Made by a program: the position numbers and the translations under genes
Notes under the pieces: model-generated
Databases searched by the model: none
Told to the model about the DNA's origin: nothing
The model's input: the letters and a program-made list of their open reading frames with translations, nothing else
Assembly: GCA_016215405.1 (NCBI GenBank)
Contig: JACRJQ010000005.1
Coordinates: forward strand, 11,560-75,559
From: Candidatus Tayloriibacteriota bacterium
Lineage (GTDB): Bacteria > Patescibacteriota > Minisyncoccia > Phycocordibacterales > UBA6065
Length of the DNA: 64,000 nt
Direction: 5' to 3'
In this document: positions 1-64,000 of the stretch, in pieces
Numbering within the stretch: position 1 is the stretch's first letter
How the letters are laid out: every line of letters starts with the position of its first letter

Positions 1-19
1 CAATGCTATAATCTCCCCA

Positions 20-1699
20 ATGGTAAAGAGGATATTCTCCTTCGTCGGCAAAGAGATCAGCGGTCTTCACGAGGCCGCGTATCTTTTGGCGCTCTCCTCG
101 GTCGCGTCGCTCTTGTTCGCCCTCGTAAGAGACAGGCTCCTCGCGCACATGCTCGGCGCAGGCGCAGACCTCGACGTCTATTTCGCCGCGTTCCGAGTGC
201 CGGATTTCATATTCGTCGCCGTCGCCTCTCTCGTCTCTACGTCTATCCTCGTGCCGTTCCTCATAGAGGCGAGGCAGAAGGGAGAGGACGAGCTGAAGTC
301 GTCGATCGAGAGCCTTTTCCGCGCTTTTACGTTCCTCATCGTGGTCGTATCTATAGCTGCCGCTGTCTTTATGGAGCCGATACAGAGGGCGTTGTTCCCG
401 AACATATTCGCGGCGGGCAAGGGAGCTGACCTCGTCCTCGCGTCCCGCATACTCCTCCTTTCGCCTATCCTGCTCGGTTTCGGCAGCTTCTTCGCGTCTA
501 TAACCCAGATGCAGAACCGTTTCCTCGTCTATGCCCTGGGAGCCCCTCTCTACAATATCGGCATCATCCTCGGGATCCTCTTCTTTCTGCCGTTCTACGG
601 CGTCACAGGCCTCGTCTGGGGGGTCGTCCTCGGCGCCGCGCTCCTGCTTTGCATACAGCTGCCTCTCGTTATCCGTGACGGACATTTCCCGACGTTCTCG
701 TTCTCGTTCGAGTGGGCGAGAGTGAAGCAAGTCGCAAGGCTTTCGATCCCGCGCACCATAACCTTATCGTCGCAGCAGCTCTCGACCCTCGCCTTGGTCT
801 CCTTCGCGTCGTTTCTCGGCGCGGGTTCCATATCCATATTCAACCTCTCGTTCAATCTCCAATCGGTACCGCTCTCCATCATAGGCGCGAGCTATTCTTC
901 TGCAGCGTTCCCGATGCTCGCTCGCTTTATGGCGGAAGGGAATAGGGAGGCGTTCCTCGGCAAGATGATATCGGCCGCGAAGCACGTGATCTTCTGGGCC
1001 GTGCCGCTCTCGGCGCTCTTCATCGTATTGCGGGCCCAGATAGTCCGAACGGTCCTCGGGTCCGGCGCGTTCTCGTGGTCCGACACGCGCCTCACTTCCG
1101 CCGCCCTAGCTCTCTTCGTAGTCTCCGCGGCGGGACAGTCTCTTATCCTCCTTTTCGTCCGTTCGTTCTATGCGGAAGGGAAGACCGCGAAACCCCTCCT
1201 TATCAACGCGATATCAATGGCCGTCACCGTAGGTCTCGGCTTCCTCCTCATCAAGCTCTACCATCTCGTGCCGCTCTTTAGGGATTTCACCGAGGCGCTC
1301 ATGAAAGCCGAGGGTTCGAAGGATTCGTCCGTGCTCATGCTCCCTCTGGCGTTCTCTATCGGGACCTTCCTCAATCTCTTCCTCCACTGGGTCTCGTTCG
1401 GCAGGGAGTTCTCCGGGTTCACGAGACCCGTGCTTAAGACCGCATTCCACTCCGTCGGGGCGTCGCTTATCGGGTCTCTCATCGCATATAGGTCGCTTCG
1501 CCTTTTTGACGACGTATTCGACCTCTCTACAGCTTTCGGCATCTTCATGCAGGGCCTCTGCGCAGGCGTGGTCGGCATCGTCGCGATCGCAGCCGTCCTC
1601 GCCCTCCTGCGCTCGCAGGAGCTTCGAGATATCAGCGCCGCTATCCATGAAAAGGTCTGGAAGGTCGATCGCTCGTCTCTCGATAAGCTGCCCTCATAG
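20..1699 (+). CDS. murJ: Lipid II flippase MurJ (MviN family)
   Basis: 559-aa polytopic membrane protein; N-terminus (GKEISGLHEAAYLLALSSVASLLFALVRDRLLAHMLGAG, DLDVYFAAFRVPDFIF) matches the MurJ/MviN family pattern; ~14 predicted TM segments. Confidence 0.85.
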   Translation: MVKRIFSFVGKEISGLHEAAYLLALSSVASLLFALVRDRLLAHMLGAGADLDVYFAAFRVPDFIFVAVASLVSTSILVPFLIEARQKGEDELKSSIESLFRAFTFLIVVVSIAAAVFMEPIQRALFPNIFAAGKGADLVLASRILLLSPILLGFGSFFASITQMQNRFLVYALGAPLYNIGIILGILFFLPFYGVTGLVWGVVLGAALLLCIQLPLVIRDGHFPTFSFSFEWARVKQVARLSIPRTITLSSQQLSTLALVSFASFLGAGSISIFNLSFNLQSVPLSIIGASYSSAAFPMLARFMAEGNREAFLGKMISAAKHVIFWAVPLSALFIVLRAQIVRTVLGSGAFSWSDTRLTSAALALFVVSAAGQSLILLFVRSFYAEGKTAKPLLINAISMAVTVGLGFLLIKLYHLVPLFRDFTEALMKAEGSKDSSVLMLPLAFSIGTFLNLFLHWVSFGREFSGFTRPVLKTAFHSVGASLIGSLIAYRSLRLFDDVFDLSTAFGIFMQGLCAGVVGIVAIAAVLALLRSQELRDISAAIHEKVWKVDRSSLDKLPS

Positions 1700-1749
1700 G
1701 CTTCGAAAGCTTCAATTTTCGGCGTTTTCTGTTAGTATGACCCTTACCT

Positions 1750-3558
1750 ATGGATATCTCGCGCATACGGAATTTCAGCATCATAGCCCATATAGACCAC
1801 GGCAAATCCACCCTTGCCGACCGTTTGCTTGAGATAACCGGAACGATAGAGAAGAGGAAGATGCAGGAGCAGGTCCTCGACTCGATGGAATTGGAGCGCG
1901 AGCGAGGCATCACCATAAAGATGCAGCCGGTGCGCATGGAATATTCTCTCGACGGGGCGGACTACGTGATGAACCTTATCGATACGCCCGGACATATCGA
2001 CTTCTCATACGAGGTCTCTCGGGCCCTCAAGGCGGTCGAAGGGTCGATACTCCTTGTGGACGCGACCCAGGGCGTGCAGGCGCAAACCCTCACGACCCTC
2101 ACTATGGCTCGCGAGTCTGGGCTCGTCATCATCCCTGTCGTGTCGAAGATCGATTCGCCTTTGGCGCGCACCGACGAGGTGAAGATGGAGATAGCCCAGC
2201 TTTTGAATATCGACCTCGACCTCATATTGGGAGTATCGGGAAAGACAGGGGAAGGCGTACCCGAGCTCCTTCGGGAGCTCGTGAGGCGCGTGCCGGCCCC
2301 TAAGACAGAGGTCGCGATCGACGGCAAGGACTTTCGTTCGCTCGTTTTCGATTTTCAATATTCGAACCATCGAGGAGTCACCGTCTACACGCGCGTCATG
2401 GACGGGACGGTCGAGAAAGGGGACACCCTCATATTCCGCGTCGCGAACGAGACGTTCATAGTGAACGAGGTCGGCATATTCTCGCCGGACGAGATGCCGA
2501 GGGAGGCATTGTCAGCTGGGGAGATCGGCTATATCGTGACCGGAGTCAAAGAGCCGGGCATCGCCTCTGTGGGAGACACTATCACGGCCCTCCGCTCTGA
2601 CCTCGATCCGCTCCACGGCTATATGAAGCCTGCTCCCGTCGTGTGGGCATCTATCTATCCTGAGAGCCAGGACGATCTGACGCTTTTGCGACAAGCGCTC
2701 GGTCGCCTGTCGCTCTCCGACTCTGCGTTCACATATGAAGAAGAGTCCTCAGGCACGCTCGGTCGCGGATTCCGCTGCGGATTCCTCGGGATGCTCCATC
2801 TCGAGATCATAACAGAGCGCCTGCGCCGCGAATTCAACCTTAATCTCGTCGTCACGACACCTTCTATCACATACGAGGTCACTTTCAAGAACGGCAAAAA
2901 AGTCATCGTCTATTCGCCGCCTCTGTTCCCGGACGAAGGAGATATAGCGAAGATAGAGGAACCGTGGGTCGAGCTCAAGATAATAACGCCGAACGACTAT
3001 ATCGGCGCCCTCACCCAGATAATCTTCGAGCACGAAGGCGTCTCTGACCATATGGACACATGGGGAGCGGGAAGGACGGCTATAACCGTGCACATGCCCC
3101 TGCGCGAACTCATGAGGAATTTCTTCGATAACGTGAAGTCTGTCACATCGGGCTACGCATCGATCTCTTACCAGCCCACCGTGATGAAGGTCGCCGACGT
3201 GGCGCGGCTCGATATACTCATCGGCGAGGAGGTGGTGCCCGCGTTCACCCGCATCGTCGCGCGGACGAAAGCCTATGAAGAGGCCGAGAAGGTCGTCGAG
3301 AAGCTCGAACAGATACTCCCTAAGCAGATGTTCGTGACGAAGATCCAGGGTAAGGCGGGAGGACGCATCCTCGCTTCGCGTACCAAGGCGGCGCTCAAGA
3401 AGACGGTCACGGCGCATCTGTCGGGAGGCGACATAAGCCGCAAGAAGAAGCTCTGGAACATCCAAAAGGAAGGAAAGAAGCGCATGCTCGAGCGCGGGCA
3501 GGGCGATATAAACATCCCTCAGGAGGTGTTCGTGAAGATGATGAGGATGGGGGAATAG
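1750..3558 (+). CDS. lepA: Elongation factor 4 (LepA)
   Basis: N-terminal GTPase motifs IRNFSIIAHIDHGKSTLADRLL, DTPGH; length 602 aa; characteristic LepA C-terminal domain. Confidence 0.95.
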   Translation: MDISRIRNFSIIAHIDHGKSTLADRLLEITGTIEKRKMQEQVLDSMELERERGITIKMQPVRMEYSLDGADYVMNLIDTPGHIDFSYEVSRALKAVEGSILLVDATQGVQAQTLTTLTMARESGLVIIPVVSKIDSPLARTDEVKMEIAQLLNIDLDLILGVSGKTGEGVPELLRELVRRVPAPKTEVAIDGKDFRSLVFDFQYSNHRGVTVYTRVMDGTVEKGDTLIFRVANETFIVNEVGIFSPDEMPREALSAGEIGYIVTGVKEPGIASVGDTITALRSDLDPLHGYMKPAPVVWASIYPESQDDLTLLRQALGRLSLSDSAFTYEEESSGTLGRGFRCGFLGMLHLEIITERLRREFNLNLVVTTPSITYEVTFKNGKKVIVYSPPLFPDEGDIAKIEEPWVELKIITPNDYIGALTQIIFEHEGVSDHMDTWGAGRTAITVHMPLRELMRNFFDNVKSVTSGYASISYQPTVMKVADVARLDILIGEEVVPAFTRIVARTKAYEEAEKVVEKLEQILPKQMFVTKIQGKAGGRILASRTKAALKKTVTAHLSGGDISRKKKLWNIQKEGKKRMLERGQGDINIPQEVFVKMMRMGE

Positions 3559-3676
3559 ACCTGGAGGCTGTCTCGTCTGGTCTGTCGTCGGTTTGCGGGA
3601 GTCGGAACTTTTCAGTCACATGTCGCGTTATATAGGTAGCTCGACATTACAAAGCGCTTAATTTCGCGAGAGAGGA

Positions 3677-4081
3677 ATGCAAAGCATCTATAGGGCATAC
3701 GACGTGCGCGGCATATATCCGGACGAGGTGAACGCAGAGAGCGTAAAGAAGATAGGCAGGCAGTGCGCCCGGATATTCGAATCGGGGAAGGTCGTCATAA
3801 GCCAGGACGGGAGGCACGGCGGCGCGGAGCTGCGCCGCGCCTTTTGCGAAGGTCTCCTCGAAGAGGCTGGGCGCACTGGCAGAGAATTCGAGCTCATACA
3901 GGTGCCTTTATCCACATCCCCTATGTTCTACTATCTCGTTGGATATTACAGGGCTTCTGGCGGGGCGATGGTCACGGCTTCGCATAATCCAAAGGAGTAT
4001 AACGGGATAAAGGCGGTACGGCGCGAAGGAGATTCCGTTATGTTCGTAAGCGGCACCGAGATAGGAGCGATAGAACTCTAG
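3677..4081 (+). pseudogene. Phosphomannomutase/phosphoglucomutase, N-terminal domain I fragment (active-site TASHNP); split from downstream ORF by frameshift plus TAG
   Basis: Contains the PGM/PMM catalytic Ser motif TASHNPKEYNGIK; ends at a TAG at 4079-4081 exactly at the domain I/II boundary; next ORF starts 3 nt later in another frame. Confidence 0.65.
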
Positions 4082-4083
4082 CG

Positions 4084-4980
4084 ATGAATATGGACCACCA
4101 CGTCAGGGCATATGCCGATTTCCTCGAGTCGAAGACAGATCTGAGGATGCCGCTTAAGGTCGTATGCGACTTTTCGAACGGCCCGACCTCCATCGTCGCG
4201 CGCGAGCTCGCGCGAAGGCTCTCGTCGAGCCTGCACATGGTGCCGATGAACGATTCGGTGCACCCCGATTTCCCGGCCCACGGCCCAGACCCCTCGGTCC
4301 CCGCGGCGGCGACCGAGATAGGGAAAAAAGTCGTGGAGACCCGCGCGGATCTCGGCGTCATATTCGATGGCGACGGCGATCGCGCGGTCTTCGTAGACGA
4401 AAGGGGCGTGCCCGTGCCGCCCGTCGCAGTCGCCCTGTTCCTCATGAAGAATATCCCGGGCCCGCACGTCCTCGACGCCTTGCTTTACGAAGCGGCGACG
4501 CATCTCGATCCTAGCCTCATAGGAAGCATCTTCGCCTCTAAGGTGGGCAGGTTCTTTATAAGCAGGACGATGAGGGAGAAGGGTGCCTCGATCGGCGCCG
4601 AATTCTCCGGGCACTTTTTCTTTAGAGATTTTTTCGGGCTCGATTCGGCCCTCCTTACGATGATTTCGGTCTTGAACCTGATATCTCGCACGGAGGCTCG
4701 CGCCTCGTCGTCTTTCTCGAGATACGGCGGGCACTCCGTAGTAGCGGCTAAAGCCTGCCTCTCGAGGCCGTTCTCTTCTGTCGCGGAGGATATCAAGCTC
4801 TCCGTATCTTCCCAAGGCCCGCGAATATCGGAGTTAGACGGCCTGACCGTCGATTTCGGAGACAGATGGGTGAATCTGCGGCCCTCGAATACCGAACCGG
4901 TGATAAGGATAACGGCAGGGGCGCCAGATCCCATCGTCGCAGAAGCGCTCGGGGAAGAGTTTAGAAAGGCTGTCGCCTAA
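4084..4980 (+). pseudogene. Phosphomannomutase/phosphoglucomutase domains II-IV (C-terminal part of split gene)
   Basis: Motifs FDGDGDR (metal-binding loop), GAEFSGH, C-terminal domain IV; together with 3677-4081 reconstitutes a ~430-aa PMM/PGM. Confidence 0.65.
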
Positions 4981-4984
4981 ATCG

Positions 4985-5008
4985 AAAGCCGGCTCGAGGC
5001 CGGCTTTT
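4985..5008. terminator. Intrinsic terminator hairpin AAAGCCGGC-TCGAG-GCCGGCTTTT
   Basis: Perfect 9-bp GC stem followed by T-run directly after the PMM ORF stop. Confidence 0.7.
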
Positions 5009-5013
5009 CGCTC

Positions 5014-5121
5014 TTAGTAGAGGGACGGAAGGTAGGCGAGTATCATCGACAGGATGATAAGGACGCATATGACGCCCCAGACGATCGCTACTTTCTTTCG
5101 GTGGTTCGGATTGAGAAGCAT
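5014..5121 (-). CDS. Small hypothetical single-TM membrane protein (35 aa)
   Basis: ATG..TAA ORF MLLNPNHRKKVAIVWGVICVLIILSMILAYLPSLY; hydrophobic core with N-terminal basic residues; not in the supplied ORF track (too short). Confidence 0.3.
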   Translation of the reverse strand: MLLNPNHRKKVAIVWGVICVLIILSMILAYLPSLY

Positions 5122-5182
5122 TGTGTAATGGGTTAAAGTAAGTGCATGGTAGCGCGTTTCGGTCCCGATTTCAACATTCTAC

Positions 5183-5566
5183 ATGAGAGAGTTCGAGGAA
5201 CGCAGAAAGGTGAAGAAGCTCCTGCATTCGCGGTACGCGATAGCGGCTTTACTCGTCGTGCTCCTACTTCTATCTCGTGGCGTTTGGGGCGCCTACCAGA
5301 AATACGCGAGGTCTGAGGAGATAGCGCAGAGGATCGAGGAGGAGTATTCTACGTTGCAGGAAAAAGAAGCCTCGCTTAGGTCCGCCCTTTCGGATCTGGA
5401 GACCGAAGAAGGGAGGGAGAGAGAGGTCCGCGATAGGTTCGGCGCCGTCAAAGAGGGCGAGAGGCTCATCATCCTCGTCGACGACGAAGCGCCCGCGAAA
5501 CAGACCGTTCGCTTCGAGTCGAGGGGGCTCTGGCAGAGGATAAAGGATCTTTTCACGCGAGATTAG
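5183..5566 (+). CDS. Septum formation initiator-like protein (FtsB/DivIC family)
   Basis: 127 aa, N-terminal TM (AIAALLVVLLLLS) followed by a coiled-coil (EEEYSTLQEKEASLRSALSDLETEE); FtsB/DivIC-like architecture. Confidence 0.5.
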   Translation: MREFEERRKVKKLLHSRYAIAALLVVLLLLSRGVWGAYQKYARSEEIAQRIEEEYSTLQEKEASLRSALSDLETEEGREREVRDRFGAVKEGERLIILVDDEAPAKQTVRFESRGLWQRIKDLFTRD

Positions 5567-5627
5567 TTTAGTGGTAGAACTGGTGCTTCCCAAGCATCGG
5601 GCGCGGGTTCGATTCCCGCATCTCGCA
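5557..5627 (+). tRNA. tRNA-Gly (anticodon CCC)
   Basis: Cloverleaf: acceptor GCGAGAT/ATCTCGC, T-arm GGGTTCGATTCCC, anticodon loop TTCCCAA; no encoded CCA. Confidence 0.8.
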
Positions 5628-5687
5628 CTATTGGCGGAGATGAAATTTTTGTTGCCTAGTCCCTCAAGAGAGGGTAAATCGGGTATA

Positions 5688-5933
5688 ATGCCATCTATGA
5701 AAAAAGTAGAGATATATTCGACCCCGGTATGCAAGTATTGCAATCTTGCGAAGAATTTCTTTAAGAAGAACAACGTATCGTATACGGAATACGACGTCGC
5801 TTCTGACGGAGCGAAGAGGGCTGAGATGGTGGAGAAATCCGGCCAGCTCGGGGTGCCGGTGATCGATGTAGGCGGCGACATAGTCGTAGGCTTCGACGAA
5901 GCGGTCCTCAAGCATCTATTGGAGGTGAAATAG
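5688..5933 (+). CDS. Glutaredoxin-like protein (NrdH/glutaredoxin family, CxxC = CKYC)
   Basis: ~81 aa thioredoxin fold: KVEIYSTPVCKYCNLAKNFF...GQLGVPVIDVGGDIVVGFD; -10-like TATAAT overlaps the ATG. Confidence 0.7.
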   Translation: MPSMKKVEIYSTPVCKYCNLAKNFFKKNNVSYTEYDVASDGAKRAEMVEKSGQLGVPVIDVGGDIVVGFDEAVLKHLLEVK

Positions 5934-5960
5934 GCGGATATCCGTCCGATCGGTTTTAGA

Positions 5961-6000
5961 CCATGCAAAAACACTGGCTTAAGGCCAGTGTTTTTGCATG
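5961..6000. terminator. Long perfect hairpin (17-18 bp stem) CCATGCAAAAACACTGGC-TTAAG-GCCAGTGTTTTTGCATGG
   Basis: Seen directly; lies between the convergent glutaredoxin gene (+) and tRNA-Arg (-), abutting the tRNA 3' CCA. Confidence 0.6.
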
Positions 6001-6075
6001 GTGCCCTCAGAAGGAATCGAACCTACATCTCATCCTTAGGACGGATTTGCTCTATCCATTGAGCTATGAGGGCGC
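5999..6075 (-). tRNA. tRNA-Arg (anticodon CCU, tentative) with encoded CCA
   Basis: Minus-strand cloverleaf GCCCTCA..D-arm GCTC/GAGC..anticodon arm AATCC-GTCCTAA-GGATG..T-loop TTCGATT..TGAGGGC-A-CCA; one stem mismatch, so anticodon assignment is moderate. Confidence 0.55.
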
Positions 6076-6152
6076 GAAAATGACTATAGCACAGGAGACG
6101 GGCCGGCCCAAGAGCTTCCATTTCCCGGTCTGAAGCGTATACTATCCTTATC

Positions 6153-6587
6153 ATGACAGGACAGATCAAAAGGGTCTTGTTTCTCGCCGCTCTGGTATCG
6201 TTCGCAGCGATCGCCGTGTTCGGCGGATGGGATATCGTCGTATCGCAGGGCTTGGATATGCCTGGCTGTCTCGCGACGTCGCTTAACGGCTTTGATTGCC
6301 CGAGCGTGCCCGGCACTTTAGGCTTCCTCAATTTCCATATAAAGCCCCTCGCCGATTTCTCTTCGGGAGCCTTCAGCGCGGCGATATCCGCGCTCTCCGC
6401 CCTCGCGCTCCTGGCTGTGGCCGTCTGTTTCGCGTCGGCGCCCTCGAGGCTCGCCGCTATCGAGGAGGGCGCGCCTGCCGCCGCGGCGCTTACGACCGAG
6501 AGCGGCTTCACTCCTCTTCAAAAGTCGGTCTCTGTGCGATGGCTCGCGCTTTTCGTTAACAGCCCGGCAGACATACAGGGCGCCTAG
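6153..6587 (+). CDS. Hypothetical membrane protein (2 TM, Cys-containing loop)
   Basis: 144 aa; N-terminal TM, CLATSLNGFDCP loop, second TM; coding-like codon usage; sits upstream of ccdA in a thiol-disulfide gene cluster. Confidence 0.4.
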   Translation: MTGQIKRVLFLAALVSFAAIAVFGGWDIVVSQGLDMPGCLATSLNGFDCPSVPGTLGFLNFHIKPLADFSSGAFSAAISALSALALLAVAVCFASAPSRLAAIEEGAPAAAALTTESGFTPLQKSVSVRWLALFVNSPADIQGA

Positions 6588-6659
6588 GCGGCTTTTAACA
6601 GCTCGCCGCCTCGCGCCCTACGGTCCCGCCTCTGCGGGATTTTCTCTTGTCTCTACCTT

Positions 6660-7442
6660 ATGAACAAAAAACTCGTATCTCTCATAGTTCTGGCGGTCCT
6701 CCTGTTCGGCGTCGCGGCTTTCTTCGGTTCAGGGAGCGTCCGCGGGCTCTCGCTCTCTGAAATGGGTCCGGGAAACCCCTGGTTCCTTCCCCTCGTCCTC
6801 GTCTCGGCCCTTATAGACAGCGTCAACCCTTGCGCGATCTCGATCTTGCTCATCAGCATCGCGTTCTTCGTGAGCATGGGATTCTCCCGAGCAGGCATGC
6901 TCAGAGCCGGCGGCGCTTATATCGCCGGGATATTCGCCGTCTACGTGCTCATCGGGCTCGGGATACTGCAGGCTCTGTCGATATTGAACGTGCCTCATTT
7001 CGCTTCGAAGATAGGCGCGGTCATAATCGGCATCCTTGGCATCCTCGGAGTCCTGGGGGTCCTTTTCCCGAACTTTCCCGTTAAATTCAAGATCCCGAAC
7101 GCCGCGCACGGGCGGATCGCCCTTCTCATGAAGAAGGCGTCGGCGCCCGCCCTGTTCTTTCTCGGCGGGTTCATAGCCCTCTGCGAATTCCCGTGTACGG
7201 GCGGGCCCTATCTCCTGATCCTGGGCCTCCTGCACGATTCAGGGACCTACGTATCCGGCCTCTGGTACCTTTTGGCCTACAATCTCGTGTTCGTGCTTCC
7301 TCTCGCCGTCATACTCCTTATCGGAAGCGAGCAGGGGCTCCTCGAGAAGGTGAAGGCGTGGAAATCTGCTGAGACGGGAAAGGCGAAGCTGTGGGGAAGT
7401 GTCGCTATGATCGCCCTCGGAATCGTGATATTCATCCTTTAA
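6660..7442 (+). CDS. ccdA: Cytochrome c-type biogenesis/thiol-disulfide transfer protein CcdA (DsbD transmembrane domain family)
   Basis: 260 aa, ~6-8 TM, two conserved Cys in TM segments (VNPCAISIL and CEFPCTGGP), typical CcdA/DsbD-beta. Confidence 0.8.
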   Translation: MNKKLVSLIVLAVLLFGVAAFFGSGSVRGLSLSEMGPGNPWFLPLVLVSALIDSVNPCAISILLISIAFFVSMGFSRAGMLRAGGAYIAGIFAVYVLIGLGILQALSILNVPHFASKIGAVIIGILGILGVLGVLFPNFPVKFKIPNAAHGRIALLMKKASAPALFFLGGFIALCEFPCTGGPYLLILGLLHDSGTYVSGLWYLLAYNLVFVLPLAVILLIGSEQGLLEKVKAWKSAETGKAKLWGSVAMIALGIVIFIL

Positions 7443-7460
7443 TCGGTTAAACGCAAAACA

Positions 7461-7961
7461 ATGAACACAAAAGAAAAGTTCGAAAAGCTGGTAGAGAGGG
7501 CGTCCGAGCTCAAGAAGTCGGGGACGCTGGACCTCTCGATGGAAGAGGACCTCTCGATCGCCGTCATGAATCTTATTAGCCTCGAGGAGCATCTCTTCTT
7601 TACGGCGAAGAAGACCGGGAAATCCGAGTATCTCGGAATGCTCGACGAGGTTCGGTCGATGAGGGCAGACCTCCTCGGCAAGATGATAACCAAAGGGGAG
7701 GGAGAGACATGGTGCGTATCGAAGCACCTTTTGGCGGCGGCGATGCGCCTTATGGAAGTAGGCACGAAGCTCCGTTCGAAAGGGAAGATCGAGGAGGCGG
7801 ACGACGCGTTCGCGAAGGCCTATAAATCCTATTCGCTGTTCTGGGCGGTGCGCCTCGCGAACCAGGAATCGGAGAGGGGAGAGGGCAAGGCCGAAGAGAA
7901 GAAGCCGTGGACGGTGGACGATATAGTTAATAGCCTAGTAGATTGCTGCAATGAAAAATAA
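7461..7961 (+). CDS. Hypothetical protein (cytoplasmic, C-terminal CC pair)
   Basis: 166 aa, no recognisable motif; overlaps the next gene start by 11 nt (operon coupling). Confidence 0.45.
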   Translation: MNTKEKFEKLVERASELKKSGTLDLSMEEDLSIAVMNLISLEEHLFFTAKKTGKSEYLGMLDEVRSMRADLLGKMITKGEGETWCVSKHLLAAAMRLMEVGTKLRSKGKIEEADDAFAKAYKSYSLFWAVRLANQESERGEGKAEEKKPWTVDDIVNSLVDCCNEK

Positions 7962-8322
7962 ACTAAACCTCATACTGATACTTTTAGCGCTCGCGGTCGC
8001 GATAGGCCTTATCGCCTATCCGAAGCTCAAGCAGAGGTCGGACGTCTCTCTCGACGGTTTCGCGCAGTGTCTCGCGGACAAGGGCGCGACCATGTACGGC
8101 GCCGCTTGGTGCTCGCATTGCCAAAGGGAAAAAGCCGCGTTCGGAGGGTCGTGGAGGCTCGTCCCTTACGTGGAGTGTCCCGAGAATACGAAGCTCTGCG
8201 TCGATAAGGGGATCAAGGGCTATCCTACCTGGATATTCGACGACGGTAGGCGCTTCGAAGGGGAGCAGGGAATCAAAAAGCTATCGGAAGTGAGCGGGTG
8301 CCCTTTACCGGAGGGAAGATAG
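7951..8322 (+). CDS. Membrane-anchored thioredoxin-fold oxidoreductase (CxxC = WCSHCQ)
   Basis: 123 aa, N-terminal TM anchor then thioredoxin-like domain with WCSHC active site and additional Cys pairs; ResA/DsbA-like partner for CcdA. Confidence 0.65.
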   Translation: MKNKLNLILILLALAVAIGLIAYPKLKQRSDVSLDGFAQCLADKGATMYGAAWCSHCQREKAAFGGSWRLVPYVECPENTKLCVDKGIKGYPTWIFDDGRRFEGEQGIKKLSEVSGCPLPEGR

Positions 8323-8742
8323 CTACCTAGAGGACCTGATCTTCTCGATCTCTGCCTTAAGGGAGCGTATCTCGTCGCGCACGTGCCGTAAGGTCACGGA
8401 TTCCTCCTTTACGAGCTCTTCTGTCGTCTCTTCGAGCTTCTTCTCGCGCCTGAGGCCGGAGAGTATGATGCGGTCGCCGATGAAGACCGATACCATGAGA
8501 CCCGTGAGCATGAGGCCGAGGGTCGATACCACCACTTGGACGGGACCATAGAAGAAGTAGGACAGGACGGGTACGCCCGAATACATGAGGATGTCCGCGG
8601 TCTCCCAGACTCCGCGCCAGAAAAGGACGACGCCTACGCCGCCGACGATCGAATACGGTATAGGATGCCTTGAAAGGTGCTCTCGGGCGAAATCTTCGAG
8701 CTTGTCGAATACGCGGACGGTCGAATGGTATGCCTTATTCAT
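8323..8742 (-). CDS. Hypothetical membrane protein with C-terminal coiled coil
   Basis: 139 aa, two TM helices then EETTEELVKEESVTLRHVRDEIRSLKAEIEKI. Confidence 0.45.
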   Translation of the reverse strand: MNKAYHSTVRVFDKLEDFAREHLSRHPIPYSIVGGVGVVLFWRGVWETADILMYSGVPVLSYFFYGPVQVVVSTLGLMLTGLMVSVFIGDRIILSGLRREKKLEETTEELVKEESVTLRHVRDEIRSLKAEIEKIRSSR

Positions 8743-8824
8743 GCTTTAGGTGTTTATAGGGCGCCTCGCGGCGTGAAAGTCTGTCTCGAATATAGTACTA
8801 TAAGTTAACAAGTTTCGAAAATAC

Positions 8825-9793
8825 ATGAAGAAAATCCTCGTTACCAGAGAGATACACGCGCTCGGCATCGATATGCTCAAGGCGAAGGGCTACGAGGTGG
8901 ACGTAGCGTCGGGGGATAGGCCTAAGACCCAAAAGGAGCTCATAAGGCTCGTAAAGAAGAAGCCCTATGACGCGGTCGTGACGATCCTCACCGACCGCAT
9001 CGACAAGGCCGTGTTCGATGCCGCGCCTCAGGCGAAGATCTTCGCGAATTATGCGGTCGGATACGATAACGTCGATATAGCCGAAGCTAAGAGGAGGGGC
9101 ATCGTCGTCACGAATACGCCCGGGGATTACTCCGGATGCGTCGCCGAGCACGCGATCGCGCTCATGCTCGCCCTGACGACGAGACTCGTCGAGGCGGACG
9201 CGTTCACGCGGAAGGGGAGATTCAAGGGATTCGCCCCCTTGGCGTTCCTCGGCACCGACCTTCGCGGCAAGACTTTGGGTCTTGTCGGCGCGGGCAGGAT
9301 AGGGGAGCTTCTGGCGAGGTTCGCTTCGAGGGGGCTCGACATGAAGGTCCTCTACAGCGACGTCGTAAGGAACGCGAAGATAGAGTCGGAATACGGAGCG
9401 GTCAAGGCGAGCCTCGACGAGGTGCTCCGCGCTTCGGACGTGGTGAGCCTTCATGTGCCGCTTCTACCTGCGACGGAGCACCTTATCGACGCCTCGAAGC
9501 TCTCTCTCATGAAGAAGACGGCGTACCTCATAAACACCGCGCGGGGCAAGGTCGTCGACGAGAACGCGCTCGTGAGGGCCCTAAAAGCCGGCCAGATCGC
9601 CGGAGCCGGGCTCGACGTGTTCGAGTTCGAGCCGAAGCTCGCGGCAGGTCTTTCGAAGCTCAGGAACGTGGTGCTCACTCCGCATATCGCCTCTTCCCGA
9701 GAGAGCGCGCGCTCGGAGATGGCGAGGATCGTCGCCTCGAACGTGATCGACTTTCTGGAAGGAGGGCAGCCGCTTAACATCGTTAATCCTTAA
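8825..9793 (+). CDS. D-isomer-specific 2-hydroxyacid dehydrogenase (glyoxylate/hydroxypyruvate reductase-like)
   Basis: NAD-binding GLVGAGRIG, catalytic region NTARG...D...HIASS; 322 aa. Confidence 0.85.
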   Translation: MKKILVTREIHALGIDMLKAKGYEVDVASGDRPKTQKELIRLVKKKPYDAVVTILTDRIDKAVFDAAPQAKIFANYAVGYDNVDIAEAKRRGIVVTNTPGDYSGCVAEHAIALMLALTTRLVEADAFTRKGRFKGFAPLAFLGTDLRGKTLGLVGAGRIGELLARFASRGLDMKVLYSDVVRNAKIESEYGAVKASLDEVLRASDVVSLHVPLLPATEHLIDASKLSLMKKTAYLINTARGKVVDENALVRALKAGQIAGAGLDVFEFEPKLAAGLSKLRNVVLTPHIASSRESARSEMARIVASNVIDFLEGGQPLNIVNP

Positions 9794-9797
9794 CCCT

Positions 9798-10439
9798 ATG
9801 GAACCGCTCCCTGGAAAGCTCATACTCGTCCGCCATCACGAATCGGAATGGAATAAGGCGGGCCTGTGGACGGGCGTGCGCGACAGGCACCTGACCGACT
9901 ACGGCTTTCAAAAATCGGCAGATATGGGTTTCCTTTTGAGGGACGTAAAGATCGGAAAGGCCTTCTCTTCCATGCAGGTCAGGGCTATAGAGACCCTGTC
10001 GTCCATGCTCGAGGCAATGGGGCAGTATAGGGTCGATATAGAGCATTCGAAGACCTTAAACGAGCGCGATTACGGCGAATATACGGGCAAGAGCAAATGG
10101 GACATGCAGAAGCTCGTGGGCGAGGAGACATGGAACAAGATACGCCGCGAATGGGACTATCCTGTGCCCGGAGGCGAGACGCTCAAGATGGTCTATGAGC
10201 GCGCCGTCCCGTTCTATCTCGAGAAGATATTGCCCGACGTGCGCCTCGGGACGAACGTGCTCGTGGTCGCTCACGGCAATTCGTGCCGCGCGCTCATAAA
10301 ATACATCGAGAGCGTCTCGGACGAGGGCGTATCGAAGGTCGAGATGCCCTTCGGCGGCATCCTCATCTACTCTCTAAACGAGAAGGGCCGCATGGTATCG
10401 AAGTCAGAGAGGCTCATAGAATCCCACGTAAACGCATGA
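9798..10439 (+). CDS. gpmA: 2,3-bisphosphoglycerate-dependent phosphoglycerate mutase
   Basis: Histidine phosphatase motif LVRHHESEWN, second His in VAHGNS; 213 aa. Confidence 0.85.
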   Translation: MEPLPGKLILVRHHESEWNKAGLWTGVRDRHLTDYGFQKSADMGFLLRDVKIGKAFSSMQVRAIETLSSMLEAMGQYRVDIEHSKTLNERDYGEYTGKSKWDMQKLVGEETWNKIRREWDYPVPGGETLKMVYERAVPFYLEKILPDVRLGTNVLVVAHGNSCRALIKYIESVSDEGVSKVEMPFGGILIYSLNEKGRMVSKSERLIESHVNA

Positions 10440-11236
10440 CGTCTTCAAAAGCGGCGATAGTGGCGACGGTCGGCCCGGTCTCTTCGGAATTCGAGACCCT
10501 TTTCTCTATGGCGAAGGCAGGTATGGACGTCGCCAGGCTCAATTACGCGTGGGGCTCGCGCGAAGAGAAGGAGGAGTTCATAAAGGCCATACGCAGAGCG
10601 GGAGACGCCTTAGGCAGGAGGATACCTATACTGGGAGACCTTCCCGGGCCTCGCATACAGGGCGAGGGCGGCCACACATACGACCCGGCAGGGAGCGTCA
10701 TAACTCCCGAAGATAGGGCTTTCATCCATTTCTCTGTAAAGCAGGGGATAGAGTATCTGGGCGTTTCGTTCGTGGGCAGCGCCCGGGATATCGAGGATTG
10801 CAGGAAGATAGTCCGCGAGGCGAAAGGGAAGCAGCGCATCGTCGCGAAGATCGAGCGCGTCGAAGCCCTGGTCCATCTCGACTCGATCATCGAAGCGGCG
10901 GACGCGATAATGGTCGCCCGGGGAGATCTCGGGAACGAGGTCCCTCTGGAGCGGATCCCTTTCGTCCAGGCCGATATAGTCTCGAGGGCGAATAGGGCAG
11001 GAAAGCCTGTCATCGTCGCGACCGAGATGCTCCTCTCGATGGTCGAGTCAGCCCGTCCCTCGAGGGCGGAGGTGACCGACGTGGCGAACGCGATACTCCA
11101 AGGAGCCGACGCCATCATGCTCTCGGACGAGACCGCCCGAGGCAAGCATCCCGTAGAGGCCGTAAAGGCCATGGAGAGGATAGCCTACGAAGCCGAGAGG
11201 CACCTTTCTGGAAAGAGGAGGTTCCTTAAGCTCTGA
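10436..11236 (+). CDS. Pyruvate kinase-like protein, barrel (A) domain only, lacking B and C domains
   Basis: PK motifs AAIVATVGP, GMDVARLN, KIE, MVARGDLG, KPVIVATEMLLSM, PSRAEVTDVANA, DAIMLSDETARG; only ~15 aa where the ~100-aa B domain normally sits; ATGA overlap with gpmA stop; the longer ORF 10283 start is not supported. Confidence 0.7.
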   Translation: MTSSKAAIVATVGPVSSEFETLFSMAKAGMDVARLNYAWGSREEKEEFIKAIRRAGDALGRRIPILGDLPGPRIQGEGGHTYDPAGSVITPEDRAFIHFSVKQGIEYLGVSFVGSARDIEDCRKIVREAKGKQRIVAKIERVEALVHLDSIIEAADAIMVARGDLGNEVPLERIPFVQADIVSRANRAGKPVIVATEMLLSMVESARPSRAEVTDVANAILQGADAIMLSDETARGKHPVEAVKAMERIAYEAERHLSGKRRFLKL

Positions 11237-11273
11237 TACTAAAGAAAAAGCCGCGCTACGCGCGGCTTTTTCT

Positions 11274-11795
11274 TTAGTATTCTATGCCTCGTACGGCCTT
11301 GCCTCCTTTGGCGAAGGGATGCTTCACCTCTCTCATATAGGTGACGAGATCGGCTTTCTCTACGAGCTCCTCAGGGCAGTCCCTGCCCGTCACTATTACG
11401 TGCTCTACGTAAGGGGCGATGTCGTCGATGAGCTTCATAGCGGCTTCGAAGCCTATGAGGTCGAGCTTCATGGCGTTGAGAAGCTCGTCAAGGACGATCA
11501 TGTGCCAATTCCCAGATCGCGCTTCGGAGCGCGCGTATTCCATGCCTTCCGCCGCCGCCTCGGCATGATCTTCGCGCGTCAGGGTGTCTCCCTGTATGCC
11601 CACGAATCCCTTGCCGACCTTCCGTATCTTGAAATATGGCGAAAGCCTGTCGCAGGCGACGTCTTCTCCCGATATCCACGGTCCCTTTATGAATTTGACC
11701 ATGAGGGTCTTCTTTCCCACGCCGGCCATCCTCATGCTCTGTCCGACCGCCGCCGATGTCTTGCCCTTGCCGTTGCCCGTGAATACGATAAGCAT
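11274..11795 (-). CDS. Cob(I)yrinic acid a,c-diamide / cob(I)alamin adenosyltransferase (CobA/CobO/BtuR family)
   Basis: P-loop-like VFTGNGKGKTSAAVG plus the rest of the CobA fold; 173 aa; adjacent to nrdJ. Confidence 0.85.
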   Translation of the reverse strand: MLIVFTGNGKGKTSAAVGQSMRMAGVGKKTLMVKFIKGPWISGEDVACDRLSPYFKIRKVGKGFVGIQGDTLTREDHAEAAAEGMEYARSEARSGNWHMIVLDELLNAMKLDLIGFEAAMKLIDDIAPYVEHVIVTGRDCPEELVEKADLVTYMREVKHPFAKGGKAVRGIEY

Positions 11796-11800
11796 GTCTT

Positions 11801-14131
11801 TTAGGCTATCTCGCAGACGCCCGAGACGCAGGCGAGCTCTTTTTTGACGTCGAGCTCGTTGGTCCGCTCGTATGTGATTATCTTCGAGTAGTCGATGTGG
11901 GCAAGTCGGGCCGAAAGCTCTTCGTACTTCTCCTGGGTGATCGTCTCATACGGCGCGAGCTGGTAGACATGGTTGTCGCGGGGAAGGAAAGAGAGGCCTC
12001 CGACGATGTCCCAATTCTTGTATACCCAGTTGCCGACCTCTATCCATTCTTCCTCTCCTACCGATATGGTCACCGACGGATTGTGATCGGTCCAGTTTAC
12101 CTTCACCTTTTTCCAGAATTCGAGGAGCTCGATCGCGGTAAGGTCGTTCTTGTACACAGAGTCGTCGGGGGCCTTGACCGGGAATTCCAGTACGTAGGTC
12201 GAGGCGTTCTCGGCCGATTGCCCGACCTCAGGGTAGTAGGGCACGCCCTGGTCCTTGAGCATCTTGAAGAGGGAATCTGTGGCCGAGATGCGTACGCGGC
12301 GGATGTAGTATTTCGAATGGCGCGGGTGCATGCCGGAGGAGCAGTCGACGGTCTGAGAGACCGTTCCCGACGGCTTTACGCACGTGATGCAGGTCGAGGC
12401 GTTTATGCCGAAGCGTGCGGCGTACTCTTTGTTGACCTGTTCGGTGACCTTCCTCATCTCCCGCAGGGTCTCCTCGTCTCGAACGGCCGGAGAGTCCCAT
12501 TGGCCGGTGATCGAAACGCCGAGGAGTCTCTCCTCCTCGCATCGCTCCTTCCATTCTTTCGAGAGGTAGGGGAAGTAGGTGAGGGTGGACTGATACGTGC
12601 CGAGGATGGTCGCGAGCCTGGTCTTTCGCAGAAGCTCCGCCTTCGTGTCTTCCTTGCGGGCCACGACCTCGGATAGGTTGCAGAACTGCTTCGACTGGAG
12701 GATTATCTCGCCGCACGGGTTCGTTCCGATAGGGCCGATGACGTTCCCGTTGAGGTCGAGATAGCCCTCGTGCTTCTTCCATGCCTCTATGCGGCGGGGA
12801 GGGAGGGTCTTTGCGAGAGACCCTCGATTGAATATGCCTCGCTCTCCGGAGCCCGATTTCATAAGGGCGACCCACTCGTCCATGAATTCGGTGTTCGAGG
12901 GCTTCGTCACGTATACGGCGGAGTTGTTTGAGAGCATCCTTTGAGGCTCGGTCTGATAGAAGGCGCCCTTCTTAGCGTCGCGGACGTCGGTATCGTCGAG
13001 GTCAGAGAGCGAGATCATCGCGGAGCGGCGAACCCCTCCCGCGACCACGCAATCTCCGATCATGCAGATGATATCGTGTATGTCTATGTTCCTGAGGCGC
13101 TTTCCTTGGCGCGAGAGCATCTTCTGGCGCGTGAAAGCGAGCAGACGCCTCAAAGGCTCTGGTCCCGACGCTTTGCCTCCCATGGTCTTGAGCCTTGTTC
13201 CGACCGGCCTGATCTGGCTGAAGTCGAATTCGACGTCGCTGCCCTCGACCCAGGCCTTGACGCCGGCCGTAAGGGAGTCCGCCCAGCCTTCTTTGCTGTC
13301 TGCGATCACATAAGTAGGCAGCTTCTTGCCTGTTTGGATCTTGATCTGGGCGAACCTCTGCACGTTCTGGCTCTCGACCGAATAGCCTACTCCCGTGCCG
13401 CACATAGATATGTACATGATCTCGGCGAGGTCTTCGAACCTTTCTGGCGCGATGAACGAGCAGTTGTAGGCGCAGACGTGCGTCTTGCGCGCGGCAGGTC
13501 CCGCGAACTGCAGGAGGCGCATCGACGGCATGATCTCCTGCTTGAGTATCGCCTCGCGGATCTCCTCGTACTCGCTCTCGGTGAGTTTGTCGCCGGCATT
13601 CTCCTTCATGAAGTCGATGTATCGCCCGACCGTCTCTATCCACGTCTCTCGGCGCGATTCGGAATCGATCCAGCGCGCGTAGGTGCGGTAATAGACGAAT
13701 TCGCCGAGCGAGTTCCTGAAATACGTCTTGCTCTCGAGGGCGAGCTTTCGTACATGCTCGGGGACCTCTACTCCGGTCTCGCGCAGCTTCGCCCTCTTGT
13801 CGCGATAGAGGATGAAGGCCTTTGCCGTCTGGACGTATTCTCCGAGGATGAGCTCTCTTTCTATGGTGTCTTGGACTCCTTCGACGGTAGGGACGAAATT
13901 CTTGTACTTCGCCGCAATCGACGCGATGTCGTCGAACACCGCGTCCGCGACCTTCTCGGCCTCTTGGAGCGACCCTTCCTGGGCCGACCTCATCGCTTTG
14001 TCGATGGCCGTCACTATCTTCTGGGGGTCGAACGCCGTTATGACGCCGTTTCGCTTCATGACCCTCTTTACGAGAGCCTCTCTCGACATGTCATCAGGCT
14101 TTCCCCACAGATTCTTTTGTTGCGACGGCAT
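11801..14131 (-). CDS. nrdJ: Class II (adenosylcobalamin-dependent) ribonucleotide reductase NrdJ with N-terminal ATP-cone
   Basis: ATP-cone VKRVMKRNGVITAFDPQKIVTAIDKA; RNR barrel motifs incl. NPCGEI, SNLSE; true start taken as MPSQQK (ATG at 14131), not the upstream in-frame extension. Confidence 0.9.
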   Translation of the reverse strand: MPSQQKNLWGKPDDMSREALVKRVMKRNGVITAFDPQKIVTAIDKAMRSAQEGSLQEAEKVADAVFDDIASIAAKYKNFVPTVEGVQDTIERELILGEYVQTAKAFILYRDKRAKLRETGVEVPEHVRKLALESKTYFRNSLGEFVYYRTYARWIDSESRRETWIETVGRYIDFMKENAGDKLTESEYEEIREAILKQEIMPSMRLLQFAGPAARKTHVCAYNCSFIAPERFEDLAEIMYISMCGTGVGYSVESQNVQRFAQIKIQTGKKLPTYVIADSKEGWADSLTAGVKAWVEGSDVEFDFSQIRPVGTRLKTMGGKASGPEPLRRLLAFTRQKMLSRQGKRLRNIDIHDIICMIGDCVVAGGVRRSAMISLSDLDDTDVRDAKKGAFYQTEPQRMLSNNSAVYVTKPSNTEFMDEWVALMKSGSGERGIFNRGSLAKTLPPRRIEAWKKHEGYLDLNGNVIGPIGTNPCGEIILQSKQFCNLSEVVARKEDTKAELLRKTRLATILGTYQSTLTYFPYLSKEWKERCEEERLLGVSITGQWDSPAVRDEETLREMRKVTEQVNKEYAARFGINASTCITCVKPSGTVSQTVDCSSGMHPRHSKYYIRRVRISATDSLFKMLKDQGVPYYPEVGQSAENASTYVLEFPVKAPDDSVYKNDLTAIELLEFWKKVKVNWTDHNPSVTISVGEEEWIEVGNWVYKNWDIVGGLSFLPRDNHVYQLAPYETITQEKYEELSARLAHIDYSKIITYERTNELDVKKELACVSGVCEIA

Positions 14132-14234
14132 ATAGTTTAGTAATTTCGTAATAGTGAAATCATTATAGCGATATACCCGCCGCAGCGAAGGGAAAAAGAG
14201 TGGATAACTCAAACCGCAGAGAGGTAAGCGCCAT

Positions 14235-14615
14235 ATGTCAAACGAAAAAGATCCTCGCTTGAAAAGCTCAGCGCCCCTGATATACTGGAAAACGTTAAAT
14301 ATCGAAACCGTGAAATCACCTCTACCACAGGAGGCATACCAGCGAAACGCCCATATATATAAGATATTGGCGAATTCGAAGCGTCTCGAGGTGCTCAATC
14401 TCCTCAAGAAGAGGGAGCTCTCCGTAGAGGAGATGCTCAAGATCACGAAGCTCTCCAAAGCTAACCTCTCTCAGCATCTCGCGCTCTTGCGCCACAACGG
14501 TCTTGTTCACACAAGGAGGGTGGGGCTCAATATATACTATAAGATCGTCGATCCAAGGATCGTCGAGCCGTGCAAGATACTCCACAGCCTCCGCCACAAG
14601 CATCTCGTCATGTAG
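14235..14615 (+). CDS. ArsR/SmtB-family transcriptional regulator
   Basis: wHTH: IYKILANSKRLEVLNLLKKRELSVEEMLKITKLSKANLSQHLALLRHNGLV; divergent from nrdJ. Confidence 0.75.
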   Translation: MSNEKDPRLKSSAPLIYWKTLNIETVKSPLPQEAYQRNAHIYKILANSKRLEVLNLLKKRELSVEEMLKITKLSKANLSQHLALLRHNGLVHTRRVGLNIYYKIVDPRIVEPCKILHSLRHKHLVM

Positions 14616-14625
14616 CGAGGATGAG

Positions 14626-14648
14626 GCCCGGGACACCCCGGGCTTTTT
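14626..14648 (+). terminator. Intrinsic terminator GCCCGGG-ACAC-CCCGGGC-TTTTT
   Basis: Perfect GC stem plus T5 after arsR. Confidence 0.8.
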
Positions 14649-14714
14649 CGCGTCCGAGAGGCCGCGGCATTTACTTTGGCGCGCTCATGTAGTTCAGTAA
14701 TTTATAAACATTGA

Positions 14715-14903
14715 AACTATAGGCGAGTGGTGCTACGCTCGGAAGTACCATCGGTTGTTGGAAGTGAGGTATCATCCCTCCACTGTGCCGCAACGGTAAA
14801 GTCCGCCCGAAGAGGGCGGAACGAGTCCGGTCGTCAGCCGATGCGTATCCCGAGCAGGAACGAGTAGCGCCTTCGCGCATACCTGCTTCGGCAGGATTTT
14901 TTT
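14715..14903 (+). ncRNA. Probable cobalamin riboswitch with terminator expression platform
   Basis: ~190-nt ORF-free structured leader containing B12-box-like CCCTCCACTGTGCCGCAACGGTAAAG and GGTG...GGAAG elements; ends in hairpin CCTGC-TTCG-GCAGG + T7 immediately before the ATG of a DUF4430 gene (a classic cobalamin-riboswitch-regulated gene). Confidence 0.5.
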
Positions 14904-15410
14904 ATGAAAAACAATTCGCGCATAGCTCTAAGCATCGCCTTCGCGCTTATCCTGTTCTCGACAGGAGCGGTCTTTTCGCGCCGCCCGCTCGTCGCCGAAG
15001 CGCCCGAGGCGCCGTCCTCCTCAATCCAGGCGAGGGAGGTCGTAGCGCCGTCTCCTCGCGAGGAGGCCCCTCTTCTGAAAAAGGCAGGGACTAGGACAGC
15101 GGAGGACGTCGCGCATGGAGAGGCTATGAGCGTATCGGTTTCGATAGGAGGCGAGGCTCGAGAAGCTCTGGTGCCGATCGGCGCCACCGCGTACGACGCC
15201 ATGGCGCTCCTCAGAAAGCAGGGAAAGGCGGAATACGAGTCGACATACTATCCGTCCCTCGGCCACTTCATAAAGGAGATCGCGGGGAAGGAGAACGAAG
15301 GAGGGTATTATTGGACGCTCTATATCAACGGAGAGTATTCGGAGAGAGGAGCTTCGTCCGCCGTCCTTACCGACGGCGATAAGGTCGAATGGAGATATGA
15401 GAATAAATAA
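14904..15410 (+). CDS. DUF4430-domain secreted protein (predicted cobalamin-binding, transcobalamin beta-domain-like)
   Basis: Signal/TM anchor then DUF4430 signature YYWTLYINGEYSERGASSAVLTDGDKVEWRY. Confidence 0.65.
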   Translation: MKNNSRIALSIAFALILFSTGAVFSRRPLVAEAPEAPSSSIQAREVVAPSPREEAPLLKKAGTRTAEDVAHGEAMSVSVSIGGEAREALVPIGATAYDAMALLRKQGKAEYESTYYPSLGHFIKEIAGKENEGGYYWTLYINGEYSERGASSAVLTDGDKVEWRYENK

Positions 15411-17352
15411 TCGAATGAAAGCATCTAGGGGGGTAGAGACCGCAGCTGTCGCCTTTTTCGCCGTCGCATCGTCCTTTTTCGTGGGAACGCCTTTCGCCGA
15501 GGCTCAATCGACGAGCACGCCGTCAGCGACTATAAGGCTCTCCATCGAAACGGCCACCACGACCCTTTTCGACGCCGAAATCGAGGTCCTGGCGTGTCCG
15601 GAGTCCGCATCGAGCACTCCGTTTTTGACCGGATACTGCGCCGTAGAGTCTTCGGGGCTCGATACGACGTGGTCGCCCTGGGGAGATATGCTCTTCCTCG
15701 ACGGCATCGCGGGATCGAACAACGATTTTTCGGCGGGGCTGTCTTGGAACTGGTTCTCTGACCTCGAATACGGCCAGACTTCTCTCGATGAGCATATCCT
15801 CGTAGAGGGGGAGAGCCTCCTTGTCGCCATAGGAAGGATGCCGCTTAAGATGTCTTTCGCGACCACGACCCCGGAAGTGGGCGCTACAACGACCGTCTCC
15901 GTATTCGAATTCGGCTTCGACGCGGGATGGAATCCGGCATGGCTCCCTTCGTCTACTACGACGGTGCTCTTTGCGGGCACGCCTCTCATCACCGACGCGA
16001 ACGGGCACGCCGATATCGTCGCGACGTCGACCGACAGCATCGCCGTCATCGCCGAGAAGGGCGGATTCATATCGGCGAGGGCGTCGCTTGCCCCCCGCGC
16101 CGCCGCGGTCCCTGCCCAAGAAAGCGAGCCTCAAGAGCCGCAGTCGAATTCGCAAAACCAGGAAAGCTCGGTGGTCGTATCTTTCCATCGCGCGATCGAC
16201 GCGGCGAAGGCGATATCGTTCCTCGCCGCGAATCAGAGGGAAGACGGCTCGTTCGGTTCCGACCTCTATACCGACTGGGCGGCGATCGCCCTGGCGACCG
16301 CCCCATACTCTGAGGCGCGCGATAAAGCGTCTAGGTATCTCTCTTCTTCCGCGCTCGCGAGCGGGTCGGCGACCGATTACGAGCGCAGGGCGATGGCTCT
16401 TATGGCGCTTAACATCGACCCGAGGACGGGTACGTCGGTCGATCACATAGCGAAGATCGTAGGATTCTTCGACGGAGAGCAGATAGGCGACAAATCTCTC
16501 GTTAACGACGACATCTTCGCGATATTTCCGCTCGCGAAGGCGGGATTTCTCGCGTCTGACGAAATACTAAAGAAGACCGTATCGTTCATCCTCTCGAAAC
16601 AGCGGGAAGGAGGGTCGTGGGAGGGGAGCGCCGACCTTACCGCCGCCGCGATCCAGGCGCTCTCATTGACGCCTTCTCTAGAGGGCGTAGGAGGGGCGCT
16701 CTCGTCCGCCAGAGGGTATCTCATGTCGCTTCCGAGATCCGAAGGAGGCTTTGGGAATTCCTACACGACGAGCTGGGCGCTCCAGGCGATAGCCGCTCTC
16801 GGAGAGAGCCCTTCCGCTTGGATGCACGAGTCCCTCGATCCGAACGACTATCTCTATGGCCTGCAGAAGGGCGATGGCGGGATAGGAGACGTCTCGCTCG
16901 GACAAAGCTCGAGAGTCTGGGCGACCTCTTATGCCGTACCGGCGTCATTAGGTAGGACGTGGGGGAGCATCCTTTCTTCGTATTCGAAGCCCCCGGGAGA
17001 GGAAGCGAGAGCGCCGCAGGCCCTCGTCGCGGCGCGGGAGCCTGAAGAGTCTAGCAGCGCCGCTACCACGACGTTGCCCGTCATTTCGCCCGTCCCTGTT
17101 CCGTTGCCTGAGCCTTTGGCCTTGATAGATGAGCCTGCGGCGTACAGCGAGACGCAGGAGGACCTTTCGGGGCCTACGCCCACGGTAGAGCCGGATATTT
17201 CGTCGAGGGAGCCGGCGAAGGAAGGGGAGTCTCTCGCCGCAGCTTTTGCGGCGGGCGGCAAGGAAGAGGCCAAGACGAGAGAGCTGGTCTTCATGCTCGC
17301 TCTGTTTCCTGTGGGAGGCTTCGCGGCTCTTTGGATTATAAAATCGCTATAA
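15397..17352 (+). CDS. Large surface protein: N-terminal DUF4430-like domain + prenyltransferase/squalene-cyclase-like alpha/alpha-toroid repeats + C-terminal TM anchor (transcobalamin-like architecture)
   Basis: Signal peptide; WNWFSDLEYGQTSLDEHILVEGESL (DUF4430-like); repeats DGSFG, EGGSWEG, EGGFGNS, DGGIGD typical of prenyltransferase alpha-toroid; Pro/Glu-rich linker; C-terminal LALFPVGGFAALWIIKSL anchor; 14-nt overlap with upstream gene. Confidence 0.6.
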   Translation: MRINNRMKASRGVETAAVAFFAVASSFFVGTPFAEAQSTSTPSATIRLSIETATTTLFDAEIEVLACPESASSTPFLTGYCAVESSGLDTTWSPWGDMLFLDGIAGSNNDFSAGLSWNWFSDLEYGQTSLDEHILVEGESLLVAIGRMPLKMSFATTTPEVGATTTVSVFEFGFDAGWNPAWLPSSTTTVLFAGTPLITDANGHADIVATSTDSIAVIAEKGGFISARASLAPRAAAVPAQESEPQEPQSNSQNQESSVVVSFHRAIDAAKAISFLAANQREDGSFGSDLYTDWAAIALATAPYSEARDKASRYLSSSALASGSATDYERRAMALMALNIDPRTGTSVDHIAKIVGFFDGEQIGDKSLVNDDIFAIFPLAKAGFLASDEILKKTVSFILSKQREGGSWEGSADLTAAAIQALSLTPSLEGVGGALSSARGYLMSLPRSEGGFGNSYTTSWALQAIAALGESPSAWMHESLDPNDYLYGLQKGDGGIGDVSLGQSSRVWATSYAVPASLGRTWGSILSSYSKPPGEEARAPQALVAAREPEESSSAATTTLPVISPVPVPLPEPLALIDEPAAYSETQEDLSGPTPTVEPDISSREPAKEGESLAAAFAAGGKEEAKTRELVFMLALFPVGGFAALWIIKSL

Positions 17353-17356
17353 ATCT

Positions 17357-17887
17357 ATGAACAAGAAGAACGTCTTATTATTCTCTCTCGGCCTCATCGC
17401 CCTCGGCGTCCTAGGCAGGCTCGCGCCGCATCTTTGGAACGCGACCCCCCTCGGCGCGATCGCTCTGTTCGCGGCGTCCTATTTCGGGCTGCGCATGTCG
17501 CTTCCTGTGACGCTGTCGATCCTTTTCATAACGGATCTCGCCATCGGGTTCTATGATTGGAGGATCATGGCATCGGTCTACGCCTCGTTCGCCCTCGCCG
17601 CTATCCTAGGCAGGCTCACGTCCCGCTCGCGCGCGCCGTACAAGGTCGGCCTCGCGGTGCTCGGCTCTTCGACGCTCTTTTTCCTCGCGACCAACCTCGC
17701 GGTCTGGCAATTCGGGACGATGTACCCGCACACGCTCTCTGGCCTCGCAGACTCCTATATCGCCGCGCTCCCGTTCTTCAGAAACTCGATCATAGGGGAT
17801 TCCATGTACGCCCTAGCTCTTTTCGGGTCCTATGAGCTCTACCTCTCTTTGAGGCCCTCTGCCGCTAAAGGAGCCGTTGCAGCCTAG
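17357..17887 (+). CDS. Small polytopic membrane protein, ECF-transporter S-component/BtuM-like (putative cobalamin permease)
   Basis: 176 aa, ~6 TM, N-terminal WNATPLGAI motif reminiscent of ECF S-components; last gene of riboswitch operon. Confidence 0.45.
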   Translation: MNKKNVLLFSLGLIALGVLGRLAPHLWNATPLGAIALFAASYFGLRMSLPVTLSILFITDLAIGFYDWRIMASVYASFALAAILGRLTSRSRAPYKVGLAVLGSSTLFFLATNLAVWQFGTMYPHTLSGLADSYIAALPFFRNSIIGDSMYALALFGSYELYLSLRPSAAKGAVAA

Positions 17888-17940
17888 GGTCCTGGCCCCC
17901 TGTATCTTGTTTTCGGGCCTTTTTTGGGTATACTTCTCAC

Positions 17941-18237
17941 ATGACTCCTGAAGAACATCGGATGCTCGTAGAAGCGCGCGATCTGGCCTTAGAGAACGCA
18001 AAATTGCTCAAGAGCCTACGCCGGTCGCATCGAGCAGGGACGATACTTCGAGTCATATATTGGGTTGCCATCCTCGGCGTGTCTTTCGGCGCATACTATC
18101 TGATACAGCCTTACGTAGATATGCTAAAGGGGTCCTTCGGCAATATAGGCGGCATAGGCAGCGTATCTCCGAAGGCTATGACGTTCGAGGGCGCGCTGGA
18201 GAACATAAAGGCCATAAAGGATATATATTCTCAATAG
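17941..18237 (+). CDS. Hypothetical small membrane protein
   Basis: 98 aa, one TM (VIYWVAILGVSFGAYYLI); TATACT-N6-ATG leaderless-type start. Confidence 0.45.
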   Translation: MTPEEHRMLVEARDLALENAKLLKSLRRSHRAGTILRVIYWVAILGVSFGAYYLIQPYVDMLKGSFGNIGGIGSVSPKAMTFEGALENIKAIKDIYSQ

Positions 18238-18244
18238 GCAGATC

Positions 18245-18317
18245 GCTTGGATAGCTCAGTTGGTAGAGCACTTCCCTGAAGAGGAAGGGGTCCCCAGTTC
18301 GAACCTGGGTCCAAGCA
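18245..18317 (+). tRNA. tRNA-Phe (GAA)
   Basis: GCTTGGATAGCTCAGTTGGTAGAGC..anticodon loop CTGAAGA..T-arm CCCAGTTCGAACCTGGG..TCCAAGC-A; no CCA encoded. Confidence 0.9.
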
Positions 18318-18490
18318 CAAAGAAAAAAGCGCCTCAGGGCGTCTTTTTCTTTGTGCTGGGAGGAAGCGCGGGGCGCTTCCTCCCAGGTTCGAAGCCCGAT
18401 TGAGCATCTTTTCGAGCCGTACTCGGCGAAGGAAAAATCCAATCGCGGGTACTGACCCCGTGGGGGTCGAGTCCTGGGTCCAAGCACAAC
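18318..18490 (+). repeat. tRNA-trailing element (Phe copy): terminator + GC hairpin + conserved core + 17-nt direct repeat of tRNA-Phe 3' end
   Basis: CCTGGGTCCAAGCACAA at 18304-18320 repeated at 18474-18490; core GGTTCGAAGCCCGATTGAGCATCTTTTCGAGC...GGGTACTGACC homologous to cores after tRNA-Glu and tRNA-Ser. Confidence 0.75.
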
Positions 18491-18548
18491 ACGAAAAACC
18501 CTCTTTGAGGCGATTCTCACGCAGGCTCAGTTCTCGTATAATGCTCTC

Positions 18549-19205
18549 ATGTTCATAGAGAGAAATATCTGCAATCCAGAGGCTAAATCCGGCTGGATAG
18601 AGGTCATCGCGGGCTGCATGTTCTCCGGCAAGACCGAGGAGCTCATCAGGCGCCTTAAGAGGAGCTCGATAGCGAAGCAGAAGGTGGCGATATTCAAGCC
18701 CAAGATCGATACGAGGTATCATCCCGAATTCGTCGTCTCTCACGACGCTAACAAGATCCATTCCATACCCGTCAAATCGTCCGCGGAGATACTCTCGCTA
18801 TCGGGCGAGTGCGACGTGGTCGGGATAGACGAAGCGCAGTTCTTCGATATGGGCATAGTCGACGTCGCGAACGACCTCGCGAACGCGGGGAAGAGGGTCA
18901 TCGTGGCGGGGCTCGATATGGATTACACCGGGAAGCCGTTCGGCCCTATGCCGTATCTCCTCGCTGTCGCCGAATTCGTCACGAAGGTGAACGCTATCTG
19001 CGCGAAGACGGGCGAGATCGGCTCCTATACCTACAGGCTCGAGGGCCACAGCGACGCTCAGGTCCTCGTCGGCGAGAAGGAGGCCTACGAGGCGCGCGGC
19101 AGGAGGGCGTTCTTCGACGGTATGAAAGAGCGCGGGGTTTACAGGCATGCGTCCTCTTCGAAGGCGAAGCCGAAGAAGCGAGCTAAAAAGGCCGCGATCA
19201 AATAG
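18549..19205 (+). CDS. tdk: Thymidine kinase
   Basis: P-loop [21 protein letters not shown]; Lys-rich C-terminal tail; TATAAT 8 nt upstream of ATG. Confidence 0.9.
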
Positions 19206-19216
19206 CCAGAGCGAAA

Positions 19217-19243
19217 AGAAAGACCGCCGTACGGCGGTCTTTC
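19217..19243. terminator. Bidirectional terminator GAAAGACCGCCG-TA-CGGCGGTCTTTC
   Basis: Perfect hairpin between convergent tdk (+) and hsp20 (-). Confidence 0.8.
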
Positions 19244-19246
19244 TTC

Positions 19247-19696
19247 TTATACCGACTTCACTCTCAGCTTGTTCTGTTTCGATTTGTCGACTTTCGGGAG
19301 CTTTATGGTGAGAAGGCCGTGCCGTTCCACCGCCTCTGCTTCCTCGACCTCTATCTCTTCGGGGAGCATGATGGTCCTGGAGAACGAGCCCCAATAGAGC
19401 TCCTTGTGGAAGTAGTCGTTCTCATGGACTTCGGCCGATTCCTCGCGCTTGCCTTTTATGGTGACCATGTCGCGGGTGATATTGATGTCGAGGTCTTCAG
19501 GCCTTACTCCTGCGACCATCGTCTTGAGCACGATCTCGTCCGGCGTCCTGTAGACGTCGACGGTGAGCTGTCCTTCCTCCTCGGTCTCCTCGAGGAGGCC
19601 TGACCGCGTATCCTCCTCTCGCGTCTCTACCGCTTCCTCCTCCATCTTTACCGTGCCGGTGAGGCGCTCGAAGAAAGACTTTTTTGATGGTTGCAT
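19247..19696 (-). CDS. Hsp20/alpha-crystallin family small heat-shock protein
   Basis: Alpha-crystallin domain VDVYRTPDEIVLKTMVAGVRPEDLDINITRDMVTIKGKR...GLLTIKLPK. Confidence 0.9.
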   Translation of the reverse strand: MQPSKKSFFERLTGTVKMEEEAVETREEDTRSGLLEETEEEGQLTVDVYRTPDEIVLKTMVAGVRPEDLDINITRDMVTIKGKREESAEVHENDYFHKELYWGSFSRTIMLPEEIEVEEAEAVERHGLLTIKLPKVDKSKQNKLRVKSV

Positions 19697-19697
19697 A

Positions 19698-20399
19698 TTA
19701 TTCTTTGGCTGTTATCTTCTTTATCCTCTCGAACAGAAGGAGGATGCCGAGGGCGGCCACCCAGACACAGGCGAAGACGAGAAAGGTCTTGCTTCCGTTC
19801 TCGTATATTATAAACACGTTGAAAAGCGCATGCAATCCGACCGCGAGGGCGAGACCGACGATTCTGCCCGCGACCTTCCACCCGAAGCTCCTGTAGAACT
19901 CCCGTCCGATGAAGTATCCGAGCACTCCGGAGGAGACCACGTGAAGGAGGCTCGCCCCGATGAACCTGAGGTTGCCCGCCACGAGAGAGCCTGCAGCGTC
20001 GCCGTCGATGAGAGGGTTGAGGATAAAGAGCGCGTTTTCGAGCGCCGCGAATCCGAGCGCTGCGGTTATGAGATATTCGAGAGCGTCGATCGGCTCGTCA
20101 TAGGCCTTGGTCCGCAGGGCAGTCGCCCAAGCCGCGCCGTATTTCGCGACCTCTTCTATGAGCGCCCATAGGACGAGCGTCGTCCCGGTCATGCCGAAAT
20201 GGCCCGCGACGAATTTCTCGAGGGGGTATACGAACGGCACCGCGAGCATGCCGCCCCAGAAAGCGAAGAGGATGCGCCCTCGCGGCTCTGGGTGGAGCTT
20301 GTCCTCCTGCACCCAGAACCAAAGCCAGAAAAGGGCGGGGAGGATGCCTCCGAGGAGGGCGTAGATCGCGAGATACCCTGTCGGCGTTAGATCGGCCAT
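19698..20399 (-). CDS. PrsW-family intramembrane metalloprotease
   Basis: Polytopic membrane protein with IEEVAKY (EExxK) and HALFN motifs characteristic of PrsW/CPBP-like proteases. Confidence 0.6.
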   Translation of the reverse strand: MADLTPTGYLAIYALLGGILPALFWLWFWVQEDKLHPEPRGRILFAFWGGMLAVPFVYPLEKFVAGHFGMTGTTLVLWALIEEVAKYGAAWATALRTKAYDEPIDALEYLITAALGFAALENALFILNPLIDGDAAGSLVAGNLRFIGASLLHVVSSGVLGYFIGREFYRSFGWKVAGRIVGLALAVGLHALFNVFIIYENGSKTFLVFACVWVAALGILLLFERIKKITAKE

Positions 20400-22567
20400 G
20401 TCTCTATTATAAGAGGCTTCTTATCCGGTACCGGCATGTCTTTCCATATCTCTTCGGTCACGAACGGTACGAATGGATGGAGGGCCTTCAGTATGTCGGC
20501 GAGAGTATGCAGGAGGAACTGCTTGCGCGACTTCTTTTCCGTGTCCGATCCCTTCGCCAGGATGTCTTTCGACCTCTCGAGTATGATATCCGCGAATTCG
20601 CGCCATGCGTACGCGTAGAGCTTTTCGGCGACGAGGTAGTATTTGTATTCGTCCATCTCCCTCGATATCTCCTCCATGACGGCGCGCCTCTCCGCCGTGA
20701 GCTTCTCGTCATCCGCAGAGAACGCCTTGAAGCCGGGCTCGAGCGTCTCTCCTTCGGTAGAGGAGAGGACGAAGCGAGCGATGTTCCAGAGCTTGTTCGC
20801 GAAGTTTTTGTAGGCGCGGATCTTGTCCTCGGACATCTTGGTATCGTTTCCCGGTCCGGTGCCTACGATAAGCGACATGCGGACCGCGTCCGTGCCGTAT
20901 TTACCCGCCATATCGAGAGGGTCGATGATATTGCCGAGGGACTTCGACATCTTCTGGCCTTTCGCGTCTCGGACGAGGCCGTGCAGATAGACGGTCTTGA
21001 AAGGGACCTCGCCCATGAGGTATTGGGACATGAGGATCATCCGCGCTACCCAGAAGAAGATTATATCGTAGCCCGTCTCGAGTACCGCCGTAGGATGATA
21101 CGTCGCGAGGTCGGAGGTCGTCTCGGGCCAGCCGAGGGTCGAGAACGTCCAAAGGCCCGACGAGAACCAGGTATCGAGGGTGTCTTCGTCCTGCGTCCAA
21201 CCTTCTCCCGGGCTTGCGAGCGAGACCTTGAGCTCTTCGCCCTTATACCAGACGGGGATCCTGTGCCCGAACCAGATCTGGCGGGATATGCACCAATCTC
21301 GCAGGTTCGATATCCAGTTCGAATACACCCTCTCGAATCGATCGGGTATGAACTCGATATGCGAAGGCCCTTGAGGAATCACGTCGAGCATGAGCTCTTT
21401 GAGGGACTTGCCGCCGCGGGCAGGGATCTTCTTGTTCACGTCTACGAACCACTGGTTCATGATCTGAGGCTCGATCACTCCGCCTGTGCGTTCGGCCGTC
21501 GCTATGTTGTGGGTATAGTCCTCTTCCTTTTCCAGGAGGCCTTTCGCGGCGAGCTTCTCTACGATCTTCTTCCTCGCGTCGGATATTTTTATGCCGGCGA
21601 ATTCGCCCGCGATAGGGAGGAGCTTGCCGTATCTATCTATGATCTGCTCCTTATCGAGCTTGTGCCGCTCCGCGATATCGAAGTCTACGTTGGAATGCCA
21701 CGGCGTTATCGTCATCACGCCGGTCCCGAACGCCATGTCGATCGACTCGTCCTTTATGACGGTCGCCTTTATCGGGCCGTTGATCCATTCGAGGTCGATC
21801 TCTTGTCCGTGCGAATAGGCCGTATACCTCTCGTCCTTCGGGTGCATCACGACGTATTTATCGCCGAACTTCGTCTCTGGCCTCGCCGTGCCGATGGTGA
21901 ACGGACCGTATTTGAAATAGTAGAACTTCGTCTTCTCCTCGGCGTAGACGATCTCGTCGTCGGAGATGGTGGTCTGGCCTTTAGGGTCCCAGTTCACTAT
22001 GCGGTGGCCGCGATAGATGAGGCCGTCGTCGTACATGCGCTTGAACGCTTCGAATACCGCTTTGCCGCGCTTTTCGTCGAGGGTGTACGCCTCGCGAGAC
22101 CAGTCGAGAGAAGCGCCCATCTTCTTGGTCTGGTTCACGATCGTGTCATGGCTCTCGAGGGCGAACTCGTTCACGCGCCTGAGGAGCTCCTCGCGGCCGA
22201 GGTCCTGACGGCGCTTGCCCTCTTCTTTATAGATGATGCCCTCGACCTTCGCCTGGGTCGCGATCGCGGCGTGGTCGGTGCCCGGAAGCCAGAGGGTCTT
22301 ATAGCCTTTCATGCGCTTGTGGCGGACCATGATGTCCTCGATGACGAGCATCGCGGCATGGCCGATGTGAAGCGTCCCTGTCACGTTCGGAGGAGGCAGG
22401 ACGATGGAGAAAGGCTCTTTATGCCGCGGGGGGAGCTTGTCGGGATTGAAATAGCCCGAACCAAGCCACATCTCGTAGATCGCGTCTTCGACCGCCTTCG
22501 GGTCGTACGGCTTTAGGAATTTCTGCGGAATGTTCGGCTCAGGGAAGGCCTCTTTCTTTGGCTCCAT
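20387..22567 (-). CDS. valS: Valyl-tRNA synthetase (short form without C-terminal coiled coil)
   Basis: Class I HIGH (LHIGHA) and KMSKS motifs, editing domain, DHAAIATQ; 726 aa. Confidence 0.95.
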   Translation of the reverse strand: MEPKKEAFPEPNIPQKFLKPYDPKAVEDAIYEMWLGSGYFNPDKLPPRHKEPFSIVLPPPNVTGTLHIGHAAMLVIEDIMVRHKRMKGYKTLWLPGTDHAAIATQAKVEGIIYKEEGKRRQDLGREELLRRVNEFALESHDTIVNQTKKMGASLDWSREAYTLDEKRGKAVFEAFKRMYDDGLIYRGHRIVNWDPKGQTTISDDEIVYAEEKTKFYYFKYGPFTIGTARPETKFGDKYVVMHPKDERYTAYSHGQEIDLEWINGPIKATVIKDESIDMAFGTGVMTITPWHSNVDFDIAERHKLDKEQIIDRYGKLLPIAGEFAGIKISDARKKIVEKLAAKGLLEKEEDYTHNIATAERTGGVIEPQIMNQWFVDVNKKIPARGGKSLKELMLDVIPQGPSHIEFIPDRFERVYSNWISNLRDWCISRQIWFGHRIPVWYKGEELKVSLASPGEGWTQDEDTLDTWFSSGLWTFSTLGWPETTSDLATYHPTAVLETGYDIIFFWVARMILMSQYLMGEVPFKTVYLHGLVRDAKGQKMSKSLGNIIDPLDMAGKYGTDAVRMSLIVGTGPGNDTKMSEDKIRAYKNFANKLWNIARFVLSSTEGETLEPGFKAFSADDEKLTAERRAVMEEISREMDEYKYYLVAEKLYAYAWREFADIILERSKDILAKGSDTEKKSRKQFLLHTLADILKALHPFVPFVTEEIWKDMPVPDKKPLIIETWPI

Positions 22568-22599
22568 AGTATGAAAAATATAGCAAAATAAGGGCTTTT

Positions 22600-23085
22600 T
22601 TACAAAAAGACGGCGCGCACTTAGGTCTGTGCGCGCCTCTTACGGTTCGTTTCGACGGATGTCGCGGTTGGCTCGCGCTATCTTCATGGAACCGATCAGA
22701 CTGCAAGAGCGATAAGGATATCTCCCGGCCAACGAGAGTGCTCCTACTACGCGGCCGCGATTCGAAGCGTTTAACGTCTCCCGCTCGCTTCTCTCCGACC
22801 GGTTCCGCCGATAAGTATATCAGAAAAGAAAACCGCCGCGCTCCTTGAAGGAGACGCGGCGGAAAGGGATGGGCGGCCTGGTTGAGAGTCAGGCCGCCCG
22901 CTCCTGCCGTAAGCGAGATTCGTGCGGAACACCAGACGGTTGCGAAGGCGAATGCACGAGCCCGGGCGGTAGCGAGGCGCCGGTTCGAGGCTACCACGAC
23001 CCCGATTAACCAGACATGCGATGGTCTTTGAGAAACGCCCCAAGACCGCGCTACGACGAAGAGCCGACAAGAGACATACTACTTT
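22600..23085 (-). ncRNA. Unassigned GC-rich structured ncRNA candidate (possibly RNase P RNA; unverified) ending in an intrinsic terminator
   Basis: ~480 nt with no credible ORF between valS and tsaD; many stable helices (e.g. GGCGGCCTG..CAGGCCGCC, CCGCCGCG..CGCGGCGG); minus-sense terminator GGCGCGCAC-AGACCTAAG-GTGCGCGCC + T-run at 22612-22637; weak similarity to RNase P conserved strings (CCGGGCUC, GUAAGAG). Confidence 0.3.
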
Positions 23086-24264
23086 TTATCCTCTTTTCGT
23101 CAACTGTCGGCGACTTCCGAGGGGGAGAGACCCTGCGGCTTTGAGCTCGACGCTTGAAGGCTGGGCTTTATCCCGATTGAAGTATCCGGCGAGGGCTATC
23201 ATGAGGCCGTTGTCGGTCGAGTGGTCGATCTGGGGCAAAAGGAGCGCGATAGACGATTCCGAGGCGAGCTTCTGGAGCCTCTCGCGGAGCACTCTGTTCG
23301 CTATGACGCCTCCGCCTATGACGAGCGACCTTGCCGCGAAGGCATCGATCGCCTTTCGCGTCTTCTCGACGATCACGTCCGCCACCGAATCCTCGATGTC
23401 CCTCGCGTATGCCATCTTCCTCTCGTCAGAGAGGGCTCCCTCTTTTCTTGTGGCATACAGGACGGAGGTTTTTAGACCCGAGAAAGAGAGGTCGAGGTCG
23501 TCCGAAGATATCATGGGCCTCGGAAGCGGGGTTTCGAGGGCGACGCCTCTCTCTCTCGCGATCCGAGCGAGCTCCGATATCTTTGGGCCGCCGGGATAAG
23601 GAAGCCCGAGGATCCTCGCGGTCTTGTCGAAGCATTCGCCTATAGCGTCGTCGCGCGTCTCGCCGACGATCTCGTATGAGCCCGGCCTTTCCATGAGGAC
23701 TATCTGCGTGTGTCCGCCCGAGATGAGGAGGGCGAGGGAAGGATGCTCCGGCGAGACGAGCTTATAGCTCTTGCCCGAGCCGCGGATGAGGGCGGTGAGG
23801 ACATGGCCCTCCATGTGGTTGCAGGGGACGATAGGAAGCTCCCATATCGTCGCGAGGGCTCGGGCGAAATTTATGCCCACCCAGAGAGCTGGTTCGAGGC
23901 CGGGGCCCACCGTGACGCTGATGAGGTCGATATCGGGCCTTCGTATCTTCGAGACGCGCTCTTTGAACGCCGCGAGGAGCTCCGACTCTCGATCGAGGAT
24001 CATTCCAATGTTCTCAAGAATGTGAGAATGTGGGGCGTCTGAAGGGAGGAGCATGCCCGCCTCGGCGAGCGTCTTTTCGAGGACCGGCACGAGGTTTCTC
24101 TGGTGCTCTCGCTTGGCGAGCGTAGGGAAGACGCCGCCATATTCGGCGTGTATGTCTATCTGCGAGTGCACCGTGTTGCCGAGCACCTCGACTTCGGCGC
24201 CTTTAACCTCGATCAGGCTTATCGCGGTCTCGTCGCAGGAGGTTTCGATCCCGAGGATTCTCAT
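23086..24264 (-). CDS. tsaD: tRNA N6-adenosine threonylcarbamoyltransferase TsaD (Kae1/Gcp)
   Basis: MRILGIETSCDETAISLI N-terminus, metal-binding His pair, 392 aa with C-terminal extension. Confidence 0.9.
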   Translation of the reverse strand: MRILGIETSCDETAISLIEVKGAEVEVLGNTVHSQIDIHAEYGGVFPTLAKREHQRNLVPVLEKTLAEAGMLLPSDAPHSHILENIGMILDRESELLAAFKERVSKIRRPDIDLISVTVGPGLEPALWVGINFARALATIWELPIVPCNHMEGHVLTALIRGSGKSYKLVSPEHPSLALLISGGHTQIVLMERPGSYEIVGETRDDAIGECFDKTARILGLPYPGGPKISELARIARERGVALETPLPRPMISSDDLDLSFSGLKTSVLYATRKEGALSDERKMAYARDIEDSVADVIVEKTRKAIDAFAARSLVIGGGVIANRVLRERLQKLASESSIALLLPQIDHSTDNGLMIALAGYFNRDKAQPSSVELKAAGSLPLGSRRQLTKRG

Positions 24265-24329
24265 GGAGTAGTTCTAACATAAAGGCAATAGTTGGTCACG
24301 GATCTGGGGGCCTTTCCCTGGGGGCAGGG

Positions 24330-24485
24330 AGTTTTTTATGGATGGTCACGGGTCTCTTTGTGGTCAAAAGTCTTTTCTCGCCGTCGCTCGAAAAGCTTTC
24401 GACCCTGGCTCGCGGCCTCGCGAAGCGTTCGGCACCGCTCCGCCTCGCACAAGCTAAAATCCTGCCACAGGCAGGATTTTAGCTT
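24330..24485. repeat. Repeat-rich spacer: ~40-nt imperfect direct repeat (also at 24561-24600) plus 17-bp perfect hairpin CAAGCTAAAATCCTGCC-ACAG-GGCAGGATTTTAGCTTG
   Basis: Seen directly; CCTCGCGGCC(T/G)CGCGAA(G/A)CGTTCGGCA(C/T)CGCTCC occurs twice; hairpin at 24448-24486 abuts a tRNA-Val 3'-end fragment. Confidence 0.6.
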
Positions 24486-24663
24486 GTGCGCGGTATAGGA
24501 ATCTTTCCCTCGACTCGGATTCGCTCGTCAGCGAATCCGGTCTGGTCACCGCCTCGCGGCCGCGCGAAACGTTCGGCATCGCTCCGGCGTTCAAGTCCTA
24601 TACGCATATCTTCAAGACATGCTACCGCGCACGTAAAAACCGGCAGTCGCCGGTTTCTTTCTG
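24486..24663 (-). repeat. tRNA-trailing element (Val copy) bounded by duplicated tRNA-Val 3' end
   Basis: TGTGCGCGGTATAGGA (plus-strand view) at 24486-24501 and again at 24663-24678 (the real tRNA end); contains terminator AAACCGGCGACTGCCGGTTTTT and an inverted T-arm fragment GTTCAAGTCCTATAC. Confidence 0.7.
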
Positions 24664-24736
24664 TGCGCGGTATAGGACTTGAACCTATGACCCTCTCAAC
24701 GTCAATGAGATGCTCTACCAACTGAGCTAACCGCGC
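24664..24736 (-). tRNA. tRNA-Val (GAC)
   Basis: GCGCGGTTAGCTCAGTTGGTAGAGC..anticodon loop TTGACGT..T-arm ATAGGTTCAAGTCCTAT..ACCGCGC-A. Confidence 0.9.
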
Positions 24737-24778
24737 TTATGTAGAGACTACTCTACACGAAAAGACGTTTTTTTCAAG

Positions 24779-25132
24779 CTACTTTTTAGGCAGCGGAGGC
24801 GCCGGCGGGGGAGCGTCCTTGGGCTTGTCGAGCACCGTCGAGAGCCTCTTGATGACGAAGTAGACGACCGCGGCGAGGATGAAGAAATTGATGAGGAGCG
24901 AGAGCGTCTTGCCGTAGGCGATAGTCGAGCCGTTTATGGTGACGCCGAGATTCGCGAGGTCGGTAAACCGCGCGAACGCGAGGCCGATGATGGGGTTTAT
25001 CACGTCGTTCACGAACGAGCCGACGAGATCGGAGGTGGCCTTGCCGAGGATGAATCCCGTCGCGAAGCCTACGACTCCCTGTGTCCTTATAAAATGTATG
25101 AATCCGGCAAGCTGTTCTTTGAGCATGTACAT
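24779..25132 (-). CDS. mscL: Large-conductance mechanosensitive channel MscL
   Basis: FIRTQGVVGFATGFILGKA...VINPIIG TM1 signature, 117 aa with Pro-rich C-terminus. Confidence 0.85.
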   Translation of the reverse strand: MYMLKEQLAGFIHFIRTQGVVGFATGFILGKATSDLVGSFVNDVINPIIGLAFARFTDLANLGVTINGSTIAYGKTLSLLINFFILAAVVYFVIKRLSTVLDKPKDAPPPAPPLPKK

Positions 25133-25184
25133 ATATTACTACGGATCATCGCCTATATGGGAAACATGTGATTCGGTTCGGGCG

Positions 25185-25341
25185 GGGAGATTCGACCTCT
25201 ACTCGGTCAGTACCCGTTTCCCATTTTCTCGGATGGAAGTCCTCGAAAATACGGGAGAACGGCTTCGAATCTCCCACGCCGTGCCGCTGGCACGGCTCCT
25301 CTCCGCAAAATCAAAACGCGCCGATAGCGCGTTGGATTTTG
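25185..25341 (-). repeat. tRNA-trailing element (Ser copy) with degenerate tRNA-like fragments
   Basis: Minus-sense: terminator AACGCGC-TATCG-GCGCGTT+T-run, hairpin GGAGCCGTGCCAGCGGCACGGC, core GATTCGAAGCCGTTCTCCCGTATTTTCGAGG...GGGTACTGACC, then partial copy (TCGAATCTCCCC) of tRNA-Ser T-loop/3' stem. Confidence 0.65.
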
Positions 25342-25428
25342 CGGAGAGGGGGAGATTCGAACTCCCGAGGAGCTTGCGCCCCTGCCGGTTTTCGAAACCG
25401 GTGCATTCGACCACTCTGCCACCTCTCC
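25342..25428 (-). tRNA. tRNA-Ser (CGA), type II with long variable arm
   Basis: GGAGAGGTGGCAGAGTGGTCGAATGCACCGGTTTCGAAAACCGG..variable arm..GGGAGTTCGAATCTCCC..CCTCTCC-G. Confidence 0.85.
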
Positions 25429-25506
25429 GTGGGAATCTCAAATGCCCGAATATCCTATCACTTTTTGCCAAAATGGCAAAAAAAAGCTATATTTTGGCGG
25501 TTCGCC

Positions 25507-25578
25507 GGCCCTATCGTCTAATGGTTAGGACAGGAGCTTTTCAAGCTCTAAATCGGGGTTCGATTCCCCGTAGGGTCA
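25507..25578 (+). tRNA. tRNA-Glu (UUC)
   Basis: GGCCCTATCGTCTAATGGTTAGGAC..anticodon loop TTTTCAA..CGGGGTTCGATTCCCCG..TAGGGTC-A. Confidence 0.9.
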
Positions 25579-25750
25579 CAACGCGGCCGCCGAGAGGCGG
25601 CTTTTGCGTTGTGACCCTAAGTAGCGCCGGGGCGCGCTACGTCGGGGAATCGAAGCCTGTTTGAGCAAACTTTCGAGCTTTCTCAAGCGATGAAAGTTTC
25701 CAAACAGGGTACTGGTCATGTAAGGACCGATATTCCCCGTAGGGTCACAC
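25579..25750 (+). repeat. tRNA-trailing element (Glu copy) ending in 17-nt direct repeat of tRNA-Glu 3' end
   Basis: TTCCCCGTAGGGTCACA at 25564-25580 and 25733-25749; terminator GGCCGCC-GAGA-GGCGGC-TTTT, hairpin TAGCGCCGGGGCGCGCTA, core GAATCGAAGCCTGTTTGAGCAAACTTTCGAGC...GGGTACTGG homologous to Phe/Ser copies. Confidence 0.75.
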
Positions 25751-25784
25751 CAGGTGTTTTTTCGCTTCTCCAGAATCCTCCCAC

Positions 25785-25816
25785 AAAAAACCGCCCTCTT
25801 TTTCGGAGGGCGGTTC
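25785..25816. terminator. Bidirectional terminator AAAAAACCGCCCTC-TTTTTCGG-AGGGCGGTT
   Basis: GC hairpin flanked by A-run and T-run; downstream of minus-strand gene 25830-26603. Confidence 0.7.
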
Positions 25817-25829
25817 GCAAAGAGCTGTT

Positions 25830-26603
25830 TCAGGCATCGGCTATCGTTCGCGCTATCGCGTCGACGAATACGACCCTTTTTTCGTTGTCGGATGTCTCTT
25901 CAGGCATCCGCTTTCTCAGATAGGGAGCGATCTCTATCTGTATCGCCGCATCGAGCCCGTGATTCGATTTCGCGGCCCTCCTTACCAGGTATCCGCCGTT
26001 GTAGCAGTCGGGCGTACCGTCGGGTATCGCGGTCTCGGTCCCAGGGCAGAATACGCAGAAGCCTGCCTGCTCGAGCCTGTTTGCGATCTTTCGGTCGAAG
26101 TCGCCTCGCCGTATGGTCGTCCCGTTTCCCGTGCCGAGGATGGCGTCATAGCCGTGGGGCTTTGAGGCGTATCTTGGCTGATCCGCGAAGCCGTGCAGAT
26201 CGATGAGGACGGGCATATGACCGTATGCCGCGACCGACTCTTCTATGAGCCCGTCGATCGCGGCGTGGAATCTTTCGAACTCCTGAGCCAAGCGCGAGTC
26301 GCGAAACGGCCTCTTCCAGACGAGGCGGTCCTCGGGGTCTCGGTTCGTGTCGAGGAACCTCCTCGGGATCTGATTCCAGACCACCGCCGCGCGAGGGTCT
26401 GCCTTTCGGAATATCTCCATCGCGATCGGCATGACGCCGAGATCCTTTTTCGTGCTTTCAGTCCGAGCCTCGTATTCATGCTCGAAGAGGCTCTCTGTAA
26501 CGCCGTCGTGCTGGACCGCTATCACGCAGCGCGGCGGCGTCGGGCGCCGGACAGCGAGCATAAACTCGTCGTGGATGAATGTGCAAGGAACTGTTCTGTT
26601 CAT
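25830..26603 (-). CDS. N-formylglutamate amidohydrolase family (FGase, PF05013-like) zinc hydrolase
   Basis: DTNRD, PVLIDLHGF, ILGTGNGTT, AIQIEIAPYLRK pattern consistent with FGase family; 257 aa. Confidence 0.55.
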   Translation of the reverse strand: MNRTVPCTFIHDEFMLAVRRPTPPRCVIAVQHDGVTESLFEHEYEARTESTKKDLGVMPIAMEIFRKADPRAAVVWNQIPRRFLDTNRDPEDRLVWKRPFRDSRLAQEFERFHAAIDGLIEESVAAYGHMPVLIDLHGFADQPRYASKPHGYDAILGTGNGTTIRRGDFDRKIANRLEQAGFCVFCPGTETAIPDGTPDCYNGGYLVRRAAKSNHGLDAAIQIEIAPYLRKRMPEETSDNEKRVVFVDAIARTIADA

Positions 26604-26793
26604 TTTGGAACCTTTCGTTTGGTTTCGAGGCAGGCAAAACCGCCTCTACCAAGAGGCGGTTTTTTCGGATGAAAAACTCCGCCTCTTCTAGGACGCGAGA
26701 AGGGATCGGGCGAATCCTGACCAGGTGGAGATGGAGCGCGAGAGAAGCATGGCGGTATCATCGTAGCTTTGTTCCGCTCCTGAGGTCAAGCGC

Positions 26794-26820
26794 GAAAAAA
26801 CCGGCGTACGCCGGCTTTTC
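26794..26820. terminator. Terminator GAAAAAACCGGCG-TA-CGCCGGCTTTTC
   Basis: Perfect hairpin immediately downstream of minus-strand gene 26843-27241. Confidence 0.75.
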
Positions 26821-26842
26821 GATCTCGATGACGAGTTTCGAG

Positions 26843-27241
26843 CTAGACCTGGGGCGCTGCCGGATCCGCAGGGGCGGACGAGCCCTTGCCCGCTACCTTT
26901 ATGGCGCCGAAAAGGACGGCTGCGAGGACGAGGTGGAGCCAGTTGTCCGCGCCGTTAGCGCCCGCTATGCCGAGGAGAGCGCCTTCGCCCGAGTTGCCGA
27001 ACTGGAAGAATCCGACGAGAGCGAGGACGAGGTAGAGGAGGGAGGACGCGACCAGGGCCTTCTTCGAAGCCCCTTCGCTTTTTGCCGCCGCGAGCAGGGC
27101 CGCGCCGATCGCGAGGTGGACGATATCGTGGACGAGGTCAGCGCGGAAGAAGGAGTCCTCTCCTATGACGGGGTTCGGCACGAACCCGAGGATGCCGACG
27201 ATGATAAATATGACGCCGAAGATTGCACCTAACTTTTTCAT
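26843..27241 (-). CDS. Hypothetical small membrane protein (DUF4383-like)
   Basis: 132 aa, 3-4 TM, LVHDIVHLAIGAALL motif. Confidence 0.4.
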   Translation of the reverse strand: MKKLGAIFGVIFIIVGILGFVPNPVIGEDSFFRADLVHDIVHLAIGAALLAAAKSEGASKKALVASSLLYLVLALVGFFQFGNSGEGALLGIAGANGADNWLHLVLAAVLFGAIKVAGKGSSAPADPAAPQV

Positions 27242-27311
27242 GCTGTTCGTATTAATAGCATCGGTTAACGAATGCCTCGCATAATCATAGTACGGATTAG
27301 CCCTAATTTAT

Positions 27312-28586
27312 GTGAATAACTCTATGAAGATGCTCAAAGGGACGCCGTGGAAAGAGGGGGTGGAGATCGAGAGATCGCCTCTCTTGCAGGGGACGATCGA
27401 GGCCGACGCGGCTATCGTGGGCGGAGGCCTCTGCGGCGTGGTGACAGCCTATCTTTTGGCGAAGGCGGGCAAAAAGGCGGTCATCCTGGAAAAGAAAAAG
27501 GTCGGAGGCGGCGCGACCGAATACACGACGGCGTTTCTCACTCAGGTCATAGATACCGACATAGGCGACCTGCGCGAGATGTTCGGGGACGGCAAGGCAG
27601 CTCTCGTCCTCGAATCGCATCGGAAGGCGATCGACCTTGCCGAAGGCATAGCGCGCGAGAATGGGATCGAGTGCGAGTTTAGGCGCGTCCCGAGCTTTTC
27701 CTACGCGAACGACGACATCGAGAGGGAAGGGCTTTTGGCCGAGGCCAAGGCCGCCGAAGGCATGCCTATCGATATAGAGTTTCTAGAGGACGACGCGCTC
27801 GGATTCCCGAACCGCGGATATCTGCGGGCGGACGGCCAGGCGAAATTCCACCCGCTCAAATACCTCTCGAAGGTCCTCGATGCGGCGAAGAGGCTCGGCG
27901 TCGAGGTCTATGAGGATTCGGAAGTCCTCGACATCACGGGAAAGGGTCCATACGTGGTCGAGACCGCCGAAGGATCGGTCATCGCAGGCAAGGTCATAGT
28001 CGCGAGCTACGGCCCCCTCAAAAAGAAGCTCTATTTCAAAAAGGCCTTCTACGATTCATATGTCATCGAAGCAGAGGTTCCGTCAGGCGCTTTTCCCGAA
28101 GGCATCTATGAAGACAACATGGAGCCGTATCACTATTTTCGCGTGGACCCGATGGGAGAGAAGGATCGGATCATCATCGGCGGGGAGGACCACCGCTCGG
28201 ACGTGCCGGTAGACGAGCTCAAATCGTTCGCCGCCCTCATTGAATACGCCGAGGGGCTCTTTGCCGGCGTGCCCCACGGCATCGTCCGGAGGTGGAAAGG
28301 CCCCATCGTCGAGCCTGTCGACGGCTTGGCCTTCATCGGCCCGCACAAGGACCCGAATATCTACTATGCGACGGGATTCTCTGGTAACGGGATGACGTAT
28401 AGCCACATCGCCGCGTCCATCATCACCGATCACATCACGGGCAAGAAGAACAAGTATGCCGAGATCTATGACGCCCATCGAAAGCCCGCTTTCAAGCATC
28501 TCATCAAAAAAGGCCGCGATTACACCGAGGAATTCATAGGCGGAGCGGTGAAGAATAGCTTAAAACAGAGGAGAAAGAAGAGTTGA
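27312..28586 (+). CDS. FAD-dependent oxidoreductase (DAO family)
   Basis: Rossmann FAD-binding AIVGGGLCGVVTAYLLAKAGKKAVILEKK; 424 aa. Confidence 0.8.
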   Translation: MNNSMKMLKGTPWKEGVEIERSPLLQGTIEADAAIVGGGLCGVVTAYLLAKAGKKAVILEKKKVGGGATEYTTAFLTQVIDTDIGDLREMFGDGKAALVLESHRKAIDLAEGIARENGIECEFRRVPSFSYANDDIEREGLLAEAKAAEGMPIDIEFLEDDALGFPNRGYLRADGQAKFHPLKYLSKVLDAAKRLGVEVYEDSEVLDITGKGPYVVETAEGSVIAGKVIVASYGPLKKKLYFKKAFYDSYVIEAEVPSGAFPEGIYEDNMEPYHYFRVDPMGEKDRIIIGGEDHRSDVPVDELKSFAALIEYAEGLFAGVPHGIVRRWKGPIVEPVDGLAFIGPHKDPNIYYATGFSGNGMTYSHIAASIITDHITGKKNKYAEIYDAHRKPAFKHLIKKGRDYTEEFIGGAVKNSLKQRRKKS

Positions 28587-28629
28587 TTTTGCGCTATTGT
28601 AATAGTCTCGCTGTGGGTATACTGAATGT

Positions 28630-29322
28630 ATGTCTGCAGATATTGATCTATATGAAAAAGCAGCTGGTACCTATGATCGGCTTCAGATGCTTCGTCCTGA
28701 TTATTCGAGAGCAAAGACGATATTTTTAGACCTCGCCATCAAATATCTAAAAGGGAAGAAGGATATCTCCCTTGTAGATTTTTGCTCTGGTACAGGTGCG
28801 GATACTAAGCTTATCGCCGACCACCTTGAAATCGGTAATGCGATGCTTTTGGACATAAATGAAGAATTTCTCGAGATCGCGAAGAGGTCTAATATTCAGG
28901 CTAAGGTCGTGACCAAGACTGGAGATGTGCTCAGTCATAACTACCTACCTTCTGCCGATGCTGTCATCTCTATGTTCGCGTACCACCATGTTTCTGATGA
29001 CAGAAAAGCTTTATATGTTCAGAAGGCGAAGGATGCTTTGAAACCAGGAGGAATTCTTATTCTCGGAGAGATCTATATGCCTGACAAGAAGACGACTCTT
29101 GATTACTACAAGCAGTTGTACGCTTCGATTCCTCAGAAATCAGAGGAGCTCGAAAGTTTCCTAATGCAGACGGCCAGGAGCGAGGATTTCGAGTATAAAG
29201 TTTCGAGAGTGTTTGCGGAGAATCAATTCGCCGCGGGTGGTTTTACACTCCTTGAGTCCCGGAAGGTTTGGCCAAAAGACGGTTCTGATACCGGAACCTT
29301 CATAGAGATTTGGCGAAGTTAG
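28630..29322 (+). CDS. Class I SAM-dependent methyltransferase (in low-GC island)
   Basis: Motif I VDFCSGTGAD, motif post-I LLDIN, LKPGGILIL; GC content of 28590-29420 visibly lower (~40-45%) than flanks; TATACT-N6-ATG start. Confidence 0.8.
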   Translation: MSADIDLYEKAAGTYDRLQMLRPDYSRAKTIFLDLAIKYLKGKKDISLVDFCSGTGADTKLIADHLEIGNAMLLDINEEFLEIAKRSNIQAKVVTKTGDVLSHNYLPSADAVISMFAYHHVSDDRKALYVQKAKDALKPGGILILGEIYMPDKKTTLDYYKQLYASIPQKSEELESFLMQTARSEDFEYKVSRVFAENQFAAGGFTLLESRKVWPKDGSDTGTFIEIWRS

Positions 29323-29419
29323 CAACAATCTTTCCCGTCGACTCGTAATATTCGCGCAAGCTATCTTCAGACATACGGATGGGTAGCTGATTACAAGCGA
29401 TAGCGCGAAACTTAGAACT

Positions 29420-29662
29420 ATGAACACTAAAAAGATAGCGGCTTTTACCTCAGCCGTCACATTAGCCCTTTTCCTCGGCCTCGGAGCGACGTCGGCTTCC
29501 GCTCAGGTGGGCGATTATCCGCCAGGCACGCCAGGCACCGTCGGGGCACCTAATACCGGCGCGGGCGGGGAAGCGGTCATGAACATCGCGCTCCTCGCGT
29601 CTTCGGGGGCGATCGCTCTGGGCGGCGCGGCGTATCTTCTGCGCCAAAGGAGGGCCGCTTAG
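29420..29662 (+). CDS. Small secreted protein with sortase-type sorting signal (APNTG + hydrophobic segment + RQRRAA tail)
   Basis: 80 aa: signal peptide, ~25-aa mature part, PNTGAGG motif, hydrophobic stretch, basic C-terminus; immediately upstream of a sortase gene. Confidence 0.5.
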   Translation: MNTKKIAAFTSAVTLALFLGLGATSASAQVGDYPPGTPGTVGAPNTGAGGEAVMNIALLASSGAIALGGAAYLLRQRRAA

Positions 29663-29676
29663 CGCGAGCAAAGCAG

Positions 29677-30306
29677 ATGTCCATTCGGGCATCTGCTTTG
29701 CTCTCCTCTATGAAGGAGCTAAAGAGATTCTGCGCATTATGCATCACCCTTTTCGCCGTTCTTATGTTCGGTCGCACGCTCGCCATTTCTGCCTTCTATG
29801 CTCCCGAAACGGAGCTTTCCGCGGATCAGCCCCATCTGGAAGCCGCAGCCGCAGATTCGCGGTCATTGCCCGCGAGGCTCGCTATCCCGGCTTTGAGCAT
29901 CGATGCCCGTGTCGAGGCCGTCGGCGCGAATCACAGAGGCGATATGGCCTCGCCGTCTGATTACGACGACGTCGCATGGTACATGCACGGGACTATTCCC
30001 GGCGAACGCGGAAGCGCGGTGATCGCGGGACATCTCAATGACGGCCTAGGGCTTTCAGGGGCATTCGAGCGTCTCGGTGACGTTCGGATAGGCGACGACG
30101 TCCTCGTGGAGGACGAGGAGGGCCGGACGCTTCGCTTTGTCGTCGAGAGGATAGAGACATATGGCTACAGGTCCGTGCCCCTCAGAGAGGTTTTTGAAGG
30201 TGACGGCGCGCCGCGCCTCAATCTCATAACTTGCGCAGGGCGTTGGACATGGGACGGGAGGACGTATGACGAGCGGCTCGTCGTCTATACCCGACTCGCC
30301 GACTAA
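29677..30306 (+). CDS. Sortase family transpeptidase (class E/F-like)
   Basis: N-terminal TM, LAIPALSIDARV, catalytic His in VIAGH and Cys in LNLITC, Arg in RLVVY. Confidence 0.8.
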   Translation: MSIRASALLSSMKELKRFCALCITLFAVLMFGRTLAISAFYAPETELSADQPHLEAAAADSRSLPARLAIPALSIDARVEAVGANHRGDMASPSDYDDVAWYMHGTIPGERGSAVIAGHLNDGLGLSGAFERLGDVRIGDDVLVEDEEGRTLRFVVERIETYGYRSVPLREVFEGDGAPRLNLITCAGRWTWDGRTYDERLVVYTRLAD

Positions 30307-30360
30307 TCCGACCTAAGGGCTCGTTCTCTGGGATCGGTCCGCGGTACCGAGGGTTAAAAA

Positions 30361-30380
30361 CAGTATCATATATGATACTG
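30361..30380. promoter_or_regulatory. Perfect 20-bp palindrome CAGTATCATA|TATGATACTG (candidate operator) upstream of M23 peptidase gene
   Basis: Seen directly; ~75 nt upstream of TATAAT-N7-ATG of gene 30457. Confidence 0.4.
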
Positions 30381-30456
30381 CCTGAAGTATGGGAAAAGCG
30401 TCGGTCGAAAAGCCGTAAAGGCGCCTCTAAGGCACCTGAGAGGTATAATTACCCAT

Positions 30457-31305
30457 ATGAAGCGGGCCATCCTCTTATCTATCGCGCTCTTAGCCTTTTC
30501 CCTTGCGGAGGGCGCCTTCGCCGCGACCATAAGCGTGATGCCGGAGAAGCCGATACAGGGAGATCCGCTCATGATCAGGGTCGAGGGCCTCTCCGCCACG
30601 ACCACGGTCAAAAGCATCTCGTTCGACGGCAAGGCGCTCGGCATAGTCTCGTACACGGCACCGACGGCGTTCTACGGCATCGACATCAATAAGAAGGTGG
30701 GAACGTATGTAGTTAGGGCGACGCTTTCCGACGGGACGGCGATAGAGGAGGAGGTAAAGGTCGGCGCGAGGAGAAAGGCCGTCGCGCCCCTCGGCATCCC
30801 CGAGAAGCTCGGCGGGAATACCGCGACGTCGGCGGCCAAGCTCGTCGATACGCTCGCGATCGAGAACGCTTCGCTCCTCGGCCTGCGCACGGGCGGGCAT
30901 GCCTTTTGGACGAAGCCCTTTCGCTATCCGGTGTCAGACCCGATCGTGACGGACGAATACGGATATTCGCGAAAGACGGTGGGACAGACGATAACCCACA
31001 AGGGTACGGATTTCCGCGCGAAGGAAGGGACTCCCATCCTCGCGATGAATCGCGGCGTGGTACGCGTCGCGCGAGAAGGTCGCAACTACGGCAAGACCGT
31101 CGTCATCGATCATGGCTTGGGGCTTCAGACCTTCTACATGCATCTCTCGAAGATCAAGGTAAACGTAGGCGAATTGGTGCTTCCAGGGCAGGCGATTGGA
31201 CTTTCCGGCATGACCGGATACGCCGAATCGCCGCATCTGCACCTGACCGTCCGTATCAACGATATCTCGGTCGATCCTGTTACGTTCTTAGGATTCTTTA
31301 GATAG
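30457..31305 (+). CDS. M23 family metallopeptidase (LytM-like), secreted
   Basis: Signal peptide; HKGTDFRA...HLHLTV (HxxxD and HxH motifs). Confidence 0.85.
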   Translation: MKRAILLSIALLAFSLAEGAFAATISVMPEKPIQGDPLMIRVEGLSATTTVKSISFDGKALGIVSYTAPTAFYGIDINKKVGTYVVRATLSDGTAIEEEVKVGARRKAVAPLGIPEKLGGNTATSAAKLVDTLAIENASLLGLRTGGHAFWTKPFRYPVSDPIVTDEYGYSRKTVGQTITHKGTDFRAKEGTPILAMNRGVVRVAREGRNYGKTVVIDHGLGLQTFYMHLSKIKVNVGELVLPGQAIGLSGMTGYAESPHLHLTVRINDISVDPVTFLGFFR

Positions 31306-31368
31306 ATGTGCTAAGGTTCTTAGGCAAAAGAAACCAAGTCGAGTTTCTCGGTATATAGCAACAATCAC

Positions 31369-31566
31369 ATGAAAGGAACCATCAAGACTCTTACAGAGAA
31401 AGGATTTGGCTTCATCGCTCGCGAAGGCGAGACGAAGGACCTCTTTTTCCACTCGAACGACCTCCAGGGCGTCGCATTCGACTCTCTTAAGGTAGGAGAC
31501 GCAGTCACTTTCGACGTAGTCGACGGCCAGAAAGGCCCGGCAGCGGCGAACGTAAAGAAGGCGTAA
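31369..31566 (+). CDS. Cold-shock protein (CspA family)
   Basis: GTIKTLTEKGFGFIAREGETKDLFFH (RNP1/RNP2 motifs); followed by terminator AAAAGCCGCCC-GCAA-GGGCGGCTTTT at 31575-31599. Confidence 0.9.
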   Translation: MKGTIKTLTEKGFGFIAREGETKDLFFHSNDLQGVAFDSLKVGDAVTFDVVDGQKGPAAANVKKA

Positions 31567-31632
31567 CTCTCTGAAAAGCCGCCCGCAAGGGCGGCTTTTC
31601 CGTATGGTAATATATGAATCTATACTAAAGAC

Positions 31633-33084
31633 ATGCTTTCATTCATCAAACGCAAGAAGGTCATCATTATCATCATCGCGGTCGCCGTCATAGCGGTAGC
31701 CCTCGGCCTTAAGGCGCGCGGCAACGGGGGATACGAGACGACATCAGCGGTCCGCGGCGACCTCGTACGGACCGTGGAGCTCTCGGGCAAGGTCGTGCCC
31801 CAAGACGATGCCGACCTCGCCTTCGAGGTCACGGGCAGCGTCGCGAGGGTATACAAAAGGGTTGGCGACAGGGTCGCTGCGGGCGAGGTCATAGCCGAGC
31901 TCGACAAGGCGGCGACGAACGCCGACCTCATGAAGGCGCAGGCGGACCTCTCCGCGGCGAGAGCGGAGCTCGCAAAGCTCGAGGGGGGAGCGGACATAAA
32001 CGCAAAGATAGCGAGCTCCAGGAAATCGATCGTTCAGAGTATCCTCGACGCCTACACCGACGCCGACGACGCTATCTATAACAAGGTCGACCAATTCTTC
32101 GAGGACCCTCGCACCCCTAATCCGGAGATCATATTCTCCTTCGACGACTACGCGCTTCGAAACCGGGTGAATGCCGCTCGCGTCTCGGTGGGGAACACCC
32201 TCGCAGAATGGAGGGCGCGGACGGCCGACCTCTCGGTCACCACCTATGTCGAAGCCGACCTCGAAAGCGCAAAGGCGTCCCTCCGCGAGATATCCCTCTT
32301 CCTCGACGACGTGGCGAGGGCGGTCAACGCGTTCAAGCCCTCTACGTCCCTTACCCAGACGCAGATAGACAAATACCGCACCGACGTCGCGGCGGCGCGC
32401 CAGAACGTCAACGGAGCCTCTGCGACCCTCATCTCGGGCGAAGAGAGCCTCACTTCCGACGTCTCCGACGTGCCGGTCCAGGTCGCGCGGGTGCAAGCGG
32501 CAGAGGCGACCGTCGCCAACTACGCCTCGCGCCTCGCCAAGATGTCCTTGCGGTCGCCAATATCGGGCATCGTCTCGAAGCAGGACGCCAAGGCAGGGGA
32601 GGCTGTCTCGGCGAATACGGTCGTGGCGTCGGTCATAAGCGAAGGACTCAAGATGGAGGCGTACGTGCCTGAGGTGTCGGTCGCAGGCGTCGTCGAAGGC
32701 GCGCTGGCCGAAGTGACCCTCGACGCGTATGGCGACGACGAGCTTTTTAGGGCCAAGGTCGTGCACGTAGACCCTCGAGAGACCGTCCGCGACGGAGTCT
32801 CGACCTACAAGATCGACCTCGTATTCTCGGAATCAGACGAGCGCATCCGTCCCGGCATGACCACCAATATCGTCATAGAGACCATGAGGAAAGAAGGCGC
32901 GCTTCTCCTCCCCGAGAGAGCCGTCACGGGAGGCAAGGGGTCGAAGACCGTCCTCGTAAAGGATGCCGAGGGGAATATCTCTGAAAGGGAGATCCGCGAG
33001 GGCCTTACGGACACCAACGGCAATATCGAGATCCTCGAAGGGATCTCCGAGGCCGACACCGTCGTGCTTAATCCGAAGAAGTAA
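31633..33084 (+). CDS. HlyD-family periplasmic adaptor (MacA-like membrane fusion protein)
   Basis: N-terminal TM, coiled-coil hairpin, beta-barrel/lipoyl motifs (GKVVPQDDADLAFEVTGSVARVYKRVGDRVAAGEVIAELD). Confidence 0.8.
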   Translation: MLSFIKRKKVIIIIIAVAVIAVALGLKARGNGGYETTSAVRGDLVRTVELSGKVVPQDDADLAFEVTGSVARVYKRVGDRVAAGEVIAELDKAATNADLMKAQADLSAARAELAKLEGGADINAKIASSRKSIVQSILDAYTDADDAIYNKVDQFFEDPRTPNPEIIFSFDDYALRNRVNAARVSVGNTLAEWRARTADLSVTTYVEADLESAKASLREISLFLDDVARAVNAFKPSTSLTQTQIDKYRTDVAAARQNVNGASATLISGEESLTSDVSDVPVQVARVQAAEATVANYASRLAKMSLRSPISGIVSKQDAKAGEAVSANTVVASVISEGLKMEAYVPEVSVAGVVEGALAEVTLDAYGDDELFRAKVVHVDPRETVRDGVSTYKIDLVFSESDERIRPGMTTNIVIETMRKEGALLLPERAVTGGKGSKTVLVKDAEGNISEREIREGLTDTNGNIEILEGISEADTVVLNPKK

Positions 33085-33087
33085 CAG

Positions 33088-34335
33088 ATGCCGCAATTCA
33101 TCAGGATAGGATTCTTCCTCGCGCTCCGGCAGGTGCGCAGGGCGTCGAAATGGACCACGAGCCTCATCATATTCGTGATGACTCTGACGTTCCTCAACCT
33201 CGTCGTGGTCTCCGGTATCCTGGTGGGCCTCATAGAGGGCGCGGTCGAGGCGAACAAGACCTATTACACCTCGGATATCATAATCTCCAAGCTCGAGAAG
33301 AAAGACTATATAGAGCAGAGCCCTCTCGTCCTTAATATCATCCGCTCTATGCCCGAGGCCGAAGAGGTCTCTGCGCGCTATATCGAATCTGGCAGGGTAG
33401 AGGCGAACTACAAATCGGCGGCCAAGGAGGAGGAGATCGATTCCGCCGGAGGCACCTTCGCGGGCATCGACCCGGTGGCCGAAGAGAGGCTCACGGGAAT
33501 CTCCCGCTTCGTCATAGAAGGAGAATATCTCGAGCCTGACGATTACGACCAGGTCCTCGTAGGCGCGTACCTCCTCAAGAAATATTTTCCGGTCGAATCT
33601 CCCGGGTTCTCTACTCTCGATAACGTCGAGGTAGGGGACAAGATACGCGTCACCCTAGGCGACATCACCCGCGAGGTGCGCGTAAAGGGGATCGTGAAGT
33701 CGAAGGTGGACGAGCTCGCGTATCGCGTCTATTTCGTCGACAGGCAGTTCCGCGACCTCATCGGCCGCTCCGACTATAACGTCGACGAGATATCCGTGAA
33801 GATCCGCGAGGGCTCCGACGCCCTCGACGTAAAGGAGGCGCTTCTACGCGCGGGCGTCGGGCGCTATGCCCGAGTCCAGACGTTCGAGGATGCTCAGCCG
33901 AAATTCCTCAAGGATATAAAGGCGACCTTCGCCCTTCTCGGCAACATGATCAGCTCGATCGGCCTCGCCGTCGCGTCGATCACGATCTTCATCGTCATAT
34001 TCATAAACGCGATCACTCGCCGAAAGTTCATCGGCATATTGAAGGGTATCGGCATAAGCGGCAGGACGATCGAGGTCTCGTACATATTCCAGTCGTTCTT
34101 CTACGCGATCTGCGGGTCGGCGATCGGGCTCGCGCTCCTCTACGGCTTCCTGCAGCCCTATATCGCCGCTCATCCTATAAACTTCCCGTTCTCCGACGGC
34201 ATCCTCGTGGCCCCCGCCCTCGGCACGACGGTCAAGGTCGCCATCCTCGTGTTCACGACGATAATCGCCGGGTATATACCCGCGAGGATGATCGTCCGCA
34301 AGAATACACTCGATTCTATCCTAGGAAGAAACTGA
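33088..34335 (+). CDS. ABC transporter permease, FtsX/MacB-like
   Basis: 415 aa, N-terminal TM, large extracytoplasmic domain, C-terminal FtsX 3-TM bundle. Confidence 0.8.
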   Translation: MPQFIRIGFFLALRQVRRASKWTTSLIIFVMTLTFLNLVVVSGILVGLIEGAVEANKTYYTSDIIISKLEKKDYIEQSPLVLNIIRSMPEAEEVSARYIESGRVEANYKSAAKEEEIDSAGGTFAGIDPVAEERLTGISRFVIEGEYLEPDDYDQVLVGAYLLKKYFPVESPGFSTLDNVEVGDKIRVTLGDITREVRVKGIVKSKVDELAYRVYFVDRQFRDLIGRSDYNVDEISVKIREGSDALDVKEALLRAGVGRYARVQTFEDAQPKFLKDIKATFALLGNMISSIGLAVASITIFIVIFINAITRRKFIGILKGIGISGRTIEVSYIFQSFFYAICGSAIGLALLYGFLQPYIAAHPINFPFSDGILVAPALGTTVKVAILVFTTIIAGYIPARMIVRKNTLDSILGRN

Positions 34336-34336
34336 T

Positions 34337-35017
34337 ATGGAGCTCATCAAAGTAAAGAACCTCGTAAAGACATTCCAGAACGGCGATAAGGAGACGCACG
34401 TTCTTAAGGGCATCGATTTCTCGTGCGGAGACGGAGAGTTCATCGCCATCATGGGTCGTTCCGGAGCCGGCAAATCGACCTTCATGTATCAGATAAGCCT
34501 TCTCGACGAGCCGACTTCCGGCGAGATCGTCGTCTTCGATAAGAACACCCACTCCATGACCTCCGAAGAGAAGACGAAGTTCAGGCTCAACAAGCTCGGC
34601 TACGTGTTCCAAGACTACGCCCTCTTGCCCGACCTAACCGCCGTCGAGAACGTCGCCGTGCCCCTTATGATGCAAGGGAAGTCCAAGAGGGAGGCGTATA
34701 TCGAGGCGAAGGTCGCCCTCGAGCTCGTGGGCCTCGGACACCGGTTCGACAACCTGCCGTCCCAGATGTCGGGAGGCGAGCAGCAGCGCACCTCGATCGC
34801 GCGCGCCCTCGCGCACAAGCCTCGCATCCTCTTCGCCGACGAGCCGACCGCGAACCTCGACAACGAATCGTCGAAGACCATCATGGAGCTCTTCAAGCAG
34901 GTCCATGACTCGGGGCAGACCATAATCATGGTCACCCATGAAGAGGAGTATTCGAAGCTCGCGAAGAGGGTGATCCGGCTCGACGACGGTAGGATCATAA
35001 GCGATCAGAGGCAGTAG
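34337..35017 (+). CDS. ABC transporter ATP-binding protein (MacB/LolD-type)
   Basis: Walker A GRSGAGKST, Q-loop, signature LSGGEQQR, Walker B ILFADEPT. Confidence 0.9.
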   Translation: MELIKVKNLVKTFQNGDKETHVLKGIDFSCGDGEFIAIMGRSGAGKSTFMYQISLLDEPTSGEIVVFDKNTHSMTSEEKTKFRLNKLGYVFQDYALLPDLTAVENVAVPLMMQGKSKREAYIEAKVALELVGLGHRFDNLPSQMSGGEQQRTSIARALAHKPRILFADEPTANLDNESSKTIMELFKQVHDSGQTIIMVTHEEEYSKLAKRVIRLDDGRIISDQRQ

Positions 35018-35036
35018 CTTCGGCTCGCGTGATATC

Positions 35037-35921
35037 ATGAAAGGCACGATGGATAAGAGAGGATTCACCCTCATAGAGCTCCTGGTCGTGATATCGATAG
35101 TCTCGCTCCTCTCGAGCGTCGCGCTCGCAAGCCTCAATTCCGCTCGCGATAGGGCGGACCTAGCCGCAGGGAAGAGGTTCGCTGCCCATGCCAGGTCGGC
35201 TTTGGCCGCGAAGTCGGCGAATAACGCGCCTTTGGTGTATCTGACCTTCGATTCGGGATCGGGTGCTTCGAGCATCCTCAATTCGGGCCTGCTCTCGGGA
35301 AGCGTGGGCACCTGGAACGCCTCTTTTCAAGCCGACAGCTCTCTTTACGGGACCGGCCAGCACATGAGAGGCCCGACCGCGACCCTCTCGTACCCTCTAG
35401 TCTGGGCCGAGAGCGGCGGGTCGCGCATCGGACAGGCCATATCGGCGCTCGATTTCACGATGTCTATCTGGTTTAACCCGAACGGGAGCTCCTACGCCTC
35501 TGCCTGTGGCGGGCCGTGCAGGATAATATCGAACGCTCAAGACGGCAACAACACCTCTATGCGCATAACCACATCGGGCGCTATAACGTTCCTCATAGAG
35601 GGCACGCAGGTGCTCTCCTACGCGCTCTCGCCGAAGGATTCCTGGTATCACCTCGCGTTCACCTCCGCGAACAGAGGGTCGACCATCGACGTCGCTCTCT
35701 ACGTCAACGGCAGACAGGTCGCCACGGCATCCCGAGCGACGCTCTCTTTTTCTGCTCCGGTCTCGAACATATCCGTCGGAGGCGCCTGCTGCTCGAGCTA
35801 TGTCCTCCCGAACGCCCTCTATGACGACGCGGCGTTCTTCGATAGCGCCCTCCTCGCGAGAGATATACGCGAGCTCTATCTGGCGGGCGGCGGAGATAGG
35901 GAGGCTTTCGCCCGCAGGTGA
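35037..35921 (+). CDS. Type IV pilin-like protein with C-terminal concanavalin A/LamG-like domain
   Basis: Prepilin signal KRGFTLIELLVVISIV (cleavage G|F, E+5); C-terminal LamG-like beta-sandwich (SIWFNPNG...WYHLAFT). Confidence 0.7.
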   Translation: MKGTMDKRGFTLIELLVVISIVSLLSSVALASLNSARDRADLAAGKRFAAHARSALAAKSANNAPLVYLTFDSGSGASSILNSGLLSGSVGTWNASFQADSSLYGTGQHMRGPTATLSYPLVWAESGGSRIGQAISALDFTMSIWFNPNGSSYASACGGPCRIISNAQDGNNTSMRITTSGAITFLIEGTQVLSYALSPKDSWYHLAFTSANRGSTIDVALYVNGRQVATASRATLSFSAPVSNISVGGACCSSYVLPNALYDDAAFFDSALLARDIRELYLAGGGDREAFARR

Positions 35922-35966
35922 CTCGCCTCGGGCTGAAACCAAGGAGTTCTTCGACTCGTAGTTCTA

Positions 35967-36584
35967 ATGCAGGTCGCATTATCAGGCTATAACCATCGAA
36001 ACAGGATTATGAAAAATGCACTGCATTCGAACATCAGGATACTGGCGGCAGGCACCGTCATCGCGCTCATATCGGCCTTCGCGTTCCAGACGAACGCTCA
36101 AACGGTAACGGGCGGAGTGACGGGGACCCTTTCCGCTACGAGCACTTCGGCGACCTCGACCGAATTCGCGCTCTTGCAAGGAAGGATAGACGGCCTCGAA
36201 AGCGAGGTGGATGTCCTCCGAGCGGAGGTCGCGACTCTGCGGGCAACCGTGGCGCTGCTCATGGGGCAGATCGGCTCGGGCGGGACCGGCGGTAGCGGGA
36301 CCACCACGGCCACTACGAGCTCGTCCGTGAGCGTGAGCCCTCAGGGCGCTTCCGTGAGGGCCGGCACGTCCATCGACTTTTCAGGGCGAGGCTTCTGGTA
36401 TGACGAGCCGGTGAGGGTAACCGACGCATCGGGCGCCGTCGTAGGCACGGCCAGGGCGGACGGGGGCGGTAATTTCTCCACAGGGTCGCTGCCCGTATCT
36501 TCCGCGACGGGCAGCCGTTCTTACACCTTTACAGGGGGTTGGAGCGGCATGTCGAAGACGGTCTCATTTACAGTCACTCAGTAG
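35967..36584 (+). CDS. Hypothetical secreted protein (signal peptide, coiled-coil, Gly/Thr-rich beta domain)
   Basis: Likely start at internal MKNALHS (36009); signal peptide ending AFQTNAQ; heptad LESEVDVLRAEVATLRATVALL. Confidence 0.45.
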   Translation: MQVALSGYNHRNRIMKNALHSNIRILAAGTVIALISAFAFQTNAQTVTGGVTGTLSATSTSATSTEFALLQGRIDGLESEVDVLRAEVATLRATVALLMGQIGSGGTGGSGTTTATTSSSVSVSPQGASVRAGTSIDFSGRGFWYDEPVRVTDASGAVVGTARADGGGNFSTGSLPVSSATGSRSYTFTGGWSGMSKTVSFTVTQ

Positions 36585-36846
36585 CGACGGTCTCGGCGCA
36601 CGAGAAGCCCTCCTCGTAATTCGCGGAGGGTTTTTCGCGCTTGTAAAGAGACAAGCAGAGAAAGGCGCGCGTAGTATAGGGGTCGACCAAGCGGCAACTC
36701 ATTACAAGATCAATCCAACAGAAAAATGGCACGAAAAAACTCTAACGGAAGGAACCGGTCTCGATCGAGATCGGCGTCCCGTCCGAAAAGCGATTCCCGA
36801 CGACGATCGGAGGCCCAGAGGGAGCGCGAGGATATGAATTAAAAGA

Positions 36847-36876
36847 AAGACCGCCGGCCCTTGGGCCGGCGGTCTT
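36847..36876. terminator. Terminator AAGACCGCCGGCCC-TTG-GGCCGGCGGTCTT
   Basis: Perfect 14-bp hairpin downstream of minus-strand gene 36888-37328. Confidence 0.75.
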
Positions 36877-36887
36877 ATTCGCGCCTC

Positions 36888-37328
36888 CTAGAGGGCGCTT
36901 CGTCTCTTTTTTCCGAGGTCTGCGAATACGGTCGCGGCGAGGGCGATGATGACGATGTTCTTTATGATGTATTGGCCCTCGAGCGTCGGCACGAACGCCT
37001 GAGACCAGGTCATGTCCGGTAGGAGGAAGAGGGGCATTATGGTCGTCACCATGTGGACGGCGAGGAGGCCCATTCCGACCTTCTCGGCGCGAGGTATGAC
37101 GAACAGGATGCCGATGAGGACCTCGAGGAGGCCGAGGCACACTATGAACGTATCGGCGGACATGGGCAAGATGATGCCTAAGGTCCTGCCGAAGAGGTCT
37201 GAGACGAGGGGATTCGCCGGCGAGAGGCCGAAGAGCTTGAGCGACCCGAACCAGACGAATACCACGAATAGGGCGAAATGGGCGAATAAGAACGCGTTAT
37301 ACTCCGTCTTTTTCATTCCTTGGTTCAT
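36888..37328 (-). CDS. Inner-membrane protein, DUF417(YkgB)/DoxX-like
   Basis: 146 aa, 4 TM, VVFVWFGSLKLFGLSP motif. Confidence 0.4.
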   Translation of the reverse strand: MNQGMKKTEYNAFLFAHFALFVVFVWFGSLKLFGLSPANPLVSDLFGRTLGIILPMSADTFIVCLGLLEVLIGILFVIPRAEKVGMGLLAVHMVTTIMPLFLLPDMTWSQAFVPTLEGQYIIKNIVIIALAATVFADLGKKRRSAL

Positions 37329-37342
37329 GCCGTTATTGTAGC

Positions 37343-38263
37343 TTATTTAGCGTGGAGGTGGACGTAGATGTCCTCGAGGGCCTTTACGGCGTCTCCGGCG
37401 GCGATGTTGTTCTGATGGTAGAGGCCGTCGGTGCAATCGCCTGCGGCCCATATGCCCGACGTCGAGGTCGCTTGGGTGCGCGGGTCGACCATGATGCGCC
37501 CGAACGGGTCGAGGGCGACCGCCTCTTTCGCGAACGATGTCGTGGGGACGGAACCGATCTCTACGAAGATGCCCAAGACCGCGAGCTCTCGCGTCTCGCC
37601 CGAATCCTTGTCCTTATAGACGAGGGCGTTGGCGAATTTGCCGCCTTTGACCTCGACGGGGATCGCCCCGCGGAGAGCGTGCATCTTCGGGTTCGAGAGG
37701 ACTTTCTTTACGGTGACGGGATCGGCGCGGAATTCGTCGCTCCGGTTAAGGAGGGTCACCGACTTGCAATAGGCGAGGAGCTGGGCGGCCGATTCGAACG
37801 CCGCGTTTCCGCCGCCTATGACCGCGACGTCCTGGCCCGCGAACACCGGCCCGTCGCAGGAGGCACAATAGGTTATGCCCTTATGCTCGAACGCGTCCGC
37901 TCCGGGGACATCGAGCTTGCGGCGGGTCGATCCCGTCGCTATAAGGACGGTCTTCGCCTTGTACGAGCCTTTGTCGGTCGATATGTCGAATCCGTCTTCG
38001 GCTTTCGAGACGCCCTTCGCGAGCTCGCCCGCCTTTATATCGACTACGTCCGCGGCGTACGCCCTTAGGTGCGATTCGAGGGACTTCGCGAAGTCCGCGC
38101 CCGATATCTTTACCGTGCCTATCCAGTTCTCGATGCCTTCGGACACCGTCGATTGGCTCTCCCAGTCGCGGGTTATAAAGACCGTCTTAAGGCGCTTTCG
38201 GGACGCGTATACCCCTGCTGCTACTCCTGCAGGGCCTCCGCCGATGATCGCAAGGTCGTACAT
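37343..38263 (-). CDS. trxB: Thioredoxin-disulfide reductase
   Basis: FAD site IIGGGPAG, redox-active CASCDG, NADPH site VIGGGNAA, AAGDC. Confidence 0.9.
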   Translation of the reverse strand: MYDLAIIGGGPAGVAAGVYASRKRLKTVFITRDWESQSTVSEGIENWIGTVKISGADFAKSLESHLRAYAADVVDIKAGELAKGVSKAEDGFDISTDKGSYKAKTVLIATGSTRRKLDVPGADAFEHKGITYCASCDGPVFAGQDVAVIGGGNAAFESAAQLLAYCKSVTLLNRSDEFRADPVTVKKVLSNPKMHALRGAIPVEVKGGKFANALVYKDKDSGETRELAVLGIFVEIGSVPTTSFAKEAVALDPFGRIMVDPRTQATSTSGIWAAGDCTDGLYHQNNIAAGDAVKALEDIYVHLHAK

Positions 38264-38320
38264 AGTGGGATTAGTATAGCAGAGAAGGATGGGCGAGGTG
38301 CTCTAGACCTTTACGGGAAG

Positions 38321-38455
38321 ATATTTTCTTTTAGCCGATCCACGCTTTCTTTCCTGCGGAACTCGCGCCGTCGCGCTTCGTTAATCCCAACGAAGTAAGC
38401 GGACGGGGTATCAGAGAGAAGAAGGAAAAAGCCGCGCCTTAAGGCGCGGCTTTCT
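38321..38455. repeat. Intergenic repeat family copy R1 (between ftsZ and trxB)
   Basis: TTTCTTTTAGCCGATCCACGC...CTCGCGCCGTCGCGCTTCGTTAAT...GCGGACGGGGTATCAGAGAGAAGAAGGAAAAAGCC + hairpin GCCGCGCC-TTAA-GGCGCGGC; homologous to 47296-47450 and 44772-44930. Confidence 0.7.
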
Positions 38456-38466
38456 CGGTATGGATA

Positions 38467-39645
38467 TTACTTTTTCCTCCTAAGGAAGGCCGGGACTGCG
38501 CCCCAGTCGTCATCATCTTGGGAGATGGTAGGGATCGCTGACTTCTTGTCCTCGAGAGGGGACGCCTTTGGCTCGGGCCTGTCTTCCTTTATTACAGGGG
38601 TCGCCACCGCATTGTGTATCTTGCCTTTTGTCTCCTCCTTTTCCGGAGCGGAGAAGAGGGACTTCGCCTTTGCGGCGTGGGTCGCAGGGCCGTCGCCGAA
38701 TCCGGTCGCTATCACGGTCACTTTGACCTCGCCCTTCTTGAGCTTCTCGTCGCGGACGGTACCGAAGATGACTTTCGCGTTAGGGTCTATCGACTCGGTG
38801 ATTATCTTCGCCGCGTCTTGGATCTCGAACATGGTGATATCGTCGCCTCCGGCGATAGAGAAGAGGACGCCCTTCGCTCCCGCGATAGAGATGTCGAGGA
38901 GGGGCGAGGAGATAGCCATCTTCGCCGCGTCCTCTGCGCGCTTCTCGCCTGAGCCTACGCCGATGCCCATGAGGGCAGGACCCGCATTCTCCATGATGGC
39001 GCGGATGTCGGCGAAGTCGATATTGATGATGCCGGGGGTGGTGATGAGGTCAGAGATGCCTTCGACCGCCTGCTTTAAGACCTCGTCGCACATGGCGAAG
39101 GCGGCCTTCGCGGTCGTGTTCCTGTCGATGTTCGAAAGGAGCCTGTCGTTAGGAATTATGATGATGGCGTCGACTTCCTTCCTGAGGTTCTCGAGAGCTT
39201 GCTCCGCGATCTTCATGCGCTGCGCGCCTTCGAAGAAGAAGGGCTTTGTGACGACGGCTACCGTGAGAGCGCCGAGCTCCTTCGCTGTCTTCGCCGCGAC
39301 CGGAGCCGCGCCGGATGCCGTGCCGCCGCCCATACCGCCCGCGACGAACACCATGTCGGAGCCTTTGACAGCCTCCTGAAGCTCTTCCTTGGTCTCTTCG
39401 ATCGCCCTTCTCCCGATGTCGGGGTTCATGCCCGCGCCGAGGCCTTTGGTGAGATTCTTGCCTATATGGATCTTCTTCTTGGCGAGGGAGTGGTGGAGGT
39501 CCTGAGCGTCCGTGTTGACCGCGATGAATTCGACTCCTTTGACCTTGGAGTTGATCATGTGGTTTATGGCGTTCTTGCCGGAGCCGCCGATACCGAGGAC
39601 CTTTATCCTCGCGAACGTCTCTACTTCCGGTACGATGTTTGGCAT
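38467..39645 (-). CDS. ftsZ: Cell division GTPase FtsZ
   Basis: Tubulin signature GGGTGSGAAPV, T7 loop; start set at MPNIVPEV (39645) rather than upstream ATG 39708. Confidence 0.95.
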   Translation of the reverse strand: MPNIVPEVETFARIKVLGIGGSGKNAINHMINSKVKGVEFIAVNTDAQDLHHSLAKKKIHIGKNLTKGLGAGMNPDIGRRAIEETKEELQEAVKGSDMVFVAGGMGGGTASGAAPVAAKTAKELGALTVAVVTKPFFFEGAQRMKIAEQALENLRKEVDAIIIIPNDRLLSNIDRNTTAKAAFAMCDEVLKQAVEGISDLITTPGIINIDFADIRAIMENAGPALMGIGVGSGEKRAEDAAKMAISSPLLDISIAGAKGVLFSIAGGDDITMFEIQDAAKIITESIDPNAKVIFGTVRDEKLKKGEVKVTVIATGFGDGPATHAAKAKSLFSAPEKEETKGKIHNAVATPVIKEDRPEPKASPLEDKKSAIPTISQDDDDWGAVPAFLRRKK

Positions 39646-39795
39646 GAAATTAAAGGCTAAAAATGGTCGCGCGAGGGTAACTCGTTCGATTTGGTAAGGT
39701 GCGTACATGATACCAAAGAGCCCTCAAAATACAATAAGGCCCATATATCAGGCTCCAAACGGGGGGAAAGTCAAAAAGCCCCGCAGATGCGGGGT

Positions 39796-40971
39796 TTAAG
39801 GGAGGAATTGCTTGAACCAGCTTGCGATCTTCCTTATGGCCGTCGAGCCGCCTTTGGAGAGGCCTTGGTCGGCCGTGTCGTCGTTGCCGATGCCGAGGAT
39901 CGTGAGGCCGTAGGCGACGGACCACGATGCGTCCTTTATCCCGTCTTTGCCGGAAAGGCCCAAGGTCGCTATGCGGGAAGGGAGCTTGAGCGACGCCTTG
40001 GCGAGGTCGTCTATGGTCGCGAGGCCGGAGCCTCCGCCGGTAAGGATGATGCCCGCGGGGAGGAGGCCGTTGCGGTCTATCTTCTTGAGGTGAGCTTCGA
40101 TCAGGTCGAAGATGTCGGAGAGGCGGGCCGATATTATCTCGTCGAGCTTCTTTTTCGATATCTGCGCGTTCGAGAGCTGCCCGCGCTTGAGGCTCTCCGC
40201 CTCCTCGATAGGGAGTTTGAGGCCTAGGGCGATATCGTTCGTTATGTCGGTCGAGCCGATAGGGAACACCTCGAGCGAGACGGGCAGGTTGTTCTCGTAG
40301 ACGACTACCGATACGGTCTCTGCGCCGATGTTGGCGAGGAGGCAGCCTGCGACCTTCTGGTTCTTCGAAAGGCTGACCAGGGCAGCGGCGATAGGGGACG
40401 CGACGACGTCGAGGACTTCGATGCCGGCATCCGAGATGGCGTCGATTATATCGTCGAGGTGCTGAGAGAGGCAGGTGACGAAAAGGACCTTCGCTTCGAG
40501 CTTGTTGCCTTTCATCCCTTGCGGCCTCCCGAAGACGGGCTTGCCGTCGATCTTGTACGAGAGGGGCACGGTGTGGATGATGCGGCGATTGACCATCGAC
40601 GAGGAGGGGAGCGCGCGCTCCGCGGCGGAGACCGCCTTCTCTACGTCCATCTGCGACACCTCCGCGTCGCCTCGAGAGATGGCGACGGAGCCCGACGAAG
40701 CGACGCTCTGGAGGCTGATCCCTCCTATGGATATGAACGCCTTGCGGATCTTCGCGCCGGAGGCCTTCTCGGCCTGGGCGACCGCCTGCAAGACGGATTT
40801 GGTGACGTCGCGGGAGTTCACGATGTAGCCGTGGCGGAGGCCTTTCGATTCTGCGAAGCCCGCGCCTACGATACGAGGCATCGCGCGCGATTCGTCGGAG
40901 TCGCTTTCGGAAACGACGACTTTAACCTGGTAGGTCCCTATGTCTATTCCGGCTGCGATATGTTTTCTCAT
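39796..40971 (-). CDS. ftsA: Cell division protein FtsA
   Basis: Actin-fold N-terminus MRKHIAAGIDIGTYQVKVVV; start trimmed from ORF 41034. Confidence 0.9.
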   Translation of the reverse strand: MRKHIAAGIDIGTYQVKVVVSESDSDESRAMPRIVGAGFAESKGLRHGYIVNSRDVTKSVLQAVAQAEKASGAKIRKAFISIGGISLQSVASSGSVAISRGDAEVSQMDVEKAVSAAERALPSSSMVNRRIIHTVPLSYKIDGKPVFGRPQGMKGNKLEAKVLFVTCLSQHLDDIIDAISDAGIEVLDVVASPIAAALVSLSKNQKVAGCLLANIGAETVSVVVYENNLPVSLEVFPIGSTDITNDIALGLKLPIEEAESLKRGQLSNAQISKKKLDEIISARLSDIFDLIEAHLKKIDRNGLLPAGIILTGGGSGLATIDDLAKASLKLPSRIATLGLSGKDGIKDASWSVAYGLTILGIGNDDTADQGLSKGGSTAIRKIASWFKQFLP

Positions 40972-40978
40972 GAGAAGT

Positions 40979-41362
40979 TTAGATGCCGAACTCCTTGCGG
41001 AATTTCGCCTCTGTTCTCTCCATTGTAGCGCCATGGTCCATTCCTTTCAAATGCGCGAGGCCGTGCACGAAAAGGAAGGCGACCATATTCGCGGGAGTCC
41101 GTCCGAAATCCTTGGCCTGTCTTTTCGCCTCGAAGGGGTTTATGAACATCTCTCCTTCGCTCTCGTTTAGGGGAAAGGAGAGGACGTTGGGGATGTAGTC
41201 CTTGCCCTTCGTGCGGATGCTTATCTCGCGCGACTCCTCGTCGCCTACGAAGACGAGCGAGAGCTCGTAGCCCTCTCCGAGCATACGGTCCTTGATACGG
41301 GCGAAAGGCACGCGAGGGAGCGTGCCTTTGGTCTTGTTTATCAAAGAGAAGTTTGAAGCCAC
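40979..41362 (-). CDS. ybeY: rRNA maturation endoribonuclease YbeY
   Basis: Metal-binding HGLAHLKGMDH (HxxxHxxGxxH). Confidence 0.85.
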   Translation of the reverse strand: MASNFSLINKTKGTLPRVPFARIKDRMLGEGYELSLVFVGDEESREISIRTKGKDYIPNVLSFPLNESEGEMFINPFEAKRQAKDFGRTPANMVAFLFVHGLAHLKGMDHGATMERTEAKFRKEFGI

Positions 41363-41442
41363 TTTTCTAAGTCCGTCATCCTGAACCTGATTCAGGATCC
41401 AAATTCCTTGGATTCCGGATCGAGTCCGGAATGACAGAGAGA

Positions 41443-41697
41443 TTATCGCTTGCCTCGGCCGCGAGGAAGGTCTGGGTTGATCTTTCCGAGCTTGATCTGC
41501 TCGTTGCGGTCTTCGCGTCGCTTGATCGATTCGAGGGTCTTTATCTTTCGCTTGTAGTGCGAGAGGGTCCTCTCGTGATAGCGCTCTCCGCGGACGCGCG
41601 GGAGTATGCCCGAGCCCTGGACTCGCTTGGTGAATCGGCGGAGGAGGCCCAATGGGTTCTCCGTTCCGTTTCGAGATACTTCTACGTTCGTTGCCAT
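41443..41697 (-). CDS. rpsU: 30S ribosomal protein S21
   Basis: 84 aa basic protein with LRRFTKRV...HYKRKIK pattern of S21. Confidence 0.7.
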   Translation of the reverse strand: MATNVEVSRNGTENPLGLLRRFTKRVQGSGILPRVRGERYHERTLSHYKRKIKTLESIKRREDRNEQIKLGKINPDLPRGRGKR

Positions 41698-41873
41698 TCT
41701 GAAATCTAAAAAATATTAATTTAAACCGTCCTTCCTGGTCCCGCGAGGCACCGAATCGGGGCCGTTTGCGATAAAACTTACGAGACTTGTAGACCGATAC
41801 ATTACCACAAGGGCCCTATTTATTCAAGAAACTGAAGCTTTCGGCCGGCATAGCCTATCTGAGCCATAAAAAA

Positions 41874-41898
41874 GGTCCCAGACTCGCGTCTGGGACCT
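41874..41898 (-). terminator. Terminator GGTCCCAGAC-GCGAG-TCTGGGACC + T6 (minus sense)
   Basis: Perfect hairpin followed by TTTTTT on the minus strand after gene 41921-42517. Confidence 0.75.
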
Positions 41899-41920
41899 CG
41901 AAAGGCGTTGGGGCCTTGAC

Positions 41921-42517
41921 CTACGACAAGCTCACGAATTCCCATCCGTCAGGCTCGATATCGTGCACGCAATCGAGCGGGAAGGCGTCGATCTGTGTCG
42001 TCGTGAAGCGCACGAAGCGGATATCGCCGCGGACGTCCCGTAGGAAACATGCGTAGCGGATCCGCATGTCGCAGATATCGTAGAACTTCTTGAAGGTCGC
42101 GAGCGCGGGGATCTTGTCCGCGCCGATCTCTTCAAGGATGCTCTCCGCATCGAGCTTCTTGCGGAGCTTGCGCAGCGCGAGCCGCTCCGCTCTGACCTCC
42201 TTTTCGACTATGCCGTTGAAGGCTTGGACGAAGAGGGGATTGAGCTTCGCGTGTCGGAACGTCTCTTCGCCGGGGGCGAATTTGAGCTCGAACAGGTTGA
42301 GCCCTTGGACAGGGACGATCCGCGGCGGCCCGAAGGTCGGGTCTCCGCAGAGCCCGCTCTCCATGACGCGCTGGAGCTTCGCCTTGAAGGCCTTGCGGGC
42401 CTCAGGGTCGTCCTTGATGACGTCCTGCACGTTTCGGAAATCCACTCCGCGGATCTCCTCGATGACTTCGCGGGCGATCCCGAGGACCGCCCACATCTGA
42501 CCGATTGACATCTCCAT
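41921..42517 (-). CDS. Hypothetical protein (198 aa, no recognised domain)
   Basis: Coding-like ORF between hisS and rpsU. Confidence 0.45.
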   Translation of the reverse strand: MEMSIGQMWAVLGIAREVIEEIRGVDFRNVQDVIKDDPEARKAFKAKLQRVMESGLCGDPTFGPPRIVPVQGLNLFELKFAPGEETFRHAKLNPLFVQAFNGIVEKEVRAERLALRKLRKKLDAESILEEIGADKIPALATFKKFYDICDMRIRYACFLRDVRGDIRFVRFTTTQIDAFPLDCVHDIEPDGWEFVSLS

Positions 42518-42772
42518 GGTGTATCTCGCGCCTCGTGTACGCCCGTATCAGGTGCCTCGCCTCACTGTGCGAGAGCTTCTCCTGAGGCCGGGGTTCGACA
42601 TGGCTGCGAAACAAAGGCGCCTATGCCGAGGATAGGGGGCTTTGTTTCGCAGCCATACGGGGTTATCAATGTGCCTACTTATATATTATACCATATATAT
42701 AACTTTAATTCAAGTAACAGAGAGAGATGGGAAAAGGCCTGGCGCGCTTCGCGCGCCAGGCCTTTTTTCTCC

Positions 42773-44026
42773 CTAGACCCTGTACTTCTTCAACTTCGCC
42801 GCAGCTTCGGATATAAGGACCGTCTCTTGGGACCTTGTCTCGGCGTCGCGTACGATGATCGCGTTCTCCATCGCCTCCTTTTTGCCCATGATGACGACCG
42901 ACGGCGCTTGCATCTTCTCCGCCTGGCCGACCTGGCCCGCCATCTTGTCCTTCGCGAGGGAGTGGGCTACAGGGACCCGCGCCTTGCGCAGAGCCTCTAT
43001 GACCTTGAGGCTCTTGAGCTTCGCCTCGAAGCCGAGCTGCATGAAGCATATCTCCGGGTTCTGTATCTTCGCGATGGTCGATACCTTGAGATTCTCGCTC
43101 TTGACGGGCTTCTTGTTGAGGCAGATCGAGACGCCCACGGCAGGCAGCTCCTTCTTCTGGCCGAGCTTCTTCGCCAGCGCGTCGTAGCGGATGCCGATCG
43201 CGAGAGGGTGCGCCTTTGGATCGCTCGTGCGTATCTCGAATATGGTCTCGTCGCAATAGTCGCGGTTCGCGACGAGCGTGTTGTTTATGGAGTAGGGGAT
43301 CTCGAGGGTCTCGAGATATTCGAGCACCTCCTTGAAGTGCTGCCGAGACCTCTCGGAGAGGAAGTTTATGGAGCGCGGACATTCTCCGGCGAGCTTCTTG
43401 CAAGATTCATGCTCGCAGCCGAGAAGGGAGAACACGTCTTTCTTCATCGTCTCGCGGCACTTCTGCGGGAGGTTGGGGAGGTTCTTCTTGTAGTATGCCG
43501 CTATCTCGCGGGTGAACCTGGCGAGCGATTCCTTGTCGCCGATGGAGTTTATCTCCACATGCAGGTCCTTCTCGCCGGCGTCATCGAGCACGGCGAGGGA
43601 GGTCTGGATGAGGATCGCCTCGGCGATCGACTTGTTCGTGCCGATGATCTCGAGCCCGTAGTGGGACTCTTTCGGATTCGGCTTGCGCCTGTCTCCTACG
43701 AAAGGCTTCCTGTAGGCGAACATGAGGGGCTGGGAGAGCGTCCACATCTTCTCCTTCTCGTAGAGCCGCAGGAGAGCGATCTTTTCCTCGAGCCTCACAT
43801 GCGCGCCTTCGGCGTGCACGCTGCCGTCGACGACGATCTCGCCTTCGGATATCTTTCGAGCGTCCGCCGAATCGTCTGGGTGGATGTGAGGGAGGGCGAG
43901 AGGGGTGAAGCCGTAGAAGAGCGCGGCTTCGCCGACCTTGTCTACGTTCTCATAGGAGACGTATTTCGGCAGATCCATCCTCTTTCGCGCCTTCGCCCTT
44001 TTCTCCGCCTTTACTGCCTGTGACAT
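42773..44026 (-). CDS. hisS: Histidyl-tRNA synthetase-like class IIa synthetase
   Basis: Motif 2-like AYRKPFVGDRRKPNPKESHYGLEIIG, motif 3 GIRYDAL, C-terminal anticodon-binding SVVIMGKKEAMENAIIVRD; N-terminus divergent (HisZ-like alternative not excluded). Confidence 0.7.
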   Translation of the reverse strand: MSQAVKAEKRAKARKRMDLPKYVSYENVDKVGEAALFYGFTPLALPHIHPDDSADARKISEGEIVVDGSVHAEGAHVRLEEKIALLRLYEKEKMWTLSQPLMFAYRKPFVGDRRKPNPKESHYGLEIIGTNKSIAEAILIQTSLAVLDDAGEKDLHVEINSIGDKESLARFTREIAAYYKKNLPNLPQKCRETMKKDVFSLLGCEHESCKKLAGECPRSINFLSERSRQHFKEVLEYLETLEIPYSINNTLVANRDYCDETIFEIRTSDPKAHPLAIGIRYDALAKKLGQKKELPAVGVSICLNKKPVKSENLKVSTIAKIQNPEICFMQLGFEAKLKSLKVIEALRKARVPVAHSLAKDKMAGQVGQAEKMQAPSVVIMGKKEAMENAIIVRDAETRSQETVLISEAAAKLKKYRV

Positions 44027-44056
44027 ATCGGTTTGTTGAACGTTTATAAAAGGACC

Positions 44057-44710
44057 CTACTCCTTCGCTTCGACCGTGGTCGAAGCGACCTTTCCTGGCC
44101 AGAGGTCGAACCCTGAGAGGGGCAGGAGCCTCATGATGGGCCGGCCTACCACGTCGGATTTCGGCAAGGCGCCCCATACGCGCGAATCCGAGGAGACGAC
44201 GCGATTGTCGCCCATGACGAAATACTCGTCGTCCTCGAGGGTCTTCGTGAGGTCGCCGAAGGTGCGCGAGTGGATGTAAGGCTCGTTAAGGACGATGCCT
44301 TTCGGGTTATCGGCGTTCACGATCGTGACCTTGTCGTTCTTTACCACGACGGTCTCTCCGGGAAGGCCGATGAGCCTCTTTATGAAGTATTTCGAAGGGT
44401 CCTGCGGGTATTTGAATATGAGGACGTCACCGCGCTCTGGAGCCTTGAATCTGTAGGAGAGCTCGTCGACGATGAGGTATTCGCCGTCTGCGAAGGTCGT
44501 GTCCATGGAGGAGCCGTTCACGACGAACGGCTGCGCGACCCACATGCGGATCGGAAGGACGACGACGAGGGCGAGGATCGCGTAAGAGAGGAGCTCGCGG
44601 AAGAATCCGCTTTTCTTCGGCGTTTCGACGGTCGAGGTGGTTGGTGGGAGCTCCATGTAAAGGGTTCGATTGGTGAGGATAGTATAGGGGCGAGGTGAGG
44701 GTTGACACAA
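44057..44710 (-). CDS. lepB: Signal peptidase I
   Basis: Box B SMDTTF (catalytic Ser), box D KRLIGLPGE (Lys), box E GDNRVVSSDSRVWG. Confidence 0.85.
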   Translation of the reverse strand: MCQPSPRPYTILTNRTLYMELPPTTSTVETPKKSGFFRELLSYAILALVVVLPIRMWVAQPFVVNGSSMDTTFADGEYLIVDELSYRFKAPERGDVLIFKYPQDPSKYFIKRLIGLPGETVVVKNDKVTIVNADNPKGIVLNEPYIHSRTFGDLTKTLEDDEYFVMGDNRVVSSDSRVWGALPKSDVVGRPIMRLLPLSGFDLWPGKVASTTVEAKE

Positions 44711-44771
44711 TAGAATTTAGGGTGTTCTGGTGATAATCAGGCCATTTGTCTCTGTATTGAAGAATGAAAGA

Positions 44772-44930
44772 CAGTTTCTTTTAGCCGGTCCGCATTTTCT
44801 TCGCTCGAAGACGCAAGCGCCCTCGAAGACTCGGGTTCCATTCTCGCAAAGAAGAATGCGGACTCGGCGGCGGGGTTAAGAGAAGAGGAAGAAAGCCCTG
44901 TTTCAGCGAAGCTGAAACAGGGCTTTCTTG
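44772..44930. repeat. Intergenic repeat family copy R3 (between lepB and pth) with terminal hairpin
   Basis: TTTCTTTTAGCCGGTCCGC...GCGGACTCGGCGGCGGGGTTAAGAGAAGAGGAAGAAAGCC + hairpin GAAAGCCCTGTTTCAGC-GAAG-GCTGAAACAGGGCTTTC; second hairpin CTGAACACCTCAACCGGTTGAGGTGTTCAG at 44938-44968. Confidence 0.65.
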
Positions 44931-45025
44931 GGCCATTCTGAACACCTCAACCGGTTGAGGTGTTCAGGCTCGGCTAGGGCCTAGAGTCTATCTTGCTATC
45001 CTGCTTTCTTGCTATACTCATCGTC

Positions 45026-45664
45026 ATGATAATCATAGGACTCGGAAATCCTGGGGCGGAGTATGAGGGCACGCGGCATAACGCGGGCCGCGAGGCTGTC
45101 ATGAAGTTCGCGAAGAAGGCAGGCTTCGACGGATTCGAGTTCGACAAGAAGGCGCAGGCGTTGGTATCCGTTGGAAAGGTGGGGAAGACGAAGGCGACTC
45201 TTGTCCTTCCCGAGACCTTCATGAACAAGTCGGGGGCTTCGGCGGGCAAATTTGCGAAGGGCGCCAAGAAGATCAAAGACCCTTCGACCGGCAAATCGAT
45301 CAAAGCGTTCCCGGAGGTCATCGTCGTCCATGACGACCTCGACATCCCTTTGGGCAAGGCGAAGATGTCGTGGAACAAGAGCGCCGGCGGGCACAAGGGC
45401 GTGCAATCGGTCCTCAAGGCTTTAGGCACCGAGGCGGTCTTCCGCATTCGGATCGGCATAACTCCGGCCAAGGCATCGGGAGAGCTCAAGAAGCCTGACC
45501 ACGATACGATAACCGAGAACTTCATAGTCGCGGGATTCAAAGAGAAGGAGGCGCAAGAGCTCTCGAAGGTGACCAAGAAGGTCGTCGATTGCCTCGAGAT
45601 GGCCATCTCCGATTCTCCAGAGCGGGCGATGAGTGAGTACAACGCAGTATTCAGCAACCTATAG
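45026..45664 (+). CDS. pth: Peptidyl-tRNA hydrolase
   Basis: IIIGLGNPGAEYEGTRHNAG; TATACT-N7-ATG start; upstream in-frame ATG 44993 disfavoured. Confidence 0.9.
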   Translation: MIIIGLGNPGAEYEGTRHNAGREAVMKFAKKAGFDGFEFDKKAQALVSVGKVGKTKATLVLPETFMNKSGASAGKFAKGAKKIKDPSTGKSIKAFPEVIVVHDDLDIPLGKAKMSWNKSAGGHKGVQSVLKALGTEAVFRIRIGITPAKASGELKKPDHDTITENFIVAGFKEKEAQELSKVTKKVVDCLEMAISDSPERAMSEYNAVFSNL

Positions 45665-45985
45665 CTGATCGCGAGCGGGGTTTTACCGAGGCGAAACCTC
45701 GGTACAACGATAAAAAAGCGGCGCCCTGGCGGGGTGGGCGCCGCTTCGTCGGAGCTTGGAAAGATCTGGGGAGAAGGGCGGGCGGCGATCGGCTCCCAGC
45801 TTGGGACCTGTCGCGTTCGGCCGCCCGCCCTCTCCGCTATGCATGTCCGGTTGTCTGCCGCTATCACATGCGAAGGGGAGCGACCCCTTCCGGCTTTAAT
45901 ACGCGCCCTGAGGCGAAAATCGCTCAAGAGAAAGCCCCGAGCCTTACGGCTCGGGGCTTTCTCTTATCTGAGGCTTCGCTTTCGC

Positions 45986-47113
45986 TTACGCCTTCTTCTC
46001 TCCCGCGAACGAGAGGGTCATCTTCTGGTTCGTCGCGTCGAAGAGGGTTATCTTGAACGGATACACCTTTCCGAGCTCGAGGTGGCTTCGGAGCTTCTCG
46101 TCTGAGCCGAACTCAGAGACATGGACGAGGCCGGCGACGCCTTCTTCGATAGAGGCGAGCGCGCCGTGGCGGTTGAACTTGATGATCACGCCCTTGACCT
46201 GCATGTCCTTCTTGTACTTCTTCGCCGCGTCTGCCCATGGGTTAGGCTTGAGGGCCTTGATCGAGAGGGAGACCTTGCCTTCCTTGACCTCGATGACCTT
46301 CACGCGGACCTTGTCGCCCACCTTAAAGCGGGTCTTTGGATCTTCTACGAGCGCCCAGTCGATCTCGGATATATGGACGAGCCCTTCGAGCCCTTCGTCG
46401 ATCTTGACGAAGACGCCGAAGTCGACCATTCCGGTGACCTTGCCCTCGATCTCGTCTCCGACCTTGAACTTAGCGACCGCGGTCGCCTTGTCCTTGCCCT
46501 CTACGGGGTTCTTCTCGGAGAAGATAAGCTTGCCCTCCTTAGGGAACGCGCCGATGATCGATACGGAGAGCTTGGTGCCGACGAGCTTCTTGAGCTCTTC
46601 GAGGATGCGGTCCTTATCGCCGTCCTGCACGCGTGGGTAGTGCTCGGGCTTGAGCTGGGAAGCAGGGAGGAAGCCCTGGATGCCCTGCCACTCGATGATG
46701 AGGCCGCCCTTGTTCGCTTCTTTGATAGGGAGCTCGAGGACGCGCTTCTCAGCGATGGCCTGCTCTGCCTCCGTCCATATGAGGGCCTGGCGAGCCTCCT
46801 TGAGGGAGAGCTCGATGTAGCCTTCTTTGTTTGAAGGGTCGACGATCTTCGCCGAGACCTTGTCGCCGATGTTTATCTTCTTTATGACGTCGCGCGCGAG
46901 GATATACTCGCGGCCGAATATGATGCCGGTTCCGAACGGAGGAAGGTCGACGAATACGCCCTTCTTGTCGATCGCGATGACGGAGCCCTCGATGAGGTCT
47001 CCTGCCGACGGCGGGGTAGGGATAGAAGCCGAGAGCTTGCCCATGAGGGTGTTAGCCTTCGCTTCCATCTCAGGCGTCGTCTTTACCGCCTTCTTTGCTG
47101 TTTCTGGTGACAT
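45986..47113 (-). CDS. rpsA: 30S ribosomal protein S1 (four S1 domains)
   Basis: Repeated S1 OB-fold motifs (GxV..V...GxFV.L..G..GL.H.SE). Confidence 0.9.
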   Translation of the reverse strand: MSPETAKKAVKTTPEMEAKANTLMGKLSASIPTPPSAGDLIEGSVIAIDKKGVFVDLPPFGTGIIFGREYILARDVIKKINIGDKVSAKIVDPSNKEGYIELSLKEARQALIWTEAEQAIAEKRVLELPIKEANKGGLIIEWQGIQGFLPASQLKPEHYPRVQDGDKDRILEELKKLVGTKLSVSIIGAFPKEGKLIFSEKNPVEGKDKATAVAKFKVGDEIEGKVTGMVDFGVFVKIDEGLEGLVHISEIDWALVEDPKTRFKVGDKVRVKVIEVKEGKVSLSIKALKPNPWADAAKKYKKDMQVKGVIIKFNRHGALASIEEGVAGLVHVSEFGSDEKLRSHLELGKVYPFKITLFDATNQKMTLSFAGEKKA

Positions 47114-47295
47114 GAAATGAAAAAAGCCCGAAATTTCTTTTTGCGCAGTTTCTCGTGCCGTTGGCCTGCAAAAAGGGTTAATTTCAAGGGTGATTTTCCT
47201 TGTAAATACCGGTCAAACGGTGGTTTGGGCCGGTCAGGAGATACTATCACACATTAACTAAGTTTCAACTTATCTGAGGTATCCCAGGGATAGTC

Positions 47296-47450
47296 TTCTA
47301 TTTTAGTCCTTTTCCTTGGCGAGCACAGGTAATCCGCCCGAAGCGGATCCCTTTCAGCTCGCGCCGTCGCGCTCCGCTAATCTCGCCAAGGGAAATGGAC
47401 GGGGTTTGAAGACGGGAAATAACGAGGGCCGGTTCGCGAAAGCGAACCGG
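47296..47450. repeat. Intergenic repeat family copy R2 (upstream of rpsA)
   Basis: ...CTCGCGCCGTCGCGCTCCGCTAAT...TGGACGGGGTTTGAAGACGGGAAATAACGAGGGCC + hairpin GGGCCGGTTCGC-GAAA-GCGAACCGGCCC. Confidence 0.65.
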
Positions 47451-47467
47451 CCCCGCAGCAGTCAAGG

Positions 47468-47818
47468 TCAGGTTTTGAGCCTGGCCGAGGCCTCCCTCGA
47501 CAGTATCTCGAACGTCGGACCGAGCGGGTTTCCCGCCGATTCGAAGCTGATGCTCCCCGTCGACCAAAGAAAGATCTTGAATTCGATCATAGGGAGGCTC
47601 AGGACGATGCCCGAGCCTGCGCCGGTGATGACGACTTCGCCCGGCGATACGACTTTGCCGAACCAGGCGAGGTCGATGACGGCCGTATGAGGCACGAAGC
47701 TCAGTCTTTCGATGCAGCCGGTGAACAGGTCTCCGTCGTTCGCTATGAATTCGAGATATCTGCCGCGGAAATCCTCGCCCAGAGAGCAAAACTCGCTCCA
47801 CGACATCTCTTTTTGCAT
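47468..47818 (-). CDS. Hypothetical protein (116 aa)
   Basis: Coding-like codon usage; no recognised motif. Confidence 0.4.
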   Translation of the reverse strand: MQKEMSWSEFCSLGEDFRGRYLEFIANDGDLFTGCIERLSFVPHTAVIDLAWFGKVVSPGEVVITGAGSGIVLSLPMIEFKIFLWSTGSISFESAGNPLGPTFEILSREASARLKT

Positions 47819-47962
47819 TGAGGGCCTTTGTTGGATCCTCGCAAAAGTCTAGTTTCAGCGGAGGAGGCTGTCAATGTCGCGGACGGCTCGTCGGAAGAAG
47901 CCTCGCGAAGTCCGCCCCTTGTCAATCTAGATGCCGACGCGAAAATACTCTATACTCTCTTT

Positions 47963-48598
47963 ACTATGGTAATCACATATCTCGGCGGAGCGTTCATAAA
48001 GGTACAGTTCGGCGACATAACCATCGCGGTCAATCCCGTATCGAAGGATTCGAAGAAGCTAAAGCCGTCTCGCTTCGGCGCGGACATAGCCCTCGTCTCC
48101 CTCAATCACGCCGACTTCTCCGGCCTCGACCAGGTGTCGTTCGGCGAGAGGCAGGCGTTCGCGGTCACCGGTCCGGGCGAGTACGAGATAAAAGGAGTCT
48201 TCATAAAAGGCTTCAAGTCGGATTCCAAATACGGCGGGGAAGACAGGCTCAACACCGTCTATACCGTGAACCTCGAGAACATGAATCTCTGCTTCCTCGG
48301 CGCGCACGCGTCGAAGGACCTTCCGGCGGAGGTCGCCGAGTCGATCGACGATATCGACATCCTCTTCGTGCCGGTGGGCGCCGACGGGGTCCTTACGCCC
48401 GCTGACGCCGCAAAGCTCTCGGTGAAGCTCGAGCCGAAGCTCATCGTCCCTCTCTGCTTCGGGAACGCGACCGCTCTCAAAGCCTTCCTCAAAGAGGCGG
48501 GAGAAGAAGGGCAGAAGCCGCAGGACAAGCTTACGCTCAAGAAGAAGGACCTCGAAGGGAAGGACGGCGACGTCGTCGTCCTCGAGCCTGCGGCATAA
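47963..48598 (+). CDS. Metal-dependent hydrolase, beta-lactamase fold (UPF0173-like)
   Basis: MVITYLGGAFIKVQFGD N-terminus and HADFSG motif; start trimmed from ORF 47828. Confidence 0.65.
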   Translation, partial: TMVITYLGGAFIKVQFGDITIAVNPVSKDSKKLKPSRFGADIALVSLNHADFSGLDQVSFGERQAFAVTGPGEYEIKGVFIKGFKSDSKYGGEDRLNTVYTVNLENMNLCFLGAHASKDLPAEVAESIDDIDILFVPVGADGVLTPADAAKLSVKLEPKLIVPLCFGNATALKAFLKEAGEEGQKPQDKLTLKKKDLEGKDGDVVVLEPAA

Positions 48599-48626
48599 AG
48601 ACCGGCCTCGAAGCAGGCGAAAACAT

Positions 48627-48998
48627 ATGCTCGACTATCTAGAAAACCTCCGTAGAAAGCCCGAGCCTGAGAGGAAGAAGGCGATCTTCAGGATATCTTT
48701 TTCCGTGACTCTGGCAGTGCTCGCCGTATGGGGAGCATACATCTCCCTGCGCGTAAGCCGGACCGACTTCGCCTTTGACGCCTCGAAGGTGGGATACGAG
48801 GCTCCCGACCTCCGGTCGGCGTTCTCTGACTTCATCGATGGGCTGAGCGCCGCTTACGAATCGCGGGCCAAGGCAGAGGCTGACGCCGCTGCGGCGAAGG
48901 CCTTGGCGGAGAGCATGCCTGAAGAGACTCCTTCATCGCCTTCGGACGAGGCGCTTGCGACCACGACCCTCGATTCCTTAGAAGGGGAAGGCCTCTAA
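48627..48998 (+). CDS. Hypothetical membrane-anchored protein
   Basis: 123 aa, one TM (ISFSVTLAVLAVWGAYISL), Ala/Glu-rich tail. Confidence 0.4.
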   Translation: MLDYLENLRRKPEPERKKAIFRISFSVTLAVLAVWGAYISLRVSRTDFAFDASKVGYEAPDLRSAFSDFIDGLSAAYESRAKAEADAAAAKALAESMPEETPSSPSDEALATTTLDSLEGEGL

Positions 48999-49142
48999 AG
49001 CGCCTTCGTAGGGCCCTTTTTGCGGACCATTTCGCCTTTAAATCGACGTTTGTCAACTACTTGAAAAGGTCGGAAAATGCTATTATTTGCATACTAAAAG
49101 CTTGCACAGAGCCTTTTATTTTTCCCTTAAAAAGACTACACC

Positions 49143-51611
49143 ATGAGCCCTAAAGCCACCCCGCCGGATCCAAAGCTCCCGTTCGAGGAGAAGGGCATCA
49201 TACAGAGGTCCATAGTCACGGAGATGCGAGAGTCGTATCTCGATTACGCCATGTCGGTCATCACGTCCCGAGCGCTTCCCGACGTGCGCGACGGATTGAA
49301 GCCGGTGCATCGCCGCATCCTCTACGCTATGAACGAGATAGGTCTCACCGCGTCCGCAAAGACCAGGAAGTCGGCGACGGTGGTGGGCGAGGTGCTCGGC
49401 AAGTACCATCCGCACGGCGACGTCGCGGTCTACGACTCTATGGTCAAGATGGCGCAGGATTTCTCCATGCGATATCCCTTGATCATAGGTCAAGGAAACT
49501 TCGGCTCGATCGACGGCGACGGCGCGGCCGCTATGCGATATACCGAGGCGAAGATGTCGCGGCTCTCCGCAGAGCTCCTCAACGACCTGGAGAAGGATAC
49601 CGTCGAATTCCGTCCGAACTACGACAACACCAAGAAAGAGCCGTCGGTCCTTCCTGCAGCCGTTCCGAACCTCCTCCTTAACGGCACTTTGGGCATCGCC
49701 GTGGGCATGGCCACCAATATCCCGCCGCATAACCTCGGGGAGGTCGTAGACGCGACGATCCATCTCATCGAAGACAAGGACGCATCGACCGAAGATCTCC
49801 TTAAATACATAAAGGGCCCGGACTTTCCGACAGGAGGCAATATATATAACGAGAAGGATATCCATCACGCCTACTCGACAGGGAAGGGCGGCGTCGTCTG
49901 CCGTGGAGACGCGGAGATCGTCGAGACCAAGGCCGGGTCCTACCAGATCGTCATCACGTCGATCCCGTACCGCGTGGTCAAAGCCGACCTCATCGTCGCT
50001 ATCGCCGACCTCGTCCGCGACAAGAAGATCGAGGGCATAAAGGGCCTTCGAGACGAGTCTGCCAAGGATATCCGCGTAGTCATCGACCTCAAGCAGGGAG
50101 CCCATCCTCAGAAGGTCCTCAACTTCCTCTACAAGCACACCCAGCTCGAAGACACGTTCCATCTCAACATCGTCGCTCTGGTGAACGGCCGGCCGGAGAC
50201 CCTTTCGCTCAAATCGATCCTTGAGAGCTTTGTAGAGCACCGAGTCGAGGTGGTGAAGCGCCGCACCGCGTACGACCTTCGCGTCGCCGAAGCGCGGGAG
50301 CACATCCTCCTCGGCCTCAAGAAAGCCCTCGACCACATAGACGAGATCATAAAGCTCATAAAGAAGTCCAAGGACGTAGAGGACGCGAAGCAGGGCCTCA
50401 TGAAGGCTTTCAAATTCTCCGACCTGCAGGCTCAAGCCATCCTCGATATGCGCCTTCAGAAGCTCGCGGGCCTCGAGCGCAAGAAGATCGAGGACGAGCT
50501 TGATGCTGTCCAGATCCTCATAAAGGAATTGAAAGAGCTCCTCGCTTCGCCCAAGAAGATCCTTGCCGTCATAAAGAAGGAGCTCGCTGACATAAAGGCG
50601 AAGTACGGCGACGAGCGAAGGACCAAGGTCGTCCGCACCGGCGTTACGGCCCTTTCCGACGAGGACCTCATACCCGACGTCGAGAACGTGCTTGTCCTTA
50701 CCCAGGGCGGATACGTGAAAAGGACCGTGCCCGACGAGTACCGCAAGCAGAAAAGGGGAGGCGTGGGAGTCGTCGACCTCGATACAAAGGAGGAGGACTT
50801 CGTCACGAACCTCATTACCGCGAACACGCATGCGGACATGCTCTTCTTTACGAACAAGGGCAAGGCGTACCAGATAAAGATGTACGAGCTCCCTGAAGGC
50901 AGGCGGGCCACGAAGGGCAAGGCCCTCGTGAACTTCCTCTCGCTCGCGGATGACGAGAAGGTGACCTCCGTCCTTCCTATGCCGAAGGAATCCAAAGCTG
51001 CCGCGGCGCTTTCCCTCATGATGGTCACGAAGGACGGCACGGCGAAGAAGGTCAAAGCCGAGAGCTTCCACGACGTAAGGCGTTCGGGCCTCATCGCGAT
51101 AACCCTCGAGCCGGGCGACGCGCTCATGTCGGTATCGTTCGTGACTTCGGGCGACGAGATGTCCATCGTCACCGCCGAGGGCCAGTCCATACGGTTCAAG
51201 GAGTCGGACGTACGCGAGATGGGTCGCGGCGCCATGGGCGTGCGCGGCATAAGCCTCGCCAAAGGCGACTTCGTCATCTCTGCCGACGTCATAAAGAAAG
51301 ACCATAAGAATCCGCGTATCATGGTCATCTCCAAGAACGGATATGGCAAGACGACCGAGGCGGCCGAGTATAAGACCCAGAACCGAGGCGGCTCTGGCAT
51401 CCTTACCATGAACGTCACCGACAAGACCGGCCAAGTCATCGCCGCCAAGGTCGTGACGGAGGAAGACAACGAGCTTGTTGCCATGTCCAAGAAGTCCCAG
51501 GTGGTGCGCATCGATATAAAGGAGATCCCTGTCCTCGGCCGATCGACCCAGGGCGTGCGCGTGATGAAGCTGCGCGAAGGAGACTCTCTCGCTTCCGTCG
51601 TCTGTCTTTAG
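49143..51611 (+). CDS. gyrA: DNA gyrase subunit A
   Basis: [22 protein letters not shown], active-site Tyr region, C-terminal beta-pinwheel; 822 aa. Confidence 0.95.
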
Positions 51612-51708
51612 ACCAGAAGATAAAGGCCGCCGAGCTCCGCTCGGCGGCCTTTATCGTTGGGGATAATCCCATGCCGTGCGATAAGAGATTTATGTGTACA
51701 ATAGAGAC

Positions 51709-52164
51709 ATGAAAAAGATATTCTTCGCAGCAATCATTCTCGCTTCTCTCGCCTTTACTCAGCAGGCGTTCGCTCAGAGCCCTAACCCGGCGGCCCAGCC
51801 CCTCGCTCCGGGAGCCCCTATGCCTGGCGCTCAGCAGAGCAACGTCCTTACGGTAGACACGAGCGCGTGCAAGGCGTTCACTACTCAGGGCGCGTCCGCG
51901 ATCTTCAGCTGCTTCCTCGGGTTCCTCGAATACATAAGCATCATCCTTCTCGCCCTCGCCGTCTTCTACACCATGTATGCGGCGTTCAAGCTCGTCCAGA
52001 GCGAAGAGGGCAGGGACGAGGCGAAGAAGACCATCCTCTACGGAATACTCGCCATCTTCATCATGACCTCGGTCTGGGGCCTCGTGAACATACTCGCGAA
52101 CACCTTCAGCATCACAGGGAGCGCCAAGGCGCCAGTCCAGCTCGTTGGATCGAGCAAGCCGTAG
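51709..52164 (+). CDS. TrbC/VirB2-like small pilin-type membrane protein (paralog 1)
   Basis: Signal peptide, two hydrophobic helices, conserved WGLVNIL; TGTACAAT-N6-ATG promoter-start arrangement. Confidence 0.6.
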   Translation: MKKIFFAAIILASLAFTQQAFAQSPNPAAQPLAPGAPMPGAQQSNVLTVDTSACKAFTTQGASAIFSCFLGFLEYISIILLALAVFYTMYAAFKLVQSEEGRDEAKKTILYGILAIFIMTSVWGLVNILANTFSITGSAKAPVQLVGSSKP

Positions 52165-52236
52165 TCCTATCTCTATAAAAAGCCCTCGGTCCTCTCGGAT
52201 CGGGGGCTTTGCTTTGCGCCTAAGGCGCGGACGAGG

Positions 52237-53334
52237 TCATCTCTCGCGGGTCCAGATCTGCATCTGTTGGTCGGAGACGAGGCATATCCGGTGTGCGTTC
52301 CTGTAGAAGTCGATCCTGCCGCTCGGAGGGACCGGAACGTCGACGGGATCTCGCATCCCCCAGAAGTAGTGGCGGACGAACGTCTTTCCCGATTGGACGA
52401 CGACCGAGCGTTCCGCTTCTGAGAGCGACATCTTGGGCGATTCCATGCCCGGGGCAACCTGGCGGTAGGTCCATCTCTCCTTGGACAAGGCGCTCTCTCC
52501 TTTGGAGAGGGTTTGTCCGCCGAAAGGGCTCTCGAGCGGCGCAGGGACCGAGGCTGTCGCCTGGGACACCCTCGGCGCGCTCGCGGCTGGGTTTACGGGG
52601 AGGGGAGGCGGAGGAGGAGTCGCGGCTTCGAGCTTCGCCTTTACGGCGCCAAGCTCCAAGACGAGGTCGCTTGCCGCCTTTCGGGCTTCGGCCCTTATCT
52701 CGCCGAGGCCGTCTCTCACGGTCCCGACCTCCTGCGCGAGGCTCGCAACGGCGCTCTCGATAGTCGCCGCCTTTTCGGCGTAAGGGACGATCGTGCCGAG
52801 GTTGTTGCTTATGGCTTTCGTCGCCTCGGCCTGAGCCCTCTGGACTTCCAGATGGCGGACGTCGGACTCTTCGATGCGCGCGAGGATCGAGCGGTCTTTC
52901 GACCGTTCCTCGGCAAGCCGTCTCGCCTGGGCCTCGATAGATCCCGTGATCTTTCTTGTCTGCTCCGCGAACCTCAGGTCGAGGTCCGTCGCGTCGCGGA
53001 GGACGCCGACGCTCGCATCGACCTTCCACAAGGCGAAGCAGACGGCCGTCGCGACGAGCGCGAACAGGAGAAAGAACGCGAAGAGCCACTTGCCGGGCGA
53101 CGGCGTCGTCTTGCGGATCTCGGCGATGGCGTCGTCTATATGCCGATTGACGTTGTTCGTGAACGCCATAAGCATCTTGCGGTGCTCGCTTATCGGGGTC
53201 TCCTCCAGGATCTCGGGATCCTTGTCGGAGCTTGCGGGAACAGACGCGCTTGCGGAAGCCGTCGTGGCCGGACCGGCCGTAGCCGGGTCGGCGGCGCTGG
53301 CAGAAGCCTGCGCGGTAGGAGTATTGGATTTCAT
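52237..53334 (-). CDS. Hypothetical membrane protein with coiled coil and Pro-rich linker
   Basis: Start taken at MKSNTPTAQ; one TM (WLFAFFLLFALVATAVCFALW), long coiled coil, conserved-looking C-terminal domain. Confidence 0.45.
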   Translation of the reverse strand: MKSNTPTAQASASAADPATAGPATTASASASVPASSDKDPEILEETPISEHRKMLMAFTNNVNRHIDDAIAEIRKTTPSPGKWLFAFFLLFALVATAVCFALWKVDASVGVLRDATDLDLRFAEQTRKITGSIEAQARRLAEERSKDRSILARIEESDVRHLEVQRAQAEATKAISNNLGTIVPYAEKAATIESAVASLAQEVGTVRDGLGEIRAEARKAASDLVLELGAVKAKLEAATPPPPPLPVNPAASAPRVSQATASVPAPLESPFGGQTLSKGESALSKERWTYRQVAPGMESPKMSLSEAERSVVVQSGKTFVRHYFWGMRDPVDVPVPPSGRIDFYRNAHRICLVSDQQMQIWTRER

Positions 53335-53522
53335 GACAGGGGCAGACCGGATTTCGTTTTGATAGAACAGCAAAAGGCATGACAGGCGAAAGCCTCCCGA
53401 TGCACTGTTCCAACCTATATACGTCGGCGGGAGCGCAAATGTATCATTCGCGCCGCAGAGGACGCTCGGCACGGCCCTTCGGATGTGAACAAAGGAGAGA
53501 GGAACGGATGTATAATAGGGAT

Positions 53523-54050
53523 ATGTTCTCAGATCCAAGGCATAACATAGAGCAGCTCGGCCTCTCTGACGGGAAGGTCGTCGCGGACCTCGGGACCGGT
53601 TCGGGATTCTACGCTATCGAGGCGGCCCGCGCGGTCGCTCCTATGGGCAAGGTCTACGCCGTCGACATCCAGCGCGGGCTCCTCGATAGGCTTAAGGCGG
53701 AGGCGAACAGGCAGCATGTGAAAAACGTCGAGATCGTCGCCGGCGACCTCGAGAAGGTCGGGGGCTCTAAGGTCCGCGAGTCGTCTTGCGACGCCGTCAT
53801 CGCCTCTAACATACTTTTCATGATCGAAGACAGGAAATCTTTCCTTCTCGAGGCGAAAAGGATATTGAAGCAGGGAGGCAGGCTCCTCCTCGTCGACTGG
53901 TCCGCGTCGTTCTCCCAGATGGGCCCTCACCCCGAGCACGTGGTCTATAAAGACGACGCCCTTAAGCTCGCGAGGTCGATAGGGCTCGAGTTCGACCGCG
54001 AGATCCACGCGGGCAGCCACCATTACGGCCTCATATTCAGGAAAGCGTAG
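53523..54050 (+). CDS. Class I SAM-dependent methyltransferase
   Basis: Motif I VADLGTGSGFYA, VDIQ, LKQGGRLLLVDW; alternative start ATG 53508 (SD-like GGAGAG 8 nt upstream) possible. Confidence 0.75.
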   Translation: MFSDPRHNIEQLGLSDGKVVADLGTGSGFYAIEAARAVAPMGKVYAVDIQRGLLDRLKAEANRQHVKNVEIVAGDLEKVGGSKVRESSCDAVIASNILFMIEDRKSFLLEAKRILKQGGRLLLVDWSASFSQMGPHPEHVVYKDDALKLARSIGLEFDREIHAGSHHYGLIFRKA

Positions 54051-54111
54051 GCCAGGCTGGGGATGCGGAGGGCGCGCGAATCCTATATCATAAGGCTGTA
54101 GACGTCTTTTC

Positions 54112-55401
54112 ATGTCCCGATTCCAGACTATATTTCTCGGCATACTCATCGTCCTCGGCGTAGCGGGGGCCGTCGTTTTCGCGACCTCGAAGAATAGGGG
54201 CACCGAGAGCGCGACGCCCGTCGTCATGTGGGGCACGTTCCCGACGACCATGGTCGACGGGCTCCTTTCCGAAGCGAATCTCAACTACAAAGACACGGTG
54301 AACGTCTCGTATATCGAGAAGCCTTACGCCTCGTTCGAAAGCGAGCTCATATCCGCCCTTGCCCGCGGACAAGGTCCCGATATGGTCCTTATACCGCAAG
54401 ACCTCATCGTAAAGCAGCTCGACAAATACTACATCGTCCCGTTCGAGAGCTACTCCGAGCGCGATTTTAGGAACAGCTTCATCCAGGAAGGGGAGCTCTT
54501 CCTCGCGTCGACGGGCATCATAGGGTTCCCCCTTGCGATCGACCCGATGGTCATGTATTGGAACAGGGACATACTTACGAACGAAGGCGTATCTTTACCG
54601 CCTGCGTCGTGGACGGAATTCTTCTCTCTGGCGCCGAAGATAGTCAAAAAGGACGGGAACGGCAATATCAGCCAGGCGATCCTCGCGTTCGGCGAGTTTA
54701 GGAACGTCTCTCATGCCAAGGAGATATTATCCCTCCTCGCCATGCAGGCGGGGACCCCCATAGTGGCGAAAGCGTCTGCTGGAGGCTATCAGAGCGTATT
54801 CTCGGCGCGAGGGTCCGGGCTCGTGCCGGGCGAGGAGGCGGTCTCCTATTTCACGGAGTTCTCCAATCCGAGCAAGGCGTCGTATTCTTGGAACAGGTCG
54901 CTTCCTCTCGACAGGACTGCTTTCCTCGCGGGACGGCTCGCGTTCTATTTCGGGTACGCGAGCGAGCTTACGTCTTTGCGCGCGGCGAACCCGAACCTCA
55001 ACTTCGACGTAGCGATGGTGCCGCAGGTAGCGGGCAAGAAGCTCACTTTCGGCAGGATCCACGGCATCGCGCTCTTGAAGTCGTCTCCTAACGTCGCTTC
55101 GGCCTATCTCGCGGCGACCACTCTCGTCTCGTCGCCTCTGCAGCAAACCTGGGTCGCTAAATCGGGGTATCCCCCGGTCCGTCGAGACCTCCTCTCCGTC
55201 ATTCCGGGAGACGCCTATAAGTCCGTCTTCTATCAGAGCGCGCTCGTCTCCTCGGCGTGGCTCGACCCGTATCGCGAGGCGACTGACGGGATATTCCTAA
55301 GGCTCGTCGAGGGGGTCACCTCGGGCAGGCTGCGCGTCTCGGAAGCCGTCTCCGCGGCATCGACCGAGATACAGAGCCTTCTCCTTAACACGAACATATG
55401 A
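54112..55401 (+). CDS. Extracellular solute-binding protein (ABC SBP family 1-like), membrane-anchored
   Basis: N-terminal anchor then bilobal SBP fold; no cognate permease/ATPase adjacent; ATGA overlap with next gene. Confidence 0.7.
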   Translation: MSRFQTIFLGILIVLGVAGAVVFATSKNRGTESATPVVMWGTFPTTMVDGLLSEANLNYKDTVNVSYIEKPYASFESELISALARGQGPDMVLIPQDLIVKQLDKYYIVPFESYSERDFRNSFIQEGELFLASTGIIGFPLAIDPMVMYWNRDILTNEGVSLPPASWTEFFSLAPKIVKKDGNGNISQAILAFGEFRNVSHAKEILSLLAMQAGTPIVAKASAGGYQSVFSARGSGLVPGEEAVSYFTEFSNPSKASYSWNRSLPLDRTAFLAGRLAFYFGYASELTSLRAANPNLNFDVAMVPQVAGKKLTFGRIHGIALLKSSPNVASAYLAATTLVSSPLQQTWVAKSGYPPVRRDLLSVIPGDAYKSVFYQSALVSSAWLDPYREATDGIFLRLVEGVTSGRLRVSEAVSAASTEIQSLLLNTNI

Positions 55402-55898
55402 AAAAAATAACGAAGCTCTCGGCCTTTATATTCGTCCTCGCGGCGATCCTTCTGCCTCAGGCGAGAGAGGCATATGCCCAACCTGCCCAATCGGTGGGAA
55501 GCGATAACCCGGCGAACGTAGACGCCGACCCGAACCGGGCCGACGGAACGAAATTCCAGCTCGTGACCTGTACAGGCGTCGTCGACCCTCGTACGGGGAA
55601 GGGGGTCGAATGCGACTATAACCAGCTCATATCTACCGCGTATCGCGTCATCAAGTTCGTGCTCTACATGCTCATTCCGATACTCCTCGGCATGGTGCTC
55701 TTTACGGGCTGGAAATTCCTCACCGCCGGAGGCGACACCATGAAGCTCGAGAGCGCCAAGAAGATGCTCAAGCCCGTGTTCGTCGGTCTCGTGCTCATCT
55801 TCGGCGCTTGGCTTTTCGTATACACCGTTCTCGACAAGCTCCTCGCTCCGTCGATAGGCGAGATACAGAAGTCGAGCATAGTGCCACAAACAAAATAA
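55398..55898 (+). CDS. TrbC/VirB2-like pilin-type protein (paralog 2)
   Basis: Signal peptide, two TM helices, KKMLKPVFVGLVLIFGAW. Confidence 0.55.
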   Translation: MKKITKLSAFIFVLAAILLPQAREAYAQPAQSVGSDNPANVDADPNRADGTKFQLVTCTGVVDPRTGKGVECDYNQLISTAYRVIKFVLYMLIPILLGMVLFTGWKFLTAGGDTMKLESAKKMLKPVFVGLVLIFGAWLFVYTVLDKLLAPSIGEIQKSSIVPQTK

Positions 55899-55899
55899 T

Positions 55900-56337
55900 A
55901 TGAAAAAAACAATCCTTTCAGTGCTGGCCGCCGCGATCGTAGCGATACCTTCGTACGGCATAGTCGAGTTCGGATACGCCCAAGCCGACAAGCCCGTCAC
56001 CACCACGACCGACAAGCCGGTGACGACCGTGCCGGACAAGACCGTGACGACGGCCCCTTCGCCCGTCATGTCGACCTTGCCCAATCCCCTCAAGGTCAAG
56101 AGCATCTCCGAGCTCTTCTACGACATCGTCGATTTCGTCATAAGCCTCTCGTACGTCGTCATCGCGTTCTTCTTCCTCCTCTCGGGCTTTAAGTTCGTCA
56201 CGGCGCAAGGAAGCGACGACAAGCTCGGCGAGGCAAAGAAGATGTTCTTCAATACGGTGATCGGGGCGCTCATCATCGTCGGCGCCAATACGATAGTCGC
56301 CGTCGTGAGGAGCATCATAGAGAATCTCCAAAAATAA
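55900..56337 (+). CDS. TrbC/VirB2-like pilin-type protein (paralog 3)
   Basis: Signal peptide, TTTDKPVTT repeats, two TM helices. Confidence 0.55.
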   Translation: MKKTILSVLAAAIVAIPSYGIVEFGYAQADKPVTTTTDKPVTTVPDKTVTTAPSPVMSTLPNPLKVKSISELFYDIVDFVISLSYVVIAFFFLLSGFKFVTAQGSDDKLGEAKKMFFNTVIGALIIVGANTIVAVVRSIIENLQK

Positions 56338-56747
56338 TGAAAAAGATACTGATAGCGGGAATGATCGCGGTCGTAGCCCTGATGGGCCCACTGTCGTTCG
56401 CGCACGCCCAGACCCAGAGCGGCGGTACGTGCGAGAGCCTAAAGACGAACGGCCTCGGCGGCGTCGTGAACTGCGTCATCCTCCTCTTAGACTACGCGGC
56501 GATCGCCATCCTCGCCCTTTCGGTCCTCTATACGATGTGGGGCGCCTTCCTCATGGCCTCGAGCGAAGAGAAGAGGCAGCAGGGAAAGGACATCGTCATA
56601 TTCGGCATAATCGGGATATTCGTGATGACTTCGATATGGGGCCTCGTCAACATATTGCAGAGCACCTTCGGGCTCGAGGGTGGCCCTATAACGCCCACGA
56701 AGATCGACAGGACTCCGGTGAATATCCAGAACCCGTTGAGGTCCTAG
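56337..56747 (+). CDS. TrbC/VirB2-like pilin-type protein (paralog 4)
   Basis: Signal peptide; VLYTMWGAFLMASSEEKRQQGKDIVIFGIIGIFVMTSIWGLVNILQSTF. Confidence 0.6.
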   Translation: MKKILIAGMIAVVALMGPLSFAHAQTQSGGTCESLKTNGLGGVVNCVILLLDYAAIAILALSVLYTMWGAFLMASSEEKRQQGKDIVIFGIIGIFVMTSIWGLVNILQSTFGLEGGPITPTKIDRTPVNIQNPLRS

Positions 56748-56847
56748 CCATCGGGATATCCCCATAACGGGGCACAAAGCGGTTTTTCCCTGGTATAATC
56801 AAGGGGCAAAAGCTTTTTTGCAGCATTATAAGGATTTATCACAGCAT

Positions 56848-57213
56848 ATGAAAAAATTCGGCATTGTAGCGTCGGTTCTCGCGTTCCCATACCTCGCTTT
56901 CGCTCAGGTATCCGGCAACGTATCGAACCTCGACGGTATATTCCGCTTTATAAAGAGGCTTCTCGACACGGTACTTCCGCTCATCATAGCGCTTACCGTC
57001 GTCTGGTTCGTCTGGGGACTCTTCCGCATGTTCACCGCCTCCGACGAGGAGAAGAAGGAAAAGGCGAAGTCGACCATCATCTACGGTGTCATCGCTCTCT
57101 TCGTGATGATCTCGATCTGGGGACTCGTCAACATCCTCTATAACACGTTCCAGCTCGACTCGACGAACCGCTCGAACCAGGTCCAGCAGCAGCTTCCTAA
57201 CCTTCCGAGCTAA
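56848..57213 (+). CDS. TrbC/VirB2-like pilin-type protein (paralog 5)
   Basis: VVWFVWGLFRMFTASDEEKKEKAKSTIIYGVIALFVMISIWGLVNILYNTF. Confidence 0.6.
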   Translation: MKKFGIVASVLAFPYLAFAQVSGNVSNLDGIFRFIKRLLDTVLPLIIALTVVWFVWGLFRMFTASDEEKKEKAKSTIIYGVIALFVMISIWGLVNILYNTFQLDSTNRSNQVQQQLPNLPS

Positions 57214-57231
57214 GCGATAGCTCAAGGTATT

Positions 57232-57573
57232 ATGAACAGCTTTAAAGCGCTTCTCGTACCGCTTCTTTCGCTCGCGACCCTGGTCGCCGGCCTAAGCGGA
57301 CCGCTCGCTCTCGAGGCAGCCCCCGTGAACGCTTTGGAGCTTCGGCCTGTGCAAAAGCTTTTCGATCTCGTCATCAACCCTGTCGTAAGGCTCCTCTTCG
57401 CCGCAGCGGTGTTCTACTTCGTCTACGGCATCTGGAGCTACGTAAGGAAATCCGACGATCCGTCGGAGAGGGCGCAGGGGGGTAAGCACATCCTCTACTC
57501 GACCATAGGCCTCTTCATCATGATCTCCGTCTGGGGCATCATCGCGGTGATACAGAGGACGGTCGGACAATAG
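57232..57573 (+). CDS. TrbC/VirB2-like pilin-type protein (paralog 6)
   Basis: VFYFVYGIWSYVRKSDDPSERAQGGKHILYSTIGLFIMISVWGIIAVIQ; followed by terminator GACCGCCG-CATC-CGGCGGTC+TTTCGTTTT (57585-57617). Confidence 0.55.
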   Translation: MNSFKALLVPLLSLATLVAGLSGPLALEAAPVNALELRPVQKLFDLVINPVVRLLFAAAVFYFVYGIWSYVRKSDDPSERAQGGKHILYSTIGLFIMISVWGIIAVIQRTVGQ

Positions 57574-57691
57574 GTTCGAGAGCGAAGACCGCCGCATCCG
57601 CGGCGGTCTTTCGTTTTAGGAGATGGGGGATAAAAAAGGGACCCTTCGAGCTTGCGCTCTAGGGTCCCTCGCAGTCGCGGGCTTGGGGCTA

Positions 57692-58108
57692 TTAGGCCTT
57701 CGGCGCGCGAGTGATGATCTTGAGCCAGACAGAGTCTGACTTAAATCTCACTTCCTTCCAGTTCGGCGGCAACTGGATGCCGTCGGGATACCTCGCGGTC
57801 TCCCGATACTCCTCCTTGGAGAGAGGGTGGACGAGGGTGAGCTCGGCGACCAGGTCAGGGGGGCCCGACACGGTCACGATCTCTTCCTCGCTCCTCACGA
57901 TCGCTCGGGATGATTTCCCGGGCGCCGCCCATGTCTCGCGCTCTACGAGGCGAGACGCGGCTGGAGCCTTGTTCCCAGGCCCTTCTGTCTTCATCTTCGA
58001 TCTGACGACGGACGTGACTCCGTATCCGATCCAAGCGAGGAAGCAGATGGTGAGAAGCGCCACTCCCGGTCCATGCAGAGCAGTCCTTTTTTTCGCTGTC
58101 GCGCTCAT
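57692..58108 (-). CDS. Hypothetical membrane-anchored protein
   Basis: 138 aa, one N-terminal TM; 4-nt overlap with upstream gene. Confidence 0.4.
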   Translation of the reverse strand: MSATAKKRTALHGPGVALLTICFLAWIGYGVTSVVRSKMKTEGPGNKAPAASRLVERETWAAPGKSSRAIVRSEEEIVTVSGPPDLVAELTLVHPLSKEEYRETARYPDGIQLPPNWKEVRFKSDSVWLKIITRAPKA

Positions 58109-59583
58109 GGCCGACCTCCTTGTTGCTGACGGTTTTGGTTCCGGTTCCGGTTTTGGTTATGGCGGTTTTTGTTCTTGCCGCCACCGCCGCCACCGCCTGA
58201 TCCGGGGAGCTTGATTCCTGCCTTTTGGGCCGCCGCGACGAGAAGTCCGATGACCTCGTCCGCTTTGCCCTTGCTATCGATCGTGACGATAAGCTCGTCG
58301 CGGCTGATGTCGCCTTCCTGCGCCTGCACGGCTCGGAGCGCCTCTTTGGCGTCGAGACCGTGTTGACCGAGAAGGGTGATCAGATTTTTCGCCCGCTGAG
58401 CTTGCCGCCGCATATCCATATCCTGCGCTTTCGACTTGCCGATCTCGATCTTCAGGGCCTCGCGGGCCTCGATGATCGCTTTGTTCGTCGGCATCACCTC
58501 TTCGGTGATGACGGCGAGCACGTCGGCGCCGGATTCGGGACCATAGGTATTGTCGATAGCTTCGGAGATGTCGTGAGGTATTTCGCTCCCGGCGTCTTCC
58601 GCGTTACCGGCGATTACTATGATGTCCTTGTTCGGAATCGTCTTTTCGCGCATGTCGACCGCGATGTAATCCATGAACGGCAGGCACCAGTGATAGCCCT
58701 CGTCGGCGACGGCGTTCGAGACGCCGAGGCTTTCGATGCGTCGACCGAGGATCGTGAGGACACCCGCGTGTCCCGTATCGATCTTTTGCCAGCCGATCAT
58801 CGCGATCGCCGTCATCGTTGCCATAAGTGTGATCGTGGGAAAGACTCCCCAATCGGTCACCGCTGGCACCGCGAGGACGAACACGAGGACGAACGCGAGG
58901 CACGCGATAAACGACATCCAGGGCTGGATGGCTGGCTTCACAGCCGCCATCTGGCCTCCGGCGTCATTTTTCGCGAACGCTTCGTGGATGCACTTCCCGA
59001 TTTTCGTCTTTTGGGCGATGAGGGGATCCATCTCAACCCGTGAAGCGATCGCTCGCGTCAGGGAGGTTGAGTAGGCCACGATGGTCCGTTCGATCTGCTC
59101 GATCCCGCCAAAGCTCAGTGCTTTGAAAGGGTCTTTGATCCGATAGCGGATAGTCTGGTCGATCCGGACCTCGGCAGAGCCGGGGTCCTGGTCTTCCAGA
59201 TCCATCTCGCTCTCGTCCGTTTCTGGAGGTTGAGGCGGAGGCGTGGTCGATCCAAGCCCCATGTTTTCGAGCTCCTGGTTCGTTACCAGGGTCTTCGCTT
59301 GCGGAGGCGTCGAGGCAGGGGCTTGCGCTCCCGCCGCAGGCGCCGTCGAGGTCGCTGCAGGCTGTCCTGCGGCGGCCACTGTCGGTTGAGTTCCGGCCGA
59401 GGGTTCGGTCGGGGCTTGAGGGTTAGAGGGCATGTTCGGGATGTTGAGGTTCTGGGTCAGTGGTTTTTCAGTTCGAGGAGAGGCGGCCGGATGGGCTGCC
59501 TCGGTCCCGCTTTTCTCCGTGGTGATACCCACAGAGGAGAGCGGAGGAAAGCCACGTCGCCGCGGCTCGTTCGGTTGTGTCAT
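58105..59583 (-). CDS. SPFH/band-7-like membrane protein with low-complexity N-terminus and poly-Gly/Asn-Arg tail
   Basis: SPFH-like segments (EVRIDQTIRYRIKDPFKALSF...; IDTGHAGVLTILGRRIESLGVSNAVADEGYHWCLPFMDYIAV), TM, C-terminal GSGGGGGGGKNKNRHNQNRNRNQNR. Confidence 0.45.
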   Translation of the reverse strand: MTQPNEPRRRGFPPLSSVGITTEKSGTEAAHPAASPRTEKPLTQNLNIPNMPSNPQAPTEPSAGTQPTVAAAGQPAATSTAPAAGAQAPASTPPQAKTLVTNQELENMGLGSTTPPPQPPETDESEMDLEDQDPGSAEVRIDQTIRYRIKDPFKALSFGGIEQIERTIVAYSTSLTRAIASRVEMDPLIAQKTKIGKCIHEAFAKNDAGGQMAAVKPAIQPWMSFIACLAFVLVFVLAVPAVTDWGVFPTITLMATMTAIAMIGWQKIDTGHAGVLTILGRRIESLGVSNAVADEGYHWCLPFMDYIAVDMREKTIPNKDIIVIAGNAEDAGSEIPHDISEAIDNTYGPESGADVLAVITEEVMPTNKAIIEAREALKIEIGKSKAQDMDMRRQAQRAKNLITLLGQHGLDAKEALRAVQAQEGDISRDELIVTIDSKGKADEVIGLLVAAAQKAGIKLPGSGGGGGGGKNKNRHNQNRNRNQNRQQQGGRP

Positions 59584-59812
59584 AGAGGTAAGGGCGCGAA
59601 GGCCCGTTTAAGGTTGTGACTACGGTTGAATTTCCTCGAACTTAGGCCAGGGGCCCAGTCCTTTAGAAAGTGAGTTTTCAAGGAGCAGGGGAGAGCCGAG
59701 GCTCTACCATGTTCCGCTGTTAATTATACACCCTAATATACAAAAAGTCAAGTGTGTGTTCTTGTGCAGGCAGGGCTTCGTTGAGCCGTATTCGCGAAAA
59801 AGCCGCCCCTTC

Positions 59813-60163
59813 CTAGCGGAGGGAGGCGGCAGAGGCTTTCGAAAGGAGATCCTTGAGCGTTTCAAGGGAGAGGGGCTTTTGCAGGAATACGTGCGCCTCG
59901 TGGGGTCGAGTGATAGGCCTCGGCGATATGAGACAGCAATACGTCCGGGGGAAGTCGCGCCTTATCGACGAGACGAGAGTGAGGCCGTCTATATCGGGGA
60001 GGTGAGTCTCGGCTATAAGGAGAGGGAACCTGTATTCCGAGAGCAGGACCATCCCCTCAGAAGCGGTCCGTGCGAGCGCGAGGGAGCAGCTGAGCTGCGA
60101 AGCGAGCGCTTTTATGGCGCGTGAGGACGGCTCGTCGCCGTCGATTAAAAGAGCGGTTTTCAT
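59813..60163 (-). CDS. Stand-alone response-regulator receiver (REC) domain protein
   Basis: ALLIDGDE...LIAETHLPDIDGLTL...LQKPL; 116 aa, no output domain. Confidence 0.7.
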   Translation of the reverse strand: MKTALLIDGDEPSSRAIKALASQLSCSLALARTASEGMVLLSEYRFPLLIAETHLPDIDGLTLVSSIRRDFPRTYCCLISPRPITRPHEAHVFLQKPLSLETLKDLLSKASAASLR

Positions 60164-60247
60164 CGAAAATATCTTATCATGACGAGATAAAGAAAATATA
60201 AAAAGCCGCGGACCTTGAGGGTCCGCGGCGCGGCTATAGCCTGTAGA

Positions 60248-60622
60248 TCAAGCTGCCAGGCGGCGCTCGGCTTCCCGGAGGAGCTTTACGAGCCGCGACG
60301 GTTCGCTCGCCTTCGGCAGGAATTCATCGGCTCCGTGGCCCGGGAAGTGCTTTTCGAGCATATCCCCATGGACCGTGGTGGAGAAGATGATGAAGGCCTT
60401 GGGGTTCGCCGCGCGGATAGCGGGGAAGAGCGAGGGCCCTTTTCCGTCCGGCAGGTTCCCGTCGGAGATCACGAGGTCGGGCGCGTAGCCTTCGGCTAAG
60501 GCGAGCTCGGCGCTTTTGACGGTGTGGGCGACTCTGATCTCGGGCGATTGGAGCGTCCCTTGGCAGAACTGGACGAGCATGTCGGCGAGCTCTACGAGGT
60601 CTTCGACGATCAGTATTTTCAT
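60248..60622 (-). CDS. Stand-alone response-regulator receiver (REC) domain protein
   Basis: MKILIVEDLVELADML...DLVISDGNLPDGKG...FLPKA; 124 aa. Confidence 0.8.
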   Translation of the reverse strand: MKILIVEDLVELADMLVQFCQGTLQSPEIRVAHTVKSAELALAEGYAPDLVISDGNLPDGKGPSLFPAIRAANPKAFIIFSTTVHGDMLEKHFPGHGADEFLPKASEPSRLVKLLREAERRLAA

Positions 60623-60721
60623 GAGTGGTGGCGTGGTGGGTTGATGTGCGAGAGTCGGGAAGAACCGGCTCCGTTTTGGAAAATATCATTTTTGAGCGAG
60701 TTCGTCAATATGTGGCGGGAC

Positions 60722-60926
60722 GGAGCTCCCGCCCAAAACGAAAACAGCTCGTCGCTGTTTTGTTTGTGGGCGAGGGGGGGACTTGAATCTTACAGATTCG
60801 GTACAGGTTTTCTGTTTCCTCGGTTGGAAACCCTCGTAAACATAGAAAACCTTTTCGCGTCCCCCATGCAGAGCCACAGGCTCTGCTCTCGCCCAAAACG
60901 AAAACAGCTCATCGCTGTTTTGTTTG
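60722..60926 (-). repeat. tRNA-trailing element (Leu-UAG copy) incl. ~55-nt direct repeat of tRNA-Leu 3' end plus its terminator
   Basis: CGCCCAAAACGAAAACAGCTC(G/A)TCGCTGTTTTGTTTGTGGGCGAGGGGGG at 60722-60777 and 60889-60940 (167-bp period); hairpins AACAGC-GATGA-GCTGTT and GCAGAGCC-TGT-GGCTCTGC. Confidence 0.75.
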
Positions 60927-61007
60927 TGGGCGAGGGGGGACTTGAACCCCCATGCCTTGCGGCGCTAGCTCCTAAGGCTAGTGTGTCTGCCATTTCACCA
61001 CCCGCCC
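60927..61007 (-). tRNA. tRNA-Leu (UAG), type II
   Basis: GGGCGGGTGGTGAAATGGCAGACAC..anticodon arm CTAGC-CTTAGGA-GCTAG..variable arm..GGGGGTTCAAGTCCCCC..CTCGCCC-A. Confidence 0.85.
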
Positions 61008-61094
61008 GACGTAGAGAGCTTAGCATAAACTACGGCGGAGGGAATCTCGGCGTACAGCCGAAGCCTGATCGGCGCGAGCGCGCAGCTCGATTGA

Positions 61095-61303
61095 ATCTCG
61101 ATCCCTACACATACGTCCAGCGGACATGCGCGTAGGGATATCTCTCTCGATTTAAATTTTCTCGTCAGAAAATTTAGTCTGGGTACCGCCTCGCTCCCGC
61201 CGGAGACCGGCAGGCCCCGTTTCGGCGTTCGATCCCTACACGCAAGCCTAACAGGCTTGCTAGGGCGGGCACGAAAAAACGGCCGGAGCCGTTTTTTCTC
61301 GTG
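61095..61303 (-). repeat. tRNA-trailing element (Lys copy) with direct and inverted partial copies of tRNA-Lys T-arm/3' end
   Basis: Minus-sense: terminator AAAAAACGGCTCCGGCCGTTTTTT, hairpin GCAAGCC-TGTT-AGGCTTGC, T-arm-like GTGTAGGGATCGAACGCC, GGTACCCAGAC, hairpin AAATTTTCT-GACG-AGAAAATTT, partial copies ATCCCTAC (61127-61140, 61098-61110). Confidence 0.6.
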
Positions 61304-61376
61304 TCCGCCCTGTAGGGATCGAACCTACGACCTTATCCTTAAGAGGGATCTGCTCTACCAACTGAGCTAAGGGCGG
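61304..61376 (-). tRNA. tRNA-Lys (CUU)
   Basis: CCGCCCTTAGCTCAGTTGGTAGAGC..anticodon loop CTCTTAA..GTAGGTTCGATCCCTAC..AGGGCGG-A (C1-G72 pair). Confidence 0.8.
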
Positions 61377-61538
61377 ATATATTCCGATGCTTGAGAAATT
61401 TACCAGAAAACGGCGAAATTGGCAATTTTTCAGGATGAGCCTTTGTATTCAAAGGCGAGAAGTGGGGTCGGGAGAACATCTGTTCTCCCGTGGAGGAAGG
61501 CAGGCGAAGCCGTCGGAAAACCAGGGGTTTCAGAGATG

Positions 61539-61620
61539 TGCCTGGGGTGGGCATCGAACCCACATCTCTTTCGAGACACGATTTTAAGTCGTGCGCGTAT
61601 ACCAATTCCGCCACCCAGGC
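61539..61620 (-). tRNA. tRNA-Leu (UAA), type II
   Basis: GCCTGGGTGGCGGAATTGGTATACGC..anticodon arm CACGA-CTTAAAA-TCGTG..variable arm TCTCGAAAGAGAT..GTGGGTTCGATGCCCAC..CCCAGGC-A. Confidence 0.85.
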
Positions 61621-61633
61621 GAATCTTACCGAG

Positions 61634-61705
61634 AGGCCACGGGGAGAATCGAACTCCCGCATAGAGATTTTGCAGATCTCCGAATTACCACTTTTCTACG
61701 TGGCC
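61634..61705 (-). tRNA. tRNA-Cys (GCA)
   Basis: GGCCACGTAGAAAAGTGGTAATTC..anticodon arm GAGAT-CTGCAAA-ATCTC..GGGAGTTCGATTCTCCC..CGTGGCC-T. Confidence 0.8.
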
Positions 61706-61786
61706 GTAGATCGACGAGATTCAGTATATCCGACTTTTAAAAATAATCGAGGAGCGCGGGAGGTCTGCTGCGACGGTCGCAAAAGG

Positions 61787-62110
61787 CTATCTCGACATGG
61801 CCGCGTCGATCTTCTGGCGGGCTTTCTCGCCGCGGTCTATCTCGAAGTCGAAGAAGGGGATCCTCATGAGCCGGGCGTTATATTTCACGTGGGCTCTGAA
61901 ATCGGAGCGCTTCCTCTTTATGAAGTCGAGGGCGGCCTCTTCCTGGTCTTCAGGCAGGACGGTGAAGTACACGGTCGCCAGGTTCCCTTTGTCGTTCGAG
62001 GAGACGCGCGTGACAGTTATCATCGATTTTCGGTTCGACTCCTTGGACAGATATTCCGCGGCGAGATGTTTCAGTATCTCCTCGAATCTTTCTTTTTTGT
62101 GCGTGGACAT
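61787..62110 (-). CDS. rbfA: Ribosome-binding factor A
   Basis: 107 aa KH-like RbfA; operon position downstream of infB. Confidence 0.85.
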   Translation of the reverse strand: MSTHKKERFEEILKHLAAEYLSKESNRKSMITVTRVSSNDKGNLATVYFTVLPEDQEEAALDFIKRKRSDFRAHVKYNARLMRIPFFDFEIDRGEKARQKIDAAMSR

Positions 62111-62114
62111 GGTT

Positions 62115-63644
62115 TTATTTCTCGACTACCGTAAAGTCTTCGATGACGTCTCCTGGGGCGAGCTCTATCTTCGCCTCGATCATGGCGCCGAACTCGAATC
62201 CTTCGGCGACCGATCCTGTCTTCACCTTGGCCTGCTGGAGCTCGCGGATGAGGCCGTCTCCTATGACGGTCTCGCGCCTGTAGATCTTTACCTTGTGGCC
62301 GATCGCTATCTCGCGGTCGGTCACTTTCCCTCCGATTATCTGCTTGTCCTTGGTGCGGCTGAAGAATTTGAGTATCTTCGCCTTGCCCATGACCTCTTCG
62401 ACCTCTACTTTAGGCGTCCTTTCAGCGACTTTCGCTTCGAGCCATTCCGCGAGCTTGTAGATTATGTCGAACGTCGCGGTCTCGATCCCGAGCCTCTCTA
62501 TCATCGCCGCTGCCTGGCTGTCGATCTTTACGTTAAAGCCCAAGATGACGGCTTCCTTGTTTCCGCCCGCGACCTTCACGTCCGATTCCGTTATATCGCC
62601 GATCGAAGCGAGGATCACTTTTACGGCGACCCTCTCGCTCTTTATCTTCCGGAGCTCGTGCTCTATCGCTTCGACCGAGCCTGTGACGTCAGCCTTTATG
62701 ATGACGGGGATGACCTTCTTCGCCTCTGCCTCGGTCGGCGCCGAGCCTGCAGGAGCCCTTTCCCTGACCAAGGCCTCTTCGACGTATTCTTCGACTCCGC
62801 GCTTGGAATCGAACGTGACGAAGCGCGACCCTATCTGGGGCGCTTTGTTCCAGCCGACGACTCGGACGGGGGAAGAGAAGGACGCCTCGGCGATCTTCTT
62901 GCCGGCGTGATTCTCCAGTATGCGGGTAGGGGAGTAGGCAGATCCCGAGGCGATGAACATGCCGGGGCCGATGGAGCCGTCTTTTATGATGAGCGTGGCC
63001 GAGATGCCTTTCTTTGGATCCCTGTGCGCCTCGATGATCGCGCCCTCCCCGAGCCTCGACGGGTCGCCCTTGAGGTCTCCGATCTCGGCCGTGAGCAGTA
63101 TCATGTCGAGAAGCTCGTCTATGCCCGCGCCTGTCTTCGCCGAAACCGGGACGTAGGATACGCTGCCGCCGTACCCCTCGAGATAGATGCCCGCCTCGGC
63201 TAAAGACACCTTGCATCTCTCGACGTTCGCTGCGGGCTTGTCGATCTTGTTCAAGGCGACGACGAAGGGCACCTTCGCCTTCTCTATCTCGCGATAGGCG
63301 TCGAGTGTCTGAGGCTTTACCCCGTCTTCGGCGGATACGACGAGGACGGCGACGTCGGCGGTGGTCGCGCCGCGCTCGCGCATGCCGGCGAACGCTTCGT
63401 GTCCGGGCGTGTCGATGAAGGTCATCCTCTCGGTCTTTCCGTCTTTCGTCCTTTCGACCTCGTAGGCGGATATCCGCTGGGTGATGCCGCCCGCTTCGCC
63501 GTCGACGATGTTCGTCTTTCGTATGTAGTCGAGGAGCGTGGACTTTCCGTGATCGATGTGCCCAAGGACCGCTACGACAGGTGGGCGCTTCGTGAGAGCG
63601 CCTGAAGTACCGCGTATTGCCTGCTGTTTGTTTTTTCCTGCCAT
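62115..63644 (-). CDS. infB: Translation initiation factor IF-2 (short form lacking N-terminal domains)
   Basis: G-domain VVAVLGHIDHGKSTLLD, DTPGHEAF, NKID; 509 aa. Confidence 0.95.
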   Translation of the reverse strand: MAGKNKQQAIRGTSGALTKRPPVVAVLGHIDHGKSTLLDYIRKTNIVDGEAGGITQRISAYEVERTKDGKTERMTFIDTPGHEAFAGMRERGATTADVAVLVVSAEDGVKPQTLDAYREIEKAKVPFVVALNKIDKPAANVERCKVSLAEAGIYLEGYGGSVSYVPVSAKTGAGIDELLDMILLTAEIGDLKGDPSRLGEGAIIEAHRDPKKGISATLIIKDGSIGPGMFIASGSAYSPTRILENHAGKKIAEASFSSPVRVVGWNKAPQIGSRFVTFDSKRGVEEYVEEALVRERAPAGSAPTEAEAKKVIPVIIKADVTGSVEAIEHELRKIKSERVAVKVILASIGDITESDVKVAGGNKEAVILGFNVKIDSQAAAMIERLGIETATFDIIYKLAEWLEAKVAERTPKVEVEEVMGKAKILKFFSRTKDKQIIGGKVTDREIAIGHKVKIYRRETVIGDGLIRELQQAKVKTGSVAEGFEFGAMIEAKIELAPGDVIEDFTVVEK

Positions 63645-63682
63645 GATATGCGGTCGCTATGTGATGCCGTCATCGAGGTCTA

Positions 63683-63973
63683 TTACGATTTGTGCGAGAG
63701 CTTCGCCTTTGCGAGGGAGATCGCTTTTCGCTCCTCCTCGGTGAGCTCTATCTCGGAGCCGAACTTCGCGAGAGGCTTAGCGAAGACGGAGACGCGCTCG
63801 CGGGTGTAGAGGGATGAGAGCACCGCTCCGTCGCCATCCTCCGATACGATCGCGGTCGCGAAGCTCTGGTTTCCCCCTAATCCGTCGCCCTTGAAGGCGT
63901 TGAAGCGGACGGTCTCGATCGAAGCTGGGGAGCGGCGCAGCCTCTTCTCGACCCCGACGAGGTACTTCTCCAT
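63683..63973 (-). CDS. Hypothetical protein upstream of infB (possibly YlxQ/L7Ae-like; may be N-terminally incomplete at window edge)
   Basis: 96-aa ORF in the nusA-infB operon position; weak AIVSEDGD / ELG-like resemblance to L7Ae family. Confidence 0.35.
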   Translation of the reverse strand: MEKYLVGVEKRLRRSPASIETVRFNAFKGDGLGGNQSFATAIVSEDGDGAVLSSLYTRERVSVFAKPLAKFGSEIELTEEERKAISLAKAKLSHKS

Positions 63974-64000
63974 CTCGGACTTGAACTTCTCGATCTCCGT

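Follow-up and report, generated by a model that had tools for sequence, protein, structure and literature searches.

Arrays of divergent VirB2-like pilin genes have already been published for Patescibacteria (PMC12102498, PMC12857230), and in Southlakia epibionticum ML1 (Saccharimonadia) an essential array of this type forms part of the T4SS locus (PMC12857230; PMC12102498). In Mycoplasma ICEs, the corresponding protein (PF18895/NF045849, Mbov_0395 family) is encoded by a single gene in a conjugative element beside T4SS genes, while in Bartonella and Anaplasma the VirB2 copies belong to or adjoin a complete virB locus and are regarded as surface antigens that vary. Here we describe a pilin array in a 64-kb stretch of DNA (the window) from a Candidatus Taylorbacteria MAG (class Paceibacteria, 57% GC). 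The cluster of six paralogues reported in an initial annotation of the window was confirmed, and the interpretation given there was partly supported. Because Patescibacteria arrays are published (PMC12102498, PMC12857230), the kind of array is already known. Three features appear new: the conserved operon running from a methyltransferase through an anchored oligosaccharide-type solute-binding protein (SBP) to the pilins; the fixed pilin composition 1-2-(3/4)n-5, under purifying selection and with a conserved putative internal promoter before p4; and the lack of nearby VirB4/VirB6/VirD4 together with relatives that carry fused "poly-pilins" of 2 to 16 units. The features of the locus are listed in Table 1.

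Table 1. Features of the pilin locus and its flanks (positions within the window).
Feature	Position	Strand	Description
p0	51709..52164	+	Extra VirB2-like pilin, type p3; PF18895 E=5.9e-7, 29.9 bits
Terminator-like hairpin of p0	52188..52208		
Coiled-coil protein	52237..53334	-	Membrane protein with a single pass; 365-aa gene call on Logan contig
Methyltransferase	53508..54050	+	Small class I SAM-dependent, 180 aa; Methyltransf_31/11/25, E down to 6e-19
SBP	54112..55401	+	Membrane-anchored, MalE-like oligosaccharide-binding fold; PF13416 6e-20, PF01547 6e-16
p1	55398..55898	+	VirB2-like pilin type 1; PF18895 26.2 bits, E=8.7e-6
p2	55900..56337	+	VirB2-like pilin type 2; PF18895 32.8 bits; PF04956 26.4 bits, E=8.3e-6
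p3	56337..56747	+	VirB2-like pilin type 3 (p3/p4 class); PF18895 30.4 bits
Intergenic element	56757..56799	+	TATCCCCA box, short GC stem with T-run, putative extended -10 promoter TGGTATAAT
p4	56848..57213	+	VirB2-like pilin type 4; PF18895 50.5 bits, E=2e-13
p5	57232..57573	+	VirB2-like pilin type 5, last in array; PF18895 37.9 bits
Terminator-like hairpin after p5	57591..57607		
X	57692..58108	-	138-aa membrane protein, beta-rich C-terminal part; convergent with array
SPFH/Band 7-like	58105..59583	-	Membrane protein, Gly/Asn/Arg-rich tail; ORF 492 aa

All six pilin ORFs are present on the plus strand (51709-57573) after correction of two starts: the GTG at 51694 proposed for p0 is probably five codons too early, 51709 being preferred, and the TTG at 56818 proposed for p4 is probably incorrect, given that the NCBI and Logan gene calls agree on a protein of 121 aa. 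A profile of the six paralogues searched against the six-frame translation of the window found no seventh copy (next best E = 1.1). As had been described, every paralogue has an N-terminal hydrophobic leader (signal peptide) followed by two hydrophobic segments. Between these segments lies a charged loop of 12-19 residues rich in K/R and D/E. The WGLVNIL/WGIIAV motif said to be shared by the six was found in helix 2 of p0, p3, p4 and p5, while p1 and p2 hold only degenerate versions. Their placement in the TrbC/VirB2-like pilin superfamily is borne out by the Pfam search, in which all six match PF18895 (T4SS_pilin, VirB2-like; E 2e-13 to 9e-6), five of them above the curated cut-off of 26.6 bits and p1 0.4 bit under it; the PF04956 model suggested for this check gave a different result, since none reaches its cut-off of 27.9, p2 coming nearest. 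Across six genomes, 31 of 31 pilins match PF18895 and 7 of 31 match PF04956 TrbC (E<0.01), and NCBI annotates the orthologues as 'pilin'. Furthermore, p4 exceeds the cut-off of NCBIfam NF045849, the Mycoplasma ICE 'pilin-like conjugal transfer protein' (42.1 bits, cut-off 40). The AF2 model of p4 (pLDDT 72.9) consists of a leader helix (4-21) and a helical hairpin (28-63 and 67-100), for which Foldseek returned no significant PDB match; no pilin was found by PDB profile search.

The paralogues are distinguished by sequence and by position. The largest ectodomain belongs to p1, in which two conserved cysteines (C58, C72) precede helix 1 as a pair; p2, nearest among the paralogues to canonical TrbC/VirB2, has a Thr/Pro-rich spacer behind its leader, and p3 has a Cys pair at C32 and C46. 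Conservation is highest for p4, a candidate for the major subunit, which is 84% identical in the closest relative (L094). In most relatives p5 is leaderless and only 83-93 aa long. The sixth pilin, p0, is an additional type p3 copy confined to this lineage: its best cross-genome match is p3 of L006 (47%), and it is present in L094 and absent from L004, L008, L010, L011, L012 and L013.

In all, 88 related loci were examined; adjacency was counted over 74, 80 and 62 loci and array order over 58 species-level loci. The succession of methyltransferase, SBP and pilins recurs throughout the 88 loci. The order type1-type2-(3/4)n-type5 is kept in 56/58 species-level loci; p1 heads the array and p2 stands second in 56/58, the middle p3/p4 class has 2 to 5 copies depending on species, and type 5 closes most arrays. 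Same-position orthologues are 33-64% identical across genomes (45-54% for p3), as against 18-39% between paralogues within the window, which is also the range of p0 against the others; p1 has positional orthologues in L004, L006, L008 and L011. The dN/dS values of the paralogues are all 0.16-0.28 (p1 0.22, p2 0.28, p3 0.16, p4 in L094 0.20), near that of SBP (0.13), and the methyltransferase gives 0.18; these values indicate purifying selection and are rough because dS is near saturation (0.6-1.3). In some relatives two or three hairpins are fused, including p2-type with p4-type, and others have single-leader polyproteins of 6-16 different hairpins.

The anchored SBP upstream of the array was proposed to belong with the pilins, and the two are indeed neighbours in nearly all relatives: a pilin lies no more than 700 nt downstream of SBP in 73/74 species-level loci, also where the adjacency to gyrA (lost in 4/62) or to the methyltransferase (lost in 8/80) is not kept. 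Relatives of SBP occur in at least 580 species genomes. The protein is anchored by an N-terminal TM helix (residues 3-26) with no lipobox Cys, and no permease or ATPase gene adjoins it. Its best PDB profile match is the mannobiose-binding protein 4r9f (2e-17), and Foldseek matches its AF2 model (pLDDT 91.8, pTM 0.86) best to proteins that bind maltodextrin, manno-oligosaccharides and beta-1,2-gluco-oligosaccharides (E ~1e-21 to 2e-23). The methyltransferase, first gene of the conserved block, is directly upstream of SBP in 72/80 related loci, and its only NCBIfam matches are to generic ArsM/UbiE-like cores, far under the cut-offs. In the same relatives, S1, Lactamase_B_3, gyrA, RbfA, IF2 and DUF4446 form a syntenic stretch. 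The SBP adjacency could reflect this strong general synteny of the region, in which gyrA, IF2 and RbfA are also conserved neighbours.

From the methyltransferase to p3 all genes lie on one strand with minimal gaps. Translational coupling of five pilins behind SBP had been suggested; it fits SBP/p1 (4-nt overlap, ATGA, the SBP stop lying within the p1 start), p1/p2 (1-nt gap) and p2/p3 (1-nt overlap), and is limited to these three junctions because p3/p4 are 100 nt and p4/p5 18 nt apart. The start-stop codon overlap of SBP and p1 is found also in L004 and L008. A conserved terminator-like stem and putative extended -10 promoter set p1-p3 apart from p4-p5. This composite motif occurs once in the window (0.00 expected by chance), 11 other loci have it immediately before their p4 equivalent, and TGnTATAAT is found in 9/57 spacers before the penultimate pilin compared with at most 1/57 in any other spacer. 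The element is thus a putative internal promoter of p4-p5.

The flanking genes match their first description (anchored SBP, SAM methyltransferase, coiled-coil TM protein, SPFH-like protein with a G/N/R-rich tail), and they differ in how far they belong to the cluster. The coiled-coil protein, counted as a member in the initial annotation, is a fast-evolving lineage-specific insert that probably falls outside the conserved module: it has no significant family in Pfam or NCBIfam, is 28% identical to its equivalent in the closest relative (dN/dS about 0.41) and does not resemble the inserts that L006 and L008 have. Gene X, which shares 4 nt with the stop end of the SPFH-like gene, has no family match in Pfam or NCBIfam; its position holds a poorly conserved gene of 138-345 aa in L004, L006, L008, L010, L011 and L013, and X is associated with the array by position alone. 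The SPFH-like protein (385 aa if called from 59262) has a partial Band_7 match over residues 267-321 (30.7 bits, cut-off 23.6; profile positions 2-50 only). Its inclusion in the cluster holds for position, which is occupied in L008, L010 and L013 by genes of 364-400 aa with Band_7 matches, but not for sequence, which is barely alignable between relatives. With so little sequence recognisable from one relative to another, any functional tie is at most tentative, and the link to the array is weak and positional only.

As had been noted, the window contains no VirB4 or VirD4 ATPase, nor were VirB3, VirB6 or a type IV pilus ATPase found among its ORFs. The same holds more widely: in none of the 88 related loci does VirB4, VirB6, VirB3 or VirD4 occur less than 10 kb from the array. 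According to a published survey, most Paceibacteria have VirB4, and the L038 and L070 genomes, which carry the array, are scored VirB4-positive; 9/23 Taylorbacteria MAGs are VirB4-negative, including all four of about 50% GC. In Paceibacteria the survey also finds one further PF18895 pilin gene, standing alone at a distance of two genes from virB4, and therefore the secretion system may already own a pilin. In its Table S3, the SBP-pilin array is unlisted for the Paceibacteria genomes checked there.

The likeliest explanation, to which as a whole we give a probability of roughly 50%, is that the patescibacterial VirB2-like pilin array takes this form in Paceibacteria: a chromosomal operon inherited vertically and not a mobile element, whose five kinds of hairpin subunit form one heteromeric VirB2-type envelope structure with SBP as its partner. 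There would be two transcription units, one comprising the methyltransferase, anchored SBP, p1, p2 and p3, the other p4-p5 expressed from the conserved internal promoter. The pilins would be exported or inserted via Sec/YidC, and once its leader is cleaved each would be an N-out/C-out helical hairpin whose charged loop faces the cytoplasm, as VirB2-type pilins are in the membrane. In such a hetero-oligomer, p1, p2, the p3/p4 class and p5 would be distinct parts and not interchangeable variants, with p4 and the p3/p4 class as the bulk subunit and p1 (disulfide-bonded ectodomain), p2 and p5 (usually leaderless) as single-copy specialised subunits. The product may be a short VirB2-type pilus or an envelope conduit, and the surface appendage of an episymbiotic-type cell suggested in the initial annotation is a plausible reading; to our knowledge, a pilus has never been seen on any Paceibacteria cell. 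The co-translated SBP might bind glycans of the host surface as a receptor or adhesin, or might be a module that captures sugars derived from the host, and assembly would most likely be driven by a VirB4/VirB6/VirB3-type machine, encoded elsewhere near dnaA in most Paceibacteria.

Whether the neighbours take part at all bears on this explanation. The pilins alone may belong together, with the methyltransferase, SBP, X and the SPFH-like gene as housekeeping neighbours in a stable gene order, as the synteny from S1 to DUF4446, the merely generic methyltransferase matches and the barely conserved SPFH-like and X sequences suggest. We consider this possible though unlikely, given that SBP-pilin is the most constant adjacency and outlasts loss of gyrA or methyltransferase, that the SBP/p1 codon overlap recurs in the window, L004 and L008, that SBP has no transporter partner nearby, and that the genes from methyltransferase to p3 are co-stranded with minimal gaps. 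The missing transporter partner, together with the coupling of SBP to p1, is also what would be expected if the five hairpin types formed a ring or pore in the cytoplasmic membrane, much as two-helix c-subunits form rings, that needs no VirB4 and acts with SBP as a new binding-protein-dependent uptake or sensing system. Such a T4SS-independent device would account for an array that adjoins virB4 in 0/88 loci, for the Paceibacteria virB4 locus having its own PF18895 gene, for the many Taylorbacteria MAGs without detectable VirB4 and for single-leader polyproteins of 6-16 hairpins, which resemble polytopic membrane proteins more than extractable pilins. However, in Saccharimonadia, Microgenomatia and Mycoplasma ICEs the family goes with T4SS loci, draft MAGs may be scored VirB4-negative simply for want of the right contig, neither an energy source nor channel-like polar residues were identified, and a transporter of this kind is without precedent, so that we regard it as doubtful. 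Finally, it was suggested for Patescibacteria arrays that the copies are variant pilins (PMC12102498), that is, interchangeable major pilins for antigenic variation or for matching host strains. The same role is proposed for the Bartonella and Anaplasma arrays. The low paralogue identity, the varying number of p3/p4-class copies between species, the extra copy p0 in the window clade and the variable ectodomain spacers agree with this suggestion. It is nevertheless very improbable here: types and order are kept across class-level divergence with orthologues closer than paralogues, all copies are under purifying selection, the window copies show no sign of recent duplication or gene conversion, and fusions put different types in one polypeptide.

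Comparison with known systems places the proposed heteromeric envelope structure among relatives and analogues. The c-subunits of rotary ATPases are polar-loop two-helix hairpins that occur as single genes, as fusions of 2-3 hairpins and as long concatenated polyproteins, and their concatenation reflects side-by-side packing into one ring. They are alike in hairpin and concatenation pattern, but neither sequence nor function is related, and no conserved ion-binding carboxylate was identified; the likeness is an analogy only, showing what concatenation usually implies. Like the canonical TrbC/VirB2/TraA proteins (PF04956; T-pilus, F-pilus), the window pilins combine a long leader, two hydrophobic helices, both termini outside and a short basic cytoplasmic loop. 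Unlike the canonical diderm systems, all copies are under the PF04956 cut-off, an outer membrane is absent, as are VirB5, VirB7, VirB9 and VirB10, and five conserved types stand in place of one major pilin. Several diverged copies in tandem are shared with the Bartonella/Anaplasma T4SS, whereas here they are conserved positional orthologues under purifying selection and away from virB4. The Mycoplasma ICE protein belongs to the same sequence family, with a domain that is a two-helix hairpin of ~70 residues; the window instead has a core chromosomal operon, free of conjugation genes, that encodes five to six diverged copies. Among the closest known systems are the 'VirB2 arrays' of Southlakia and other Patescibacteria, with likewise ~5-6 tandem small PF18895 proteins (PMC12857230; PMC12102498). 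The members of both the Southlakia and the window array are structurally similar and only about 25% identical, both bacteria are monoderm, ultrasmall and probably host-dependent, and both arrays are chromosomal with no relaxase nearby. The Southlakia array lies amid VirB1/3/4/6/8/D4-like genes, whereas here none are found within 51 kb upstream or 6 kb downstream, and the window array instead shares its operon with the genes of a methyltransferase and the anchored SBP, and has a fixed order of types and a putative internal promoter.

The initial annotation had proposed six paralogous VirB2-like pilin genes, and all six (p0 to p5) matched the PF18895 T4SS_pilin profile, a family of VirB2-like pilins from monoderm and CPR bacteria whose curated gathering score is 26.6 bits. 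Five exceeded the cut-off and p1 was short of it by 0.4 bit; two start codons had to be corrected. The same profile matched 31 of 31 pilins drawn from six genomes at E < 0.01. The assignment to the TrbC/VirB2 fold, for which a PF04956 search had been suggested, stood only in its broader VirB2-like sense: p2 scored 26.4 bits (E = 8.3e-6) and p1 13.7 bits, the rest were not significant, and none of the six reached the gathering score of this canonical conjugative pilin family (27.9 bits). PF04956 matched 7 of the 31 related pilins at E < 0.01. In NCBIfam, p4 scored above the cut-off of the "pilin-like conjugal transfer protein" of Mycoplasma ICEs.

Every paralogue has a hydrophobic leader followed by two hydrophobic helices, which are joined by a loop of 12-19 residues rich in K/R and D/E (hydropathy and loop composition, n = 6), as the earlier reading of signal peptide and helices had it. 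The AlphaFold2 model of p4 (81 homologues, pLDDT 72.9) agrees with this, its helices 4-21, 28-63 and 67-100 forming the leader and a long hairpin. A Cys pair with 14-residue spacing precedes helix 1 in p0, p1 and p3. Type IV pilus pilins, which depend on prepilin peptidase and carry the G/FxxxE motif (PF07963, N_methyl), were ruled out, with N_methyl matches in none of the six. Spurious ORFs or chance similarity were ruled out by the significant Pfam matches, by purifying selection and by the codon-position GC pattern of real genes (GC3 ~0.75-0.8, GC2 ~0.4), which is missing from the many long antisense ORFs.

Features of the window, with positions in window coordinates
Feature	Position	Strand	Remark
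173-aa P-loop protein	11274-11795	-	possible cobalamin-related cluster (11274-17887)
Class II (B12-dependent) ribonucleotide reductase with ATP-cone	11801-14458	-	possible cobalamin-related cluster
DUF4430 protein	14904-15410		possible cobalamin-related cluster
651-aa protein	15397-17352		no family; faint squalene-cyclase-like repeats only
DUF6580 protein	17357-17887		possible cobalamin-related cluster
SAM methyltransferase	28630-29322		GC3 0.47
Sortase	29677-30306		adjoins M23 peptidase
Secreted M23 peptidase	30457-31305
MacB-type HlyD/FtsX/ABC set	31633-35017		region 31633-36584
Type IV pilin-like protein	35037-35921		N_methyl motif, Laminin_G_3
205-aa ORF	35967-36584		no family
Variable insertion spot	51612-53507		between gyrA and methyltransferase
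p0	51709-52164	+	PF18895 29.9 bits
Solute-binding protein (SBP)	54112-55401	+	membrane-anchored
p1	55398-55898	+	PF18895 26.2 bits, E = 8.7e-6
p2	55900-56337	+	PF18895 32.8 bits
p3	56337-56747	+	PF18895 30.4 bits
Likely internal promoter	56757-56799		p3-p4 spacer
p4	56848-57213	+	PF18895 50.5 bits
p5	57232-57573	+	PF18895 37.9 bits
Gene X, 138-aa membrane protein	57692-58108	-
SPFH-like protein	58105-59583	-	partial Band_7 match

The genes p1 to p5 run consecutively and p0 lies 3.2 kb upstream. Taking an array to be at least two PF18895 genes in tandem or one non-pilin gene apart, with low mutual identity (~25%), the window set is such an array. A profile of the six paralogues found no further copy in the window translated in all six frames, and among the 120 matches listed in the profile search there was no other HZA81_ locus tag that would indicate further pilins of the same MAG. 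The window is chromosomal DNA from a MAG of Candidatus Taylorbacteria (class Paceibacteria, Patescibacteria/CPR). Its p4 protein is identical to NCBI protein HZA81_01475, encoded on a contig of 144,751 bp, and the same DNA is present in the Logan assembly of SRR12113407. Translational coupling, which had been proposed for the consecutive pilins, is present at the SBP/p1, p1/p2 and p2/p3 junctions but not at the remaining ones.

The 100-nt spacer between p3 and p4 contains a TATCCCCA box, a short GC stem with a T-run and an extended -10 element, TGGTATAAT. This composite motif occurs once in the window against 0.00 expected and recurs at the corresponding position in 11 other loci; of 57 spacers preceding the penultimate pilin, 9 contain TGnTATAAT, compared with at most 1 of 57 for any other spacer. 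Judging from these motifs, the element is likely an internal promoter, perhaps accompanied by a regulator site. The array would then be transcribed as two units, and p4, which is better conserved than the other copies, would be the candidate major subunit. Both p0 and p5 are followed by a terminator-like hairpin.

All-against-all BLAST revealed that the best match of each window paralogue in the related loci L004, L006 and L008, and mostly also in L011, is the pilin at the same array position. Positional orthologues are 33-64% identical, closer than any two paralogues of the window, whose identity is low, at 18-39% (measured to p0). Of 58 arrays classified with type-specific profiles, 56 start with type 1 and then type 2, continue with two to five copies of the p3/p4 class and end with type 5 (types being named for p1 to p5). 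Only the window and its closest relative, L094, share p0, an additional copy of the p3 type. Compared with L094, dN/dS was 0.16-0.28 for each pilin, while the SBP had a value of 0.13 and the methyltransferase one of 0.18; these ratios are approximate because dS is 0.6-1.3. Profile search also detected many fused pilins of 190-330 aa in Nomurabacteria, Vogelbacteria and other Paceibacterota, carrying two to three pilin domains after one leader, p2-type plus p4-type fusions among them. Positional orthology, purifying selection and these natural fusions support the view that the pilin types are not redundant.

An exhaustive profile search of the pilin family (36,832 representatives) further identified "poly-pilins", in which a single leader is followed by 6, 7, 10, 11 or 16 non-identical hairpin units, with up to ~32 predicted TM helices. 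Examples are P0284 (606 aa), P0289 (1775 aa), P0292, P0294, P0392 and P0324, and one cluster includes a protein of Candidatus Altiarchaeales (archaea). Neither poly-pilins nor the linkage of pilins to an SBP is mentioned in a survey of Patescibacteria type IV secretion systems (T4SS; PMC12102498).

Genomic contexts were compared for p4 orthologues at 40-64% identity and for fused pilins of Vogelbacteria and another Minisyncoccia lineage. The common block begins with S1, Lactamase_B_3, a small ORF, GyrA and a variable spot, continues with a methyltransferase (175 aa), an SBP (430 aa) and five pilin domains, and is followed on the opposite strand by a gene of 138-345 aa and an SPFH-like gene of 364-400 aa, with RbfA, IF2 and DUF4446 further on. 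Alignment of the SBP against one genome per GTDB species gave relatives in at least 580 species, the best 80 loci of which were scanned with profiles built in this analysis. A pilin domain lies less than 700 nt downstream of the SBP in 73 of the 74 loci having sufficient downstream sequence, which confirms the anchored SBP as the gene preceding the pilins. The methyltransferase is directly upstream of the SBP in 72 of 80 loci, GyrA is upstream in 58 of 62 and IF2 downstream in 24 of 36, so the SBP-pilin adjacency is the most constant one; it persists in loci that have lost gyrA or the methyltransferase as a neighbour. Five pilin domains were counted in 25 loci, six in 19 and seven in 11. Many GTDB representative MAGs with this Paceibacteria-type locus (L016, L017, L022, L025 and others) are titled "uncultured Candidatus Saccharibacteria bacterium", which is probably a submitter-level mislabel.

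In the window, the variable spot contains p0 together with a rapidly evolving coiled-coil membrane protein. Relatives have unrelated genes there, a 427-aa ORF in L006 and cytidylate kinase with a 196-aa ORF in L008; in L010-L013 the spot is empty. The coiled-coil protein, which had been counted as part of the locus, was ruled out as a conserved partner: it is a lineage-specific insert with 28% identity to its L094 counterpart and a dN/dS of ~0.4.

The SBP belongs to solute-binding protein family 1 (PF13416 and PF01547, E = 6e-20 and 6e-16). Its AF2 model (pLDDT 91.8) has a two-lobed MalE-like fold, and the closest Foldseek matches (E ~1e-21 to 2e-23) are maltodextrin-, manno- and beta-1,2-gluco-oligosaccharide binding proteins; the N-terminus is an uncleaved anchor helix. 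Neither BPD_transp nor ABC_tran was found beside the SBP in the window or in 8 annotated related loci, and the MacB-type set is the sole ABC system in the window. From the operon structure, we infer that the SBP serves as a receptor, an adhesin or a capture module. The methyltransferase is a generic class I enzyme.

For the SPFH-like protein with a Gly/Asn/Arg-rich tail, the gene and the tail were confirmed, together with a partial match to Band_7 (PF01145; 30.7 bits, cut-off 23.6) whose best stretch is limited to positions 2-50 of the 176 in the profile (residues 267-321). It had no NCBIfam match, and its similarity to same-position proteins of relatives is very weak, the sequences being nearly unalignable. 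The gene has a 4-nt overlap with gene X downstream of it. The tie of both genes to the array is positional only. The ORF has a Pro/Ala/Thr-rich N-terminus skipped by gene callers, hydrophobic segments in mid-protein, an SPFH domain that starts only at residues 267-321 and a C-terminal GGGGGGGKNKNRHNQNRNRNQNRQQQGGRP tail; the part before the TM region resembles a later portion of an SPFH domain, which could reflect rearrangement or permutation.

Housekeeping genes surround the locus (MurJ, LepA, class II ribonucleotide reductase, ValRS, TsaD, FtsZ/FtsA, HisRS, S1, GyrA, RbfA and IF2), GC is even along the window (55-61%), and Rfam and tRNA scans gave ordinary tRNAs only. An origin as mobile element or ICE was ruled out by the uniform GC, by the same housekeeping neighbours throughout the class and by the lack of integrase or relaxase genes in the window. 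Elsewhere in it, a SAM methyltransferase gene has a GC3 of 0.47 versus 0.70-0.84 in the genes around it, suggesting that it was acquired recently from a foreign source. The MacB-type operon is directly followed by a type IV pilin-like protein carrying a lectin-like Laminin_G_3 domain, and the 205-aa ORF comes next.

The best-supported reading is that the five kinds of VirB2-like hairpin would co-assemble into one envelope structure. This structure may be a pilus built by a T4SS or a T4SS-independent membrane complex. The pilin family is located in T4SS loci of other classes, and in PMC12102498 VirB4 is present in most Paceibacteria, including two array-bearing genomes, those of the loci L038 and L070, the only two matched to its table. 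However, as the initial annotation had stated for VirB4/VirD4 ATPases and family searches of the window genes bore out, VirB4, VirB6, VirB3/PrgI and TrsD are missing from the window; none was found in related loci (8 annotated, 80 species-level) up to 10 kb from the array, so that the array is never near virB4 in these 88 loci. A VirB4-like large Walker-A protein was likewise absent from the 80 best loci and the eight annotated contexts. For the Paceibacteria in the visible portion of Table S3 of PMC12102498, virB4 has its own adjacent pilin, and 9 of 23 Taylorbacteria MAGs listed in one part of its Table S1 are scored VirB4-negative, including all four of ~50% GC. These four (49_60, 51_15, 50_130 and 50_120; the window genome has 57% GC) may reflect clade-level loss or merely incomplete bins.

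A further reading, which we regard as unlikely, is that the anchored SBP and the five-type hairpin set form a self-contained envelope organelle that belongs to the core of the class Paceibacteria and functions without VirB4, a hetero-oligomeric tube or ring for capturing or importing host-derived glycans; the poly-pilins of relatives, with 6-16 hairpins, would be its covalently concatenated form. If true, pilin hairpins would make up a novel type of binding-protein-dependent conduit in these metabolically minimal cells. If T4SS-independent, the structure would represent a novel class of envelope device, and otherwise a useful refinement of a known system. Patescibacteria represent a large share of bacterial diversity, and their host attachment and feeding are largely unknown. 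The array offers testable handles on subunit co-assembly, SBP ligand and the need for VirB4, through five conserved types and a candidate major subunit with a putative promoter of its own.

Arrays of this kind are already known from two 2025 publications, and orthologues of the window pilins are labelled "pilin" at NCBI. The survey of 3,035 Patescibacteria genomes found VirB2-like proteins in 1,948 VirB4-containing assemblies and 441 "VirB2 arrays" of 2-11 genes with a mean identity of 25%; ~40% of VirB2-bearing assemblies also have VirB2 away from virB4 (PMC12102498). For the visible Paceibacteria genomes, its Table S3 gives no more than one PF18895 gene, at a distance of two genes from virB4, and does not list the SBP-linked array. 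The window locus suggests that published array counts for Paceibacteria are too low. A review describes six structurally alike, sequence-divergent VirB2-like pilins in the T4SS locus of the Saccharibacterium Southlakia epibionticum, where one genetic study (Tn-seq) found the array essential for epibiotic growth; its function is not known, and a pilus-like conduit is speculation there (PMC12857230). The Southlakia array sits in or near the virB4 locus, whereas the window array does not, either in the window or within 10 kb in 88 related loci. Paceibacteria, a different class, thus retain a related array as part of their core genome, linked there to a sugar-binding protein instead of the secretion ATPase. 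The window locus is therefore a patescibacterial VirB2-like pilin array of a known kind, in an apparently undescribed variant that lies apart from virB4, is linked to an anchored oligosaccharide-binding protein, has a fixed composition of five types and contains a likely internal promoter.

Follow-up and report, generated by a model that had tools for sequence, protein, structure and literature searches.

A repeat of the tRNA-Leu(UAG) 3′ end in a Taylorbacteria genome belongs to a family of small structured units that occupy tRNA 3′ ends and may be mobile

The stretch of DNA analysed here (the window, 64 kb) comes from a Candidatus Taylorbacteria (Patescibacteria) MAG and carries, on its minus strand, a tRNA-Leu(UAG) gene at 61007–60926, an assignment made by an earlier note on this DNA and supported by both ARAGORN and Rfam (tRNA, 55.4 bits). 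The gene has no encoded CCA. Its T-loop, TTCAAGT, occupies 60946–60940, followed by the T-stem 3′ half (60939–60935), the acceptor 3′ strand CTCGCCC with a G6·U67 wobble (60934–60928) and the discriminator A (60927). Downstream on the same strand lies a response-regulator gene (60622–60248; Pfam Response_reg), which is preceded by a promoter-like site, TTGACG-17-TATTTT (60708–60680), identified by a promoter scan and by comparison with relatives. A homologue search with the response regulator returned the query alone and no near-identical strain.

Between the tRNA and this promoter, the 3′ end of the tRNA is repeated. The two copies, at 60946–60885 and 60787–60725 on the minus strand, measure 62 and 63 nt and were joined from two segment pairs of a repeat search, 60725–60779/60885–60939 (55 nt, 96%) and 60775–60787/60934–60946 (13 nt, 100%). 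They differ by two substitutions (GACGA/GATGA in the terminator loop and GGGCGGG/GGGCGAG) and by one indel, a 1-nt change in the length of a C-run; their start-to-start spacing is 160 nt, or 159 nt beyond the indel. The earlier note had described a repeat of the tRNA 3′ end and its downstream terminator, in two 55-nt copies at 60722–60777 and 60889–60940 with a 167-bp period. The repeat is real, its two copies stand and its content is as described, running from the T-loop through the entire terminator, but the coordinates were a few bases off, the repeat is longer and the measured period is 160. A 41-nt pattern taken from it has exactly two matches in the window and none in 100 shuffles. On the tRNA strand, the repeat extends from the first T-loop base (60946) to 3 nt inside the hairpin that follows the terminator, and the order of its parts is T-loop (TTCAAGT), T-stem 3′ half, acceptor 3′ strand (CTCGCCC), discriminator, terminator (a AAAACAGC-GAYGA-GCTGTTTT hairpin with T-rich tail) and GGGCGRG, which is the complement of the acceptor 3′ strand.

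The proximal copy (60946–60885) forms the left arm of a unit that we call E1. Beyond the tRNA bases it holds the inner hairpin of terminator 1, AAAACAGC-GATGA-GCTGTTTT (60921–60901), with its T-rich tail, and the acceptor-complement y1, GGGCGAG (60894–60888); sequence and folds indicate that y1 pairs with the acceptor 3′ strand of the tRNA and thereby extends the outer stem of the terminator. Next comes a hairpin, hpA, GCAGAGCC-TGT-GGCTCTGC (60886–60868), placed between the acceptor-complement and the T-arm-complement and defined from a helix table of 10 elements. The T-arm-complement itself, x (60865–60854), is an inverted copy of the T-stem 3′ half and T-loop. It is degenerate here, reading GGGGGAC-GCGAA against an expected GGGGGACTTGAA, unlike the other elements, which have a perfect 12–15-nt inverted copy at +60 to +66. 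The conserved core follows at 60852–60785, delimited by a covariance model (R1, 40 bits), an RNAalifold consensus and folding. It comprises helix P1, AGGTTTTCT/AGAAAACCT (60852–60844/60813–60805), inside which an inner stem is flanked by tandem G·A (CGAGG...CCGAG), the junction GTACCG (60804–60799) and helix P4, GAATC-TGTAA-GATTC (60799–60785).

The distal copy (60787–60725), also found in the independent contig described below, repeats the T-loop, the T-stem 3′ half with one extra C, and the acceptor 3′ strand, and continues through the inner hairpin of terminator 2 (60761–60741, loop GACGA) to the acceptor-complement y2, GGGCGGG (60734–60728). In our reading it is the left arm of a second unit, E2, that has suffered an internal deletion. 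Not covered by the earlier note is a third tRNA 3′-end copy, inferred at 60727–60711, where the sequence AGCTCCGTCCCGCCACA aligns with 'tRNA 3′ end + ATnnTTGACA' of three relatives (L007, L011 and L013). In those relatives the tRNA-Leu(UAG) 3′ end is followed directly by ATnnTTGACA, which includes the −35 box; in the window, the −35 box TTGACG comes straight after the putative relic. The relic can pair with y2 (GGCGGGA/TCCCGCC, 60733–60727/60720–60714), and it may be the original, now decayed 3′ end of tRNA-Leu, an inference drawn from an alignment that is short and gapped. At acceptor position 67 the relic still has C, where it would form a pair with G6, and both element-borne copies carry T67, giving the G·U of the present tRNA. 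The y1 of the proximal unit (GGGCGAG) has the compensating A; in the distal unit, y2 reads GGGCGGG. We therefore read the order at this locus as tRNA, complete E1 (60946–60788), E2 reduced to its left arm (60787–60725), relic and promoter. The second copy could equally have arisen by a second insertion or by unequal crossing-over between repeats; with left arms that are 95% identical, terminator included, the two cannot be separated.

An independent Logan assembly of run SRR12113407 (contig L034) contains the junction from core through distal copy to response-regulator gene, with the variants of the distal copy. This contig ends inside the Leu element at approximately window position 60810, and the proximal junction is thus supported by the present assembly alone. 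Another contig of the same run (L035) ends inside tRNA-Leu(UAA), at ~61575. Such loci break short-read assemblies, which may explain why the elements are rarely seen.

We searched the DNA downstream of all 10 window tRNAs for inverted and direct copies of each tRNA's own 3′ end. Six of them, Leu(UAG), Phe, Val, Ser, Glu and Lys, carry a unit of ~165 nt. An inverted copy of 'T-loop + T-stem 3′ half' (12–15 nt) lies at +60 to +66 at Phe, Val, Ser, Glu and Lys, and a direct copy of the tRNA 3′ end (12–17 nt) at +146 to +163 at Phe, Val, Ser, Glu and Leu(UAG). No element layout was found downstream of the Gly, Arg, Cys and Leu(UAA) tRNAs of the window; tRNA-Cys and tRNA-Leu(UAA) have the next tRNA close behind. 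On the plus strand, the tRNA-Phe member (18298–18489; R1 96 bits, with empty sites in relatives) begins at the T-loop (18298), has its core at 18382–18477 and ends with a displaced 3′-end copy (18473–18489), after which comes the decayed native terminator. The tRNA-Glu member (25559–25749, plus strand; R1 97.8 bits) has its core at 25643–25737 and a 17-nt copy of the tRNA 3′ end at 25732–25748. At tRNA-Ser(CGA) (25361–25184, minus strand; core 25275–25185, R1 70 bits), the distal copy keeps the T-loop and T-stem only, and its acceptor part has diverged.

The remaining two members of the window are tandem arrangements on the minus strand. Behind tRNA-Lys(CUU) (61323–61031, from the repeat search) stand one unit with a type B core (see below) and a second, partial unit that has no left arm; the inverted T-arm copies are at 61240–61227 and 61109–61098. 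The tRNA-Val array (24683–24292), recognized by copy search and by an empty site in a relative (L045), lies upstream of tsaD and consists of a complete type B unit, a second unit and two CCGTGACCA relics. The two units are ~90% identical over 36 nt, and the second has a different terminator and neither hpA nor x. The CCGTGACCA copies (24345–24292, minus strand) are 50 nt apart start to start, flank another terminator-like hairpin and resemble the CCA-bearing tRNA-Val 3′ end of relatives, ACCGCGCACCA; they may be the oldest relics of the array.

The same architecture occurs in other assemblies. Two Patescibacteria MAGs contribute four tRNAs: L010 (UBA6065) has it at tRNA-Cys and tRNA-Tyr, and L014 at tRNA-Leu(UAG), with a 25-nt repeat, and as a fragment at tRNA-Lys. 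A GOS-type, Sargasso-type contig (L019) has it at tRNA-Met, in the layout of the window elements. The inverted copy again stands +60 to +66 past the tRNA end at Cys and Tyr of L010 and at Leu(UAG) of L014, and the direct copy, wherever detected, falls at +137 to +163 (Phe, Val, Ser, Glu and Leu(UAG) of the window, L010 Cys and L014 Leu(UAG)). Evidence for the family comprises only ~12 elements from five assemblies. Cores are similar across tRNAs and genomes, with 86% identity between Glu and L010 Cys and 71% between Phe and L019 Met; because core sub-lineages are common to different tRNAs in different genomes, a core appears able to join new tRNA-specific arms.

In the sense of the tRNA, each unit presents the tRNA 3′ end, a terminator whose outer stem pairs with the acceptor 3′ strand, hpA, whose sequence is arbitrary, the complement of the T-stem 3′ half and T-loop, the core, P4 and the second 3′-end copy. 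The T-arm complement stops exactly opposite tRNA position 54, and P4 adjoins the second copy. Cores fall into two types. Type A (Phe, Glu, Ser and Leu) has junctions TCGAAGCC and GGGTACTG, an inner stem within CGAG...CGAG and a P4 loop of TGTAA or GTG; type B (Val and Lys) has GCGAGGCGGTnCCAGAC and a P4 loop of TGACGA. RNAalifold, applied to five type A cores, returns a three-way junction with compensatory changes in 19 of 36 pairs. A covariance model (R1) built from five cores (Phe, Glu, Ser, L010 Cys and L019 Met), with Leu left out, was run over 336 kb of window and loci. Besides its own members it matched only Leu(UAG) at 60865–60776 on the minus strand (40 bits, E=7e-8), L010 Tyr (30.6 bits) and, partially, L014 Lys, and all matches sit just downstream of a tRNA and on the tRNA strand. 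The match at Leu substantiates what the earlier note had proposed for the intervening DNA (~97 nt), namely its kinship with the other tRNA-trailing elements.

The fold is conserved on one strand. Helices hpA, P1, P3 and P4, which we defined by hand, are 100% paired within each of 10 elements although their sequences are all different, whereas strands swapped between elements are only 43–58% paired. They include three G·U and no A·C pairs, and the tandem G·A internal loop exists on the tRNA-sense strand only, its counterpart on the opposite strand being pyrimidine mismatches. It is thus the tRNA-sense strand, either as RNA or in the form of single-stranded DNA, whose fold is conserved. Between position 54 and P4, 70–79% of a unit is paired (z −7.5 to −13), and the dominant helix joins the tRNA 3′ segment and terminator to their own complement, with hpA branching off at the acceptor/T-stem boundary. 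The internal complement matches the tRNA-proximal copy perfectly in nine of 10 elements. Indels mark the T-loop junction of the distal copies, and those of Ser, Met, Tyr and Lys have decayed, which fits a relic and does not fit a functional tRNA-like helix.

Most relatives lack the element. Fourteen related loci, retrieved with IF-2, have IF-2, RbfA and the tRNAs Cys, Leu(UAA), Lys and Leu(UAG) in this conserved order, most without a unit; in four of them (L002, L003, L007 and L011), the response-regulator gene directly follows tRNA-Leu(UAG). Loci L041/L042, L038 and L045 are also without an element. The spread is bimodal, a few genomes having several occupied tRNAs and the other relatives none in ~60 tRNAs. 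Two samples (L036/L037) whose Tdk is 82% identical to that of the window, and whose tRNA-Phe differs at one T-loop base, have an empty site, with tRNA-Phe followed by AACACGAAAATCGCCCTCTGTGGCGATTTTCTT, the native terminator, and then by tdk. The window counterpart of this flank, decayed to AACACGAAAAACCCTCTTTGAGGCGATTCTC, stands after the distal Phe copy, 170 nt downstream of the tRNA. In L045, tRNA-Val is identical over all 74 nt and its encoded CCA overlaps the tsaD ATG; the window has ~400 nt inserted between tRNA-Val and tsaD, and no encoded CCA. Since the flanks of empty sites are continuous with the distal copy, the distal copy is the displaced original end. The T-loop SNP of tRNA-Phe (G in L036, A in L041) is polymorphic among relatives and, because they carry both alleles, cannot polarise import against local duplication of the proximal 3′ end.

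Taken together, these data directly establish the anatomy of the units, their membership of a family, their insertion relative to empty sites, their strand-specific conserved folding and their patchy spread. Our preferred explanation, to which we assign somewhat better than an even chance, is that the Leu repeat is the duplicated left arm of two tandem, non-autonomous insertion elements of ~160 bp that occupy tRNA 3′ ends. We infer that an enzyme encoded elsewhere recombines the element site-specifically, at the T-loop or near it; no circular or excised form was seen. A Pfam scan of ~40 window ORFs, which left out genes named by synteny and several short ORFs, found no recombinase, transposase or reverse transcriptase; given the absence of a recombinase-type domain in the scanned ORFs, any enzyme would act in trans. 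Its substrate may be a folded single strand that pairs the internal complement with the element's own tRNA segment, although this too is inferred and not demonstrated.

A unit begins at tRNA position 54 and brings a T-loop, a T-stem 3′ half and an acceptor 3′ strand. Because it brings a replacement 3′ end, the tRNA stays whole, and because it has its own rho-independent terminator, transcription should stop ahead of the remaining unit. The unit next carries the reverse complement of the same tRNA bases, split by the variable hairpin at the acceptor/T-stem boundary, and ends with the conserved three-way-junction core and a small hairpin adjoining the displaced original 3′ end. Under this model, further insertions at the same tRNA would push older units downstream, where decay would follow. 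At Leu(UAG) we take the result to be a complete E1, an E2 consisting of its left arm only and, next to the promoter of the response regulator, what is left of the original 3′ end. As for integron attC or the attP(+) of CTX phage, the recombining form might be a folded single strand. How one enzyme would serve many tRNAs, and how cores gain new arms, the model leaves unexplained.

Several parts of this picture match known integration at tRNA genes, where gene-less CIMEs accrete in tandem (PMC5704250) and where att sites at the T-loop are described (Williams 2002, as cited in PMC2647930). The start of the repeat in the T-loop, the restored tRNA, the displaced relic and tandem accretion with distal decay all correspond, and the units resemble tRNA integrative elements and CIMEs in having a 3′-end repeat from the T-loop, a restored tRNA end, a displaced original and arrays with decaying older copies. 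Among att criteria, the direct repeat that should flank the element and comprise the tRNA 3′ part is present (exact over 12–25 nt, and 62/63 nt at Leu), and with gaps allowed these repeats start at T-loop positions 54–57. Empty sites whose flank is continuous with the distal copy are likewise present at Phe/tdk (L036/L037), Val/tsaD (L045) and Leu/response regulator (L007 and L011). An integrase inside or beside the element is not, the ~160-bp units being gene-free and none appearing in the ~40 scanned window ORFs. Unlike integrative elements, the units are ~160 bp and not kilobases long, carry no gene, have the tRNA segment inside them in reverse complement, together with a conserved folded core, and occur at no fewer than six different tRNAs of one genome. 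With respect to CIMEs, the units have att-like flanks and lack genes; that all are of one size and have a conserved fold speaks against a product of random decay.

Integron attC sites and the CTX-phage attP(+), a XerCD site, are poorly conserved in sequence and well conserved in structure, on one strand; in both, two inverted target-like copies ~90 nt apart can pair and rebuild a target-like duplex. Our units share the structural prerequisites only, a strand-specific fold and inverted target copies. Their target differs, being the T-loop/acceptor region of a tRNA and neither attI nor dif, and no integron integrase, Xer dependence or single-strand intermediate has been demonstrated. PATEs, derived from IS200/IS605, and REP/REPIN sequences are small, gene-free and strand-specific, carry a subterminal hairpin at either end, depend on mobilisation in trans and lie near terminators; PATEs and REPINs insert beside a 4–5-nt motif and do not copy their target. 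The units have hairpins at both ends and favour one strand; unlike PATEs and REPINs, each carries 20–60 nt of tRNA-specific sequence in both orientations, and no conserved end motif was found. A classification as MITEs was rejected, as the two ends of a unit (T-loop side and P4 side) are not inverted repeats and the repeat length varies from 12 to 63 nt. With the distal copy, an acceptor-like plus T-stem-like helix that matches a tRNA exactly is predicted to be possible, as in tRNA-like signals (plant mitochondrial t-elements and mascRNA), but unlike theirs it would have no T-loop and would include the discriminator and trailer. A t-element reading was rejected because the distal acceptor strand is decayed in four of 10 elements and a T-loop is lacking; Rfam mascRNA matches fall on true tRNAs only.

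Could the units instead serve the host, as a cis-acting RNA module co-transcribed with the tRNA? It might be a fail-safe terminator or insulator, an RNase III-type 3′-processing duplex or a tRNA-like signal akin to plant-mitochondrial t-elements. The restriction of structure to the tRNA-sense strand (tandem G·A; G·U without A·C) would suit such a role, as would the invariable pairing of the complement with the 3′ part of its own tRNA, the compensatory change in y1, the confinement of elements to tRNAs standing last in a transcription unit, with co-oriented genes downstream, and the fact that the element-free tRNA-Arg also has a terminator pairing with its acceptor end. We nevertheless judge it unlikely. 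The closest relatives, with identical or nearly identical tRNAs, do without the element; the element terminator stands upstream of the core, which should be poorly transcribed, and a scan limited to 59500–62500 found no promoter-like site inside the Leu–Lys elements. Moreover, Ser, Met, Tyr and Lys have a decayed version of the distal acceptor copy that a tRNA-like fold requires, the decayed tandem copies look like accretion and not design, and no Rfam family matches. An explanation without any mobile element, in which slippage or unequal crossing-over combined with template switching in a quasi-palindromic terminator rearranged the locus, draws on the 95% identity of the Leu copies, terminator included, on the ~90% identity over 36 nt of the Val units and on the status of palindrome extension by template switching as an established mutational mechanism. 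It leaves unexplained a core common to different tRNAs and genomes (Glu versus L010 Cys, 86%), the constant position of hpA and the different terminators of the Val units, and we regard it as quite unlikely. Covariance matches across loci contradict its full version, so that it survives only as an origin of the second Leu copy.

The units might also be scars, the attL/attR remains of a prophage or integrative element whose genes were deleted, in the manner of a CIME. A direct repeat from the T-loop onward is indeed the classical tyrosine-integrase att signature at tRNAs, and tandem accretion of decayed elements is documented in the sources cited above. Yet random deletion would not converge on the same ~165-nt size, covarying helices and a conserved junction at six of 10 tRNAs in 64 kb, and neither a phage nor a viral contig matches; we hold this origin to be very unlikely. 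An assembly artefact is unlikely as well, and in its specific form, with two strain variants of one terminator set in tandem by the assembler, hardly credible. The copies do differ at only three positions, independent Logan contigs break within the region, and the proximal junction has no independent confirmation, raw reads not being at hand. The differences, however, are at structure-neutral positions and keep the structure; the core-to-distal-copy junction is independently confirmed by L034; a terminator lies between the tRNA end and hpA in every other element; partial tandem units exist at Val and Lys too; and the layout recurs at nine other tRNAs across four further assemblies, which include a GOS-type AACY record.

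Database searches did not identify the family of insertion units that we propose. Rfam 15 in gathering mode found only tRNAs over the whole window, and in E-value mode nothing credible over the cores of both element clusters. An sX4 match proved to be merely tRNA-Ser and its terminator, and a tmRNA_permuted match was weak and lay on the T-arm. The sequence CTGACGAG in type B suggested a hammerhead or other self-cleaving ribozyme, which we rejected: it is the P4 loop, without stem II or the GAAA arrangement. A retroviral-type primer-binding site was excluded in that the complement runs into the genomic trailer and not CCA, and no similarity of hpA to a degenerate second tRNA or an anticodon arm was found. 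The pattern TCGAAGCC..TTCGAG..GGGTACTG had no match in viral contigs and 18 in metagenome contigs; one of these is a true element (L019), and the other 17 are fortuitous, in coding DNA. A blastn search of the Glu element against phages found nothing, and a full-text literature search found no description of such tRNA-trailing elements. The family is apparently undescribed; its novelty would lie in being miniature, gene-free and structured, att-type insertion at tRNA 3′ ends being already known.

If the units are mobile, insertion at a tRNA 3′ end needs neither cargo nor a linked integrase, and a replacement tRNA end, a terminator, a mimic of the target and a folded core, all that is required in cis, fit into 160 nt. 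They would then form a new repeat class, overlooked in present annotation of Patescibacteria genomes and a cause of assembly breaks at tRNA loci, as well as a marker for a recombinase yet to be identified and possibly a compact, sequence-programmable insertion module. A bolder proposal, which we raise as speculation and consider possible but rather unlikely, is that these are the smallest known site-specific mobile elements: gene-free units of ~160 nt that travel or recombine as a folded single strand, the internal complement and their own tRNA 3′ segment rebuilding the target duplex, with one trans-acting enzyme serving many tRNAs and targeting set by carried sequence and not by protein specificity, a naturally programmable insertion in candidate-phyla-radiation bacteria. 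Should the units serve the host instead, they would represent a new RNA structure of the tRNA 3′ trailer, in organisms whose RNA-processing machinery is reduced. With this family, a candidate for a programmable or trans-mobilised insertion system becomes directly testable in Patescibacteria.

Further observations concern neighbouring tRNAs and genes. The window tRNA-Arg(CCU) (6073–5999, minus strand) has no element, and the stem of its terminator (5998–5958), CCATGCAAAAACACTGGC/GCCAGTGTTTTTGCATGG, includes CCA and the 3′ end of the acceptor; pairing of terminators with the tRNA 3′ end may thus be native to this genome. In L010 (UBA6065; 10853–11192), the otherwise conserved Cys→Leu(UAA) order is broken by an inversion of tRNA-Leu(UAA), directly after the tRNA-Cys element, which fits either a polar effect of the element terminator or a rearrangement at the inverted T-arm copies. 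L013 (12280–12520 and 3250–3632) has a partial tandem copy of the tRNA-Leu(UAA) 3′ half 44 nt after that tRNA and three degenerate copies of the 5′ part of tRNA-Lys ahead of tRNA-Lys; downstream of its tRNA-Tyr the sequence is N-masked, and past the mask an inverted T-arm copy (GGCAGGATTCGAA) lies at +385. On the plus strand of the window, a phosphoglucomutase/phosphomannomutase is split into two adjacent ORFs, 3677–4081 (domain I) and 4084–4980 (domains II–IV), which could reflect a frameshift, a stop codon or a sequencing error. Small paralogous genes for type IV secretion pilins (VirB2/TrbC-like) are clustered at 51694–52164 and 55900–57573, also on the plus strand, and may bear on single-stranded DNA uptake or transfer in this organism.
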